From: Andalucia godoyi And28
Lineage: Eukaryota > Protista > Jakobida
DNA length: 64,000 bases
Direction of reading: 5' to 3'
Assembly (NCBI GenBank): GCA_009859145.1
Contig: VRVR01000023.1
Location: forward strand, 56,814 to 120,813
The translations under genes and the position numbers were made by a program. The notes under the pieces were generated by a model that was given only the letters and a program-made list of their open reading frames with translations, was not told where the DNA came from and searched no databases. Numbering within the stretch: the first letter of the stretch is position 1; each line of letters opens with the position of its first letter. Of this stretch, positions 1-64,000 are shown piece after piece.

Positions 1-69
1 TTTCCGACTGATTATCGTGTTCCGTACCGCGCACTGCTTTTTGTTTCCTATTTGCGCCAAAAGTGGGGG

Positions 70-483
70 ATGGTGCGGACGTATCGATCGGAAGGTGAGG
101 CGCTGATCCGGGTCGGCGAAAACGCACGGGACAACGACTACGTCAGGAGAACCGCTCGCCAGAACCATTTGTGGTTCCACCTGGAATCGATGCATTCCGC
201 GCACGTAGTGCTCGCCGTCGCGGAGTCCGAGGCTTCGCGCCAGATGGTGGAAGACGCCGCGCTTCTTTGCAAGTACTGGTCGCGCGAGATGCGAGACCGA
301 AATGCCGCACGCGTCATGTACACAATCGTCAAGAATGTCAGAGAAGGCCGCACGGGAAACGACGGGCAGGTCCAGCTGGCAAAGACTCCAACTGTCGTAA
401 CCGTCCATGACGACCCATCTCGGCTCGCCGTTCTTTTACAGTCGGTCGGATCAGAGCCGTGGAAAGAATCCTATCGACAGTAG
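70..483 (+). CDS. Stand-alone NFACT RNA-binding domain (DUF814) protein, 137 aa
   Basis: IRVGENARDND...LWFHLESMHSAHVVL...AALLCKYWS...VMYTIVKNV matches the NFACT-R pattern (G-K/E-N-x2-ND, WFH, S-H-V, Y-T-x2-K-N-V); first ATG at 70. Confidence 0.85.
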   Translation: MVRTYRSEGEALIRVGENARDNDYVRRTARQNHLWFHLESMHSAHVVLAVAESEASRQMVEDAALLCKYWSREMRDRNAARVMYTIVKNVREGRTGNDGQVQLAKTPTVVTVHDDPSRLAVLLQSVGSEPWKESYRQ

Positions 484-566
484 TTGCGATCCTCGATCGC
501 AAGGCCTTTTCCTTTTGAAGTTTTTCGTTTTGCAGAACACAGCCATACCGCTCCGGAGGCTCTGAA

Positions 567-1454
567 ATGTCGCTTCATTTCCCATGTTGGAGCAGTGGCC
601 ATCGGCGACACCCGCTCGTGGTGCTTCATGGTCTGTTTGGCCGGGCGGCGAACTGGCGGCCTCTGCTGGCTCCGCCGCCCGCATCCACTACGACTGTTGC
701 GTCGTTGTGTGTGGACCGCGAAGTGCATGTGCTGGACTCGACGCATGCGACACACTATACATATCCGAGCCTGGCTTGTGTCCTCCATGCACAACTCGAC
801 CGGATCTTTGGGCCTGCTTCCCAGCGGGGCGATGGAAAACCGCCGGTGATTATGGGCCACTCGATGGGCGGAAAGACGGCCATGTACTCGCTTCTGGCAG
901 CGCCGCGGTCCACATATGCAGCGGCAATTATTGTCGATGTGGCGCCGGTGTCGTATGTGGGGAATGCCTGGTGGACTGTCCCGCGAGTGGTGGACGCTGT
1001 GCATCGTACGCTGCCGCTGCTTGCGATGGACTCGGCCACAGTCTCCATTGCCGACATCACGCATGCGCTCATGAAGGATCTTGGCGGGGACAAGCGCACA
1101 GCACAATTCCTTGCGTCTTCGATTGATCGAGCCCGGAGAGCGTGGTGCGTCGATGTCCACGCTATTCGCAGAGACGTTCTCTCCATTGGCGATTTTCCGT
1201 TTCCGCCACTGCCTTTGCCTTCTTCCAGTTCTCCCCGTTCTCCGTCCATGCAAGAGGACAGTCTGCCACCTGTGTTGTTTATTGGCGGTGCAAATTCAAA
1301 CCATACGTCTGCCTCGTATGATCCTGTGATCCGAAAAGTGTTTCCAAACGCAGAGATTGTCCGAATTCCGTCGGCGGGACACTGGGTCCACGTCGACCAA
1401 CCGATGCTCTTCACCGAAGCTGTCCGCTCCTTCCTCTCTACCCACTCTCTCTAA
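567..1454 (+). CDS. ABHD11: Alpha/beta hydrolase, ABHD11/YbfF esterase family
   Basis: LHGLFG oxyanion motif, GHSMGG nucleophile elbow, VDVAP, FIGGANS, GHWVH catalytic His. Confidence 0.85.
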   Translation: MSLHFPCWSSGHRRHPLVVLHGLFGRAANWRPLLAPPPASTTTVASLCVDREVHVLDSTHATHYTYPSLACVLHAQLDRIFGPASQRGDGKPPVIMGHSMGGKTAMYSLLAAPRSTYAAAIIVDVAPVSYVGNAWWTVPRVVDAVHRTLPLLAMDSATVSIADITHALMKDLGGDKRTAQFLASSIDRARRAWCVDVHAIRRDVLSIGDFPFPPLPLPSSSSPRSPSMQEDSLPPVLFIGGANSNHTSASYDPVIRKVFPNAEIVRIPSAGHWVHVDQPMLFTEAVRSFLSTHSL

Positions 1455-1596
1455 ATATATATATTTATATATAAAACAAGAATGTGCATTCCGGTCTTTT
1501 GTAAATGCAGATACGGATGCTTGGGTGTGCGTGAACTGTGCGTTCTGTGTGAGTGGTGGAGTTCAAAATAAGAATGGTGTTTTTACGTGTACAACA

Positions 1597-1759
1597 TTAT
1601 ACTTGGGACCGCACGCCTCCAAAGACGGACGTGACGCTGGGATTCGGCTGTGCTGCAAGTCCGTGGCTGCTGCCGCCAATCATTGCATTTACTCCAAGTG
1701 CCGCTGCTGCTGCTGCTGCTGCTGCTGCCGCTGCTTGCTGTTGCTGTTGCTGTTGCTGC

Positions 1760-1791
<32 letters not shown>

Positions 1792-2598
1792 CTGCTGCTG
1801 TTGTTGTTGTTGTTGCTGTTGGTGCAGATGTTGATGCATCTGCTGATGCTGGACAGCCGCTGCTACTGAGGACGATGATGACGATGAGGCAGGGTTCGCG
1901 GCAAATCCAAGCGATGGCCGCATGGCGATTGGCCACACCGCGACGCCGCCCGGCATTGGTCGTACTGCGACTCCGTTTCCCATTCCATATTCTCCGCGAG
2001 CATGCAGGGCAGCCAAGTATCCTCCGGTTGCAGCGCTAATCCCCTGCGCAGCTTCCCGCTCTCGCGCCGCCGCTGCACCACCCATCTGCACCGTCTCCAT
2101 GCTCACCAGATGCACACCGCGCTGCCACACACGCAGCTGGAGCGACAATGGAAGCACCGACACTGTAGCCCACGCCGCCTGAAACACCGCTTCCTCATCC
2201 ACCACTCCGCCGCTGTTCCCAAGACTGCTCATCCCCGTCGCGCTCGAGTTTGCTGCATTCATCGATGACGGCACCGACGAAGCAGATGACGAGGACGAGG
2301 GTGTCTGTGACACTGTGACGGTGACCGGGACCGGGATTGCTGTCCCCGGCATCGTCGCGAGAATCGGTGCTCCCGCCGCCGTTGTCCCATTATCTGTCAT
2401 CGTAGTGCTCACTGGATCCCCAGCATTGTTCGACGAGACATCTGTCGCGGGTGTCGGTGTCGATGATGTTGTCCGCGGCTTCTTTGCGTGCGGTCGCACT
2501 GGCTGAGAATCCTCCGCAGGTGTCACAGGCGGCGCAGAGCCCGACGAGCGTGACGCACGCTGCTGTACACTTCGGAATGACGACGACTCTTGCTGCAT
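1597..2598 (-). CDS. Hypothetical low-complexity protein with poly-Gln/poly-Ala tracts, 333 aa
   Basis: ATG-initiated ORF; S/T/P-rich N-terminus, short helical core (EAVFQAAWATVSVLPLSLQLRVWQRG), about 30 Gln followed by 12 Ala; other frames give only poly-L/poly-C. Confidence 0.65.
1699..1820. repeat. Imperfect (CTG/TTG)n trinucleotide repeat
   Basis: Directly visible; encodes the Q/A tract on the minus strand. Confidence 0.95.
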
Positions 2599-3146
2599 GT
2601 TCTTTCACCCACCCTGCTCAACCACCACGCAATCAGTCAAGAAACACAGTGGAGGAAATAATGAAATGGAAAATAATGAAATGGAAAGAAAAATAAACAG
2701 TGGGAAAAAATAATTTTCTTTAATTAAAATCGTTATTATAAATTAAAAAGAAATGAGTAAAGAGAGAATAAAGACGGAATGAAGAAACAGAGAGTAAGGC
2801 TGTGTGGCGGGATGACTATGGACGATTTTTCACGAGAAGCCCTTCAAAGACTTGAGAGAGAAAGAGAGAGAGGGGCGGGGGGGGGTGGGAGGGCAGCATC
2901 AAGGGCATCATGCAGGTGATGCTGACTTTTGACTCAAGTGAGAGAAAAGAGGAAAATTAAAATAGACATGAAAAGAAAAAAACGCCTCGAGTGCGGTTGA
3001 GACTTTTTCTTCTCGTTTTCCGATTCCGTTTCCTTTTCTTTTCCTGATGGAATCACGCATTGGGATTTTTTTAGTATCATAGTTATTATCATCATTATTA
3101 TTTATTTTTATTTTATTTTATTTTATTTATTTATTTTTCACTGTAA

Positions 3147-3557
3147 ATGGGAAACCAGTCGGGGAAAAATGCGTCGGAAAAGGCATATCGGCAGCCGGCA
3201 TTTGAAAGACTGGTTGCTCTGCCGTATCCACAGACTCAAGCGTCCTCCACTACGACGACGACGACGACGACGACGGTTGTGACGGATCAGTACATCCATT
3301 ATTACAATACGCGACGCTCGACGACGCTCGGTGCGCCGGATGCAAAGCGGCTTGGGATCGCTACGACGCATGACGAAGCATCACAAGATGCAAAGATCTC
3401 ACCGGCACAGCTGCAGCCATCCGGTTACTTTGTGCAGACGGACGGAAAGACGAAAGCGCCGTTCATGTATGCCCGCAAAGAAGGCGATGAAAAAAACGTC
3501 TTTTACGTCGCACCGCGCAAACACGGACAACCACATCCGCGCGCTCAGGTTGCTTAG
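3147..3557 (+). CDS. Hypothetical protein, 136 aa, possible N-myristoylation (MGNQSGK)
   Basis: ATG after an AT-rich leader, GC-rich coding-like composition, Gly2, poly-Thr. Confidence 0.6.
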   Translation: MGNQSGKNASEKAYRQPAFERLVALPYPQTQASSTTTTTTTTTVVTDQYIHYYNTRRSTTLGAPDAKRLGIATTHDEASQDAKISPAQLQPSGYFVQTDGKTKAPFMYARKEGDEKNVFYVAPRKHGQPHPRAQVA

Positions 3558-3971
3558 GCAGCGGGAGCCCTTCAAATCATCAATATTTATAAACTACTGT
3601 ACAGACTACTGCCGTTGTTGAATTCTGGAAGCGAATCCCCCCCCCTCCCCCCCAAAAAACTCCCCCCGATCATCAATGCCCTTTCCCCAAACGAAAGAAA
3701 AAGTCTCTTTGACAGAGAGGGAATAAGGATTGGGAATTCCGCACAAAGAAGAGAAGCGGAAGAGACCTCAATTTCGGCTCTTTTCAAAAAGCAGTTTATT
3801 TTCATCGTTCTCTTCGATTGTTATATCACTATTCTTATTTTTATATTTATATTTTAAACCCATTTTTGTTTAATGTATGCTTTTTTTTTTTCCCTTCGGG
3901 TGACAAATTACAATTTATCTTCGCATTGAACGCAAAGGAGGAATATTAAAAAGAAAAAAAGAAAGAAAAAG

Positions 3972-4886
3972 ATGAGTCCGCAAAGTGTGGCTTCGTTTTC
4001 GCCTCGGAATTCCTTTATGTTATCGTTTTCACATACAAAAAGCCGCTGTTTTCGCAAAGATTCACAGACTCGGATTCAGACACGGGCCGAGGATGCATGT
4101 CCTCAGAGGGTTCGCAAGGATGCGATTCCAAGTCCGTTGTCCGTGACGACTTCTCCAGAATGGTACCATGCATTTCCAGCGCTGACTGTGGATGCCGTCG
4201 CCATCCGCCGTCGCCCTCGTCGTTGCAGCACTGGCAGCTTGAAACGACCGCGATTGTCATCATCATTAGCATCGCCATCGTCGTCGTCGCCGGTTGTTGA
4301 TGTGGACGCGTTGTTGGAAGAAGAGTCGTTTTGCGCATTGCTGTTTCACGAGCACTCAGATTCGTTCTGCTCCGTTCATTCAGAAGGGTCGTCCGCGGCG
4401 GCGTCCGATTGCGAGACTCCGCCGCTTTCTTCCTCTCCAGACTCTACTAGCAGAACCAGCACCGGCACTAGCAAGAGTAGGAGTGGTGATGATGGTGATG
4501 CGCGAGAGGTTCTGCTGGTTCGAAGAGGCCGGCCGCCGTACGAGGGCTTTTGGGCGCTTCCAGGAGGGTATGTGGAGTACAATGAAGATCCCGAGATCGC
4601 GGTGCTTCGGGAACTGAAGGAAGAGACGGGCGTCAGCGGATGCGTAAAGGGACTGGTGGCGGTGATGGGCGATCCGTCGCGAGACCCCGTCAAACACGTC
4701 GTCACGATCGGGTATGCAGTTCAGGTATCGGACGACGCCGACGAGTGTCTTGTGCCGGGCGACGATGCGCTCGATGCTCGGTGGATCCCATTGACAGACG
4801 TCCTCGAGGGCAATATCCAACTCGCTTTTGACCATGCGGAATTGATCTCACAGGCCGCGCTTTCCAAAACACTGTCTTTTCAATAG
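3972..4886 (+). CDS. Nudix hydrolase (ADP-ribose pyrophosphatase-like) with a 100-aa Ser-rich insertion
   Basis: Complete Nudix box GYVEYNEDPEIAVLRELKEETGV; PALTVDAV, LLVRRGRPPYEGFWALPGG, DPSRDP, GDDA, LAFDH. Confidence 0.9.
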   Translation: MSPQSVASFSPRNSFMLSFSHTKSRCFRKDSQTRIQTRAEDACPQRVRKDAIPSPLSVTTSPEWYHAFPALTVDAVAIRRRPRRCSTGSLKRPRLSSSLASPSSSSPVVDVDALLEEESFCALLFHEHSDSFCSVHSEGSSAAASDCETPPLSSSPDSTSRTSTGTSKSRSGDDGDAREVLLVRRGRPPYEGFWALPGGYVEYNEDPEIAVLRELKEETGVSGCVKGLVAVMGDPSRDPVKHVVTIGYAVQVSDDADECLVPGDDALDARWIPLTDVLEGNIQLAFDHAELISQAALSKTLSFQ

Positions 4887-5272
4887 TACCGGGAGGAGCT
4901 TCTGTCCCGGTGCAGAAATCAAGTTGTTTTGTTTGCTTTTGTTTGGTGTTCCGTTTTCAGTTTTCATTTCATGTAGAAAATGAGTGTGAGGCTCTGGATA
5001 GTTGTGTTTGAGCTTGCACAAGGACTGCATGGCGATAAAAAAAGATTGTTTGGTGCCAGCCGGTGCTCGGAGCGCACGTAACTCAGTACGTATACGTTCG
5101 CGAGTAAATATTCTCGTTTGTTGTTTGACTTCATTATCATTTGTTTATTGTTTTGTTGTTGTTAAAAAGCAACTGTCGCACGACCGTAGAAGAAGCGGGA
5201 GAGTTTCTAGTTGGGCGGGAAAACTGATTATGCTAACAAAACGGTCCTCGACACAGACTACAGTAGCTCGCC

Positions 5273-5338
5273 AACCCTAGGTCCGGCACACTGGAACCCT
5301 AGATAATTGGTAAGAGCCCAAACCCGGGCCTTTGGGCT
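5273..5338 (+). promoter_or_regulatory. Putative ribosomal-protein promoter module: 2x AACCCTAG (telo-box-like) plus inverted AGCCCAAA/TTTGGGCT (site II-like)
   Basis: AACCCTAG at 5273-5280 and 5295-5302; AGCCCAAA 5315-5322 and TTTGGGCT 5331-5338, 130-200 bp upstream of the RPL35A ATG. Confidence 0.45.
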
Positions 5339-5468
5339 TGCCTTTCCTTTTCCTTTTGCACTCTGCTTGTGCTTGTTTGTGGTTGGTTTTTTAATTTTGT
5401 TTTTGGTATTTTGCTGTTTCCTTTGGGTATTCTGTTCACCACAAAATCATAAAAAAAGGAGAGAGAAG

Positions 5469-5801
5469 ATGTCTGGCCGCCTGTATGTCCCCGGCAAGTT
5501 CCTCGGTTTCCAGCGCTCGCTCGTGAACCAGAACGTGAACACCAGCCTCGTCAAGATCGACGGAGTCAAGTCCCGTGAAGAGACCGAGTTCTACCTCGGA
5601 AAGCGCATCGCCTATGTCTACAAGGCCAAGACCGCACGCAACTCTGCAAAGGGTGTCTCCACCAAGGTCCGTGCCATCTGGGGTCGTGTTACCCGCGCCC
5701 ACGGAAACTCGGGTGTTGTCCGCGCCAAGTTCCAGACCAACTTGCCCGCTCGTGCAATGGGTGCCTCCCTCCGCGTCATGCTCTACCCAAGCCGCGTTTA
5801 A
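5469..5801 (+). CDS. RPL35A: 60S ribosomal protein L35a (eL33), 110 aa
   Basis: [14 protein letters not shown]...[13 protein letters not shown]...[25 protein letters not shown]...RVMLYPSRV; true ATG at 5469. Confidence 0.98.
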
Positions 5802-6148
5802 GTCCGTTTTGTTAGCTATTATATTTTTTTTTGGTTTCACATGGAAAAAAGACACGAGTGCAAATTTGCTAAGAAAAATGAATCACGTTGTTTAGAATCG
5901 CATTATCAGCATTTGATCTGTTTATCCTGTCTTCATGATGGACGTACTTCCTTTTCATTTATTATTTTTTTATTATTACAAATTTACAACGATAGCAAAA
6001 CTGTCCTTTGCTACGAAAAACCCGCATAACACACGTCATTACAAACTACAGACGACAAACTACGCATTTCAAAGTCATCGCAAGCTGCGGAACGCCCGCG
6101 CACCATCGTCATTGTCGTGGTCGCGGCGATGATGACGTTGGTGTAGGT

Positions 6149-7081
6149 CTAGTGGGTTGGTGAGAAGCAGCGCTGATACATGGATTCGTGCTCTGATTTG
6201 GCGATGACGGACTGTCGGATTCCAAGCAGCTTTTCTTCCTCCGCCCGCTTCTGCTGGGCTTCCTTCATTCTGCGAGCGTACACAACGGACGGCGTGTCCT
6301 TGAGGAACCCCGTTGGCTTAAACACCCTTCGATTGCGGTCCTCGGGATAGTGAATGTGCACACCCTTTGAGGTTCTCGTTGCGGAACGCTGCGAGGACAC
6401 GAGCTGCCGGTCTCGGTTTTCCTTTTCTCTGTCCAGCTTCTGCTGAGCCGTGGCGAGCCAGTCGTGTCGGTACGCATGTGCAAGGACCATTTCCAGCTCC
6501 GAAGACGACTCGTTTGCCTTTCGTTTGACAAGCTGTGCATCCCGCTCGGCTTGCATTGCACACTGGGACCGCTTTGAATACAGCGACGCGGGCGGAGTGA
6601 CCGAACGAGGCTTCACTCTCGGAACACTCATTTCCTCCTCCAACACATTCCTGTACTTGGACACCGCCTTAGGTGTTGTCGCGCCCATCACAAGCGTCTG
6701 TTTGTTCAGCCTGCGGAAGTCCACATCCAGGTAATTCTCGTCTGGCACGCTTTCGCTGGCAGGCGACCCCGACTGTGCTGCTGAGAGCGCGGACAGTGAT
6801 CGGTCGGCCGGCGGCTGCACAGCAGAGGAAACCCCATCGTCCCATGACCCTATCGCGCCCTTCACACCCATTGTGTCTGTCTGCAGCGTAATCCCTTTCA
6901 ACCGCGCATCCGCACCACGAACAAGCGCAGGAGATCGTGAGTGTGTTCCATACGCAGACCCGTCCGGAAGCGTTTGGCTTCGAACCGGCGATGTGTGGCG
7001 ATTGCGCATCACGATCCGGTTATCTCGGACCGTCTCGTCAATGCTTGTCAACCGCGGCGTCCGTTCTTCAATGCGATCCAT
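6149..7081 (-). CDS. Hypothetical basic/coiled-coil protein, 310 aa
   Basis: Long ORF, first ATG at 7081, charged helical C-terminal half; no family recognised. Confidence 0.75.
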   Translation of the reverse strand: MDRIEERTPRLTSIDETVRDNRIVMRNRHTSPVRSQTLPDGSAYGTHSRSPALVRGADARLKGITLQTDTMGVKGAIGSWDDGVSSAVQPPADRSLSALSAAQSGSPASESVPDENYLDVDFRRLNKQTLVMGATTPKAVSKYRNVLEEEMSVPRVKPRSVTPPASLYSKRSQCAMQAERDAQLVKRKANESSSELEMVLAHAYRHDWLATAQQKLDREKENRDRQLVSSQRSATRTSKGVHIHYPEDRNRRVFKPTGFLKDTPSVVYARRMKEAQQKRAEEEKLLGIRQSVIAKSEHESMYQRCFSPTH

Positions 7082-7791
7082 CCCGTACACACACTGCTGA
7101 GCGTAGATCCTCGGCAAAAAATATATATATCACGCTTTATCCTGAACAAAAAAGATGAATCCGCCTATTAAATAACACGCACTCTATAGTAGCCCTAATG
7201 AGTAACAGTGGTTCTTTATCAGCAGAGAAAAAGCACAGCAGCAAAGCCAAGCAAAAACGACCTCGCAAAAAAAAATAAATAAATAAATAAAAAATAGCAG
7301 TTTGAAAGGATAAACCGCTCTCGTTCGGTTTGCTTCGGCGATCAAATACGTAACTTCATGCGAGCAAACGGCGGCTCCCTGTGCGACGTCAAGACGACCA
7401 GAAGGTTTACACTGGACAGATCTGCTTCGACGTGTGGGGGGAAAGACTCGGCGGCTCTCAGCAAGTCCCAGTATGTGCTCCACGATACAAGTCTTTGTCT
7501 CTGCATGCTCACCGCGGCGCTTCCTGCTGACGATCTGCTGGATGATCAGGAGGGGCTTCCGCCACTGCATAAGCCGCGGCCTACCGATGCCACACGGGCC
7601 CACCCCTCCCCGGTCGCTCCCCCCGGCAAGGAGAACGGAGAGCGAGAATTCGTCGCACCCTGCCTGTCGTACACACACCCCCTTGCATCGTCGAGGCCAG
7701 CCCAAACCTCTGCGGCCAGCCGCCCAGCGGAAGAAGAAGAACAACAGCAACAACAACAACAACAACAACGAGAAACGGCAACTGAACAGAA

Positions 7792-10044
7792 ATGAGCCGA
7801 GCCGGTGTGCTAGCGAGTGTGCTGTGCGTGTTTTGTGCATCAGCGTGTCTGGCATCGATTCCGTCCGACTGGGCATCTGCGTACGCATCTGCGGATCTGT
7901 TGTACTACGACCCTTCGTCGCAGACCGCGACCGAAAGTGGGACTGCGAAGGACGGTGGCGAGAATGGCGTGCTGAATCCGTCTGTTGGAAACGGGTTCTT
8001 TGCTACGGTGATTGACTCCGGGGTGCTGTATGTGGCCAACGTGTACAATGGGCCTTCGCAGGGCCCGACGCCGTCTCATGCTGCGCAGATCCCAGCGCCG
8101 TTCACAACTCTGTCATTGACTTCGGGTCCGAAGATGGCTGCAGAGGCTTTGGATGTGCGCAATGCGGCGTTTTACAAGAGGTATGCGGTGGCAGGGCTAC
8201 CGTCGAATGCGTACGTCCAGGAGTCGTGGGTAGCGCACCGAGTGCTCAAACACGTGATGGTCTACACCGTACAGATCGTCCAGGTGGATCACCACCACCA
8301 GACGGCAGGGCCGCTGGATGGGCTCAGCGTCAATGTGTGCTTCCAGCAGAACAGCGTCTCGTGGACATCGCCTGATTTTCAGTTTGTGCCAATCCAGTCG
8401 TCATCACCACCGTTGCCCACCAACACAACGCTCGTTATTGGGCAGACCCTGGTGCCTGAGCTGGACGGAATGCCCGTGAACACCCTGGTGTTTCTGATGG
8501 ACGACTTGCCTGCCTGTGTGTCGCTTTCGGACGCAAGCCCGCGGAGGGATTTCCTGTGGATCGTGGACTTTTCCGTCGAGTCGGCGCTGCAATGGTACAA
8601 GAATGCCAGTTCGATGGACCATGTTTCGCGGTGGAACTCCCATGTGGAGGCTTGGAGCCATCTGTGGTCTGCATCCGTGGATATTCTTGGAAACTTGGAG
8701 TCAACCGTGTCGCTGGCGGACTCGGCGAGCTCACTGGCTCTTGCGCAGACCATCAATTCTTCATATTACTATCTGTTTACGTCGTTGGATCCGCAGTTGC
8801 CGCATTCCATTTCTCCAGGAACTCTTGCCTCGAACGGATACAACCAACATGTCTTCTGGGATGCCTGCACTTGGATGCTCCCGCCTATCGCAGTGTTCCA
8901 CCCATCAATTGCGGCCATGATGCTGCAGTATCATGTGGATCGCATTCCGCAAGCAATTCAAAAGGCAAGGTCCTATCCACAGGGGGGCTACAAAGGAGCG
9001 ATGTTTCCATGGGAATCTGCACAGACCGGCGCGGAAACCTGTCCCAGCTGGGCTCCTACTGGTCAGCAAGAGCAGCATATTTCTGGCGACATCGTGGTTG
9101 CTGCCGAGTTCGTCTATTGGCTGACTCGCCAACCGGATTTCCAGTTTGGAATTGCATGTCCATTGGCCACCAATATTGCTGAGTTTTGGGCGTCGAGAGT
9201 GGAGTACGGCGCGTCCGACGGACAGTACCACATCAATGTTGTGATTCCTCCCGATGAGTATGCGGTCGGCGTCAATGATTCTGTCTACACAAATGTGGCC
9301 GCGGCAAAGTCCCTGGTGTTTGCGCAGACTGTGTGCGCCGCTGCTTCCTCAGACACCAATGTGAGACTCTACGGAGATGTTGCGTCGCAGATGTTTGTTC
9401 CGTACGACTCGGTCAATGACCGCCACCCGGAGTTTGCTGGGTACAGTGGACAAACTGTGAAGCAAGCCGATGTCGTCCTTCTTGGATTCCCTCTCGACTA
9501 TGCGATGAATGCCTCAACGCGCAGAAACGATCTCGACTACTATTCTGCACGTACAGACAGCAGTGGTCCTGCGATGACTTGGGGTGCGTTTGCGATTGGG
9601 CATCTCGAGCTGCAGAGCCCTACTCTTGCCTTCCCGTTCTTCCTGCGGTCCTATGCTAATGCTCACGCTCCGTACTTTGTGTGGACAGAAACCCCAACAG
9701 GCGGAACGACCAACTTTGCTACCGGAATGGGCGGCTTTTTGCAAACAATGGTCTTTGGGTGGGCGGGGATGCGCGTTCGCAGCGACGGCGTTCATTTCAA
9801 GGCGTACATTCCTGACAATGTTCCGCAGGGGTTCCGGCTTCGCAACATCAAGCTGTGGGATAACTCTGCTATAGATGTTACAGTTCTCCGCCAGTACAGC
9901 GGAATCGCGAACGTCGCATGCGTTCAATGTTCAGCTTCCTCGGTCTGCGTCAAGACCGACCAAGGCCAAACAGTCCGCTTGAAGCCTCTCTCCGAAACTA
10001 CTGCTGCACGTGTTGGTGGCGAATTTCTTGTATTCCCGTGCTAA
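7792..10044 (+). CDS. Secreted glycoside hydrolase family 65, PGGHG/acid trehalase-like, 750 aa
   Basis: N-terminal signal peptide; HVFWD, GAMFPWES, EQHISGDI, PPDEY, VKQADVVLL, GPAMTWG, VWTE, NFATGMGGFLQ. Confidence 0.92.
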   Translation: MSRAGVLASVLCVFCASACLASIPSDWASAYASADLLYYDPSSQTATESGTAKDGGENGVLNPSVGNGFFATVIDSGVLYVANVYNGPSQGPTPSHAAQIPAPFTTLSLTSGPKMAAEALDVRNAAFYKRYAVAGLPSNAYVQESWVAHRVLKHVMVYTVQIVQVDHHHQTAGPLDGLSVNVCFQQNSVSWTSPDFQFVPIQSSSPPLPTNTTLVIGQTLVPELDGMPVNTLVFLMDDLPACVSLSDASPRRDFLWIVDFSVESALQWYKNASSMDHVSRWNSHVEAWSHLWSASVDILGNLESTVSLADSASSLALAQTINSSYYYLFTSLDPQLPHSISPGTLASNGYNQHVFWDACTWMLPPIAVFHPSIAAMMLQYHVDRIPQAIQKARSYPQGGYKGAMFPWESAQTGAETCPSWAPTGQQEQHISGDIVVAAEFVYWLTRQPDFQFGIACPLATNIAEFWASRVEYGASDGQYHINVVIPPDEYAVGVNDSVYTNVAAAKSLVFAQTVCAAASSDTNVRLYGDVASQMFVPYDSVNDRHPEFAGYSGQTVKQADVVLLGFPLDYAMNASTRRNDLDYYSARTDSSGPAMTWGAFAIGHLELQSPTLAFPFFLRSYANAHAPYFVWTETPTGGTTNFATGMGGFLQTMVFGWAGMRVRSDGVHFKAYIPDNVPQGFRLRNIKLWDNSAIDVTVLRQYSGIANVACVQCSASSVCVKTDQGQTVRLKPLSETTAARVGGEFLVFPC

Positions 10045-12024
10045 ACAGTCCTTTCTGTTCGTCTGTCTATCTTTGCTCTTCTTTGACTGTCGTGTTATTT
10101 TTTACCGTACCCCCAAGTCCGTCCACAGTCCACCACGCTTCCCCACCCATCTCGTTCCTTAGTGTTGGGTGACATCGTGTGGGATGACGCTGACCGTGCT
10201 GCATGCATACACGTTGAAGAGGGCCAAGTAAAAATGAACAAACAGCATGAAAATCGAAACCAGCCGAGACTCGAGAGCCTGCGACCCCTCTTCAACGCTC
10301 CAGAGACCCCAGGTACCCCTCCGTCATTGGTCAACCACGTGCCTCAGCGGCTGTACACGCCCTAACTCGCCCTTCCCGCCATTTTCCACGTCACAACCTT
10401 TGCCTCAACTCTCAATTCCATGCAAACTCGTGTCTCTCAGAATTCCGCTTATTTTTCCTGCCATTCTTTCGATTATTTTATTTTTTATTAATTATTTATT
10501 TGTTGTTGTTGTTGTTGTTGTTGTTGTTTTTCCCCCTTTTTTTTTTCTAATTGAGAAAGGACTTGCAATTCTTGGCGGTTTTTTTCCTCGGCAACCAACA
10601 TCTGATCTGTTTTCTGTGTTCGTCGTTCTGCTCGTTCGTAAGACCGGTTTTCGCATAGTTCATGAAAGCTCTCGATGTTTCCGTTTTCTTCTAATTCTTC
10701 TCTCGTACTTCTTTCTCTCTTTTAATCTGCGATGCTGTTGTATTGTGTGCGCTGGACTTTCCCCCGGAGAGGATTGCTTTCGAAAGACGCAAGACTCTTC
10801 TCCTAACCCTAAGTTTCATGTTTTTGAGACCCCGTCGTGGTTTTTGCAATCTTTCTTTCTCTGGCTTTCCGCGCGGCTGTGTATTTTCAGGACCCGCGGG
10901 GGCCTTCTGCTGATGCGTGCTTTCTTTATTGCGAGACTGCGTCAAAGGGAGACACCGTGGTTTTTGGGAATGAATCAGAGTTCAACTAAAAAAGCTGGGA
11001 AAGATAAGAGACGGCGGACACGATCACCAAGCACTCGTGATGAAGGCAAGAAGAAGAAAAGGAGAAGGAGGAGGAGGCGGCGGGATACTTCCTGTTGGAG
11101 GTGCAGGTGGTTGGAAGCTGTTTTCGTGGATATTGTGTGGGTACCGGGTCTTCCGCATGTTGTGGATTGGCGCGGTGGATGACGGAAAATGTTCAGATGT
11201 GGTTGTTGTATGATGGAATTAATCGGGACCGTTTTGCAGTGCTCTTTGTTTGAGATCGCGGTTACAGTCCAGACAAAACCGTTTGATGTGCAGTGGTCGA
11301 CACTGTCGCTTGCATGGCACATGCTGTGTATTTCTCCGCTCTCTTGCATCGATGGCCTGGTGATTTCTTCCCCCACCTCCACTTCATCCACCTTCTCTCA
11401 GGTTTGGCATACTTGGTTTGTTTGTTTGGTTTGTTTGGTTTGTTTGGTTTGTTTTGTTTTGAATTTCCGCTTCTGTGGGTCTTTGGAAAGCTTGTGTGAG
11501 TCGGTGGCGCTAGGTGGGTGGACCGCTGCATCGGAACGCAACATTGGCGCCTCGGGTGTCGGTGGAGGGCTACGGCCCTGTCCGCTTCTGCTTGCGCGCG
11601 GTTTCACCAACCTGCTGCGGGTCTACAAGCAGGACACTTTGGCATGGAAAAGACGAAAGAAAGACAGGAAGTGTGATAGAGGGAGCGGTGGCGGGAGGGC
11701 ACAGGGGGTCTGTCGAGTGCATTGCGGGCAGAGAGGTGTGAGGCTGTGCGTTTTTGTTTTTTTTTAAATTTTTGCAAGTAAGTGATCGACTGAGCTGTGC
11801 ATGAATCGGTTGGTCGGATGTGCCCCGATGGCATTTGTCCTTTATCCACATTTTTTCCCCCATTGATTTGGGTTAATTCTTAACAGCACATATTATATGA
11901 CCACGACAAAACCAAAAACAAACAAACAACAACAAATAACGAGGAGACTTTTTCCGTGCGATCAAAGCAGATGCTGCGACTTGCTAGCACTATGATATCA
12001 CAAGGGGGTGATTATGCATAACCT

Positions 12025-12532
12025 TGCAACCCAAACGTCTGGTGGACGGCTGTGGATATCATCGGATAGTATGGCTGAAGGTGTGCAAGTCGAGGTCCAA
12101 TGAGAGACACTGTCGAATATTGACAATCGATGACTCCTCCGCCGCGGCCTTTCCCTCTCTGTGGCGCACACCATTGCCAATCAACAATCAATACAACATC
12201 CGCTCGATTGACAACAGAGAAGGAAAGAGAGAGAAAGAACCAGTGGATAGAATGCGGAATGGCAATAAAACGAAGCTCGTTGAAATCCCTAGTTTTTTCC
12301 TGGTTCCCAAAGTCCAAACGGTTTCGAACGAATGCACTAATTGATCAATTCGAGAGCTCTGGACGAAAACGTAGATTGATTTTGTTTGGAGGTGCGCAGA
12401 CCCACGGATGTCCCACTCAAAAGAGGAACGTCATCTTGATTGTAAAAGTCACTTTATGCCAAATAATCTGTCTGAGGCGCAGCGTTTCGAGCCGAATATT
12501 TGAAGAGAGGTTTGGGTTGGAGCGAAGTACTT
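12025..12532 (-). pseudogene. Decayed coding fragment, copy 1 of an unidentified dispersed sequence
   Basis: Blocks 12025-12132 and 12438-12532 align with 23897-24026 and 24041-24136; substitutions mostly synonymous in one minus-strand frame, with frameshifting indels. Confidence 0.55.
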
Positions 12533-13012
12533 GACCATCGCATGCCAGACATGAGGGCGAGGGAACAACCTTGAAGGAAATGCCGACCAGTCGGGGGTGC
12601 TGATTCGAATGCTGTCGTTCAACCACGGGGCGGGGCTACGCACAAACGCGTTGAACATTGCCGATCTTCAGCTAGGTTGCTGCGGCAATTCGGCAGTTTC
12701 GCAGCTGCGACATCATTCACGAGGGTTGAGTGGAGTGGCGTCTCCGTTCCGGCGTCAGTCGCCACCACATGGATTTTTCCTACAGCTCTGCTTGCACGCG
12801 TGATGCACCCGGAAGCAAAAAGTCGTCTTTTCCCAGCGGACGACACATGCAGCCGCAGTTCACAAGGGCAGCGGACGATCGCAGTGTTTTCTACGCGCAA
12901 ACGGCGCAGCCATCCCTTTTCTTTCTGGGTTTTCTCCTGCACTTCTTTCTTCTTCTCTTTCTACTGTTCTTTATTTTCTTTCGATTTCTCGATTGTTCTT
13001 TTGCTGCTTCTC

Positions 13013-15724
13013 ATGGGTTTTCGTGCGCCGTCACCGCTGCTACGTGTTGCTGCTCTGCTTGTGCTTGCACTCGCGATCACCTGCTCGGCAGCCGTGAACC
13101 GCGTGCCAGTCCATACCGCGACGAATCCGGAGACGAACATTGCGAGCCATCATGCACACTTCGGGGTCAACTCCCCGCATGTCACCGTGGCCAGTGCGCT
13201 GGACTGGGTGTCGGTGGGACGTGCGGACCCCAGTGCAAAACTGCAGCCATCCACCGGTGCCTCGGTTGTATTTTCCCTGAATCTCCAGAATATGGGTGTG
13301 GTCGAACGAGCAGTGAAGGACGTTTCAAACCCTTCGCATCCCAGCTATGGCCAGTACTGGAGCATGGAGGCTGTGGACAGCTTGGTTTCGCCTTCTTCTC
13401 AGGATGTTGAGAACGTTGTTTCTTTCATCCAGACGACCCTGGGGCTCGAGGATGCATCTCGAATTCAAAGAATCAGGAACGGACAGTTGGTTCTGCTGAA
13501 CGAGCCGACTGCGCAGGAGGTGGAGATGCTCTTCGCGATCCAGATGGAGTCGTACCAGCATGCGACACAGAGCTCGATGGTCATCGTCCGACCAGCGTCC
13601 GGCTCTCGCCCAACGCTTCCGGAAAGCGTTGCATCGTTGGTGTCGTTTGTTTCTGGATTCACAGAATTCGTGCACTTGTCGCATCTCCTGACGTCGGCCT
13701 CTATGAAAGCAAAGCAGTCTTCCTCTGCAGCGGCTTCCAAGGTCGGTGCTCCACGTCCTCCATTCCCTCCCCAGCATCCTCCAGTGTTCCATGCAGTTCC
13801 ATATCCGATGGACAAGTTCGCTGAGGGATGGGTGTTCAACATGGTCAGGACGGTTGTTTCCGGCGGAGACCTTGATCTGGAGCTGTTGATGCCGTGCTTC
13901 AACTCCTCGGGAACGTACATTGTGATGAGCACCACTCCTCACGACCCGTTCTTCTATCCCGGCGTCTGCGGAAACATCTCGGGCTTGTACGAGCCCACGT
14001 ACTTTGACATGGAGATTTGCGACACGCATCTGCAGGGGCGAAACCGAGACCACAGAGAGCGTGACCGGTTCCCCTGTGTCACCCACCGCTTCGACCGTTT
14101 CGAGCGTTCCGTGGTTGGAGAGTTCCCCATTGAAACTGCACGCATGCGGATTTTCGAGCCCTTCCTTCGTCCTGGAGGTACTTTTGCCGCTCGGTATGTC
14201 AATGCGACGCATGAGAGTGCGACGTTCAATGCCACGAAGCATTACGAGCACTTCATGACGCACATCCCGTTGGCCAGTGATCCCACTGCGCTGCATGACT
14301 ACTACCGCATGCCCCGTAACATGCGCATGTCGTTCCCGTGGCAGCTGAATCGCGATGTGGATCGCGAGGACTGGGAGAACCGCGAGGGGGTTCTTGTTGC
14401 GGAGTTTGCAGCGGAGAGTTACTCAGAGCGGGATCTGCACGAGTTTGTCCGTCTGCTGGGCGGCGAAAACCCCCAGATCCACAAGTTTGGAGATGGTAAC
14501 AACACGGAACACAGACACTTTGGCATTGGGGAAGGCTCGGCACATGTTCAAACCATGGTGGCCCTCGCACGTGGTCTGCGCCATTCGTTCTACTCGACTC
14601 TGAACTTTGATTACTTCAGCGGACTCGTGATCTACGCATCCTTAATCCCCACTTTCAAGCCGGTCAGCTACGTGCATACGATTGGTGTGGGTGCCTCGGA
14701 GCTCCTCTGGCATCCAGCATCGATGATGCAGCTCAACAATTACCTTCAGCAAGCCGCGCTCATGGGCTACACGGTGGTTGCTGGCGCAGGAGACGATGGA
14801 GTGATTGACTCGTTCTTCCCCAACCATCTGTGCAATTGCACCAACTGGTGCGTCAGCTTCCCGCTTACCTCGCCGTTTGTGTTGGGAGTCGGTGGCTCCA
14901 TGATTGTCAAGGGAGGCTCCTCGCTGCTGAACCTCCTGCAGGAGTCCGCAACACCCGACTTTGCCCCGATGTCCATTTCTTCTGCTTATGGTGGTCAGGT
15001 GGATTCTGCTGGAGGCTATTCCATGTTCCACATGAAGCCCGAGTATCAATGGGGCTTTGGCCACGAGTACGAGCGCTTCTTCCGCTTCCGCCACCCAACC
15101 ATGGAGCACAACGTTCACCGATTCAACAGGCAGGTTCCCGATCTTTCCATCACTGCCCAGTCCTACGCAACCGTCCTCTTTGAAGGCGTCCAATGGACCG
15201 GCGGCACCGGAAACTCTGCAACGGTCATGGCATCCATGCTTGCTCTTATGAACGATCGTCTTGTGAAAGCCGGAAAGCCCCGCGTTGGGTTTGTCAATCC
15301 CTTCCTCTATGAATCAGCTCGATCCTTCCCGGAAGCATTCGAAGACATCCGGGTGGGAATGAATCCTCAGACTCGTGCACTGGGAGTCCGTTGCTTCCGG
15401 TCCCACGAGGCCTTTGAGGGGTGGGACCCCGTCTCCGGGCTCGGTAGTCCCAACTTTGACTCCCTTCTGAGCATCCTCGTCAGCGGTGGTCTTCAGTCGA
15501 CCGCATACTCCTTTGCAGGCTCGGGCCCCGGCGTCGTGGGGCCCCAAGGATCACAAGGAAAGGACTGCGACAAGGCTCCGTATGCCGGCGCCAGCGTTGC
15601 CGCCATCATCTTTGCACTATTTGCAATGGCGATCTCTGGCGGAGCAATCTTCTTGGCAATGAAGAACGCCAAGAAGCCTGCCGCCACCGACGCTGCCTAC
15701 CTCCGCTACAACGAAGCGACATAA
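13013..15724 (+). CDS. Sedolisin (peptidase S53/TPP1-like) homolog with signal peptide, prodomain, insertion and C-terminal TM; probably non-catalytic, 903 aa
   Basis: Signal peptide MGFRAPSPLLRVAALLVLALAITCSA; prodomain VSNPSHPSYGQYWS; AGAGDDG; SPFVLGVGG; SAGGYS; RQVPDLS; GFVNPFLY; GWDPVSGLGSPNF; hydrophobic segment 15587-15661. Confidence 0.9.
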   Translation: MGFRAPSPLLRVAALLVLALAITCSAAVNRVPVHTATNPETNIASHHAHFGVNSPHVTVASALDWVSVGRADPSAKLQPSTGASVVFSLNLQNMGVVERAVKDVSNPSHPSYGQYWSMEAVDSLVSPSSQDVENVVSFIQTTLGLEDASRIQRIRNGQLVLLNEPTAQEVEMLFAIQMESYQHATQSSMVIVRPASGSRPTLPESVASLVSFVSGFTEFVHLSHLLTSASMKAKQSSSAAASKVGAPRPPFPPQHPPVFHAVPYPMDKFAEGWVFNMVRTVVSGGDLDLELLMPCFNSSGTYIVMSTTPHDPFFYPGVCGNISGLYEPTYFDMEICDTHLQGRNRDHRERDRFPCVTHRFDRFERSVVGEFPIETARMRIFEPFLRPGGTFAARYVNATHESATFNATKHYEHFMTHIPLASDPTALHDYYRMPRNMRMSFPWQLNRDVDREDWENREGVLVAEFAAESYSERDLHEFVRLLGGENPQIHKFGDGNNTEHRHFGIGEGSAHVQTMVALARGLRHSFYSTLNFDYFSGLVIYASLIPTFKPVSYVHTIGVGASELLWHPASMMQLNNYLQQAALMGYTVVAGAGDDGVIDSFFPNHLCNCTNWCVSFPLTSPFVLGVGGSMIVKGGSSLLNLLQESATPDFAPMSISSAYGGQVDSAGGYSMFHMKPEYQWGFGHEYERFFRFRHPTMEHNVHRFNRQVPDLSITAQSYATVLFEGVQWTGGTGNSATVMASMLALMNDRLVKAGKPRVGFVNPFLYESARSFPEAFEDIRVGMNPQTRALGVRCFRSHEAFEGWDPVSGLGSPNFDSLLSILVSGGLQSTAYSFAGSGPGVVGPQGSQGKDCDKAPYAGASVAAIIFALFAMAISGGAIFLAMKNAKKPAATDAAYLRYNEAT

Positions 15725-15958
15725 GTAAGCTTCATGTCTCGTACGATTGTCAAATAAAAACATTACAGCAATGCGTCGTGCACGGTTTATTTTTTTTTTC
15801 TTTTTTCGTCTGGGACCTGTCGTATGCCTATCACTAACGTGCATCTTTTCTCTCTATGTTTTGTCGAGCAGTGGTGTGTACCGAGTACGAATTGTTGCAA
15901 TGTGTTGGCGAGTATAACGAATCTTGACAGTACGTGGGGGAAGTTGAATTACTGTCCA

Positions 15959-16288
15959 ATGAGTGCTCCGGAGATTCTGCAGCCACGGTCCAAGTCGTTG
16001 TCAGATTTTGTCGCGGGAGTGTTCAAGCCTGGGATCCAGCCGGAGGCGCTGGCCTTCTTCGGGCTTGTTGCCGTCTCCGTTCTGGCCATTTGCCTGTTCC
16101 TTGTCAGCTCTGACCCTTCTAATCCGCACTACTATGTGCTCTCGTTCCTTGCTCTGGGCCTCGTGCTGTCGCTTGGCTGGTTTCTGCTGCAGCTGTTTGC
16201 CTCCCCGCATCCTAATACACCCAAGGTCGCGCCGGCTGGTCCCTCTTTAAGCAGGAAGGGGAAGCCCGCAGGAAGGAAAACATACTGA
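15959..16288 (+). CDS. PKR1: V-ATPase assembly factor Pkr1-family small membrane protein, 109 aa
   Basis: VFKPG followed by two TM helices separated by HYYVL, then S-GWF..QL and a basic tail, as in the Pkr1 family pattern. Confidence 0.7.
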   Translation: MSAPEILQPRSKSLSDFVAGVFKPGIQPEALAFFGLVAVSVLAICLFLVSSDPSNPHYYVLSFLALGLVLSLGWFLLQLFASPHPNTPKVAPAGPSLSRKGKPAGRKTY

Positions 16289-16531
16289 TCTCGAGAAGCA
16301 CATGCAAATCTGACAATGAGCGTTTTTTTTGTTATTTTATTATTATTATTATTATTATTTTCTTTTCTTTTCATGTTTGCAGAATACCTGCAGAAAGCAA
16401 GAAAGCAAGGTACGGAAAGGCCAGTGTCAGTGCGTATGTGTGCATGTGCATGTGTTGTTTACCTGTTGAGAATATGAATAAATTATAAGCTCTGCAGTGA
16501 GTGGGTCGGAGTGCTTGAGCAATCGCTGCGG

Positions 16532-19500
16532 TTAATTCGCGAGATCGAAAAAGAGCTTAGAACGGAGATCGCGGACTGGAAACGGGGCGATTCCTGTGGT
16601 TTGCATGGACGAAGAGATCCAGGAATCCAGAAACCGTTCTCGCGGGGACAGGGTAAGAATCGTGGTTTCTGGGTGCGGGCCAAAGATATCACCTCGCAAG
16701 ACAAGTGCCTTGCACATGCGGCACAGGACCGGTCGATATTGGTTGGAACGCTGAGACAAGGGAGGTACACCGTCGGTCGTCGTGCCGGAGAACGGCGCAT
16801 CTTGCGTAAGCGGTCCAAAGAACACAAGCGGACGAATTTCGGTGAGGAGGTCCGCAGCAGTGCACGACACACTCCCGTCGCGAGCAACGTGCGCATCCTT
16901 TGCAAGAACAACAACAAGTCCGCACTGGCACTGCAGCGCTCGCACACGCCGTGACCACGGAGCGTGGATGACGGTGCCCGAATGCATATGCGATACATAA
17001 GGAAACTCGCTTTCGATGGAGGGGACGATGTTCCGTTGACGAGCAAGCTCGAGCAAAGACTGATTGGCAAGCACAATCCGCTTCAGAGTTGCGATCTCAA
17101 TGACAGGGCGGCGCTGTTTAACATAGAGGAAGGCCTCGTAGAAAGAAACACGGCAGGCATGGACCAAGTACAAAACGACAAAAAGCGCTCCCCGTGACAG
17201 CCCCCGAGTGGAATATACAAGCACCTTGGCGCCCGCCACAAGAGACGCCTCCTTGCAGAACTGCACTGCGCGAAGAAAGGATTCTGCAGCGTCACGATGG
17301 TCTTCGATGGTATCAAACACTTCAAAAGTCGTGCAGTGCACCTTCGGAACAGGCCTGCCTGAAAAGTTGACAAGATGGGTAAATCCGTGATCCGTAAGGA
17401 AAGAATAGTCCAGTGCTTGAATGAGGGAACCAAGATGCAGATGACCCCAGACGTGACACGATTTCGATGAAACGATCACGACATCATCTCGTCTCCATCC
17501 GTGTGGATCCGGAGAAGAAGGGCGGTTTAGGCGCGGAATAAGCAACGACGCAGGATCCAATGGAGTTTTGGGAGAAATAGAACTCGGAGAGAGGCTCGGG
17601 GAAGGATCAGAGTCATCAGGAAGTGCTCGCGAACTGTGGCGTCGATGAGTGCCCAACAACCCCGAAGCACCATTGGACTCTCTCCGACGTGGAGTCAAGC
17701 GTTGGCGGGGAGTCAGAATTCGCGAAGAAACTGCGACGCGCTCTTGCAGCGTATCCATAATGTTTCTAAATTTCTGAGACAAATCTCGAACGGAAGGCCG
17801 TCTGAAGGGATCGCGAACCAGAACCCATTCAAGAAACTCGGCCAGTTCTGGACAGATTGCTTCCAACGCAGTTCGCTTCTGAGGAGATATGAGTTCTTCG
17901 TTTTCACTGGTCACTCGAATAAAGAACTGAATCCAATCTTCAGAATAGAACAAAAATTCGCCAGCGAGAAGCTCGTACAACAGACATGCAAGGGACCACA
18001 CGTCAGAAGCATAACTCGCACCAACTTGCTTGCGACGGTCATACGTGTTAGTCTCCTTCTTGGTCGACATACCAATCGTCAGCATCTCGGGTGACTTGAT
18101 GTACTCTGTCCCTCGATTTCTCGTCGTGTGCGGATCGCGACCCTCTGCCAAAATTGACTCTCCAAAATCCGAGACCACAATCGAGTACGGAAACTCCGGA
18201 CTCACCGACTGCGAAGCGGAAGCCATCTCACTTGGATGCAAATCCAATAACAAGTTGTCCGCCTTGACATCGAAATGTACCACGTGCTGTGCGTGCAAGT
18301 CTTCGAAGGTGCAGAGAATGGAAGAGAAAATTCGACATACCAACAGAACGTCGTCCATGTTCTTCACTGACCGGCCCAGTCTCCATTCCCGCAATGTGCA
18401 AGAATACAATTTCATCACGCAATAGTAGTTGTCTCTATCAATTCCATAGTCGTACAAATGGGCAACTCGCGGATCTGAACGATATCTTTCAAGGATCAAA
18501 ATTTCCGTAAATATGTCCTGCAGAGTGTTGCGATCATAGATCGAGCGAGGCACCGGGGTGACCTTCAAAGCGACATCTTGCTCAATTCCCCCCGGCATGG
18601 AGACTTTGCACTTCCACACAGACCCATACGCTCCTTGACCAATTTTCATCCGATCGTGGTAAAGAGAAGGCTCAAACAATTTGCGGCACGTAAGCTTCCA
18701 CAGGATACGGATACCCGCGTTCGCATCGTTGCGCGAGTGATCCATGACCGCCTCGGTAACCGGGATGAGAATGTGCTGATTCGCATCATGATTTGCATGG
18801 AGCGTCAACAGGAACGGAGTGTTCAGACGTCGCGACAGCTCCGCAGATGTGTACGAAACATACAGGGGGTCGAGTGTATGATGGGGCGTGACTAGCAATG
18901 AGAGAATCAGCAGAATCATTCTCGAATGGAGCTCGGGATAGTGATAAATGGGGCGATATGCCTGCTCCGCGACGTAGCGTTCGTAAACTTCTGCGATTGC
19001 CTGCTCGGCAGCATCGTCTGCGTCGGTAACAATTGTTTCCACTGCAAGTGCGGAGGAAAATGATAGGCTCTTGTTGCGGGAACCAAGCCTTTGGTGCGCA
19101 GAGTGGTGCACAAACAGCCCTTCGTTTTGTTCTTTTGGCTGCTCATGCTGCAAGACTGTTTGCATTTTGAATCCGCCTTCTTGCATTCTGCGCTCCATGG
19201 AAGTCAGTGCTCCAAAAGATTGGCCCTTCAGGCCCTTCGTGATATCACCCTGCTCGCCTGCCTCCAAATCTGCATCAATCTCCGTAATAGAACGATGAAG
19301 AGAATCCAGACGAGACAGCGGCAACTTCAAGGATCCAACACGTGGATGTACAACAGCAGAGGTCAGAGTTGATACGCTTGGCTTGTTGTGTGGTTTCTCA
19401 GGGGAGGACGAACGCGGTAAATCCGGTAATGAGGCTTCTGAGTCACAGAAACTGCTGTCATGCGACTCGGAAAACGAAGATCTGCTCCGTCCACCATCAC

Positions 19501-22500
19501 TGGCCATGAGGGAAGACTCTCCTTGTGGGGGAGCGTCCTCGGTCATTGGTGGCTCCCCAGATCCGCTGGACGATGATCGAGATGATCGCGATGATCGCGG
19601 TAAACGAGCAGCACTGCCAGAACCATTAGAACCGTAAGAGCCATCAGAATCGTCAGAATCGTCAGAATCATCGGAATCATCAGAATCGTCAGAATCGGAA
19701 TTCTCGCTTCCAAGTGTCAATGTGCTTGTGCTATCATTCATCTTGGCGGGAACAGGAAGATGAACGGTGCCAGCAGACATAACCTTCTGGCTTGCCGGCC
19801 CTAAAGAGTCCGATGAACCGCGAGTAGGGGGGATGCGAAGTGCTGGGACTCTTCCCATTAAATTCCCAATTGTAAGCGGTTCCTCGTCAATCGAATTGTG
19901 CAACTCAGAACGATCGGCAGAAATCAACGGAACTCTTGGTGCACAGGATCGCTGCCCATCTCCACTGGATGACGACATCGCATCCGACGACAGCAAAGGC
20001 GGTACATTAATTTCGAGAGGGGGGGCAAACTCTTCGGGAGCTGGACTTCTCGGTTGCGAACGAGGGCTCTCCGAACCAAAATTAGATCCCGCCGCACGAC
20101 TGTGGTCTTCTTCGTCTGTGTACGACCCATTGCTGTTGCTGCGCGACGAGTACGAATCCTCAGATGACGAAGAGAAATCATCTGAACCGACAATTGTCGA
20201 AGGACGCGCGACGGGTACAGCGTTTCTTTCGGGTACGGGCAACAATGGAATCTTTTTGATAGGAGGAGAAACCGATCCGCCGAGGGAACCCCGCCGCGTT
20301 GAATTCGGAGAGGTCCGACTGCGATTTGTGTCAATTGCGATAGAATCATTGTCAATCACGACACCTGCATTGCTATGGAGCGAATCGCTTGTTGTGCGCG
20401 GAATCTGAGGTAGCTTGAAAGCCGGGAGTGAGATTTTCGGTTTCTTGTCGTCAGCATGTAATGATGAAGCGGGAGCAGGAAACGATCCTTGGATGGGATC
20501 AATTACTGTTGACACATCAAAACTAGTGTGAGAGAAAAGGGACTTGGCAAAGTCTGGATCGAAAATGTCTTCACCAGCCTCGAAGGTTGCTCTCGACGAC
20601 ACAGAAGAGGGATTTCCGGACACGGAGCTCTTGAAGCCGGTCATTGCTTCGTATTCCAAATCAATCTCTCGTGTCATGAACTCCAAAACGTGTAACGTCC
20701 AAAAATGCTCTGCGACTTGAGACGTTCGGTCACGAGCCAGCTCATGCAGGATGTCCAAATGAGCAATGCAAATCTCAACGGACGACGTATCTTCGCATCG
20801 AGGAACGTCTTCTCCATGCCTTTTCCGCAAACTAACGTACTCTTTGACGAAATGAACAAAATGGAAGGCAATGTATGTGTTTGTGACGGTAACCTGTGAT
20901 CGAAAAGGAGTGTTCGGCACTCTCAAAATGGAACAGACAAGATTCAGGCAAGAACAAAACACTGGTGCAGACCAAGTGGACGTCGCAGGCGAAAGCGCGT
21001 GGTGTTTGGATTCAACTTCGCTGGATCGAAAGGACACAGCAGTCACAAGATATTGCCGCAGAATTCCTTCGACGGGATGAATCAGCATTTCCAAGGTGCT
21101 CAGAACGCCCGAGTCGAGCAACGTCGTTTGGCCGCCGGCGCCTCCACTCGATGAGAAGTCTTTTAAAAGATCAACCGCCGCGTCCACAACGGAAAGGACT
21201 GCGCACGCGTGGTGGCCAAGGCATGGAGACGCACTTATGCCGCGATCGTCGACGACTTCGTCCCAGAAAGGAAGGACCTCTTTTCTTTCATTCTCGAGCA
21301 GGACAGACGGAAGATACGCAGACAAGAGCCAAGTAAATCCTTCAGAAAGGCCACCGAGAACGAGCCTGCTCAGAATTTCTCGTCGCTCCTCCTTTCTCAC
21401 AGGCATCCTAGAGTCTCGCTTGGCATCAAAACCACAAAACGAAAACGGTTTCTGCAACAAGACTCGAGTGATCACAATTGAATAGTGCAAGCATGCAGCG
21501 TGCACGTGTCCATCCACTGCGCCACTGGTCGCAAAGTAGCCGATTACTGCGCAAACGGTTCGAGACCATGCCGTAAGCAAACTGGATGTCGACGTTCTAG
21601 AAGTACTGACAAGAACATACGAGGCCAGCGCAGCTAGCGTGGTAGCCAGCTCAGGAAACGCGCGAGAACCGAGGGCCACTGAGGAAGCATGGGCCAGCTT
21701 CACAATGACCGGATCCTCGGAAAGCGCGTTCGAAGCTGAGGAATTGTAGGCATCCATCAAACCTTGAAACGCTTTGATGGGGCTCAGTAGGCCCTCGAAG
21801 ACATCCTCCTTCTGCAACAGTGACGGGAGATTGCGGTCTTCGTATTTCCCTGTCCTGTGCTTGAGAAGTGCTAAAAGAACATCCGCTGCTTGGTGAAGAA
21901 CAGGTAGAGGGATTGTGTCGGGGTGTTGCGAATACGTTGATTCAAGAATTGCAAGGAAGCTTGTGCAGACTGAAGAGAAGCTCTGCTGCGAAATCCGACC
22001 GCCGCCCTGCGCCCTCGCGCTGAAACTCTGCACTCGAGTTGAAAGTATGCCCAACTCGGAGTCCAGCGATTCTTCTGATTCCGTTGAAGAACTCACCGAC
22101 ACGGACTTTTCTACCGTGTCATCGTCCTCCGAATGCGTTCTCCGCTGCTGCTGGCCTTGAGGCACAAACAAGCTAGGATGGCTGGAGAGCGAGTGTACTC
22201 CCAGACGATACTCTCGTTGCACAAGCAGCATCATTGTAATATCGGGCGCCAGATACGTTTCTCCAAGCGCGTCTGCAAGCGCAAAAAGTTCATCTGATGA
22301 GTTGCCCTCAAATTCGATTTCGGAACCCTGAGACATGCGCTCAGATCCTGGGCCAGAATGCTCAGGAATGTTCAAATCAAGAGACAGTCGCATAGACGAC
22401 AAGTTGTGAATCCGTCGTGTTGACCGCGTAAACGCCAGGTGTGCAGCTTCTTCGTTATGGAGCGGGAGTCGAAGCGGCGGGACCTTTGATGGAGTATTTC

Positions 22501-23107
22501 CAGCAGGCAATGGCGGTTTCAGCGACATGGAAGGAAACGGAGATGGAAAAGGAGACACATCAGAACCGACTGTCGTGTGTGAAAACCGATTGTTTCGAGG
22601 TCCGTGAGAGCCTGTTTCCTTTCTATTGTCATATGTGTCCTGCGAGTTTTGGATGGAGAGTCGCAGAGACACATCCGGACGCTCCATCCGGCCCGCATCA
22701 TCTGACAAGATGGACCATGCAAGTTCCAGCCCGGATTGTGTTCTCTGATTCTTAACCGCTGCAGGAGAAGAAGCTTCAGAAGACGTACAGGTCCGAAACG
22801 ACTCGGCATTCTCTTTTGAAACGGCAGGCGACGCGCATTTTCGCAGGAAATCAAACGCCAGAGGAAGCACCGCTTGGTGAAAAAGCGCTGGGCCCTGCAG
22901 CTGATGAGAAGCTAGATTAACAACAAACTTTCCGTATGCTTCGGGATCTTTCTCGCAATTTCCGGCTAGCAAGAGCGTGCAGAACGGCACGAGATGTGAG
23001 GGAAGACCAAGCAGTAGCTGGTCGGTTAGAATGGAAAGTTGCGTTTCGGAAGGCGACTTTCCAACTGCATCGATGAGAGCAATAAGCTTGGTTCGAGAGA
23101 GACTCAT
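16532..23107 (-). CDS. Large Ser/Thr protein kinase fused to an inactive dual-specificity phosphatase domain, 2191 aa
   Basis: GQGAYG, VALK, HFDVKADN, SDFGES, RGTEYIKSPE, SDVWSLACLLYELL; DSP-like LHLGS...THLVNFS...VLVYSTRGLSRG...EAFLYVKQRRP; helical N-terminus and S/D-rich linker; first plausible ATG at 23107. Confidence 0.92.
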   Translation of the reverse strand: MSLSRTKLIALIDAVGKSPSETQLSILTDQLLLGLPSHLVPFCTLLLAGNCEKDPEAYGKFVVNLASHQLQGPALFHQAVLPLAFDFLRKCASPAVSKENAESFRTCTSSEASSPAAVKNQRTQSGLELAWSILSDDAGRMERPDVSLRLSIQNSQDTYDNRKETGSHGPRNNRFSHTTVGSDVSPFPSPFPSMSLKPPLPAGNTPSKVPPLRLPLHNEEAAHLAFTRSTRRIHNLSSMRLSLDLNIPEHSGPGSERMSQGSEIEFEGNSSDELFALADALGETYLAPDITMMLLVQREYRLGVHSLSSHPSLFVPQGQQQRRTHSEDDDTVEKSVSVSSSTESEESLDSELGILSTRVQSFSARAQGGGRISQQSFSSVCTSFLAILESTYSQHPDTIPLPVLHQAADVLLALLKHRTGKYEDRNLPSLLQKEDVFEGLLSPIKAFQGLMDAYNSSASNALSEDPVIVKLAHASSVALGSRAFPELATTLAALASYVLVSTSRTSTSSLLTAWSRTVCAVIGYFATSGAVDGHVHAACLHYSIVITRVLLQKPFSFCGFDAKRDSRMPVRKEERREILSRLVLGGLSEGFTWLLSAYLPSVLLENERKEVLPFWDEVVDDRGISASPCLGHHACAVLSVVDAAVDLLKDFSSSGGAGGQTTLLDSGVLSTLEMLIHPVEGILRQYLVTAVSFRSSEVESKHHALSPATSTWSAPVFCSCLNLVCSILRVPNTPFRSQVTVTNTYIAFHFVHFVKEYVSLRKRHGEDVPRCEDTSSVEICIAHLDILHELARDRTSQVAEHFWTLHVLEFMTREIDLEYEAMTGFKSSVSGNPSSVSSRATFEAGEDIFDPDFAKSLFSHTSFDVSTVIDPIQGSFPAPASSLHADDKKPKISLPAFKLPQIPRTTSDSLHSNAGVVIDNDSIAIDTNRSRTSPNSTRRGSLGGSVSPPIKKIPLLPVPERNAVPVARPSTIVGSDDFSSSSEDSYSSRSNSNGSYTDEEDHSRAAGSNFGSESPRSQPRSPAPEEFAPPLEINVPPLLSSDAMSSSSGDGQRSCAPRVPLISADRSELHNSIDEEPLTIGNLMGRVPALRIPPTRGSSDSLGPASQKVMSAGTVHLPVPAKMNDSTSTLTLGSENSDSDDSDDSDDSDDSDDSDGSYGSNGSGSAARLPRSSRSSRSSSSGSGEPPMTEDAPPQGESSLMASDGGRSRSSFSESHDSSFCDSEASLPDLPRSSSPEKPHNKPSVSTLTSAVVHPRVGSLKLPLSRLDSLHRSITEIDADLEAGEQGDITKGLKGQSFGALTSMERRMQEGGFKMQTVLQHEQPKEQNEGLFVHHSAHQRLGSRNKSLSFSSALAVETIVTDADDAAEQAIAEVYERYVAEQAYRPIYHYPELHSRMILLILSLLVTPHHTLDPLYVSYTSAELSRRLNTPFLLTLHANHDANQHILIPVTEAVMDHSRNDANAGIRILWKLTCRKLFEPSLYHDRMKIGQGAYGSVWKCKVSMPGGIEQDVALKVTPVPRSIYDRNTLQDIFTEILILERYRSDPRVAHLYDYGIDRDNYYCVMKLYSCTLREWRLGRSVKNMDDVLLVCRIFSSILCTFEDLHAQHVVHFDVKADNLLLDLHPSEMASASQSVSPEFPYSIVVSDFGESILAEGRDPHTTRNRGTEYIKSPEMLTIGMSTKKETNTYDRRKQVGASYASDVWSLACLLYELLAGEFLFYSEDWIQFFIRVTSENEELISPQKRTALEAICPELAEFLEWVLVRDPFRRPSVRDLSQKFRNIMDTLQERVAVSSRILTPRQRLTPRRRESNGASGLLGTHRRHSSRALPDDSDPSPSLSPSSISPKTPLDPASLLIPRLNRPSSPDPHGWRRDDVVIVSSKSCHVWGHLHLGSLIQALDYSFLTDHGFTHLVNFSGRPVPKVHCTTFEVFDTIEDHRDAAESFLRAVQFCKEASLVAGAKVLVYSTRGLSRGALFVVLYLVHACRVSFYEAFLYVKQRRPVIEIATLKRIVLANQSLLELARQRNIVPSIESEFPYVSHMHSGTVIHAPWSRRVRALQCQCGLVVVLAKDAHVARDGSVSCTAADLLTEIRPLVFFGPLTQDAPFSGTTTDGVPPLSQRSNQYRPVLCRMCKALVLRGDIFGPHPETTILTLSPRERFLDSWISSSMQTTGIAPFPVRDLRSKLFFDLAN

Positions 23108-23896
23108 AGGAAGATGCGCTGGATATGTATGACAAGACACAGAATGACCATGTTCAGCTTGTGGGATACGTGCTCCTTGCGTGGCCTTTTTTTTTTTTTT
23201 GGTTTGCTCGTTCAATCGGGTCGCTGTTTGTCGTCGAGCTGCTGTTTTTGACTTTTTCGTATGTGCGGTAACACTTCTTATCGGCTTCGATGTAGTATAC
23301 TGTACTGTAATTGTTATCAACGGCGAGTCAAGAAATCTGTGTTGTGCGGATGTCCAAAGTCCACAATGACGGATGACGGATGATGACCCAATGAATCATG
23401 AAAACCGCATGTGGAAATGCCCGGAAGTACGGTACGACGGTTTGCATAAAAAAGATCCTTCAGAAAAAGGCTCCCCGGGACAAGCACTTTTTCAAAGCAA
23501 ATATATATGTATATGTTTACTGCTCACAATTCTCGATCTGATGAAGCGTATTCCAGATCTCCCTCCCTCTTTTTCATCGTGAGGGTGTCGGTTTTAAAAA
23601 TGTGAACAAAAGGGATTCCACGCGGTAAAAGTCTACTCGATGCTACACCGAAAGAAGGAGCACTACAAGAAAGCAACCTTCATTGAGGAGACACCCCCGT
23701 CCAAGAACGACAACGACCAAACTCCTTTCGATTCCCTGCACTCACGAAAACAATGACGAAATAAAGAAGCGTGAAACTTTGGGAAAGAGAAATCTCGGTA
23801 AAAGCCCATTCAGTTTTGGAAACCGAAGCACAACGCTTGTAGCCACAGGGAACCGGGATTCATTGCTTTTTTTACAACCGCCATCGGGTTTCCGGC

Positions 23897-24136
23897 TGCA
23901 ACCCTTCCAGTCCAAAAGTCTGGTGGACGGCCCGTGATATCATCGGAGAGTATGGCTGAAGATGTGCAGGTCGAGGCCCAATGAGACACTGTTGAATACT
24001 GAGAACTGATTCCTTGTAATCGATGATGGGCGCTGATGCGGATTGTAAAAGTCACTTTTGATACGCCAAATAATCTGCTTGAGGCGCAGCACGCGAGCCA
24101 AATGTTTGGATAGGTTTGGGTTAGAGAGTAATACTT
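23897..24136 (-). pseudogene. Decayed coding fragment, copy 2 (internally deleted relative to copy 1)
   Basis: Same two blocks as 12025-12532, with only ~15 bp between them instead of ~300 bp. Confidence 0.55.
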
Positions 24137-24324
24137 ACGGTACCTACGCAGGCATGTAACGGAATTCATAGTAGGGATGGAGTGGCCGACCGCCGTCGTT
24201 CTGCAGGAGAGTGTTGGATTCTCTGATGAGCTGTACATTTACCGGGTATTGTTCAGTATGAGAATGAAGACTCGACAACGTCTGGTATTTCATAGAGCAT
24301 CGTCCGACGCTACATGAAAGTCCG

Positions 24325-26754
24325 CTAATTGCTGTTAAACTTGACATTTGGTGGAGCAGGAAACGGTTGCTGCATTTGAATTTGGCTGGCGTATGTCGCA
24401 GGCGTAAACTTGGATGAATGTTGAGAGAGTGGAGGGGCAAATGACAAAAGTCCCGATGCAAAACTCATGTTGTTCGTCGCCACTGGAGGCGTGCACGAAG
24501 CGGCGTCGAGAGACACTGGTGGTGGAATTGACGGCACATGCGTCGTTGACTGGGCAAAGTTCATCAACTCCTGCCATTCTACATGCCTTGCTTGTTCCTG
24601 AGCGTCCAATTGCTGCCGTTCAAGACGCATCGCAGCACCAAAAGAGGCTAGTCCGGAATTGCTTGCAACCGCTGGGTTGTCCAAGTTCCCGACAATTTGC
24701 ACAGGTTGCGCATTTGTCAAGTGCGACATGTACAGAAGTGACGAAATGTCCGCGGGCATGACAAACCTGCCTGTATCACTCGATATGGTATGTTGCTGAA
24801 GGGTCGGGTCTTGTGATGAATAGAATGGCTGCGGTTGCATATATTGCGTTTGCACGGGTTCGGGCTGGGACTGCAGATGCGATGGGTGTTTCTGATGATA
24901 TGGGGCCTGCGACTGCAACTGCAACTGCGACTGCGACTGCGACTGCGACTGCGACTGCAGTTGGTGCCCCACTTGCGATACTTGGAGATCCTGTGGAAGC
25001 GTCGGTGGCGACAGTCGTGACTGCATTTGGAACGTAGCAGAGAACGGAAGTGTGCTGCCACCTGTGACGCCCACCCAATTCAAGGCTGTCGCGGGAGTTT
25101 GCGAGGATGCGGAATTGTTCACAGGTATGCGGGCTCTGTCGTTGACTGCTACCAACGGTACATCTGAATGCTGCTGCTGCAGTTGCTGCGGAAAATGAAT
25201 CGCAGGAAGATCCGTGTTCGCGAATTCTGGAAAGGTCGAATTCTGCATGATGCGAGCGTCGCTCAGTTGAGTGAGAAGCAGATGCAAACACTCTTGTTGG
25301 TGATGGAACTGAAGCAGGATCTGCTCTTGTGACGGACCTGAACAAGAGGATTCTACAGAGGACAACGACGACGACTTTTGCGCGGCATACCGATTCACAT
25401 ACTCCATCGAAGAATTCGACGACACGGAATACAAGGACGCAGAACGAGGAACCGGTGAAATTGTGTGAGTGGAATTCGTACTGGAGGAAGTCGACGCAGA
25501 AACGTCAGGACCCAATGCATCCAAGTAATGGGCCTGAGACGACGAGGAGGAGGAAGAAGACGGCGGTGCAAATGCATCAAGGGATCTGCGAACCTTGGCA
25601 GAACCGCTCGAGCCGGGGTCATTGCCAGAGGACGATGATGTCGAACCCTTCCTACTCGACGTTTTGTCTTTCCGGCTACGCTTTCCTTTTTCGATTGGCT
25701 GTCTTGGAATGTGCAACAAGAACCCATTGTATACTTCGCATGTGCTGTAGTCGGGCTGGGCTGTTGACTCACCGTCAGAGAGATCGCTATCGCCTCCGTC
25801 AGATAGTGCAGTATCCTTCTCTGGAACCGGGCTCTGGTCAATTGCTGGCACAACTGGATCTTCATCAAAATCGCCTGTCAAGGATCGGTTTGGAAACAGA
25901 TCACTGGAAGACTCGCCTCCGGAAACGGATGCAGGAATGAGCTTCGCGGCTTCTGCAGATATTGGCTCGTAACCTACGCGGGAGATCCACCAAGAGCACG
26001 TAACGTCCGGCATCGGCAACCCGATTTCATGCAAGAGGGCGTAGAGCAGTGGAGACAGTCTCCGGCGTCCGTGAGAAACATTCGTAGACATAGGTGCGGT
26101 CGTTCGTTCTGCTGCAAATATCCTCGCCAACGAAGCAGCCATTTTCGGATCTCGATCTCGAATCAACACTGGAGCATCGCGATTCACTCCTGGAGGGCCG
26201 CTGGAGGTCGCGGACTTGGCCTCGCGAGAGACTTCGACCCACTTCCCTCTGCACTGAGCATCGGTCCTTCCAGTCAAAACTCGAGCGCATGCAGACCACA
26301 TTCTCGGCCCATGGAACCGCACCGCGAGTGCTAATGTTAAATACTCGTCAACGGACCACGGAACACGCGATATTGCGGGATCCAGGACTCGACGGTATCG
26401 CTGGTAGCATGTTTGCTCGTCCTTGTCTGTTCCCACTTTCTGTGCAACAATTTTCCAAGTTTGGTGTGTCGTGCTAGAAGAAGACGGTTCCAAAGAAGAG
26501 CTGGAACTGGACAATACATACTTCACCGCATCAATCAACCGCTGGTCTTCTTCTGGCGTCCAGTGCTTACGCGGAACTCGCCGTGACTCGCTTAAAAAAA
26601 TCCCCGGGTTGTCAGCAGACACTGCATTGACATTGAAATTCGCATGGGAGAAGCTGGGAAACAAAAGCATATCTGGAGGAACGTCAAACGAGAACACGCC
26701 CGCTGGGTCTGCCGCTTCCGCCACCGGCGGATAAAATGCGTTTCTGCTGTCCAT
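24325..26754 (-). CDS. Myb/SANT-repeat transcription factor with Q/S-rich C-terminus, 809 aa
   Basis: WTPEEDQRLIDAV...WKIVAQKV...CYQRYRRVLDP...WSVDEY..LALAVRFHGPRMWSACARVLTGRTDAQCRGKW; ATG at 26754. Confidence 0.9.
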   Translation of the reverse strand: MDSRNAFYPPVAEAADPAGVFSFDVPPDMLLFPSFSHANFNVNAVSADNPGIFLSESRRVPRKHWTPEEDQRLIDAVKYVLSSSSSSLEPSSSSTTHQTWKIVAQKVGTDKDEQTCYQRYRRVLDPAISRVPWSVDEYLTLALAVRFHGPRMWSACARVLTGRTDAQCRGKWVEVSREAKSATSSGPPGVNRDAPVLIRDRDPKMAASLARIFAAERTTAPMSTNVSHGRRRLSPLLYALLHEIGLPMPDVTCSWWISRVGYEPISAEAAKLIPASVSGGESSSDLFPNRSLTGDFDEDPVVPAIDQSPVPEKDTALSDGGDSDLSDGESTAQPDYSTCEVYNGFLLHIPRQPIEKGKRSRKDKTSSRKGSTSSSSGNDPGSSGSAKVRRSLDAFAPPSSSSSSSSQAHYLDALGPDVSASTSSSTNSTHTISPVPRSASLYSVSSNSSMEYVNRYAAQKSSSLSSVESSCSGPSQEQILLQFHHQQECLHLLLTQLSDARIMQNSTFPEFANTDLPAIHFPQQLQQQHSDVPLVAVNDRARIPVNNSASSQTPATALNWVGVTGGSTLPFSATFQMQSRLSPPTLPQDLQVSQVGHQLQSQSQSQSQSQLQLQSQAPYHQKHPSHLQSQPEPVQTQYMQPQPFYSSQDPTLQQHTISSDTGRFVMPADISSLLYMSHLTNAQPVQIVGNLDNPAVASNSGLASFGAAMRLERQQLDAQEQARHVEWQELMNFAQSTTHVPSIPPPVSLDAASCTPPVATNNMSFASGLLSFAPPLSQHSSKFTPATYASQIQMQQPFPAPPNVKFNSN

Positions 26755-27703
26755 CAATACGCAACCGCGGGGGGTCAGGGTCCTGGCTATGGAGCACCAG
26801 AGGTTAGAGAAGAGGAGAGGAGGAGAGAGATGCTGAAAAGACACGATGACGAGGAAGCGGCTTTGGCGAATGGGCAAACAAATTCGACGGGAAAACACTG
26901 CTTCGAGGCAGCACTGATTAAAAATACAATAAAAACACGAACGTGCTCAGATCCGAGGAGTGGAGAACAGGTCCGAGAAAACGGAAGTGAAGATCGGAAA
27001 ATGATGACGAGAGCTGTCACCGCAGCGAATTCGAAGATGGTCAGATGCCAGATACAGAGCAGTCGAAGATGCGAGGAGACGGCAATGGCTCCTCTTCGAC
27101 TTTTGCTGCTTCGTCCAAGCACACTGCGGACCTTCAAGAAACCCGGGGCACGTATCTCCGCGTTGATTGCCGAGCATCTCCCGTTCGAGATGCAGGCGCT
27201 GTTGCTTCGAGGGGGTCATGCAATCCTGATCTAACGTTCAGGGCTGCTGTCACGATTGCTGAGGCCGAAGGTTCCAAAGCAGCCATCGTCCGATCAATCG
27301 GACAAGATTTGCTGACACGGTTTGTACGGTTGACCATTTTGTACATGAAACATTGAACGTCAAAAACAAACAGCATCTTATTGGAAGTTTGGTTTCTCTT
27401 ATCCTATGAGGAACGCGATGCTCCCTACCGTAGCCAAGTCTTGCATTTCTTCATTCTTCACCATTTTTCTTCTTCGTTCCATTATTTCCTGCTTGGTCGT
27501 GCTTTACCATCGAACCCCCCCCCCCGACAAACCCCCCAAACCGGCCATGCCCGAAGATACTGAGAACCAAGAAACCCGTTGATTCCCTCTCGTCGGAGGC
27601 CGAGAGCAAGAAGAAGAAGCGACGACCCCTTAGATGGAAAGCAATTTGCATTGAAGAGTTTGGTGCTCGTCCCCATTTACAGAAGCAAAAAAAACCTGTG
27701 GCT

Positions 27704-27749
27704 TGGATGTGTCTTTGGTGACAGCTTAGCCGATGATGAATAATGATTC
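27704..27749. repeat. 46-bp direct repeat, copy 1
   Basis: TGGATG(T/C)GTCTTTGGTGACAGCTTAGCCGATGATGAATAATGATTC; 39 bp identical to 31452-31490. Confidence 0.9.
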
Positions 27750-28026
27750 ATGCTATAGCGAGCGGCGGACCCACTGACATTCTTTTTGCGCCCTCAATTG
27801 ACGTAATCATCCATTGTCCCCGCTCTCGTTCGTCGTTGAGCTAAGATGCAGAGTGCTGAAGAGAGACGAAAAGGATGAGATTTTGGAAAGATTAGAAAGT
27901 GGAAAGATTAGACCGGGAGACAAAGCATCATGAATTCATGATCAATCAATGAACTTGGGGATTTTTTTTATTATGAAGGGCTGAAATTAAGTTTTTTTTA
28001 ACAGTAAATACATAAAATAAGCAGTA

Positions 28027-28503
28027 CTACTTTGAAATTTGCTTCTTTAGCATTTTCAACCGAGTTTCGACATTCCACACGGCCTTTATGACCATCAGCT
28101 TTTCCAGGAGCTCTTCGTCCTGCCGTTCAGGTTCCAAAAGACTTTTTTGAGCTTTTGCCTGCTTCGCTCTGAGCCTCTGTGCGCCATCCAAAAGCAGGCT
28201 AAACGACTGCTCGACGTCTGCCGGATCCACAAACTGCAAAAGAGACGTCTCATCATCGTGGCCGTCGTGGTGTTGTCTCTGGAGCCGTGTAGGCTGTTCC
28301 TCGGGAACACCATCTGCCACGGAGTCCTGTATTGAGGCAGACGATGGGGATCGGCTCATGGCCCGTGATTTGGGCTGAGGCGGCAAAGACGTTAATTGGC
28401 CCGACGGAAACAATAATAGTTTATCAACGGCTGCAGAAACCGAACGGCGGTTCGAAAAAGCTGGAGAAGTCGATCGACTCATTTGCAACGTACCTCCTGA
28501 CAT
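28027..28503 (-). CDS. Hypothetical protein with C-terminal coiled coil, 158 aa
   Basis: ATG-initiated ORF, S/P-rich N-terminus, amphipathic C-terminus (EELLEKLMVIKAVWNVETRLKMLKKQISK). Confidence 0.65.
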   Translation of the reverse strand: MSGGTLQMSRSTSPAFSNRRSVSAAVDKLLLFPSGQLTSLPPQPKSRAMSRSPSSASIQDSVADGVPEEQPTRLQRQHHDGHDDETSLLQFVDPADVEQSFSLLLDGAQRLRAKQAKAQKSLLEPERQDEELLEKLMVIKAVWNVETRLKMLKKQISK

Positions 28504-28518
28504 TCCAAACGAAACTTC

Positions 28519-28634
<116 letters not shown>

Positions 28635-28835
28635 GTCTGTCTGTCTATGCTCTGTTGCGCTTTCTTACAGCACGCATTGCAAGCATATGCGGGGAACTGG
28701 AGATGCTTTGGGAGTTTTGTTTGGACTTTTTGAGTCGGAGCACAATCGATCGGTTACGACTACGACCGCCGAGGTACGCAGTGCTGATGTTGCTGTTGTT
28801 TTTTACAGTTGGAAGGGCCTTGTGGTTTCTATCCT

Positions 28836-31214
28836 TCATGGTTGGAACTTGAGAGACACGCTCATGATAAAGACATCTTCTTTCGGATGGTCACGCTTGT
28901 CAGAGGGGATTTTCTCAATGTCCATGACGACATCCTGGCCCTTTATAACGCGCCCAAACACCGTGTGTTTCCCGTCTAGATGCCCATGAGATTTCGCGGT
29001 TGTGATGAAAAACTGAGAGCCGTTCGAATTCTTGACACTTCGATTCGCCATGGACACCATAAATGGATGATCGGAATGATTGAGCATCGGCAGCCGGATT
29101 TCGTCGTCAAACTCTCCTCCCCAACATGACTGGCCGCCAGAGCCGTCGCGATGTTCGTAATCGCCGGTCTGAATCATGAAGCCTCGAACAATACGATGAA
29201 AAGGGCAGCCGTCGTACTTTCTGGATTTCGCTAGACGGACAAAATTCGTAACAGTCAGAGGTGTTTGGGACGGATAAAGTTCCAGAACAATGTCGCCCTT
29301 GGTTGTATGCAGAGTCGCAGAACGAACCGCCAGATCATTATCAAAGTCTCGCTTGATTGATGATGATTCAGGTTGGAACGGCTCGGTGCGCCAGCCCATG
29401 GCCGTCGTCACGCTGGCCACAGTCCGAAATGGGCGAGGAAGCGGAGGGCGATCGCCACTGGTGAGGAACCAAAGGTACGGCGAAGTGCCTTGGAAAGATC
29501 GGGCAACAATGAAAGACTCTTCTTTGGGCAGTTTTGAATCCTCTCCGGCGTTCTCTCCAAAATAGACCATGCTACCCACGCCTGAGGCTATCGAAATCTG
29601 GTCCACTTTCACGGTGGATGAGAAAAATGAAACCGCGCAAAGATCGTCATGAGGATGCTGCCCGGACACGCTTTTGAGCTTCGACAGCTCAAAACGGTGG
29701 ACGCAACTTTTCGAGGACAAACTGCAGACAAGAACATCCGTAGCGTCAGGAATAAACACATATCTTCCGTCCTCGGAAATGGACAATTCGGCCGTCGCTC
29801 CATCATCGATGCTGTGACTCGACCATAGTTCAGGTACAACAAATTCTGCGGAAAGCGTCGGCTTCCTTGACACATCGATATCTACCACGCAAACGGTCTT
29901 GGAAGCACACAAGAACACGCAACGAGCGAAAGGCGAACCAGGAGCAGCAGTCTGCGGCAGCGATGTTGCAGTGAAACCAACAACCTTTGACACTGGTTTC
30001 GACTTGACCAAGAAAAACAAAGCCGGAAAAGCAAGTTTCGTTCCAGGGAGACTGCTTTTCGTCGTTATGTCCGACCACAGCTCGATTCTTCCCGAAATGT
30101 CGCAGGAGACAACAGACTGAAGTGAAGACAAGTACTTCATAAACATGACTGCAGAAGTGTGCAAGGAACACAATTTTAAGCCCTCTGGCATTGAAGAATC
30201 GCTGTGACTCGCCTTTCTACGCTTCGACGAGGGTCCTTCGACCATTGTGAGGTCGTCTGCAGCAATCTGCGGGGGATAGGACTGTGAAGATCCCGCTGCA
30301 GTCGGAAAACCGCCACATGCATCAACAGAAATGACATGGATGGGTCCTGCAGGCATGCCTAACAAGATCTTTGTGTTGGTCGAACTACCACTGAGTGCCA
30401 GCGTGACGTTATTCCAAGAATTGGGGGAGCTGGAGGGAAGGAACAAGGAGTTTGGCAACTGCGCCGTCACCAGCACGGAAACAATTCCTACTGGAGCATC
30501 GCTGCTGCCCATCAACGGAACATACGGAAGTTCTAGGACCGACAATCTTCCAAAAGAATCCAGCAGCGCAACGACCGAACCGTCATCATTGCACGTGACT
30601 TTCGCGAAACTCATTCGCAAAGCAACCGTTGCACTGTCATGGTTCCATTGTGAAACTGCGGCCACGTCCACGTCCTCCTGCGCAACGCCAGCAGTACAGA
30701 AAATGGCAGACAGGCTGGTGCACGGTAGGCACTGCACCGTGCGCACAAGCTCCAGTAAATGCTCCGGAAGTCTCCGAAACACATGCACGACAAAGGAACT
30801 AGATCTCAAATTGTCAAGAAGACTCTCGACGTGCTCGTGCTCGTGCTCGTGCTCGTGGAAAGGCCCCTTGCACCAAACACGGCTTGTGCTGCATACCACT
30901 AAAAACCCACTGCGAGTGAAGAAGGAAGACACGGGCATCGCGTCTTCCGATAAATAGGAGAATCGAGAATCTGATGAACCCGGGATCGAACAACCGTGCG
31001 GCAGCGAGACATGAGAGTGAAGTCGCGATAGCTGCTCGATGAAGTCTGGTAGCGGTGGATAGCTCGCAGGAGCCTTTTGACTTTCGGATGCCCGGCGGAT
31101 ACCGACAGCTGTTCCTGCAGGCTGCTCCACCGACGCGGCATCAGCAAGGTAAGGACACGATGCTAGTGCCAGTGAAGGGCCCACAAAATCATCATCATCG
31201 CTTTCGGCGTCCAT
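28836..31214 (-). CDS. PPWD1: Cyclophilin with N-terminal WD40-like region (PPWD1-like), 792 aa
   Basis: N-terminal SDDDDFVGP; divergent beta-propeller (VVSCDISGRIELWS); cyclophilin ATLHTTKGDI..FHRIVRGFMIQTGD..VSMAN..NGSQFFIT..LDGKHTVFGRV. Confidence 0.85.
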   Translation of the reverse strand: MDAESDDDDFVGPSLALASCPYLADAASVEQPAGTAVGIRRASESQKAPASYPPLPDFIEQLSRLHSHVSLPHGCSIPGSSDSRFSYLSEDAMPVSSFFTRSGFLVVCSTSRVWCKGPFHEHEHEHEHVESLLDNLRSSSFVVHVFRRLPEHLLELVRTVQCLPCTSLSAIFCTAGVAQEDVDVAAVSQWNHDSATVALRMSFAKVTCNDDGSVVALLDSFGRLSVLELPYVPLMGSSDAPVGIVSVLVTAQLPNSLFLPSSSPNSWNNVTLALSGSSTNTKILLGMPAGPIHVISVDACGGFPTAAGSSQSYPPQIAADDLTMVEGPSSKRRKASHSDSSMPEGLKLCSLHTSAVMFMKYLSSLQSVVSCDISGRIELWSDITTKSSLPGTKLAFPALFFLVKSKPVSKVVGFTATSLPQTAAPGSPFARCVFLCASKTVCVVDIDVSRKPTLSAEFVVPELWSSHSIDDGATAELSISEDGRYVFIPDATDVLVCSLSSKSCVHRFELSKLKSVSGQHPHDDLCAVSFFSSTVKVDQISIASGVGSMVYFGENAGEDSKLPKEESFIVARSFQGTSPYLWFLTSGDRPPLPRPFRTVASVTTAMGWRTEPFQPESSSIKRDFDNDLAVRSATLHTTKGDIVLELYPSQTPLTVTNFVRLAKSRKYDGCPFHRIVRGFMIQTGDYEHRDGSGGQSCWGGEFDDEIRLPMLNHSDHPFMVSMANRSVKNSNGSQFFITTAKSHGHLDGKHTVFGRVIKGQDVVMDIEKIPSDKRDHPKEDVFIMSVSLKFQP

Positions 31215-31444
31215 ACCCTTGTTGCATCGTCCAAAGATAATAAACCAATGATTCCGCAGAGAACACTGCACAGACGACGTGCAATAACTATCGTCCCACA
31301 TTACCGACACACTCACCACCGCCACCACTTCTCTTGGCCAGTTTTGGTGTATGGACTGTTTTCCTGTGTTCCCTATTATTTGGCTTGATACTGGTGACCC
31401 TGGCAAAAACCCCCGACGCGTGAGCGCCTACATTATATACACTG

Positions 31445-31490
31445 TGGATGCGTCTTTGGTGACAGCTTAGCCGATGATGAATAATGATTC
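31445..31490. repeat. 46-bp direct repeat, copy 2
   Basis: One mismatch to 27704-27749. Confidence 0.9.
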
Positions 31491-31638
31491 CTATTTTGGC
31501 GAGCATATTTTGGCAAGCGGTGGGAGGGTGGCGATACGTAAATACATTCAGTTTATGCTTGCTTGTTTGCGGTTCCGTGCAATCTGGAAGTCACCCGTCT
31601 GCGGTCGGCGCAACCAGGTGGAGGATATGTCCGCTGCA

Positions 31639-33249
31639 TCATTTCTGATTCAGTTTCCAGTTGGGTAGCGCATGCGCAGAGAGAGAAGGGTCGGAAAAAT
31701 CAAAGGGAGTGTTGATTGTGAAGGTCAGTGGAATGGTATGGGACGTGGTACGTACAAGCCCCGCAGTCAACAAGATCCAAGACGCAGACTCGGACGGCTC
31801 CGATGCCTGCTCCATTTCACGCTCACTTCTATGAACAGTACGTGCTGAATTCGAAGAGTGCGAATGTGACACGGAGTTTGGATGGCGAGAGGACGAAGAA
31901 GCAAACAGCGGACTGGCTTTGACAAGGACTGGTAATTGATATGCAACCATGGACGGGGATGCTTCGGTAGAATACTGTGCCTTGTACACAGGCTCTAGGC
32001 TGCTGTCGTGCAGAACATGATGAGCGAGCGCAGCGTCCTTTGCAGTTGGCATTGCTGCGGGTGAAGTATCCAGGCTGGTAAAACAGACCGAGGACAGATC
32101 GAGCACGTCTCCGAACATTGCTTCAAAGCCGACCGAGTCGTGCACGTGAACCATCGTACCGCCGTTCAGGACAATGCACACGACACCCCAGCGAGACAAG
32201 GAGTTCAGAGTCTGCAGTACAGCATTGTTTGAGAAAATCAATTGGGATCGGAAAGTAGCGAGATCTTGTGCACATCGCTGATGATTGTCTGGAAGAGGCA
32301 CTGAGGTATCTGACGAGAACAACGTTTCTTGGTCGTCACGGGCGGCTTGACCCGTGGACACGGATGAAAGCCTCACAGCAGACAGTAATAAATTGCTATT
32401 TGACTGAAAAAGAGAACGAAACATGTGTGCAGCTGCTGCAACCTCGGCCAGCAGCTGCTGTCGAGAGCGGAAATCCCTCTGCAAAGTCCTTCCTGTCTGA
32501 AGTAAAGAAAAGAGCTTCGAATGAATGCGATCAGTGGCTTGTGCACCGATGAAGTGGTGATGGGAAGTCTGCAATCCTGCAGGGGGCTTGCATCCGTCAG
32601 CCAGCGAATCGTATGTCAAATTACCAGATGCAACGGTAGTCCGCTTTGTCAAATCATCCTGGAGCATCGGCAGGCTGGAAGACGATGACAAAGACATGGT
32701 TGCTTGCGCTGCTGCTGCTGTCGTTGTCATCATCGCTGATGGCAATGATCCAGAATGAAAATGCACGGAGAACAGCCCAGAGTGGGAGTGGGACGAAAAC
32801 GTCTGGGACGTTTGCACAGAAGACCTGGAGTTGTGTGACGAATTGCCGCTGAAACCGGGATGGTTCTGAAAAGGGAGAGCGGCCACGGAGAAGTGCTCGT
32901 CTCGTGTAGCCGATGAGGATCCCGATCCTGAAGATGTAGAGCTCTCGGAGTGCTTGGAAACAAAACAAGAATCCGCTTCTTCTGCGGAGCAGTCCAGATG
33001 ATTTCTCACACATCTGGCGCACGGCCAGGACTCGGAACAAGCGGTATGCGACATCCTGCAATTGTAACATGCAAACTTCCGAGGCTTCTTTCGCAGTGCA
33101 CTGTCCGCAAGCGGCCCAGAACGATCTTTGCCAGGACTGATGCTCCGCTTTGTGCTCTTTGGTCGGGAACCACTTGGTCCGCCGCCCTTGCCAGAGCTGC
33201 GCGACCCATCCGAGGGACAATCTGCATGAGATACTCGAGGGCTGGACAT
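31639..33249 (-). CDS. Zn(II)2Cys6 binuclear-cluster transcription factor, 536 aa
   Basis: ACYNCRMSHTACSESWPCARCVRNHLDC = C-x2-C-x6-C-x5-C-x2-C-x6-C preceded by basic RKKPRK; ATG at 33249. Confidence 0.88.
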   Translation of the reverse strand: MSSPRVSHADCPSDGSRSSGKGGGPSGSRPKSTKRSISPGKDRSGPLADSALRKKPRKFACYNCRMSHTACSESWPCARCVRNHLDCSAEEADSCFVSKHSESSTSSGSGSSSATRDEHFSVAALPFQNHPGFSGNSSHNSRSSVQTSQTFSSHSHSGLFSVHFHSGSLPSAMMTTTAAAAQATMSLSSSSSLPMLQDDLTKRTTVASGNLTYDSLADGCKPPAGLQTSHHHFIGAQATDRIHSKLFSLLQTGRTLQRDFRSRQQLLAEVAAAAHMFRSLFQSNSNLLLSAVRLSSVSTGQAARDDQETLFSSDTSVPLPDNHQRCAQDLATFRSQLIFSNNAVLQTLNSLSRWGVVCIVLNGGTMVHVHDSVGFEAMFGDVLDLSSVCFTSLDTSPAAMPTAKDAALAHHVLHDSSLEPVYKAQYSTEASPSMVAYQLPVLVKASPLFASSSSRHPNSVSHSHSSNSARTVHRSEREMEQASEPSESASWILLTAGLVRTTSHTIPLTFTINTPFDFSDPSLSAHALPNWKLNQK

Positions 33250-35265
33250 TCTGCAACGCTTTGAATGGCCACGAGCGATCCGGTTGGTTGTGAAGAAGCG
33301 GAGTGGGTGGCTGTGAACAAACAAATGCTTAACACACAGATGCTGGTGATTTGATGGTACTCTCACGTTGCTGCGCACTCCGATCGTCGTTGCTGCTGGG
33401 CTTGCCACGAAATCAGCTCATATTTGTACCACATCCGATCACGTCAGCACGTAACAGACGAGCAGCCTGCTGCGGGCTCTGCAAGCACACGTCAGTCCAG
33501 TTGACGGGCCAGTGCAGGGTCGAGGAAACACAAAGAAAGCAACTGCCAGCACGGGTCACAGTGGAACACCCGACAGAACACTTTTTTCTCTCTCTCGCCC
33601 GACAGGCAAGAACAATCCAAAACCGGGAGCGACAAATAGGGATGGCTTTACTGTACATGCTTTTGCAAGTCGCAGCTTCTGCCACCTGTTATATATTTCT
33701 GGCACGTGCCCACCAGCGGGGAGGGCGGGCTCTCAGCTCGTGACCGTTCTCTTTCCCGGCCGTCTTTTAACGTGCACAAATCCACCACCGCATTTTTTAC
33801 AGAATAAAAGAGCTGCTACATGAACACAGCCGAAGCACCGTTATTTCATTGCGACAGTCTGTTCACCTTCGCGAGATGCGAGTTTGTGCGAACCTTGTGC
33901 AGACGAAGGGGGAGAGCGGTCACCCCGAGCTCCTGTTTTTTTTATCTTCTTTTTTCTCTTTTTCTTTTTTCCTTTTTTTTTGTGGGTCATTGTTACAGCG
34001 CCAATGCGGAGTTCCCTGGTGGCACGGGAACGACGGCACTCAGGGGTGAGGTGGCGAAGGGCTGGCGGGTGGCCAGATCAGCCCACTCTGCATCTTCCCC
34101 GATGAGCCCGTTAAGAAGATGTATCAAGACAAGGAAGCCCGCATATCGGACACACGGAGCAAGTTCCAGAGTTGTAACTGGAAAGCTACGTAAAAAGCCT
34201 GTTCGTCAGTGCAGACATTGGGTGCGATGAAGCTTGCGAGACAGAGGAAGAAAGCCACTTTAAGAAATTTCGCCACATTTTCGCCGTGATTCCGAGTGGC
34301 GGCATCGAGAATCTGAACGGAAGGCGAACCAAGTATGACGAAAAGACGAACAAGGTTACAATGCAGCAGAGGCAGAATGCGATTCTTTCTCGCTGTGGAA
34401 GCAGCGGTCCAGTGGAACTCACAGCTAAAGGAAACGACAAGCGAATTTTGGCGGGCGGCGGGAACTGAAAAAGGGCCGAAGAGAATGCACTTTTCTGCCA
34501 CGTCCGAGCACCTGCATGCAGACGACTTGTTTGTGTTGGAGGTCTTCCAGGCAGACTCTCAGGACGAGGTCTTCGGGGGTGCTGCAAACTTGGAGGCGGG
34601 AGGCTGCGCTTGCTGCTGCGCACGGAAACTTCCGTCCGTCAAACCGGCCATCAGATGGGCAGAGGATCCTGATAAATATCCTTTCTTGGCAATTCACAAT
34701 CCTCCCGGAAAGGCTCTGCAGTATGAAAAATACTTGATGGCAATCAGATCCAAGATTTGCACAAGCAACCGTCGGAGACGGAGTTCAAGTTGTCCACTTC
34801 GTGAGTGATGTGGAGGCAGAGGAGGAAGGCATCGACATCCGGCTCCTCCTTCGAACTGCTCCTACTGAAACTTCTGACGAGCACCGTCATTTCGAAGTTC
34901 AACTCGTACACTAAACTCCGTGAATTCTGTTAAGTCCAAGCAAATTGCAAGAAGAAGCAGCGCCACCGTCGTCGAGGGCAACTCGCAGCGAGACCCCGTC
35001 TTCTTCGTTTTCCGCGAGAAAGCCATAAGCGGCAGCCAACCAACATTCGCAGGTTTTGTTCCTTCTAACAAGAAAAGACGGTGAAGCCGAGTATTTTCGA
35101 CGTCGTTTTCCTTTTCACGGTTATCCAAACGAGGCTTTTTGTTTTTGTATTGTGCGGTTTTGTCACTGGTTCTATCGTGACGCCGTCAGTTTATTGATTC
35201 TTTGCTTTGCTGTTGTTGTTTTTTTGTAATCATTGGGGGCGGTCTCCGCAGCAGCAAAGAAAGAA

Positions 35266-36474
35266 ATGGGAGCCAAGGCTTGCAAATCAAGCGAGCGCGT
35301 GTCCTCTCCGTCCGATTCTCAGCGGGTTTCTAGGAAATCTTCACAAGTCAGTCCTTTTGAGGATCAAGATACGACCCCCCATTCCACACACTCGAAAAGA
35401 ACCATTTCTTTTCACATCGAGCCCGTGGAGCGCACTTGCAGCAGCCGAAAACTTTGGGGATTTAGTGCAGATGGCCGACGGCACTCGGACTGCGAACACA
35501 ACATCGATCCGCAGTATCTGTACTCCGATGTGATGTCATCTCCAATCCATGACATTCCGGGTGTTCCGTCTCCGATGATCACCGGTGTTCCCTTGAACTA
35601 CTCGTCAGCATTCCGCGAAGATCACACGTACCATTTCCTCGCTGGAATGAAGAGACAGCTGTCTGAATCCGCCCTGTTGCTCGGAAACGCTAGTCGTGTC
35701 TATGATGGTAATGAGCCCGATGACAGTGTTCCGTTGCTGCTCGTTCGGAAACCGCATGGAAACCGCAGACCCGTCAGGCCGCTGTATGGTTCTTCTCCAG
35801 GCCACCAATCCTCCTCATTCTCAACTCCAACTTCCGCAGCTTCTTCTTTTTCGTCGTCTACGGACTTCTCGGAGAGCCTGTCGTTTTCGTCGGTGACGAA
35901 GCGCGCGGTGTTTGCCCGGTCCCTTACTCCTCTCGAGGTCGAGTTCAGAGAACCGGTGTTTCGTGAAATGGACAGAGTGAAACAAGAGGTCGAACAGACG
36001 AAAAAGAAGGGCGGTCCAACTGTTCGATATGCCGTTCGAGTCCGCAATCGAACATCGCGGCACATGACCATGCGTGTCATGTACTACTCACAAGACTCCA
36101 GCAAGCGGACCTCTGAAGCTTCTTTGCTTCCAAGGACCATGGTTGCATTCGAACTCAGGTGCGCGTCGATATGTGGTGTGTTCCTGAGTGCAGGCTCCGT
36201 GCATTCCAGTCTGGACATTTCGAAGTATTTTCCTGATTTGAAGTCTGCAGAAATGGAAATGCTCAACCTTGTGATCGAGCCCGTGCTGCAGAAGGATGAT
36301 CCTGATCAGCATGTGGTTCGTGCTTTTTCGATACCAGCCGCCGTTGCAGCCTCTGCATCCAAAACAGACGCGCTAAGTCGAGTAGAAGAAGAGCCGCTTC
36401 AAAGAATCACTGTGTACTCTCGCCGGTCTCCTAATTCACCGCATCCCGTCAAGCTTCTGTCTGCCAAGGCTTGA
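35266..36474 (+). CDS. Hypothetical protein, likely N-acylated (MGAKACKS), 402 aa
   Basis: Long ORF, Gly2 and Cys6, S-rich middle, beta-rich C-terminal domain. Confidence 0.75.
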   Translation: MGAKACKSSERVSSPSDSQRVSRKSSQVSPFEDQDTTPHSTHSKRTISFHIEPVERTCSSRKLWGFSADGRRHSDCEHNIDPQYLYSDVMSSPIHDIPGVPSPMITGVPLNYSSAFREDHTYHFLAGMKRQLSESALLLGNASRVYDGNEPDDSVPLLLVRKPHGNRRPVRPLYGSSPGHQSSSFSTPTSAASSFSSSTDFSESLSFSSVTKRAVFARSLTPLEVEFREPVFREMDRVKQEVEQTKKKGGPTVRYAVRVRNRTSRHMTMRVMYYSQDSSKRTSEASLLPRTMVAFELRCASICGVFLSAGSVHSSLDISKYFPDLKSAEMEMLNLVIEPVLQKDDPDQHVVRAFSIPAAVAASASKTDALSRVEEEPLQRITVYSRRSPNSPHPVKLLSAKA

Positions 36475-36540
36475 CACAAATCCGCGGCTGCAAAATGTAT
36501 ATACTGATGTTGTCGTTTGTCAACCCAAGCAAGCGCCAAA

Positions 36541-36545
<5 letters not shown>

Positions 36546-36574
<29 letters not shown>
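36546..36574. repeat. (AG)n microsatellite
   Basis: Directly visible between two convergent 3' ends. Confidence 0.95.
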
Positions 36575-36662
36575 CGCAGCGGGAGAGAGGGAGAACAACA
36601 GCAAACAGTGGGGAACATTAGTAATTTTACTGTACAAAGGAATTTTTGACGATCTTCTTTTT

Positions 36663-37978
36663 CTACCGTTGACTCGGGGTTCGAGACGACGTTTTCTTCG
36701 GCTGAATTATAAGGCTTCGGTCAAACAAGCGCGCATCATCGATCAACACGTGCGCCAGCAGCCAACGAACAAACTCTAAAGAAGGAGAAGCGGACGAAAA
36801 CGAAACATTCTGAAAAGAAAGCAAATCCGAGATAATCCTGTCTAGGGAAACAAATTTGGCAAAATTGATGCGAGCACTCACCATCGTCTGTTGACTATCG
36901 CTCGCAAAGACGAGGTCGCGAAGGAAAACGCCGCAGTATGGCACGCAAGGCTGCGAACGATCACGAGCGTTGCGCATAAGAACACGAAGTTTCTGATAAT
37001 TGTTTTCCGGCGACAGTTTTGCGTGCAGTTCCTCTTTCAAACGCCACACCGCGGGCTCGGCAAACCGATTCAAATCTGTCAACCGGTACACTGGCGCTGC
37101 ATCAAGTCCAGCAAGGACAGACATGCTGCCGCTCACATCGTTTTGCCGCAGCAGTCCGTCTGCCACCTTGATCCACTTCGCATACCGACTACCACGCAGG
37201 GTTGCATCAGAAGACCACAGTACATTAACAGAAACAAAATTTGAAAGCATATTAAACTGCTTAATGCAGTTCATCAGATTTGGACACCGAAACTGCTTTG
37301 CCGGCTTGGTCCAACATTCATCCAGAAGTTCTGACCAGTCAACACAGCGCAGCAACTTGTGATCCACGAAAATGATGGACGACACAATCTTCTCAATGGA
37401 AAGGTTGTCAAAGTCGACATTGTCCGCACAATTCGTGAACACTACATCCTCAAATGCATCACGTGCTATTTGCTCGTGACGCGGGATCAATCTTACTCTG
37501 GGAGTGCGCAAATGCCCACGGAAAAAAGTTGGCAGATACACCTTCATGAACGGAAGCACGACATCTCTCCATGAGTTTCCTTCTAGAAAGTCCAGGCCGT
37601 CCGTGTAGAGCATCCACTCCACCAAAAATCTGTTGATTTGTACAATGATATTGGGAATGTACTGTTGACGCAGCCACAGCGAACGAAACACGCTACGACT
37701 CTTGGTGTCTGAAATGGGATTCATCTGAGCTAGCAGTAGATAATCAATTTTCTCCGCAACGATACTCAACACTTCTGGAACGGACCCAAAGGACCTTAAG
37801 AACCGAAATAGCACTCTTTGTTGTATGGAATTTGGATTGCAGATTGAGTAGTGGACAAGCTGTCTCAGTGAAGCAAATCTTACCAAAAACGGATCATCGG
37901 TCAAAAACGACATGGTGGTAGAATCCGACTGTTCAGAGGGCATAACATTTTCCAACACGCTGTCGAAAACGGAGCCTT

Positions 37979-38011
<33 letters not shown>

Positions 38012-38324
38012 TAGTCGGCTCTGAGAGCATAGGAGACGTCGGCGGCTCCAACAAGGATGGGCGCGATGCCTCGGAAACAACAGGGCTGATCGAAAGAGCT
38101 GTTGTACATTCAAAATTTTGCTTTCGAGAGGCACTGACGACGATGGACTCTCCTTTCTTCAAAAATACAGCTCTCTGCAAACGAATATCGGATCGCTTCA
38201 AATCGGTGTACTCTTCAACAGCCGCATAGACAACCTGTCGAAGAACAGACAGATCCTGTGTGTACTGCGATATTCTCAGAGAAATGGAAAAGACATCGTC
38301 AACAGAAACATACAAATTCGGCAT
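36663..38324 (-). CDS. Ras guanine-nucleotide exchange factor (REM + CDC25 domains); alternative start 38334 with a 49-nt intron
   Basis: QFNMLSNFV, KWIKVADGLLRQNDVSGSMSVLAGLDAAPVYRL, LSPENNYQKLR, PCVPYCGVFLRDLVF, INFAK. Confidence 0.92.
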
Positions 38325-38739
38325 CCGCAACCATTCACCGGCAGATCAGTGCAGCCGAGGAGTTAACTGAGGCTGCTAGTAGTGTGTGCTTATCAATCTC
38401 GTTTTTTGTTGTTGTTTTTTTTTGTTTTTTTTGTTTTTTGGCTCTCTCCCCTGTTGATAAAACGATCCAAAAATCTCGATCGTTGACGGCGTTGTCTTTC
38501 CCCCCCACTGTGCTTAAAGGCCGGAAGTCGCCAAGTCGGGCAAGTAACGGGGCAACTACAGAAATTCTACAGCAGTTTTCGAAGACCGCTCGCTCAATGG
38601 TTCGGCGAACATCGTTTTTTGTTGTTTCTCTTTTTGAAACTGCAAACGCTTCACCACTGTTCAGACGCGACTTACTCTTATTTTGATTTTTCGATGCAGA
38701 TTATACGGTTTTCAATTCCCTATTTTAAAAAATGGCATA

Positions 38740-41700
38740 ATGGGACAAGGAAACGTGAAAAATGCAAAAGTTGAGCAAGACAAACTACCAGAAGCGGAAG
38801 AAGACGCGAAGTCTCTCGTGTCGTCGTCGTCTCCAAAATCCGAAATGTCTCCAAAGACTACGACCACGGCCACGATGCCTTTGTCGACATCGACGTCGAC
38901 GACGATGATTCTGGTGTCGCCGTCGCCGTCCATGCAATCCGATTTGAAGAAACAGCATTCTTCGCTTTTTGAACTCCCTCCTTCTCCCAAGAAGAAGAAA
39001 GGCAGTCCAAAAATGCTGAAGAAATCCAGTCCGGGAGGCTCCGGAGCGTCACCGGTGACTTCTCCAAAGTCATCGCTGAATACGGCAAGGGAACATGTTG
39101 ACGAAGAAGAAAAGAAAAAGGAGAAATCAAAGCACGAAATGGCTCGAGACGACTTCTTTGATCATTTTCGGAAGCACGTGCAAGTGTGCTTCAAGGGAAA
39201 CCGCGAGCAACAACTAAGCGTGGCGCTGCTATTTGAAGAAGTGCTGTGCGACGCTGACTGCCAGTTTTTTCTTTCCGAAAAGGAAAATGGCCTCGATGCG
39301 TTGTTTTCCCTGTTCCGAGCCGACGACGAGAAAATTCTGGAGCACTCTTCCAGATGTATTGCGTACCTTGCAACGGTCGGAGACGATGTCCGAAGAACGA
39401 TGGCACTCCGAGACGTTCTGGACAGATCCGTTCGCTTTCTGGGTCACAAGAACTGGAAAATATCCATGAACTGTGTCGCGGCCGTGTGCAACATAAGCTA
39501 CGAGACGAAGCTTGCGGAATCCATTGTCGACAACTACGAAGTCTGCCCGACTATCGTGGGTTTGCTCAAGCACAAAAGGCTGGATGTCATTCAACAGGCA
39601 GCCCGCTGCTGTGCACAAATCGCTTCAAATGGCAAGTATTACAGAGATATGCTTCTTTCTCTCAAGATTGTACCCATTCTCATTGCAGGACTGACCATCA
39701 AGGACTCCAGGACACTGTTCCAAATATGTCGAGTCATTGGAGAACTAACAAAGGACGTCGAAGTCGCAGCAGGATTCATCAAGAAAGGAGTTCTTCCAAG
39801 ACTACTAGACATCGTTGCTCACGATCAGGAAATGCCGCGTCTGGAGGCGTCGAAGATCATCGCAAACATGTCGGAAATAGACGCAGAGAAAAAGGAAATC
39901 TTCGAAGCCGCGGAAGAGTCGCTGATTAACGCCGCCCAGTTCGCCAGCTTAGACGTCAAAATCCACGCTCTCCGTGCCTTGGCAAATCTCTCGGAGAACG
40001 ACGAGGTTCGAACATCGGAGGACATTGAACAGCAAGAAGAAGAGGAACAACATTTTCGAGCGGAACTCAATAATATTCTTAGAGATTTCGTTCAGAGACT
40101 TGTCACAGATCCGATCTTTGCCGTTTTCATGCATTGTTCAGAGGAGGAACAGACGCCGGAGGTCTTTGCATCGTTGGGATACAGACCGTTTGTTGCTCCC
40201 ATTGATCTGCAAATCATCAAAAAGAGAGTAGAAGAGTGGTACTACACAAACCTTGTGTCTTTTAAGGCGGATGTGCTGTTGATAGTAGACACAGTGAAGG
40301 CAACTACCAATGCGTCTTCCGACGATCCCTACAGTCTTTTCGCAAAAATGGAAGCTCTTCAATTCCTGGTAGAAGAGATGGTCAAGAAAGTCGAAATGGA
40401 GCAACCGTTGTTGGTACGCATCACCAATGCCTATAAGAGTCGACTTCAGGTCCGAAGGTCGCTGGAACACGCTCGTATGTCGATCATTGCTGGAGGCGCG
40501 GTATCCCTCATCCCCTTCTTCATATCCTCAGACAATGACCTCCTGTTCCATCTATCAAGACTCATGGCAAACTGCGTCGTTCCGCAGTACAATCAACAGC
40601 GAATCATTCGTGACGGCGAATTGGAACCAGTTAACCACGTCCTTCGATTTCATGATGATGAACAAACACTAACAGAAATATTACGCTTTCTTGGAAACCT
40701 TGCTCAGCTCGACGAAGCGAAAATCAGATATCCTAAACTTGGCTTTCTCGAGGAAATCATCAAATTCGCACGCTCCGAGAGTCAACTTCTCCAGCGCTTT
40801 TCCATGCGATGTCTGGCGACAATGTCGACACTGCAAGCATCCAGAGTGCACATTCGAGATGCTGGGGGTCTTCAGATCATTGCAAACTGTGTGTGCTTTG
40901 GTTCTCCCGAGGTGCGAACAGAGGCCATCAAAGCAATGGCATGGATGGTGGAAGACGAGCCTTCCCGGCAGCTTGTCTTTGAGTCGGGAGCTTTTAACGT
41001 CGTGTTGATCGTTGTAGCCTCTGCAAAGGGACCGGAAAGGAGCCTGCATACTTGGCAAGCATGTCGCCTCTTGTCGCAAATGGCCGCCAGTCCGAAATGC
41101 AGGTCAACAATGGTTCTGATGGGGGCGATTCCGGTTGTGCTAAAGACTTGTGAAGAATTCATGGGAAGAAATCCCGTGCATGGCTATGACTGCTCGGTGT
41201 GTCAGAAGCCTTTTGAGTCAGTTCGCTATGCGTGCTTGTTCTTGTATTTCCTGTCGCAAGAAGACTCCCTTCTTTCGGATTTGCAAGTGTGCGGCACACA
41301 CAGAATCATGCTCCAGCTTGCTGTGGAATCCACCGACGCATGGATACGACAGTACTCGATGGCGTGTCTTGCGAACGTTCTCGCGAAACAGGACGTGCAA
41401 GACTGGTTCTATGAAGAGGAAGCCTTTGTCAGAATCCTGGACTTCGCCCAAGATGAAAATGAGGATATTATAGGAACGTCAATAGGCGTCTTGGCTTCGT
41501 GCGCGATGCATGAATCGATGAGGGAAACAATTGTAGAAAACGGGATTATTGAAAGATGTGTAGAGATCCTCAAGGACAAGGCGATCAGCGACGGTATCGG
41601 AGAAGCCGACGCAATAGCGAAAAGCGAAGCGTGTCGATTACTCGGTAATGTGTGCTCTGAAGCAGAGTACGCTGAGTGTGCTGACGATCTGCAGGCATGC

Positions 41701-44700
41701 GAGGAGCTTGTCAGGCTCATTTCTCAGTCTGATGATCAGCAAGTGCAAAAGAATGCTGCGCGAGCCATCGAGTCCCTCACCGCGGATTCGGACTACTTTC
41801 GACTGAAATTCGCTCAGGAACTGGATGCAATTGTCCCCCTGATAGCTTTGGCTTCTTCTCCGTTTCCTTTTGTTCAGCAGCATGCGGTCGGCTCCATCTC
41901 AAACATCGCACTCGAACCAGAAAACAAATCCTTGGTAGTGGACTCGGGCGCAGTAGCGGCACTGGTGCACCTGACACTCTCAAAGCATGCTTCTGTACAG
42001 TCCCGGGCAGCAGAAGCACTCGGAAGGCTGGCAGAAGAAAGCGAGAACAGAGACATCATCGCAGATGAAGAGGCAATCCGCCCTCTTGTGAACTTGCTTA
42101 GGTCTTCGGACAGTACAGTCCGTGAGAAGTCCATCGAAGCGCTGCTGAACCTGGGACAGAAGAATGCAGAGAACCAGTATGGAATGTACATGGAAGGTGC
42201 ATTGGATCGTGCACTGGCCTTACTGCAAGACGCAAATGAAAGCACGAAGTCCTTGGCGTACGATCTGGTCTCCCGAATGGCAGAAAACGACATGATCAAA
42301 GGTCTCCTTTTAGAAAAAGGAGCCTACGAGCCCATCATTCTTATGGCACAAGCCCCGGCTGTCGAGCCACGACGACACTGTTCCTCTATTCTGCTTCGTC
42401 TGGCTGATGATGACAACCACCGCGAAAACCTGCTACGGCACGACATCGGGCGCATCGTGCAAGAACTGGGGATCTGCCAGGATGTCATTATCGCTGGAAA
42501 CGGAATCAAGCTAATGCAGTCTTTTTGCTTGGATGATGCTGTTCTTTCGAAGTACATTCTAACTCCGTTTACTGCAGAAATGTCGTCCAGCCTATTGGAA
42601 GTGAGAAAGCTGGAAAAGAAAAGGCCGTGGAAGGCACAGCTCTTCTTGGGGCCGCAGCGCTCGCAAAGTCAACGAGATTCCATTGGAGGACGAAGAAGAT
42701 CCACGTGTCACGATGTTGTTGAAACGGAATCCGCACAGCTCCGTGTTTCTCGAGATTCCATACCGGTTCCCGAAGGATATGGGCATCTTATCTTCTGTCA
42801 GTGGATCTACTGCTGCGTTTCGTACATTGGATCCCGCACTGCCAATCTGCAGCGGCAGTCGCTGATACTGTTGTCAGTACTTTGTGCTACACTGGAACCG
42901 CATCACGCTGACTTCCTCGCAGCCGAGCGCAGCTTGGACTGCATAGGACGACTACTTCATTGTGTTCGATCCCTGGACGCCGGTACGAAAGCACTCGCTC
43001 TTAATGTGCTTTCGAAGCTGACAGCCGTCTCCAATGTTGCTCGAACAAAAGCAGCGACACATCGTCGTTTCAAACACGTGATACGGTCACTGAGTCTCTA
43101 CGACAAATTGCTGCGCGTTTCCTCTCCAGCCAAAATCTGGGTTGACTGGGATGCTTGCCGGCTGCTGGCGAACTGCGCTGCCTTGCCGTCACTGCAAAAG
43201 CTGCTGTATGGCAACACCGAGATTTTGCTTTCGATCACACGGTTGCTCAGAAACACAAACGTGTCTGTCCGAGTAGAAGCTCTTCGATGCATTGCCAATC
43301 TGTCTCAGGACAAGAATAACAAAGTCCACATTGGATCGAACAGATCTCTCGTGCACTCCATTCTGAAGCATCTCACCAGCGAGTACGTAACTTTGCAACA
43401 GTTTGCTGTGGAAGCGTTGGCACACCTCGTCGTCGCTTCGGAGAACATAGATCGCCTAATGATGGTTTCAAAAGAGATATTTCAGTCTTCAGAGACAGGA
43501 CAAGCGGCGACCTCCGATCCTCTGGTGAACGTTTTACAACAACTCTGCCATTCCAGAGACGAAGAGGTAGTCCGACACTCCATCCGTGCGCTGGCATCCT
43601 TGACAACTCGGGTGGCTTTCAAGAGGAGCTTGTATCTGAAAGAAATGATCGAATCCGTGATCTTGGATTTGATGTATTCACAAAACGTCGAAATTATCCA
43701 ATCGGCTACAAAGTGCATGGGAAATGTCGCCATGAACGAACAGATAAAGAGCGTGGTCGTTCTCGACACCAAACTGCTCCAGAAGATTGTTGCCGGGCTG
43801 ATGCACGTGGCAGTTTCACGGCCGTCTCTTGATTCAGTCGCGGAAGTGTCCAGGGCTATTGCATATCTTGCAACCGACAGGCCGTTTGTGGATTGCTTGC
43901 TGCGGAACGAAGGCATGGAGACTGTTGTCTCCATGATTCAGTGTCCGGTGACATCTTTTGCTGGCATCATCCAAACTGAAGTTGCAACCTGCATTCAAAT
44001 AGCAGCGGACGCGCTGAGAGCATCGGCCACTTTCCTTGACAGCCACGGAGACGCGAAGGCTGCTTGGCTGAAGTACGGAGGACTCGAGAACACATGTGTC
44101 GTGACTACGCAAAGCGCAGACATGATACTGCAGTACTGGAGCTGTCGATCCCTACAGACACTGTCCCACACAAAAGACGAAAGGCATACTATTGTGCACG
44201 CCGGAGGATATCGGCTGTTTGCAGCTCTGTGTCGGACTTCGTACGACGAAGTGATATTGTTTTCTACTTCTATGGTCATAGAGTTCATGGAAAACATCAA
44301 CGAAATAAGAGAATTTCACATGTCCGGAGGAACGGAGGCTCTGGCACTGTTTCTGATGACAGACAAAGTGGAGATTTGTGACAGTGTTGTGAAAGCTATC
44401 ACTATTTTGGCAGAGGATCAGGAAACTGTGGAGTCCTTTCTGGGTTTGGAGATCGTTTCATCCTGTGTAGCGTTGCTTGACTCAAAGTCTTTCCTGATTC
44501 GCCAGAACTGTATGAAGATTCTCGCCGATTGCTCTCTGAACGGCACTTGTGAAGAGAGCGTTGTTAGTCTTGGAACACTCAACCGGTGCATGGAAGCTCT
44601 AGAACCCTCTTCGGATATCAGACACTTCATTTCCCTTGGAAGTCGCCATCCATCCGTGCTGTTTCTGCGAGAATCTTTGCGAGCACTCTGCAATCTTGCG

Positions 44701-47700
44701 TTTCGAACTGATGCGCAACAAGGGTTGTTTCGTTCTGGGATTGTTGGAAGACTCCTGGGTCTGCTATCTGTAGACCCCCAAACAGTGCCGTCTTCATTTA
44801 CAGAAACGCTGGTGGACCTGCAAAAATTCACGATGATAACGTTGGCATACATTTCTTTTGAGCAGTCATTTCGTCCCCAGATTGCCAGCTTGGCTTTAAT
44901 GGCGATTCGTCGAATGATGGACCATCCGGAGCCACTAGTTGGTGCATACGCTGCTTCGATCATGGGAAACATCGTCGAAGAAGCAGCGCTGATGAAGTAT
45001 GTTCAAACTTGCCGCCCACTCGTCGCAAGTGTCAAGAAACTCCTCCTTGCTCCAAAGTCTGAAGCTGTTGGGAGCGAACTGGATGTTGTAGACCTGACTG
45101 CGAAAGCTTTCGCAAACATGTCCGGCTCTATGGATTTGGAAGAAGAGGTATCAAAGGTTCACATCATTCCGACAATCATTCGTCTGCTTCCAGAGGTTCC
45201 AGAATGGTTCTTGAATTCACACCGGAAGCAACCTGAGAAGAAGCTGTCGTTTCATGAGTGTTTTCCAGAAGTTAACGAAGAAAAGGTGGAGGACCTGTGC
45301 CGCTGCATCGCAAACATCTGTGTTCTGAAGACGGAAAACAAGCTGGAATGCGTAGCGCAAGGCGGACACAAGAGACTGCTATTCATTGTATCTGTTCTGC
45401 AAGAAGACTTGGCGGTGACGCTGCAGGCTGCTAGGGCGCTCGGTTTTATTTCCGAAGACGAGAAAAATGCAAAAGAGATATCGAATTTTGGTGGTGTTGC
45501 TGCAATGGCCTGTCTGATGAACAACAATTCAGTCAGAGAGCTTCGACTGCTGTCTCTCCGAACTCTTGCTCCAATAGCTTTCATCCCCGAACAGCGAGAA
45601 GTTATTCTTCAACATATAGACAGCTTCTCTTTTGTGATAAGGAGCATCAAAGAGAAAGACGAAGAGACTGCATTTTGGTCCCTGAAGTTTCTTAAAAACA
45701 TTCTGCATCATGAGGCGGCAGTGGAGAGGATGCTGGCAGACGGAGCCCTCCAAAGTCTGATGCTGATCTTTTCCGATATGGCTAGAAGCATCCGATGCGT
45801 TCAGACCGCAATTGATGTTCTCCACGAACATCGAGAAAACGAAGACATACAAGTCATAATGCTGCAAGAACGAGAAGCACAGGCGCTGCTGCCGCACACG
45901 GCGTCGTCGTTTCTTTCCGTGCAGTCGAAAGTCATCGAAATCTTTGTGTCACTTTCCAAGAATTCACGCAATCACAGGTCCTTGCTGGAATCGCAAGCTA
46001 TTCACCGACTTGTTTCCTTTGTCTATTCTCCTGTCCACCTTCATTTCGAACTGGCACTGCAGTTTGTCTTCAATATTGTGGGAGAAGAGAGCAACGCGGA
46101 ATGGGCACCCAATTTGATGAATCGGCTGGGACTTCTTCCGTTTCTGGTTGATCTCATGCTGGCTTTAAAAAGAAGCGGAAAGGAGGTCTTCACACACAAA
46201 CTGGCATACGAAATTTTGAAAAAGATTTCCGTCTCGGAAGAAGTGTGCTACGCCGTTTTGGAGGCCGGAGGAACAGAGGCAGTGGATTTTCTGGATATTA
46301 AGATTTCCGAAGATCCCGTGCCTCTCCCTCGATTGATTGATGGGGAGATTCATTCTTCGTCGTTGCAGCATTTCAAATACGCTGTGAAAAGAGTGATCAT
46401 GTGGAACCGAATGCGGGCAGCAGAAGGCCCGCTGTATCCTCCAGCGTGCGTTGTGTCAGGCGGAGGGTTGGCGGGAGGAGAGGCCGGCACTCCAGTGGTT
46501 ATTTTCGTTTCGTCGAGGGATCGATTTGAAAGACGAAGAAAAGACACATCGCGTGGTCTGTTCACTGTGGCAGCCGTGAACGAACGAACGAAAGAGACCA
46601 TCCAGTTTTCCGAGACAGTGGTTCGGAACATTTACCAGTTCTCATCGGATCAGTTTACTTTGGTGGGAAGATACTTGTTGTCGGTTACCACCGCGTCCGG
46701 GGAGCATGTGGATCAGAGCCCTTATATCTTGGAAATCGCGCCTGGAAACGTGCACCACCCTCTGTGTGTGGTTCACAAAGATGATTTGCAGCATGGCTTC
46801 ATCCGTGCTGGTCAAAAGTCCAACTTCAGAATTGAAGCAAAAGACGCTTTCGGCAATCGAATTCTTGGTGGAGGACTGGGAATTGAAGTTCGCATGGTGT
46901 ATTTCGGATCGCAGACATCCCGCCTTCGGAAGGGAGTGCAAATTGTTGACGAGTCAGTGGCCTGGTGCAAAGTGAACGATCCCGACGACGGCTTCCTGGA
47001 AGGATCTCTGTGGACAAAATCCGCAGGGTTTTATGAGTTACGCATATCTTTGCACGGAGCAGAGATGCATGGATCCCCTCTGATCTTCGAAGTGTATCCG
47101 GCCGGCGTGGATCCGACGAAATCGTCGTTCAACTTCAGTGGTACTTCTTCGTGTCCTGCCGGATGGCTGTCCCAGGGGCGAGTGATCACACGGGATGCGC
47201 ACGGGAACGAACTCCTCAAAGGAGGTCTTACGGTGCGATCGTTTGCATCTGCCGAAAATGGAGCCAGTGAAGAATTTCCCGTTGAAGATCTTCAGGACGG
47301 AGCCTACATTGTGTCCATCCGACCGTCGATATCCGGAAAGCTTCGTATCAGCGTCGTAGTAGATGGTCAGGAAATCATTGGTTCCGGGTTCACAATGCAA
47401 GTGTATTCAGGACCTCCACACATTCAGTCTTTTCGTGCTGTGGGATACGGCACAAGAAAAGCAAGAGTCGGTATCCGAAATCGTTTTCTGGTTCAAGCAA
47501 GAGACAGATTCGGAAACGATCTCCACTCTTCATTCTTGCCACTGACAGTCGAAATCCGAGACGCCTCCACAAATGTGACCGAGGACGTTGGTGTGGTGAA
47601 AACCGGTGGAGACGGAAAGTATCGAGTGGAGTACGAAGTCACCGTTGTGAAACCGTTTCACATTTACATATTGTCTGATGGGATTCCAACAGCAGAATCT

Positions 47701-47730
47701 CCTCTGAAGATTTCTGGTGTCATTTACTAA
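38740..47730 (+). CDS. Giant armadillo-repeat protein with inserted bromodomain and four C-terminal filamin (ABP280) repeats, 2996 aa
   Basis: Many ARM repeats (e.g. AIRPLVNLLRSSDSTVREKSIEALLNL); bromodomain core PIDLQIIKKRVEEWYYTNLVSFKADVLLI at 40075-40390; filamin repeats with A-G..F....D..GN...GG and GSP motifs at 46447-47727; ATG at 38740 (MGQGNVK). Confidence 0.9.
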   Translation: MGQGNVKNAKVEQDKLPEAEEDAKSLVSSSSPKSEMSPKTTTTATMPLSTSTSTTMILVSPSPSMQSDLKKQHSSLFELPPSPKKKKGSPKMLKKSSPGGSGASPVTSPKSSLNTAREHVDEEEKKKEKSKHEMARDDFFDHFRKHVQVCFKGNREQQLSVALLFEEVLCDADCQFFLSEKENGLDALFSLFRADDEKILEHSSRCIAYLATVGDDVRRTMALRDVLDRSVRFLGHKNWKISMNCVAAVCNISYETKLAESIVDNYEVCPTIVGLLKHKRLDVIQQAARCCAQIASNGKYYRDMLLSLKIVPILIAGLTIKDSRTLFQICRVIGELTKDVEVAAGFIKKGVLPRLLDIVAHDQEMPRLEASKIIANMSEIDAEKKEIFEAAEESLINAAQFASLDVKIHALRALANLSENDEVRTSEDIEQQEEEEQHFRAELNNILRDFVQRLVTDPIFAVFMHCSEEEQTPEVFASLGYRPFVAPIDLQIIKKRVEEWYYTNLVSFKADVLLIVDTVKATTNASSDDPYSLFAKMEALQFLVEEMVKKVEMEQPLLVRITNAYKSRLQVRRSLEHARMSIIAGGAVSLIPFFISSDNDLLFHLSRLMANCVVPQYNQQRIIRDGELEPVNHVLRFHDDEQTLTEILRFLGNLAQLDEAKIRYPKLGFLEEIIKFARSESQLLQRFSMRCLATMSTLQASRVHIRDAGGLQIIANCVCFGSPEVRTEAIKAMAWMVEDEPSRQLVFESGAFNVVLIVVASAKGPERSLHTWQACRLLSQMAASPKCRSTMVLMGAIPVVLKTCEEFMGRNPVHGYDCSVCQKPFESVRYACLFLYFLSQEDSLLSDLQVCGTHRIMLQLAVESTDAWIRQYSMACLANVLAKQDVQDWFYEEEAFVRILDFAQDENEDIIGTSIGVLASCAMHESMRETIVENGIIERCVEILKDKAISDGIGEADAIAKSEACRLLGNVCSEAEYAECADDLQACEELVRLISQSDDQQVQKNAARAIESLTADSDYFRLKFAQELDAIVPLIALASSPFPFVQQHAVGSISNIALEPENKSLVVDSGAVAALVHLTLSKHASVQSRAAEALGRLAEESENRDIIADEEAIRPLVNLLRSSDSTVREKSIEALLNLGQKNAENQYGMYMEGALDRALALLQDANESTKSLAYDLVSRMAENDMIKGLLLEKGAYEPIILMAQAPAVEPRRHCSSILLRLADDDNHRENLLRHDIGRIVQELGICQDVIIAGNGIKLMQSFCLDDAVLSKYILTPFTAEMSSSLLEVRKLEKKRPWKAQLFLGPQRSQSQRDSIGGRRRSTCHDVVETESAQLRVSRDSIPVPEGYGHLIFCQWIYCCVSYIGSRTANLQRQSLILLSVLCATLEPHHADFLAAERSLDCIGRLLHCVRSLDAGTKALALNVLSKLTAVSNVARTKAATHRRFKHVIRSLSLYDKLLRVSSPAKIWVDWDACRLLANCAALPSLQKLLYGNTEILLSITRLLRNTNVSVRVEALRCIANLSQDKNNKVHIGSNRSLVHSILKHLTSEYVTLQQFAVEALAHLVVASENIDRLMMVSKEIFQSSETGQAATSDPLVNVLQQLCHSRDEEVVRHSIRALASLTTRVAFKRSLYLKEMIESVILDLMYSQNVEIIQSATKCMGNVAMNEQIKSVVVLDTKLLQKIVAGLMHVAVSRPSLDSVAEVSRAIAYLATDRPFVDCLLRNEGMETVVSMIQCPVTSFAGIIQTEVATCIQIAADALRASATFLDSHGDAKAAWLKYGGLENTCVVTTQSADMILQYWSCRSLQTLSHTKDERHTIVHAGGYRLFAALCRTSYDEVILFSTSMVIEFMENINEIREFHMSGGTEALALFLMTDKVEICDSVVKAITILAEDQETVESFLGLEIVSSCVALLDSKSFLIRQNCMKILADCSLNGTCEESVVSLGTLNRCMEALEPSSDIRHFISLGSRHPSVLFLRESLRALCNLAFRTDAQQGLFRSGIVGRLLGLLSVDPQTVPSSFTETLVDLQKFTMITLAYISFEQSFRPQIASLALMAIRRMMDHPEPLVGAYAASIMGNIVEEAALMKYVQTCRPLVASVKKLLLAPKSEAVGSELDVVDLTAKAFANMSGSMDLEEEVSKVHIIPTIIRLLPEVPEWFLNSHRKQPEKKLSFHECFPEVNEEKVEDLCRCIANICVLKTENKLECVAQGGHKRLLFIVSVLQEDLAVTLQAARALGFISEDEKNAKEISNFGGVAAMACLMNNNSVRELRLLSLRTLAPIAFIPEQREVILQHIDSFSFVIRSIKEKDEETAFWSLKFLKNILHHEAAVERMLADGALQSLMLIFSDMARSIRCVQTAIDVLHEHRENEDIQVIMLQEREAQALLPHTASSFLSVQSKVIEIFVSLSKNSRNHRSLLESQAIHRLVSFVYSPVHLHFELALQFVFNIVGEESNAEWAPNLMNRLGLLPFLVDLMLALKRSGKEVFTHKLAYEILKKISVSEEVCYAVLEAGGTEAVDFLDIKISEDPVPLPRLIDGEIHSSSLQHFKYAVKRVIMWNRMRAAEGPLYPPACVVSGGGLAGGEAGTPVVIFVSSRDRFERRRKDTSRGLFTVAAVNERTKETIQFSETVVRNIYQFSSDQFTLVGRYLLSVTTASGEHVDQSPYILEIAPGNVHHPLCVVHKDDLQHGFIRAGQKSNFRIEAKDAFGNRILGGGLGIEVRMVYFGSQTSRLRKGVQIVDESVAWCKVNDPDDGFLEGSLWTKSAGFYELRISLHGAEMHGSPLIFEVYPAGVDPTKSSFNFSGTSSCPAGWLSQGRVITRDAHGNELLKGGLTVRSFASAENGASEEFPVEDLQDGAYIVSIRPSISGKLRISVVVDGQEIIGSGFTMQVYSGPPHIQSFRAVGYGTRKARVGIRNRFLVQARDRFGNDLHSSFLPLTVEIRDASTNVTEDVGVVKTGGDGKYRVEYEVTVVKPFHIYILSDGIPTAESPLKISGVIY

Positions 47731-47792
47731 TATCGTACAAGAGAAAGGGGGAATTACAGTTCTGTGTTTTAAATATAAAAAACCGGTGAGAA

Positions 47793-48709
47793 CTATGATG
47801 ACGGGACAGACGCGAGATACTGCGGTTGCTTTTGAACCCATTCCACGTATTCATCAATGACACTCGGCCAAGCAAGGTCTTCTTTGTAATTAGCAACGGA
47901 GAGAGGATACGCAATGATGAAATCCAAGAACATCGTCCAGGTATCCTTTGAAACAGCCTTCTTGTAGACTTGCGAGACAAACTCGATCCACAAAGACAAC
48001 AGTGTGTACCGCGGTGACAGCAACATTGGCCAAGCCATCGCAGCAACATCGGGAGCCATGGATTTTTGGCTGGGATCCTTCATAAAAGAGAAGCAGTACA
48101 CATAGAATTGTTTGAACAGAGTGGCGTTCGACATGTAGTTCTTCTCGGCGATCGTGAGATTTTTCGAAAGCAGCCCGATCGTGTCTGAGGACAATCGTTG
48201 GCAGACAAGGAGGAATTCCACTCTTTGAATACAATAATTTTGTGCACAGCCGGATAAATAGCAGAAGAAGACAAAAGTCATGGAAGTGATGTCAATCCCA
48301 AGGGCGTCCGCGAGAGCAGACAGGCCAGGTCCTGATATCGAATCCTCGGAAGGATCGGCACCGCCGTTGATGCCCGTCTTTTTGAAATTATCGAACATCT
48401 CGTCAATCTTCTTGGGGTTCGCATTCTTGAGCATTCTCGCGAAATCATGCTCGTGTTCGAAATAGTAATCCACGGCTTGCTGGACATTGCCTCCAGACTT
48501 GCGAAGCGACTCTATAGCAATTTGCTCGCTGTTCCACAAAAAAAAAAATTTGACAATTTCAGAATAAACTATTCGACTCATCAAAGAACAAACAACTCCG
48601 TCGTTCATTCCAATTGTTTGGAAATTGTGGAAATTTAAATCTTTGAAAACACATACTTGGCATGAGAAACCACTTCCAAAAATTGGCGTACAGATCTTTG
48701 GGCAAGCAT
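47793..48709 (-). CDS. DCN1: DCN1-like neddylation E3 (UBA-like + PONY), two exons 48709-48657 and 48528-47793, 262 aa
   Basis: Spliced N-terminus MLAQRSVRQFLEVVSHANEQIAIESLRKSGGNVQQAVDYYF restores the UBA-like domain; PONY motifs FKQFYVYCFSF, WIEFV, VSKDTWTMFLDF, AWPSVIDEYVEW. Confidence 0.92.
48529..48656 (-). other. Spliceosomal intron, 128 nt (GTATGT...T12 GTGGAACAG)
   Basis: Canonical donor, poly-U tract and CAG; removal joins two frames into a conserved DCN1 N-terminus. Confidence 0.88.
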
Positions 48710-49113
48710 CAATGATTGACAATAATAACACGAGTCTTTACTTTTTGCCTTGTCTGGATTGACTGAGCAACAGCTTGGTTTCTGTACTTTTAAATAAATA
48801 AAACGCAAAAAAAGACTTTCTCTCTCTGTTTGCCTTTGTTTTTTTGTTTTTGTTTTTTCCAGCTTCCTTTGGGTCCAGTCCTGGTCTCAATGGGTCTCAA
48901 TGCTTTCTGCCTTGATGCTTGGAGCCTTTTCCTTTCCTTTTCTTTCTTTGCTTCTCTTTTTCTGCTGCTCTTCTGCTTGACCGTGAATTCTGCAGAGACG
49001 CATCATAATCGGAGCCTTGTTCCTGTTTCTAGATTGTGAGGTTTTATTATTATTAATTTTTTTGTTTTGGTCTTTGGATTTTTATTATTTTCTTTTTCTG
49101 TGTTGATCAAAAA

Positions 49114-49332
49114 ATGGTTACCACTGGTGTTCCGCCTCGGATGATCCTTTCGCTTTATCGCGAAATCGTACGCAAAGGAGAGCAAACACTTGTTCTTACT
49201 GATCTGGAGTTTTTCCGGCGAAAAGTGCGATCTGAATTCGAAGCCGGCCGCCGTGAGCTTAAACCAGAGAATGTGTCTCTTTTGTTCCAGGCAGGTAAGC
49301 GGTTTGCATCGAAATTAGGAGGTCTGCTGTAG
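49114..49332 (+). CDS. LYR-motif protein, MIEF1-MP (altMiD51/L0R8F8)-like, 72 aa
   Basis: LSLYREIVRKG..L..TDLEFFRRKVRSEF...G..F..KLGGLL parallels the human microprotein as recalled (LSLYRALLRQG..LRYTDRDFYFASIRREF...KG..F..KLGRII). Confidence 0.8.
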   Translation: MVTTGVPPRMILSLYREIVRKGEQTLVLTDLEFFRRKVRSEFEAGRRELKPENVSLLFQAGKRFASKLGGLL

Positions 49333-50354
49333 TTGTCTTCGTTCTCAATGATGTTTCTGAGGAATGCACATCTTTTTTTATTTTTACAGTATGATTGGGT
49401 GCGGAGTGCGTACTTGCGCCGGGGGGGTGTATGTATGTGTTGGAGGTGGGGGCGAGTTAACAGCTATCTATTCGTTCAGTGTCGAAAAAGCACGGTGTCT
49501 TGCGTCTGACCATCTTGCGATTTGATTCTTTTATTATTGTTTTATTTATTATTGTTAATGTATTGTACAAATTCATGTCCCCAAGCGCGAAAAGTGTGCA
49601 TGTCCAGAGGTGATGGATCGAGATTGGAATGGGACCCGGAACATTTACTTGAAGAACAGGGTGCACATGTACTTGTGTGTGTTGGGGCCAGCTCTCTTGA
49701 CAACTGGTTCGAAGGATCAATTGTCATGCAACAATGCAATAGATGCAGCGTATACCGCAGGCGTGGGATTGTGTTCCATTCCGAAGTGCTCGGGCGTTTT
49801 TGCTTGCCTTTTGGAGCTAGGCAACATTCGTTCAATGAAATGCTGCCCCGCCGCGTGCTTTGCGGTACGCCGAACACGATCAGATTGTGCCGAAGATCAT
49901 GGCAGCTGCTCCGTACGCCGCGATTGCTAGGAAGCATCGGAATTACTTTGAAAAAGAAGTCGCGAAGTTTTCGACAAGAAAGGAATTCACGCTTTCAGCA
50001 TTGTGGCCATATTTAGCGGCGGGTATTCATATTTCCCGTTTTGGCAATGGCATTCCCAGCCTTCGAAACGTCCTTCCAGGGTTGTATGCGAGCAGATTTT
50101 GAGGCGTCTCCTGCTGCCTGATCCAAAAAGGAGATTTTCCGACTTTGTCACAGCTCAACTGTGCATATCGTGGATGCCACGCCGGCAACGAATCAGAGAG
50201 GGAAGGGGAGGTTTGGGAGGTTTTAAACGTTCACTCTGCAACGTTTTATACGTCCATGGATTCTCCTTCTTCTTCATTATTTCTTCCAAAACAGCAACAA
50301 AAGACATCGAGGAGTAGTAAGCGAGCCGCAGAGGGGTTAAAAATAAAAAAAAAA

Positions 50355-50402
50355 GAAAAAGAAAAAGAAAAAGAAAAAGAAAAAGAAAAAGAAAAAGAAA
50401 AA
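50355..50402. repeat. (GAAAAA)8 hexamer repeat immediately upstream of a Myb gene
   Basis: Eight units directly visible, 12 bp before the ATG at 50415. Confidence 0.95.
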
Positions 50403-50414
50403 TAATACCAAAAG

Positions 50415-51596
50415 ATGACCAAATACGCTCGTTGGACAGCTCGAGAGAACCGTGATTTGCTGGATGCACATGCAGCAAATCCTGGAAAATGGAAAGCTAT
50501 CAGCGAGGCTGTTGGTACACGAGATCCAGAGTCTTGCCGCATGCAGTTTACTCGAAAGATAAATCCGTTACTGAACATGTCGCCGTGGTTGTGGCGAGAG
50601 GTCATGCTGATGATTCTGATATGTAAACAGTATGCAGAGGAAGAAGGTCGCATCCGATTCTCCAAGGTCAAGGTGTACATGAGTGGCAGACCTGACAGCG
50701 AGTGCAAAAAGTACTTTGCATGGGTGAACAATGGTCGACATGCACTGGATTCCATCATGTCCAAGGCAGATCTGTACAACGTCGACATTGAAACTGCGGT
50801 TCGCGAACAGCTGCTGTCGAAATTACCTCATGGCGTGTCCGAAATGTATGTTTCCTCTTCGCGAAAGGATCCTGTGAAGAAACTCATGGCGGCGTTGTTG
50901 TACGTCGGACTCAGCCTCCCGTCGTTGCGAAACTCTCTAGACCTCTTCGTGGATGCCGGATTTGATAGCCGACTGTTTGAGAACCTCAGAATGCCTACAC
51001 TGCTTCCAGCAGCCTCGCTTGTTGCACGGTCGTCTTCCAGTAACGCAAATAACACCCAAGCCCGCAGTGACGGATCGCACCTTTTCCATTTCCTGTCCGT
51101 GAGCTCGTCCTCACGGAAACCTGAGAGTCCTCCCTCGTCAGCTCCTTTTTCTGAGGGATTGCACGCCAGTTCAAATGAAGCCGAACAGATGGTCACTGTT
51201 CCATCTCAGGCTTCTCAAGTGCTACAACCAATCGCTCCACAGTCGCACAACGCTGAATCACGTCGGACAAGCACCACAATCCGACACGCTTCTTTTTCCT
51301 TCTCCACAATTTCCTTGGAGTTGGCAGACGCGCTGCAGGAATCGTATTTTTTAGAGACTGCCGTGACACTGAAAGAAGCAGTGACCTTTGAGAGTCTTCC
51401 CGAGACTTACCGACCGGCATTCCGCAGCCGTTTCCGGAACGTGCAGTTCGGATCCGGGAATTCATCGCTTTCTGTGCTTCTAGAAGACAGGATTCGGCGT
51501 CTGAGCGAGGATCTCATGAGAAGCTCTTTTCTCGGACTGAACGATATAGTCCATGATTTTACGATGCCTGTGTTTCTGGATTTTGAGCCATTTTGA
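50415..51596 (+). CDS. Myb/SANT-domain protein, 393 aa
   Basis: WTARENRDLLDAHAANPGKWKAISEAVGTRDPESCRMQF..INP followed by a second degenerate repeat (W...E..LMILICKQY...FSKV...GRPDSECKKYF). Confidence 0.85.
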   Translation: MTKYARWTARENRDLLDAHAANPGKWKAISEAVGTRDPESCRMQFTRKINPLLNMSPWLWREVMLMILICKQYAEEEGRIRFSKVKVYMSGRPDSECKKYFAWVNNGRHALDSIMSKADLYNVDIETAVREQLLSKLPHGVSEMYVSSSRKDPVKKLMAALLYVGLSLPSLRNSLDLFVDAGFDSRLFENLRMPTLLPAASLVARSSSSNANNTQARSDGSHLFHFLSVSSSSRKPESPPSSAPFSEGLHASSNEAEQMVTVPSQASQVLQPIAPQSHNAESRRTSTTIRHASFSFSTISLELADALQESYFLETAVTLKEAVTFESLPETYRPAFRSRFRNVQFGSGNSSLSVLLEDRIRRLSEDLMRSSFLGLNDIVHDFTMPVFLDFEPF

Positions 51597-51887
51597 ATCT
51601 GGCCTCCCTCTTCTTTTTATCACATCGATGAATCAATGAATGAATTTCGAGATGATGTATTGGATCTTTGACTGATGCATTCCTGTGTTGATTCTAGTTT
51701 TCTGCAGCGAATGCAGCCCCACTTCTGTGGGAAAATGTCGTATTAAACCAGATGCATATTGAACACGAAGTTTCTGTTTTCATCTCCTTTCCCCTTCCTG
51801 CTCCTCGTTCTTGAGATGTAAAATCTGTACATTGGATGAGAATGTTGAAACGGGATCAGTGTGCCCGTCGAACAGAGAGAACAGACA

Positions 51888-52613
51888 CTATAGAGCAGCA
51901 GCACTAGGATCTCGCTTGCTCTTCCACACCGCAACTTGCGCTCCCATTTTTCTATACACAACGAATGCAGCGCCGCCATCCTGTCCAGCGGATTGCGAGA
52001 CAGAGATGATACTCTTGCGACCCATTTTACATTCCAGGTACTCGTTGTTTCCAAACTTCCTAAACTGTTCTTTGACAGAGTCTGCACCAAGAGCATAAAA
52101 GAATTCGGCCATGAAAGAAATCGGAAGCGTGACAACAAGCGGCTTCTGCGGGAACACCATGAATTCTGGTCGCTGCTCATCCCCCATGTCATTCCTGAGG
52201 ACACAGACGAGCCGTGCTGGAAAGGACGTTTCGTTTTCAAAGATCAGGGACAATTTGGCAAGAGAATCAAAATCCTGAGCAGAGGACGAACGACAGAGTT
52301 GCATGATTTCCGAAATTTCGGATTCATTGATCTCACGAGCGCCAATTCCATATGCCTTTTTGCTGCTGCTGTTGGTATCCCGATAAATGCTGTAGTAGGA
52401 ATACTGCCTGCTGCTCTTACTCTGCATCAAACTCCGTTTTGGCATCCCTGGATGATCTTCTGCAATGTCTTCATCCGCAATGGAGTCACTCGGAATTTCG
52501 AGGCTGAGCTTTCTCACGCGGGACGATTCCACTTGTTCGTCCTCAAATCTGTCGACTTCGCCGCTGTTATCATCTTTGTCAATCACAGCAGCTTTCGAAA
52601 ACGTGCACCCCAT
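51888..52613 (-). CDS. Hypothetical protein with dual-acylation N-terminus (MGCTFS), 241 aa
   Basis: Classic MGCxxS myristoylation/palmitoylation motif, acidic/Ser-rich linker, beta-rich C-terminal domain. Confidence 0.8.
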   Translation of the reverse strand: MGCTFSKAAVIDKDDNSGEVDRFEDEQVESSRVRKLSLEIPSDSIADEDIAEDHPGMPKRSLMQSKSSRQYSYYSIYRDTNSSSKKAYGIGAREINESEISEIMQLCRSSSAQDFDSLAKLSLIFENETSFPARLVCVLRNDMGDEQRPEFMVFPQKPLVVTLPISFMAEFFYALGADSVKEQFRKFGNNEYLECKMGRKSIISVSQSAGQDGGAAFVVYRKMGAQVAVWKSKRDPSAAAL

Positions 52614-54209
52614 CTGCGCTGAAGCTCGTTTTAAAAGACGTAGCGGGAGACGCAGACGGAGAAGGAGAATGAAAGAGAACCCTCACTCCTATCAGAAAAA
52701 GAAAACCCTTGGCGAAACAAAAACTCGCTTTGAATGAAGCACGCAAAACCAAGCTGAGAAACATCTGCTCTATTCGCATCAAACGGAAAAAAGCTGCCGT
52801 AATTGCAACAGCCAAATGCCGATGTTCCTGATGCTCGAAATCACACGTGTGGTAAATGCAAAAAATCCAACATTGGCAAGACGCAACCCAAGAGCAAAGT
52901 TCCCATTTTTTTAATTACTTTTTTTTCATATCCGAGAGTGGATCGGAACTCTAAAGGATTTGACACTGCCCCCCTCAAACATATCACCTCTGAAAACCAA
53001 CAAAGGCAACAACAAGATAATAAATGAATTAGAAAGCCCAGTCAAAGACGATGACCACATCAAAGCACCAAACCGTTAACGACTGTCCGAGGAATGCACG
53101 GCAGGAACAAGAGTATCGTGAAAGCGGCAATTTGTGCCACGACACCAAAGGAGAGATAGCATGTGTTCCTCTCACAACAGTTCAATGACTGGAGCGAGAG
53201 GGAGGAAGAGAATGTGATATTTTTTTTACTGTGCTGAAAACTTAAAGGTGAATAAAACTCCATTTACTGCGTCTTTCTGCTCGTTCGCTGGAACCTACCT
53301 GATCTCGCAGGCTCGCAGGCTGCATAGACAGATTGGGGGAAAACAGAAAGAAACATGAAGAGGAACGACTAGTGACCAAAGAAGCACTGCAGCTGCACAA
53401 GAGGTGTGATTCTGGATTGCATAAGGAAGTTTGAGTCGAGTGCGGTAATTTAACAGTATTTCATGTCCTCCCCGGATCTCTCACGGAGACACCAAAAACG
53501 ACGGTGAATCTTTTGCGTCCAGGACGGAACAGTACTGCATGTCCATCAGGAATGGACGACTGGATGGACACGCAAACTCCCCGGAGGTGCATCAGCCGAC
53601 GGAAGGCCAGCAGACGTGAGACACGGAACGCAGGGTTTACCCAGTTTGCCAGCATTGACTGCTCTGACGTATCTTCCGATGGAATCACGACCCATTCCGC
53701 AAAAAGAAATTTTCCAGCGGAAGCCCACACTCTGCTTTGCATGTCAATCAGATGCTCACACGCCCGGCCAATCTACGCTTTTCTTCGTTGCGAATTGCCC
53801 GCAGTGCCTATTCACAAAAGAGAGCAGGGGAAACACCAGCTTTCAACCATCTTTCCCCAACCTCCCCCTGATGCCCCCCTTCCCTGTGCCAAGCCACCTT
53901 TCCCCACGAAAGCATTTTTTTCACTTGTGCAAAGTTTTGGTTTTTTTGCTGACGTCGTCTTATCTCAGCCTAACCCTCTCTGGTGCAAAAAAAAGTCCTC
54001 TTCTCTTGGATTTCGACCCCTGCAGTCTGTTTTCACTCAAGTGCACTGTCTGTTGAAAAGTCGTCCTGTTTGGTGTTGTTGTTTTGTTTCGTTTTGTTTT
54101 GTTTTGTTTTGTTTTTGTTTTTTTGCTTGTTTGTTTGCTTTCACCAGCGCCTCTGGTCTCTTCTTTCTTCGTTGCCGTCCAAGTTTCGGAAACACCGTTC
54201 CCAAGATCG

Positions 54210-55103
54210 ATGCTTCGCTTGGACTTCTCCGATTGGACGTCCGAGTTCACGAGTGATTCTCTCTGTGGATCAGTGAACTCGTGCCCTGCAATATGCGATA
54301 ACTATCCGCATCCTTTCGACGATCCACTCTTATCAGCTGCTTCTGCGACATCTCTCTTTTTTGGCGCATCATCGCTTCCGAATCTTACAGCTTCTTTTCC
54401 GTTTTCTTCTTTTTCCGACAACCATTCGCATTCTCAGTCAAACTCAAACTCTCACTCTCCAAAGAGTTTCGATTCTGGAGACAGTGAGGATTTCAGAGAA
54501 GTGAATGGATGCCTGTTCCCCCTCACAGACCTCGCGTCATCATCCCTTTCAGTCTCTGCTACTTCTGCAAAGGAAACTGCCACTGGAATCACGAGGATGA
54601 TGATGGTCAGACCGGTTAAGCAACAGCAGAACGGGGAACGGCTGCAGACCCAATGCGAAATGCTGGACAGCCCAGTGGTTGGAACGGTGAAACGTCGTTG
54701 CAATCGGAAACGCGAGAGAAACGATTCAATCGTTACTCTCACCTCTGGAACTGACTCCGCAGGTGTTGTTGCCGATGCAATCGTAGAAGACAAGGAAACG
54801 CCATATGGACATGGAAGTAATTCCCCGCCAAGTCACTCAAAATTGTCGAGCAGCACGCCGACGAGTTCAAGTAGGTACGCAAAGAAGAGAAAGTCGTGTG
54901 TGGAGTGCATCCGGATGCATAGAAGATGCAGCATGGAGAAACCGGCTTGTCAAAGATGCGTTCGACGGAAAATTCCTTGTTGTTATGTGCATGCTGAGGA
55001 TGATAGTTCCAATCCAAAGTCCAGTGAAAATCAAAAGCTATGGGCGAGTGCTTCGCTTTCGCAATTGGAGATTGGGACCTTGGATCACCATCCTTGCTGT
55101 TGA
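54210..55103 (+). CDS. Zn(II)2Cys6 transcription factor with C-terminal cluster, 297 aa
   Basis: KKRKSCVECIRMHRRCSMEKPACQRCVRRKIPCCY; first ATG at 54210. Confidence 0.85.
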   Translation: MLRLDFSDWTSEFTSDSLCGSVNSCPAICDNYPHPFDDPLLSAASATSLFFGASSLPNLTASFPFSSFSDNHSHSQSNSNSHSPKSFDSGDSEDFREVNGCLFPLTDLASSSLSVSATSAKETATGITRMMMVRPVKQQQNGERLQTQCEMLDSPVVGTVKRRCNRKRERNDSIVTLTSGTDSAGVVADAIVEDKETPYGHGSNSPPSHSKLSSSTPTSSSRYAKKRKSCVECIRMHRRCSMEKPACQRCVRRKIPCCYVHAEDDSSNPKSSENQKLWASASLSQLEIGTLDHHPCC

Positions 55104-57535
55104 TCTTCCAGAGTTACTGTCTCGGCACGACTGGTGTCTGTCTTTGCGATCCCTTCAGAGTCGCGTTTTCTTGGGTTTTCTTTGTTTTTTACTTCTATTT
55201 TTAACGATGTATTAGAAAATTGCACTTTTATCGATAGTTTGTTGTCCTGCAATTTGCATTTGTCAATCTTTTTTTTTCACAAAGTAAATCTTCCTTTTGT
55301 GGTAGCCCTGAAAACACAAACCAGTCCTGCAGAACGTCTGCCAGTTATTCGTGGAATGATGGGGAAGCAACGACAAACGATATTTGATTTGACAGAGACA
55401 AAACTGTTGAAATCTGGAGACTTTTGTCCCTGGCTTTCAGGTCGAAGAGCCAGAGTGCAATGCTGAAATAGTGCATTTCCTGGCAAGGTGCTGCACAGGA
55501 TGGTATGGCAGCAAAGCCGGCGAGAACTGACTTTCACCACTGTCGATGTTTTGCAGAATCAAACCAAGGTTCACCTGGCCGTCGTCTAATGAAATGCATA
55601 AAAAGAGAATGGTAAGCGTGCTGATAACTGTTAAGCGGAAATGGATAACCCTTTGGACAACTCGCCCGTTGTGATGATTCTTGAGTATACCTTGCAAGCA
55701 TTCGCAAAGCGAGGCGGGCCATCGGGGCAGATATGTGGAACATTTTCCTGGGAGGTTCTGGATTCAGACATCGCTAGAAAAATGATGATCATCTGAGAAA
55801 AAAATTTAAAAGTCGAATATTCTTCAAGTCATTGCAGTGTGGTTTTTCGTAATATCCGGCATCTGTGGTGTGACGGGCGCCAGAAAAATATCAGCCGCAC
55901 TTCGGAAAGGCAGCAATGTCAACTGATGACCGTTGGAAAAAACAGAAGTGCTGCCCGCCATGTCAAAGGTGACAGGGCGAATCCGCAGATCGTATCAACG
56001 TGCATCCCAACGTCTGTCACAACTTGGGGGGGGGGGGGGGGGGGTTTAACAGAGAAGCAAAGGAACTCGGCAGAAGGCTGGAAGATGCTTCCTCGTCGAT
56101 TCAAACCATAGCCACCGGTGTGTTCCACTCGGCAAAAAGGATGGCATTTCACCCGGGAATGCTGAATGAGAACTGCTATGTTGGAAAAGCACGTTTCGCA
56201 TTCCACGGGTAGCTAGCAAACCTTTTGGCGCAGTTGGCATTACAATAAAACGTTCGTCTAATTCCTGCAGTTGTTTGGATTCAACAGCAGCAGCATCTGC
56301 GCCTCCCATTTGATCCTTCTGGTTCTCGTCACTTGACTCTCCCGTATTCATGCGGTACATCTTATCGTTGTTGGAAACCATGAAAATTTATGTTCAGCAT
56401 TTTGTGGATCGTTTTCAGTTCTTTTGGCGGCATTTGACATTTCGGATTATTCGTGTTCCGGTTTAGGTCTTGCATGTTTTTCAGCAGTGGTGCTGACATG
56501 GACACGGATTTGCAAAGTTTGGAATGCACTTTCAGAACGTCACAGACACTTTCCTGCCCGCTGACACCCGTTGCCGATCCGTCGGCTTTGAGCGTCTGTT
56601 TGTCGGAGTTCGTCTGTTATGTGTGCTTTGGGATTGCTGAGCGTTGTGCCGAGGCCGTTATCAAACCGTCAAACAGTGGTATCTCCTCTTTTCGTCAATC
56701 CCACGACCTGATGAGACTGACTAAATTTACCAAAAATCTGAACTTGACAGCTGACTATCGTACTGCTTCGTTAAGCATGCCCACCCACGGAATCCAAAGC
56801 GTTGGTCGACATCCGCTGTCGATACCGGAGATTAGCTTGCTAGTTGATTGGTTGTTGAACGAACCAATCTTGATTAGCCTTGTCAACACGTTTAACTGAC
56901 GCTCTACTGCGAGGACCCCCATCGCCTTGGGACCACCGACGATCCGCTTGAAACGAAGGCTTCACTTTTTTCTGGATGAGAAATTGTCAGCTGATCTTTG
57001 CCTGTTTGTTCTGGTGGTGGTGTTTTGTTTTTTGTTTTTTTTTGTTTGTTGTCGTGGGTTGTCTCCGTCGCTCTTTACCTGTCTTGCAAAGTTCAGTAAT
57101 TGAGCGACAGAGGAACTATTCTAATATATCCAATATCATAAATATCCAGGGATAAGAAAAGATGGTTTGTGTCAGTATGATTTATTGTAGAGAAAAACAA
57201 AACAAAGAAATAGACAAATAAACAAACAACTGCTTTAATATGAAGTTGGAGTACTGTTCCTCTGTAACCTCATACGGCATAAAAGTACATCATTACGTTC
57301 GTCATGATATACGTCACAATGCACGTACGTCACACAATACGTGGCAACGAACACTATGAAATCGTACCTTGCCGGAATGGACCACAGTCCGCGGAGACAC
57401 TGTTGCTCAATAGAAACATTCCACCTGCGAGGGTGTGATCTGACGAACATGCCTTCTTCGGATGGAATCGATGGTTATTTACTTTCTCAACAAAGACTTC
57501 AACTAACAACACACCTTCTACAAACGAGCCGAGAG

Positions 57536-58723
57536 TCATGCGTCAGAAAGAATTGCAATTCCCGGAAGCTTCTTTCCTTCCAACAGCTCCAGTGACGCTC
57601 CGCCGCCTGTGGAGAGATGTGCGACATCGGATTCCGCCCCGTATTTTTGAACGCAGGCACCGGTGTCGCCACCTCCGCAAACGGTGACATGGCCCGCTTT
57701 TGTGGAAGCTCGAACGGCATCAAGAATTGCACGAGAACCTTTCGAAAAGGCTTCCATTTCGAAAACACCCATTGGACCGTTCCAGACGACGGTCTTTGAA
57801 GCAGCAATAACATCTGCAAAGGCCTTGCTTGTTTCCGGTCCAATGTCCAAACCAAGCCAGCTATCGGGAATATCTCCATTGCAGGTTTTGGACTCAGCAT
57901 CTTCAGCAAAACGGTCAGCAATTACGTAATCCGTAGGAAGATGGATTTTGACTCCCTTTGCGTCGGCTTTCTTCATCAAACTCTCAACGGTCGTGGCGCC
58001 TTTCTCATCAAACAAAGATTTTCCAATTTGAATGCCCTTCAGCTGCTTAAGGAAAGTGAAAGCCATTCCGCCTCCAATTAGCAGCGAATCCACGCGATCA
58101 ATCAAGTTTTCCAGCAGTGCAATCTTATCAGCAACCTTTGCACCTCCAACGATTGCCAACAGGGGACGTGCCGGAGTGTCCAGAATGCTGCGAAATGCAT
58201 CAATTTCTTTTGCCATTAGAAGACCAGCAACCCGCACAGGGACCTTCACCCCAACGATTGATGCATGTGCGCGATGAGCGGCTCCAAAGGCATCATTGAC
58301 GTAGATATCACAAAGCGATGTCAGCCGCTCGTTGAACTTGCTGATTTGGTCCGCAGTCTGTTTCTTTCCTTCTTCCTCCGGGTAAAATCGGATGTTTTCA
58401 TACAACACAATTCGAGAAGAAGCGTCATAGTCTTTCCAGATATCATCGACAAACGTGACGTCCTCCCCAAGGGCGTCTTGGACGATCGGCACCAAAGGCT
58501 GGAGCGAGAATTCCAGATCACGCTTTCCTTCCGGACGTCCAAGATGTGACAGAATAATGATATTCTTTGGATTTTTTGACAAGATGTACTTGACAGTCGG
58601 AATGGTAGCACTGATACGAGTGGCATCCGTCACTTTGCCGTCTTTCATGGGGACATTGAAGTCCACGCGAAGAAGAATGCGCTTGCCGGCAAGATCAACG
58701 GAGCGTACACTAAGTTTGTTCAT
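57536..58723 (-). CDS. PGK: Phosphoglycerate kinase, 395 aa
   Basis: RVDFNVP, SHLGRP, ENIRFYPEEE, YVNDAFGAAHRAHAS, GGAKVADK, GLDIGPET, VWNGPMGVFE, GGGDT, STGGGASLELLEGKKLPG. Confidence 0.99.
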   Translation of the reverse strand: MNKLSVRSVDLAGKRILLRVDFNVPMKDGKVTDATRISATIPTVKYILSKNPKNIIILSHLGRPEGKRDLEFSLQPLVPIVQDALGEDVTFVDDIWKDYDASSRIVLYENIRFYPEEEGKKQTADQISKFNERLTSLCDIYVNDAFGAAHRAHASIVGVKVPVRVAGLLMAKEIDAFRSILDTPARPLLAIVGGAKVADKIALLENLIDRVDSLLIGGGMAFTFLKQLKGIQIGKSLFDEKGATTVESLMKKADAKGVKIHLPTDYVIADRFAEDAESKTCNGDIPDSWLGLDIGPETSKAFADVIAASKTVVWNGPMGVFEMEAFSKGSRAILDAVRASTKAGHVTVCGGGDTGACVQKYGAESDVAHLSTGGGASLELLEGKKLPGIAILSDA

Positions 58724-58979
58724 GGTGTTGAAATTCTGTCACAGTAAAATATGAGTTGACCAACCAGAGAAAGGAGGAGAGAGTAAAAGAGAAACACGGA
58801 GAAGAACAACAGCCGGACACGTGCGGCAGCAGCATTTGGTATTTTGGAACGAGTTGCAACTTGAACGAGCTGAAACCTGGGGGAAATCCCTGGTTATCCT
58901 GCAAGTCCGTCTTTTTTTGGAATTGACGTTTTTGTCTTCACTTTTGACAATATGTACAGCAGAAGTCCTCGTTTTACCA

Positions 58980-60074
58980 CTATTTTGTTTGTCTTGCGAA
59001 ATTGATGAAGCCAGAACCGATGCAGCTCAACAGCACAGATCCATCACCAGAATCTTCGGATATTTTGAATCGGATTCCAAATACTTTGTTAATGAGCCGC
59101 AGCCATCGAGCAGCATAAGAGGACACTTTGCTCACTCGGACATTCGAGACATCCTCTGAAGCTAAAGCCATATACAAGAATACCAGCCACTGATGCGATT
59201 CATCACAACAAGACCCACGCTGCAGTTCGTTCAGAAGCCCAAGTCCACACATTTTCCCGCAAAACTCCGGGTCTCGCACCTCTTTCGATTCCGACCCCGA
59301 GCCTTGGGTTTCACAGGAAATCAGAGCACCAGTGGTCGTTTCGGCAACAAGACAAATGCCAAATCCTGGAGACTGTCCCGATTCCGAACCTTTAAAGTGA
59401 TCTGCATACACGTAAACGTTTGGTGAAAATGGAAGAAGGACGCCTTTTGCGGTGTCAATGCACCGAGATCCCAGTTGCGGGGAACATCTTGTTGTCCATG
59501 CAAGACCCCTAATCCTTTTGACCTTCCCAGGATCTGTCCATTGAATCGGGACTGCTTGTTTGATAACAGGACATTTGAACACTACTTCACCTCCTCCATT
59601 TGGCAGACACCCACGTTTCACGATCTTGAGCTCGAGGCCATCTGAAGTTCCAATAAGTCCAGCAAGAGTTCGGAGAGTGACAGTTCGCAGAACGTCGACC
59701 GATAAATCATCGTCTGTGTTTGTATATCCAGTGAGGGTCACCAGCAAAGGGGCCTTTGAAAACGGGGCCAACGCTGCAAGAACTTCGAGAAAATATCCCA
59801 TTCCGCGCTTTGAGGACGCACAATCGTGTTTCACAACACCACCGCTCAACACACCGGGCTTCACTCTCAAAGTAGTACCAGTTGTCGATATTTCTATCCT
59901 GGTTCCGTTAGAAATCTTTTCAACCAACCTCAGCAAAGAAGCCTCATGTTCGTGAATTCCAGGAGATGCCTCGGACGACCGAATTCCGTCGATCCTGAAT
60001 GGTCTTCCGGACAAAACACAACAAACAAGTCTCCCTCGAAAGTCCTTGCTTCCCTCAAACCGCAGAGTACTCAT
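58980..60074 (-). CDS. RCL1: RNA 3'-terminal phosphate cyclase-like protein Rcl1 (18S rRNA processing), 364 aa
   Basis: FEGSKDFRGRLVCCVLSGRP, HEASLLRLVEKISNGT, GYFLEVL..LAPFSK, KRGCLPNGGGEV, SPGFGICLVAETTTG, PEFCG. Confidence 0.95.
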   Translation of the reverse strand: MSTLRFEGSKDFRGRLVCCVLSGRPFRIDGIRSSEASPGIHEHEASLLRLVEKISNGTRIEISTTGTTLRVKPGVLSGGVVKHDCASSKRGMGYFLEVLAALAPFSKAPLLVTLTGYTNTDDDLSVDVLRTVTLRTLAGLIGTSDGLELKIVKRGCLPNGGGEVVFKCPVIKQAVPIQWTDPGKVKRIRGLAWTTRCSPQLGSRCIDTAKGVLLPFSPNVYVYADHFKGSESGQSPGFGICLVAETTTGALISCETQGSGSESKEVRDPEFCGKMCGLGLLNELQRGSCCDESHQWLVFLYMALASEDVSNVRVSKVSSYAARWLRLINKVFGIRFKISEDSGDGSVLLSCIGSGFINFARQTK

Positions 60075-60428
60075 TCCAGAATTCGATCGGTTTCTACAGC
60101 GTTTCTGCAATTGATTATCACAACCAGAAACAAAGACACTTTAAATCGAGACTTCGAAACTGATTTTCGTGAATGCTCAGTTTTTTACGTGGAAAATTTT
60201 TATCGACGCGTGTGTGTGCACGCATAATCACTGCATTGGTGTATGGGGCCCCTATGCGCGACGAGTTGATGCTACCAGAGTGACTTTGTGATGCTACCCA
60301 CTGCCACCTTGTCCTGCTTGGCGATGTCGGGATGGGCCAGACTGCAGATCACATTATTTTGAGTGGAGACGTTCTTTCCCTTCATGTCAGAATGCCGTCG
60401 ACGTCATTGAGGTTTGTCGCTTTGTTCA

Positions 60429-61577
60429 ATGAGTGCTGACGTAATCTTTGATAAACACTGTGCTGCGAATCAGGCAGATCCGGTTGCGATTAATGCACTT
60501 CGCACGATGGCGGAAGTGTGTGCGTCCTCGACTGCCGCAACAATGATGGGAATTTACCGCGAACTGAACGATGCAATGCGGCGAATTCTCACCCATTATT
60601 CGTCGAAGATTATGGAATCTTCAAAGGATGCCATTGAAGTTCTTTCCAGGTCCCAATCTCCTTTGCAGTCGCCCTCTTCTTTTGCCGTTGGTCGTTCGAC
60701 CGGTTCTTCTGTAGAGCAAGGTCAGAGTCACTCCTCTCTTGACAAGGCTCTTCGCCGTCTCAGCCTACAGCAACAGAAGCAAACGGGATACTCTCCAAGT
60801 TCGCCACAGAATGATTCTATCGATTACCCAAGATTTCTGTCGGAAACACTTATTTCCGTATCTTCCGCATGCACGCTGTTCATCCGTTTCATCACCCGCA
60901 TCCTGTCTTCCGTTCCGGAATCCGAATTTTCAAATTCAAAAGCCACGCTTCCTCAACGAGGCGAGAAATGGACTGCTGCTGCGGCTTCTGCTCACAAGGT
61001 AGTTGGCACCCTTGTTGATCCTTTCTTCCGCTCAGACAACACTTCCGTCCTAGTGCACGGCCATTCACGAGCGGTGCTGGTGGCGCTTGAGAATCAACTT
61101 CAAAAAAGAAAACGATTTACAGTCTATGTTACCGAATGTCATCCATTCCAAGACGGAGAAAAGATGGTCAAGGCTCTTGAGGACCGCGGAATAGTGGCGA
61201 AGCTTGTTCGCGATTGTGCTGTGTTCACGTGCCTGCAGAAGGTGGATTTTGTGCTTGCCGGTGCAGAGGCTGTTGTGGAGAACGGAGGCGTCATTTCACG
61301 AGTCGGAACTGCACAAGTGGCTGTTGTCGCTGGAGCTTGTGGAAAACCGTTTTATGTTGCAGCAGAGAGTTGGAAGTTCACCCGAGTGTATCCTCTTTCT
61401 CAAGAAGAAGTTCTCGGAATTACGCTTGACCGAATCGTGAAGGAGAAGATCCGATTTGGTGTTGAAGATTCAGCCTTTGACTACACGAGTCCTGACAAGA
61501 TTACCTTGCTTTTCACAGATCTTGGCGTGTTGACGCCGTCTGCTGTTTCAGATGAATTGATAAAACTGTATGTCTGA
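60429..61577 (+). CDS. EIF2B1: Translation initiation factor eIF2B alpha subunit, 382 aa
   Basis: SVSSACTLFIRFI, VLVHGHSRAVL, FTVYVTECHP, VDFVLAGAEAVVENGGVISRVGT, KPFYVAAESWKFTRVYPLSQ, DYTSPDKITLLFTDLGVLTPSAVSDELIKLY. Confidence 0.96.
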   Translation: MSADVIFDKHCAANQADPVAINALRTMAEVCASSTAATMMGIYRELNDAMRRILTHYSSKIMESSKDAIEVLSRSQSPLQSPSSFAVGRSTGSSVEQGQSHSSLDKALRRLSLQQQKQTGYSPSSPQNDSIDYPRFLSETLISVSSACTLFIRFITRILSSVPESEFSNSKATLPQRGEKWTAAAASAHKVVGTLVDPFFRSDNTSVLVHGHSRAVLVALENQLQKRKRFTVYVTECHPFQDGEKMVKALEDRGIVAKLVRDCAVFTCLQKVDFVLAGAEAVVENGGVISRVGTAQVAVVAGACGKPFYVAAESWKFTRVYPLSQEEVLGITLDRIVKEKIRFGVEDSAFDYTSPDKITLLFTDLGVLTPSAVSDELIKLYV

Positions 61578-62075
61578 TGCTATGAAACATAGAATTTTGT
61601 GCAGTGCGTTTCTTGAATCAAATCGACCGGTGGGACAGATCCATACCAGCGCTGTGTTGTGTCGTGTAAAAAATGACATATGCATTCGATGTCTGTCTGA
61701 ATCCAAACGTCGACTGCTGGTCGCTGGAACAGAGATCATAATCGAGACTGATTAAAGATTGAGGGCCGAGACGCATGCCGAGACGGAATTCTGGCGTTTT
61801 GCAAGCTGCTGTAAACAAAAATCCCGCCCTGCAGGTTTCCGCCTCCTTTCTTTCTCTTCTTGTCAGTGTCAGACTTGTCAGTCCCAATCACTTGAGCCGT
61901 TTCGTCGGGGGGGGGGGGGGTGGGAGATGATGACATGACCGTTCCTGTGGTGGTGTGCCCACACCCAGCTTTTCGAACTTTTTCGTCTCCTAATATTTCT
62001 CTTTTCGTTTGCACCGGTCATATTCCAACGCATACTCTTTTTTTCGTTTCGAAGTTCTCCTCTTACGCTTCATAG

Positions 62076-62585
<510 letters not shown>

Positions 62586-63339
62586 GCGCTCGTGTTATTT
62601 TTCTTCTTCTTTCGTCTGTCATCCATGCAATGTCTCGATACTCTTTGTTTCTGGTTAACTGTCAAGGTGTCCATCACCTTGTTCTTGTATTAAAAAAGAC
62701 CCGTATATTTAACCCTGTTCACTTCCCCTGGAACTAAATCGTCGCACGGATGCCGTTTGAACAAGAAAATGGAGATTCGCAGTGGATGTATTTCTCAGCC
62801 ACTGTGGATTGTCGCTGCAATCGTTAAAATCGTACGTGAGAACGTGCAAATTCGTCTTTTTTACTCGGAGGAACGGCCCCAAAACAGAGTTTTCTCTGAA
62901 ACACACAAGAGTTCACATGAACTGCATGAAGTTGCACTGCGCTTCGTTCTCTGAATAATATGAAATTCACAACTTCTTCCACATGTCGTGCTCTGCAGGG
63001 AAGCAGACACCGGACACTGGGTGCACTAGGCGCAAGGTTCAGTTACCACCTTACATGCCGTTTAATAATAATAACACGTCATTGTCATGCATACGGAAGT
63101 ATACATAAACAGACACGGTCAATATCGGCCGACACTAGCACGTTGCTGTGACACAGGAATTTGTGCTTGCGCGTAGCCATCTATCATTCGTTGGTTCCGC
63201 TTTATTAATTCAAATATGGGCGTGAGTGCGCTGGGATGACGCATTCTCCTACGCCTACGCCGCCCGATGCCAGGGCCTCCTAGGTCCCGCAGACCTCCTA
63301 AGAGACCACGTGTCACTGCGCCTACCGCCTCTTCCTCTC

Positions 63340-63501
63340 GTATCTCCTGTTGCATCAATCGCTGCAACTGAGGGCACGAAAGCGCCTGCTGCTAGGGCTG
63401 TCAGAATCAAAATGCACCCTTCTCAGGAACAACGTGTCACGCTGAGAAAGTGGCTCACCGATTGATCGAGATTGGGAACGGAGCGCGGAGCATTTATCTG
63501 A
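63340..63501 (+). mobile_element. Decayed Fanzor/TnpB (IS605/IS607 OrfB) N-terminal helix-turn-helix fragment
   Basis: VSPVASIAATEGTKAPAARAVRIKMHPSQEQRVTLRKWL-(TD*SR)-LGTERGAFI resembles the K/R-I-R-L-Y-P-T-x-EQ-K/R-x2-L-x2-W-F-G-x-A-R family motif; interrupted by stops; no RuvC in the window. Confidence 0.5.
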
Positions 63502-63772
63502 AGAGCGCCGTGAGGTGTGTTGGCGGCCTATCCTGTTCCCGGCAACGGGATGCAAGATTGAACATGCATGTCTATTCGCAGATATGCATGTTCAGTGTAT
63601 AATGTAGGTGGCGTTCTTTTGTGCAAACGATCGTAAAAAAGAAAGCAACGACAGCCGGCCCTTTCGTGGCGCAATTGCGCGGGCAAGCGGGGGGCACCTG
63701 GAAAAGCTGCGAGCATTCCGTGGAATGTTGTTGTAGCATGAACGAGCGGGGAGGGAGCTCAAATTGCTTTTC

Positions 63773-64000
63773 ATGACTGAGAAAGAATTGTATGCGCCGA
63801 GATCCTTGGAATTTTCAGTGACAAAGTTCTCAGGTTCTGATGAACTGTGTTGCAAACGCAACCGCACAGTTCAGATTGACTTGGACATTTCTGCAGTTCT
63901 TTTCAAGGACGGCAAAAAAGTGAAGAACAGGTTTGCGGTGCGGAACATCAATCGACTGGAGCGATGCAATGTCGATTCTCGTATGTTTGATTTCATTTGC
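63773..64000 (+). CDS. 5' part of an unidentified gene running off the window end (beta-rich, possibly PH-like)
   Basis: ATG at 63773 after an in-frame TAG; 76 open codons to the window end (MTEKELYAPRSLEFSVTK...RTVQIDLDISAVLFKDGKKVKNRFAVRNINRLE...). Confidence 0.55.
   Translation, partial: MTEKELYAPRSLEFSVTKFSGSDELCCKRNRTVQIDLDISAVLFKDGKKVKNRFAVRNINRLERCNVDSRMFDFIC

Follow-up and report, generated by a model that had tools for sequence, protein, structure and literature searches.

A giant armadillo-repeat protein of Andalucia godoyi with a divergent bromodomain fold and C-terminal filamin-type repeats

The window analysed here, a stretch of 64,000 nucleotides from contig VRVR01000023.1 of the jakobid Andalucia godoyi And28, contains a complete gene for a giant protein of 2,996 residues (Table 1). 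Its open reading frame spans positions 38683..47730 (+), with the first ATG at 38740, and the encoded protein, which begins with MGQGNVKNAK, is identical over its full length to a public protein model held in EukProt. A RasGEF gene is arranged divergently upstream, and 62 bp downstream of the giant gene lies a convergent DCN1-like gene (Cullin_binding, 96.9 bits). The spacer towards the RasGEF gene measures 415 bp, close to the ~410 bp originally predicted, and looks ordinary for a compact genome. Neither a shared regulatory unit nor the signalling module proposed on the same grounds follows from adjacency, given that a second divergent pair in the window, RTC and eIF2B, is separated by just 303 bp. 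The window also includes a CFAP77 gene, indicating that the host is flagellated.

Table 1. Coordinates of the features described in the text (positions within the window).
Feature	Position	Strand	Basis
RasGEF gene, 553 aa	36663..38324	-	Pfam RasGEF 132.7 bits; translation; adjoins giant gene
Divergent spacer RasGEF/giant gene, 415 bp, T-rich tracts	38325..38739	.	Sequence; codon log-odds negative in all frames
Giant protein CDS, single-exon, complete	38740..47730	+	2,996 aa + stop codon; ORF list, translation, codon log-odds
N-terminal disordered region, aa 1-140	38740..39159	+	Composition, motif scan; no Pfam match
KKKK basic patch, aa 84-87, within PPSPKKKKGSPK	38989..39000	+	Sequence; NLS-like or SPKK-type reading putative
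ARM block 1, ~aa 175-430, roughly 6 repeats	39262..40029	+	Pfam Arm, V-ATPase_H_N, Proteasom_PSMB; AlphaFold; P0076 collinear
Divergent bromodomain fold, ~aa 436-556	40045..40407	+	Pfam PF00439; PDB phmmer and profile; AlphaFold and Foldseek
ARM block 2, ~aa 575-1270	40462..42549	+	Pfam Arm 106.7 bits on piece 4; PDB matches
Central linker, ~aa 1276-1400, basic, Ser-rich (KLEKKRP, GGRRRST)	42565..42939	+	No family match
ARM block 3, ~aa 1400-2520, degenerate ARM/ARMC5-like repeats	42940..46299	+	ARM_ARMC5, Arm matches on pieces 6-8; xxNLx motifs at multiples of ~42 aa
Filamin-type Ig repeat 1, aa 2567-2670, weakest of four	46438..46749	+	Pfam Filamin 20.2 bits, profile positions 4-92/93, piece 9
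Filamin-type Ig repeat 2, aa 2671-2787	46750..47100	+	Pfam Filamin (4 stretches); Ig_GEX2_N aa 2689-2785
Filamin-type Ig repeat 3, aa 2788-2890	47101..47409	+	Pfam Filamin; filamin domain of TRIM71 in the PDB, E=2.1e-5
Filamin-type Ig repeat 4, aa 2891-2996, C-terminal	47410..47727	+	Best Pfam Filamin stretch aa 2895-2989; PDB matches

The giant gene is genuine and consists of a single exon; its host is an intron-poor microbial eukaryote. In DNA with a GC content of 49%, a run of ~3,000 consecutive sense codons has a chance probability of about (61/64)^2996, or roughly 1e-62 (hand calculation). Its in-frame codon log-odds are positive along nearly the full length, whereas the true intergenic DNA of the window yields negative values in all frames. 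Alternatively, an assembly error could have joined adjacent same-strand genes, such as an ARM gene and a separate gene for four filamin repeats starting near Met2554, or the ORF could contain an unrecognised in-frame intron. Met2554 and Met2559 indeed lie just 5' of filamin repeat 1, and, the protein being a singleton, no full-length relative was found to back the model. Moreover, the codon log-odds drop to about zero over the central linker (aa 1276-1400), the weakest values of the whole gene, so that an in-frame unspliced intron could be present there. However, the 2,996 codons are uninterrupted by a stop, a stop-free run of 125 codons would have a probability of just ~0.003 in non-coding DNA (hand calculation), the frame-0 signal stays positive through the ARM-to-filamin junction, clearly so at aa 2501-2625, the T-tracts typical of this genome's intergenic DNA are missing from the ORF, and an independent annotation (EukProt) arrived at the same model. 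We therefore assign such an artefact a very small probability.

Scanned as a whole, the protein matches the Pfam models ARM_ARMC5 (207.9 bits), Arm (129.3 bits), ARM_PUB (83.3 bits), Filamin (100.5 bits, four stretches) and Bromodomain (22.4 bits, just above the cutoff of 21.7). Pfam, sequence searches of the PDB and a fold search confirm three parts, namely ARM repeats spanning ~aa 175-2520, a bromodomain fold and a C-terminal array of filamin-type Ig repeats. The ~45-50 armadillo repeats are distributed over three blocks, with the helix-3 Asn (xxNLx) retained in many of them, and 22 xxNLx sites of the Asn ladder are spaced at multiples of ~42 aa. The armadillo solenoid had been predicted to comprise ~2,400 residues; its existence is borne out, but its length shrinks to ~2,100-2,200 residues once the bromodomain and the linker are discounted. 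In an AlphaFold model of aa 207-560, block 1 forms repeated three-helix units with pLDDT values of 80-96. Block 2 includes the most canonical repeats of the protein (aa 955-1240) and matches a designed ARM protein (2.9e-49), Vac8 (3.2e-26), ODAD2/ARMC4 (1.9e-24) and importin-alpha (~4e-15) in the PDB. For the linker, no Pfam family was detected on aa 1201-1500, and no PDB match in this part of the protein begins ahead of ~aa 1460.

The four filamin Ig repeats anticipated at the C-terminus are recovered by Pfam, with repeat 1 falling below the threshold when scanned alone and counting among the four stretches in the whole-protein scan. Comparable repeats are found in filamin, the Dictyostelium gelation factor (ABP-120) and TRIM71, TRIM45 and TRIM3 (PDB E=2e-5 to 5e-3), and both filamins and the giant protein carry them in tandem at the C-terminus. 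Repeat 4 matches the gelation factor (3.1e-5) and filamin-A (3.3e-5), whereas the closest solved match of the array is the filamin domain of TRIM71, an E3 ligase rather than a cytoskeletal protein. In contrast to these proteins, the giant protein lacks an N-terminal calponin-homology actin-binding domain as well as RING, B-box and NHL domains, and its repeats number just four, mutually too divergent for BLAST pairing. The absence of a calponin-homology actin-binding domain, or any other cytoskeleton-binding domain, from the whole-protein Pfam scan, together with the TRIM71 match, speaks against the cortical or flagellar cytoskeletal scaffold that had been proposed.

The TRIM71 match could instead hint at a role in ubiquitination, in which the ARM repeats, by analogy with ARMC5, would deliver substrates to a ligase of the cullin or U-box type. 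The high-scoring ARM_ARMC5 and ARM_PUB models and the DCN1-like cullin-neddylation gene next door are in line with this idea. However, no BTB, U-box, RING, HECT or F-box domain was detected by Pfam in the whole protein, the ARM_ARMC5 score reflects the type of repeat rather than orthology because it is summed over 10 repeat stretches, and neighbouring positions carry little weight in a compact genome, making this function rather improbable.

Inserted between ARM blocks 1 and 2, the bromodomain-like bundle consists of helix Z, a long ZA loop that carries an insert of 5 residues, and helices A, B and C. The marginal Pfam call, which improves to 26.6 bits on a 300-aa piece, is confirmed by the agreement of a PDB profile search with AlphaFold and Foldseek. 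A two-sequence profile retrieved TAF1 (E=1.3e-7) and PBRM1 (1.6e-7), followed by BPTF, BRD4, BRD9 and PCAF, and for the AlphaFold model (pLDDT 75.7, pTM 0.70), the top 50 Foldseek matches were bromodomains only, including ATAD2/ATAD2B (TM 0.70-0.78, probability 1.00). The domain shares the left-handed four-helix bundle and the BC-loop Asn with canonical bromodomains (ATAD2/ATAD2B, TAF1 BD1/BD2, PBRM1, BPTF), but it is 17-20% identical to them, has a ZA-loop insert of its own, carries Thr for the Tyr preceding the Asn and sits in an ARM solenoid instead of a chromatin protein. In the HMMER alignment, Phe476 occupies the position of the conserved ZA-loop Tyr, and the BC-loop Asn524 is retained, whereas a fragmentary relative, P0076, has kept the Tyr and carries Leu at the Asn position. 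Because the acetyl-lysine pocket is half conserved, and differently so in its only relative, it does not count as conserved, and acyl-lysine binding by the bundle is doubtful. Thus, the original prediction of an acetyl-lysine-reader fold holds for the fold but not for a conserved pocket, and a reader of acetyl-tubulin or other non-histone acetylation is not supported.

The N-terminal region contains nine S-P motifs, with S, T, P, G and K accounting for ~60% of the first 100 residues. Its Gly2 (MGQGNVK) and basic patch had been read as a membrane anchor. The PROSITE N-myristoylation pattern is G-{EDRKHPFYW}-x(2)-[STAGCN]-{P}, and MGQGNVK fails it because of Val at position 6; in addition, the first 100 residues include no Cys for palmitoylation, and the KKKK patch is located ~80 residues from Gly2, within the S/T-P-rich disordered region. 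As judged from its surroundings, the patch would fit a classical NLS flanked by proline-directed kinase sites equally well as a membrane patch. The proposed anchor was part of a wider model of an N-myristoylated cortical or flagellar scaffold whose bromodomain would read acetyl-tubulin or similar marks in concert with the RasGEF. This model could draw on Gly2, on Asn524 at the canonical acetyl-lysine-anchoring position, on a flagellar gene (CFAP77) in the window, on the divergent RasGEF gene 415 bp away and on the resemblance of the canonical ARM block to the ciliary docking protein ODAD2/ARMC4, although Vac8 and the designed ARM protein rank higher. Set against the failed myristoylation consensus, the lack of a nearby Cys, the remote KKKK patch, Phe476 in place of Tyr, the Leu at the Asn position of the only homologue, the lack of Pfam-detectable cytoskeleton-binding domains and the similarly short RTC/eIF2B spacer, it appears highly improbable.

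A nuclear role would make different use of the same elements: PPSPKKKKGSPK might act as a phospho-regulated NLS or an SPKK-type DNA contact, the bromodomain might dock on nuclear proteins that are acetylated, and further factors might be recruited by the ARM and filamin parts of what would be a nuclear or chromatin-associated scaffold. Bromodomains are overwhelmingly nuclear, the best matches of the bundle are TAF1, PBRM1, BPTF and ATAD2, Asn524 is kept, and KKKK corresponds to a classical monopartite NLS core with flanking S-P sites. However, the same pocket caveats apply (Phe476; Leu in P0076), the whole-protein Pfam scan detected no further chromatin domain (PHD, chromo, SANT or AT-hook), disordered regions often contain NLS-like basic runs and, to our knowledge, no nuclear role has been established for giant ARM proteins of this kind. 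We thus consider a nuclear scaffold unlikely.

When 1.84 billion representative proteins were searched exhaustively, 3,055 matches were returned, of which the best 150 were inspected, with the C-terminal 1,650 residues covered by a word-index search only, so that a distant protein of the same architecture could have been missed. Nearly all matches land on ARM block 2. The matches represent ARM proteins of a generic kind, many of which are giant "Vac8-like" proteins from protists and metagenomes. Within this scope, no collinear relative was found, and none of the 149 best matches contained a filamin or bromodomain module. The top matches are ARM proteins of 2,000-4,200 aa from metagenomes, Platysulcus tardus (EP00753_P011177, 3,982 aa) and Albugo candida (CCI42216.1, 3,697 aa, "Vacuolar protein 8"); those scanned for domains showed ARM repeats and at most an EF-hand besides. 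The closest ARM relatives loosely suggest a link to stramenopiles. These proteins share great length, Vac8/ARMC5-type repeats and 25-30% identity over the canonical ARM block with the giant protein, but they are not collinear with it. Their source records give no functional name, and we know of no characterised member among them. The repeat type is also common to yeast Vac8, ARMC5 and ODAD2/ARMC4, but the giant protein is three to five times longer, its similarity to them is limited to generic repeats, and it lacks both the SH4 acylation motif of Vac8 and the BTB domain of ARMC5. A single specific relative emerged among the matches inspected, P0076, which is a fragment of 335 aa on a 1,270-bp contig of Logan assembly SRR29497146. 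It is collinear with aa 207-539, from ARM block 1 to the BC loop of the bromodomain, with 25% identity and nearly without gaps, and shares the motifs LG[YF]xxFVAP[IL]D, NYYT and DDP.

On this evidence, the protein falls among the giant ARM proteins of the Vac8/ARMC5 type, a broad class that is common in protists, and it appears to be lineage-restricted. Neither the protein searches nor the literature searches yielded a family with the same combination, in agreement with the original prediction; as far as sequence comparison reaches, the union of ARM, bromodomain and filamin parts is undescribed, though every single part is ordinary. By analogy, we slightly favour the view that the protein is a lineage-restricted giant ARM interaction scaffold, with a mechanism drawn from the roles of the same domain families elsewhere. 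Importin-alpha, Vac8 and beta-catenin bind extended peptides through the ARM Asn ladder. Similarly, the ARM superhelices of the giant protein, chiefly aa 955-1240, may use the Asn ladder on their concave face to bind extended peptide stretches from several partners, with the bromodomain-like bundle providing an additional docking module. The N-terminal region could serve as a phospho-regulated targeting segment, directing the protein to the nucleus or the cortex. The filamin repeats, in turn, may bind further partners by beta-strand augmentation, and the last of them could mediate tail-to-tail dimerisation, as happens in the Dictyostelium gelation factor and, through the final repeat, in vertebrate filamins.

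The architecture of the 2,996-residue protein encoded at 38740-47730 on the forward strand is real: the succession of armadillo (ARM) repeats, bromodomain, further ARM repeats and filamin repeats is recovered by Pfam, by sequence searches of the PDB and by a fold search. In line with the original prediction, we were unable to match this architecture to a described family. Literature searches for the combination of ARM, filamin and bromodomain modules returned nothing relevant, with a survey of HECT ligases mentioning filamin and ARM in separate families only, and we found the combination nowhere else in the searches made. Pfam was run both on the whole protein and on ten pieces of 300 residues each.

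Pfam matches of the giant protein (scores from the whole-protein run, positions from the run on 300-residue pieces)
Family	Score (bits)	Cutoff (bits)	Stretches	Position (aa)
ARM_ARMC5	207.9 (sum over the repeat stretches)		10	
Arm	129.3			
ARM_PUB	83.3			
Filamin (PF00630)	100.5		4	2567-2996
Bromodomain (PF00439)	22.4	21.7		

The protein is encoded in one open frame (38683..47730, +), whose first ATG lies at 38740, with none upstream of it within the frame, and whose product starts with MGQGNVKNAK. By hand calculation, the chance of such a stop-free run in DNA of 49% GC is ~1e-62. The corresponding EukProt protein model, which is alone in its cluster at 90% identity, is identical to this sequence, so that independent annotation has arrived at the same single-exon model. 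Moreover, a codon log-odds score trained on ten other genes of the window favours frame 0 nearly throughout the gene, including the ARM-to-filamin junction (residues 2501-2625), whereas the score is negative in each of the three frames for true intergenic stretches of the window. Because the codon signal runs continuously across the junction, a gene-model artefact such as a fusion appears most improbable. The single weak stretch of codon signal, residues 1276-1400, corresponds to a basic, serine-rich linker that matches neither a family nor a PDB entry. It most likely represents a disordered hinge joining two ARM super-blocks; that it hides an in-frame unspliced intron is improbable. Other genes of the window, including those for PGK, RNA cyclase, eIF2B, a GH65 hydrolase and a kinase-phosphatase fusion, likewise look intron-less and closely packed.

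ARM-type matches were obtained for every 300-residue piece between residue 175 and approximately residue 2400, except for residues 1201-1500, where Pfam gives nothing. A simple motif scan identified 22 sites with the helix-3 signature xxNLx, spaced at multiples of ~42 residues, so that the protein can be read as a solenoid over its entire length. Residues 955-1240, which form the most canonical block, match designed ARM proteins (2.9e-49), yeast Vac8 (E=3.2e-26, spanning residues 1044-1165), ODAD2/ARMC4 (1.9e-24) and importin-alpha (~4e-15) in the PDB. In a model of residues 207-560, ARM block 1 reaches pLDDT values of 80-96 and is connected to the adjacent bundle by a short linker of low confidence. 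The closest solved domains to the filamin repeats are those of gelation factor, filamin-A, TRIM71, TRIM45 and TRIM3, and the repeats are too divergent for self-BLAST of the C-terminus to pair any of the four with another.

We consider it somewhat probable that the protein acts as a multivalent scaffold. What the analysis shows directly is which domains are present and that the Asn ladder is preserved; the details that follow are extrapolated from the behaviour of the respective families. On the concave surface of their ARM repeats, importin-alpha, beta-catenin and Vac8 accommodate extended peptides, and the solenoid would do so in a similar manner. Filamin Ig repeats serve generally in interaction or dimerisation; here, they would bind partners by strand augmentation, and the terminal repeat may mediate dimerisation. 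The N-terminal segment, in turn, would serve as a phospho-regulated targeting region. In its build and way of working, the protein resembles the giant Vac8/ARMC5-type ARM proteins that are common in protists.

Membership in three better-known families was considered and rejected. The protein shares tandem filamin/ABP280 Ig repeats with the actin cross-linker filamin, but it has a disordered N-terminus followed by ARM repeats in place of the N-terminal actin-binding domain formed by two CH domains, and a Pfam scan detected no CH domain at E<=1. It has the same type of ARM repeat as Vac8, but whereas Vac8 carries an SH4-type dual acylation motif (Gly2 and a nearby Cys) and comprises ~560-580 residues, the giant protein lacks the Cys and is 2,996 residues long. 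ARMC5, finally, binds CUL3 through a BTB domain at its C-terminus, whereas Pfam finds no BTB domain in the giant protein. A function as an E3-ligase substrate adaptor, suggested by analogy with ARMC5 and hinted at by a DCN1-like neighbour gene, is in our view quite unlikely.

The Pfam bromodomain match, taken alone, would have to be called marginal and partial, rising to 26.6 bits on the 300-residue piece and covering profile positions 7-69 of 84. A phmmer search of the PDB with residues 401-607 yielded nearly exclusively bromodomains (TAF1, ATAD2, BPTF, BRD4, PBRM1). A profile built from the window segment and P0076, a 335-residue fragment from the Logan assembly SRR29497146, retrieved TAF1 (E=1.3e-7) and PBRM1 (1.6e-7). 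The AlphaFold model of residues 425-570 (pLDDT 75.7, pTM 0.70), in which the ZA loop is of low confidence, returned bromodomains for all of its top 50 Foldseek hits in the PDB, with TM scores of 0.70-0.78 and a probability of 1.00 for ATAD2/ATAD2B. Since these sequence-, profile- and model-based results all agree with Pfam, we regard the predicted left-handed four-helix bundle (Z, A, B, C) with its ZA and BC loops as an established bromodomain fold. Structure prediction by segments, as envisaged at the outset, captured both this bundle and ARM block 1.

The binding pocket gives a more ambiguous picture. In bromodomains, an Asn in the BC loop hydrogen-bonds acetyl-lysine, while a Tyr in the ZA loop belongs to a water-mediated acetyl-lysine network. 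Asn524 (KATTN) shares a column with the N in the 'TYN' motif of TAF1 and PBRM1, that of the acetyl-lysine-anchoring Asn, and is preceded by Thr in place of Tyr. HMMER aligned Phe476 (PEVF) to the Tyr of 'PDY', followed by a five-residue insert, an uncertain assignment in a poorly modelled loop; an earlier single-sequence alignment, also uncertain in this region, paired Tyr481 rather than Phe476 with a Tyr of a TAF1 motif. P0076 displays the reversed pattern, with Tyr in the Phe476 column and Leu in the Asn524 column, and shares the structural motifs LG[YF]xxFVAP[IL]D, NYYT and DDP with the giant protein. As the pocket differs between the only two members, a conserved reader function is doubtful: the aligned residues argue against it, although the giant protein itself may still bind. 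The proposed role as an acetyl-lysine reader is not supported: the fold and Asn524 are there, but the pocket is not conserved. We deem it very unlikely that the insert is a working non-chromatin acyl-lysine reader which recruits a cortical or flagellar ARM/filamin scaffold of ~330 kDa to acetylated cytoskeletal or cortical proteins. If it were, the protein would constitute a non-nuclear acetylation-reading platform restricted to a narrow protist group.

Residues 1-140 form a disordered region rich in S/T/P/G/K, with nine S-P motifs and a KKKK stretch at residues 84-87. The N-terminus had been interpreted as a possible membrane anchor. Gly2 is indeed present (MGQ...), but other features do not conform to this idea. 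The PROSITE N-myristoylation consensus PS00008 requires position 6 to be small or uncharged ([STAGCN]), where the giant protein has Val (MGQGNV), and the basic patch lies ~80 residues downstream. Neither MGQGNVKNAKVEQDKLPEAE nor the first 100 residues contain a Cys for palmitoylation. The PPSPKKKKGSPK segment carrying the basic patch resembles a textbook NLS flanked by proline-directed kinase sites, and its sequence appears to suit a nuclear reading no less well than a membrane one. That the whole protein is a nuclear or chromatin scaffold is nevertheless unlikely in our estimation.

The original prediction went further and envisaged a myristoylated cortical or flagellar scaffold that reads acetyl-tubulin and forms a signalling module with the adjacent RasGEF gene (36663-38324, -). 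We judge this combined proposal very improbable indeed. The organism has flagella, given that the window contains a CFAP77 gene (6149-7117). A cytoskeletal role is not supported, as the CH actin-binding domain is missing and the filamin relatives include the TRIM proteins as well as gelation factor and filamin-A. The divergent arrangement with the RasGEF gene and its 415-bp spacer were confirmed, but the genome is compact throughout, with a convergent pair separated by 62 bp and the divergent RTC/eIF2B pair of the same window by 303 bp. On the RasGEF side, the spacer contains long T-rich tracts (38385-38445; tttttgttgttgttttttttt...), possibly a kind of promoter or nucleosome-excluding element that is characteristic of this genome. 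At its other end (47730-47793), the giant gene converges with an opposite-strand DCN1-like gene (Cullin_binding and UBA-like), the stops being 62 bp apart, and the 3' UTRs of the two genes must overlap or be extremely short.

An exhaustive phmmer search with residues 140-1339 against 1.84 billion representatives yielded 3,055 matches, virtually all of them through the canonical ARM block. Among the best 150, the top matches were ORFs of 2,000-4,200 residues from metagenomes, Platysulcus tardus and Albugo candida, labelled 'vacuolar protein 8' or hypothetical, with the two stramenopiles Platysulcus and Albugo representing the best ARM relatives bearing names. Three top matches that were scanned contain ARM/HEAT-type repeats only, plus an EF-hand in one. 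Chained BLAST HSPs with the full-length protein revealed no collinear orthologue among the best 149 of the 3,055, and BLAST and HMMs built from the giant protein's own filamin repeats and bromodomain detected neither module in this set. P0076 is the exception, being collinear with residues 207-539 at 25% identity. A profile of ARM block 1 and the bromodomain retrieved P0076 and two generic ARM proteins only. A word-index search, the search type that covered the C-terminal half, returned only the giant protein itself when run at full length, its candidate list being swamped, and nothing for residues 400-700; two alignment-based metagenome DNA scans yielded zero relatives. The contig of P0076 (L001) spans 1,270 bp and provides no additional context, and the run accession SRR29497146 was found in no paper. 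Two stretches of this contig (1-180 and 1187-1270) are notable. The P0076 ORF ends inside the would-be helix C, at the junction of AAA and GTGTGTGC. Because this end resembles an exon-intron boundary, the P0076 gene may contain introns, unlike the window gene. The contig also carries (GGA)n and (GTT)n microsatellites just upstream of the ORF.

At present, the giant protein stands as an orphan architecture from a single, poorly sampled lineage, and one-off domain shuffles abound in protist genomes. Provided that the gene model is correct, it unites three widespread interaction modules (ARM, bromodomain and filamin Ig) in one protein and offers a natural test case for whether protists have reused the bromodomain fold outside chromatin. 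It is also further evidence that microbial eukaryotes possess a large, unstudied class of giant ARM proteins. Its value is that of a catalogue entry and of a candidate for localisation and pull-down studies, rather than of a new system.

Several further features of the window deserve mention. Scans for tRNAs and Rfam families were both empty. Three stretches of 1.7-2.4 kb each (33409-35232, 48732-50414 and 55104-57535) contain no ORF of at least 200 residues in an otherwise packed region, and on the plus strand their codon signal is negative in each of the three frames. Short genes, genes with introns or non-coding RNA outside Rfam might lie there. The window encodes two proteins with a fungal-type Zn(2)-Cys(6) binuclear cluster (31639-33408, -, and 54084-55103, +) as well as two Myb proteins, which for a flagellated organism is taxonomically interesting. 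The second of the cluster ORFs, with its Zn2Cys6 motif near the C-terminus, overlaps another in a different frame (53504-54256, +), and the two could belong to a single gene that a frameshift or a small intron divides. A 1,015-residue protein (12677-15724, +) contains a pro-kumamolisin (sedolisin) activation domain at residues 177-331, with no peptidase S8/S53 match at the 0.001 threshold. Finally, a 2,262-residue ORF (16532-23320, -), whose ~1,550 N-terminal residues lack a family match, places a dual-specificity phosphatase (residues 1963-2075) directly after a protein kinase (residues 1554-1849), an unusual pairing in a single chain.
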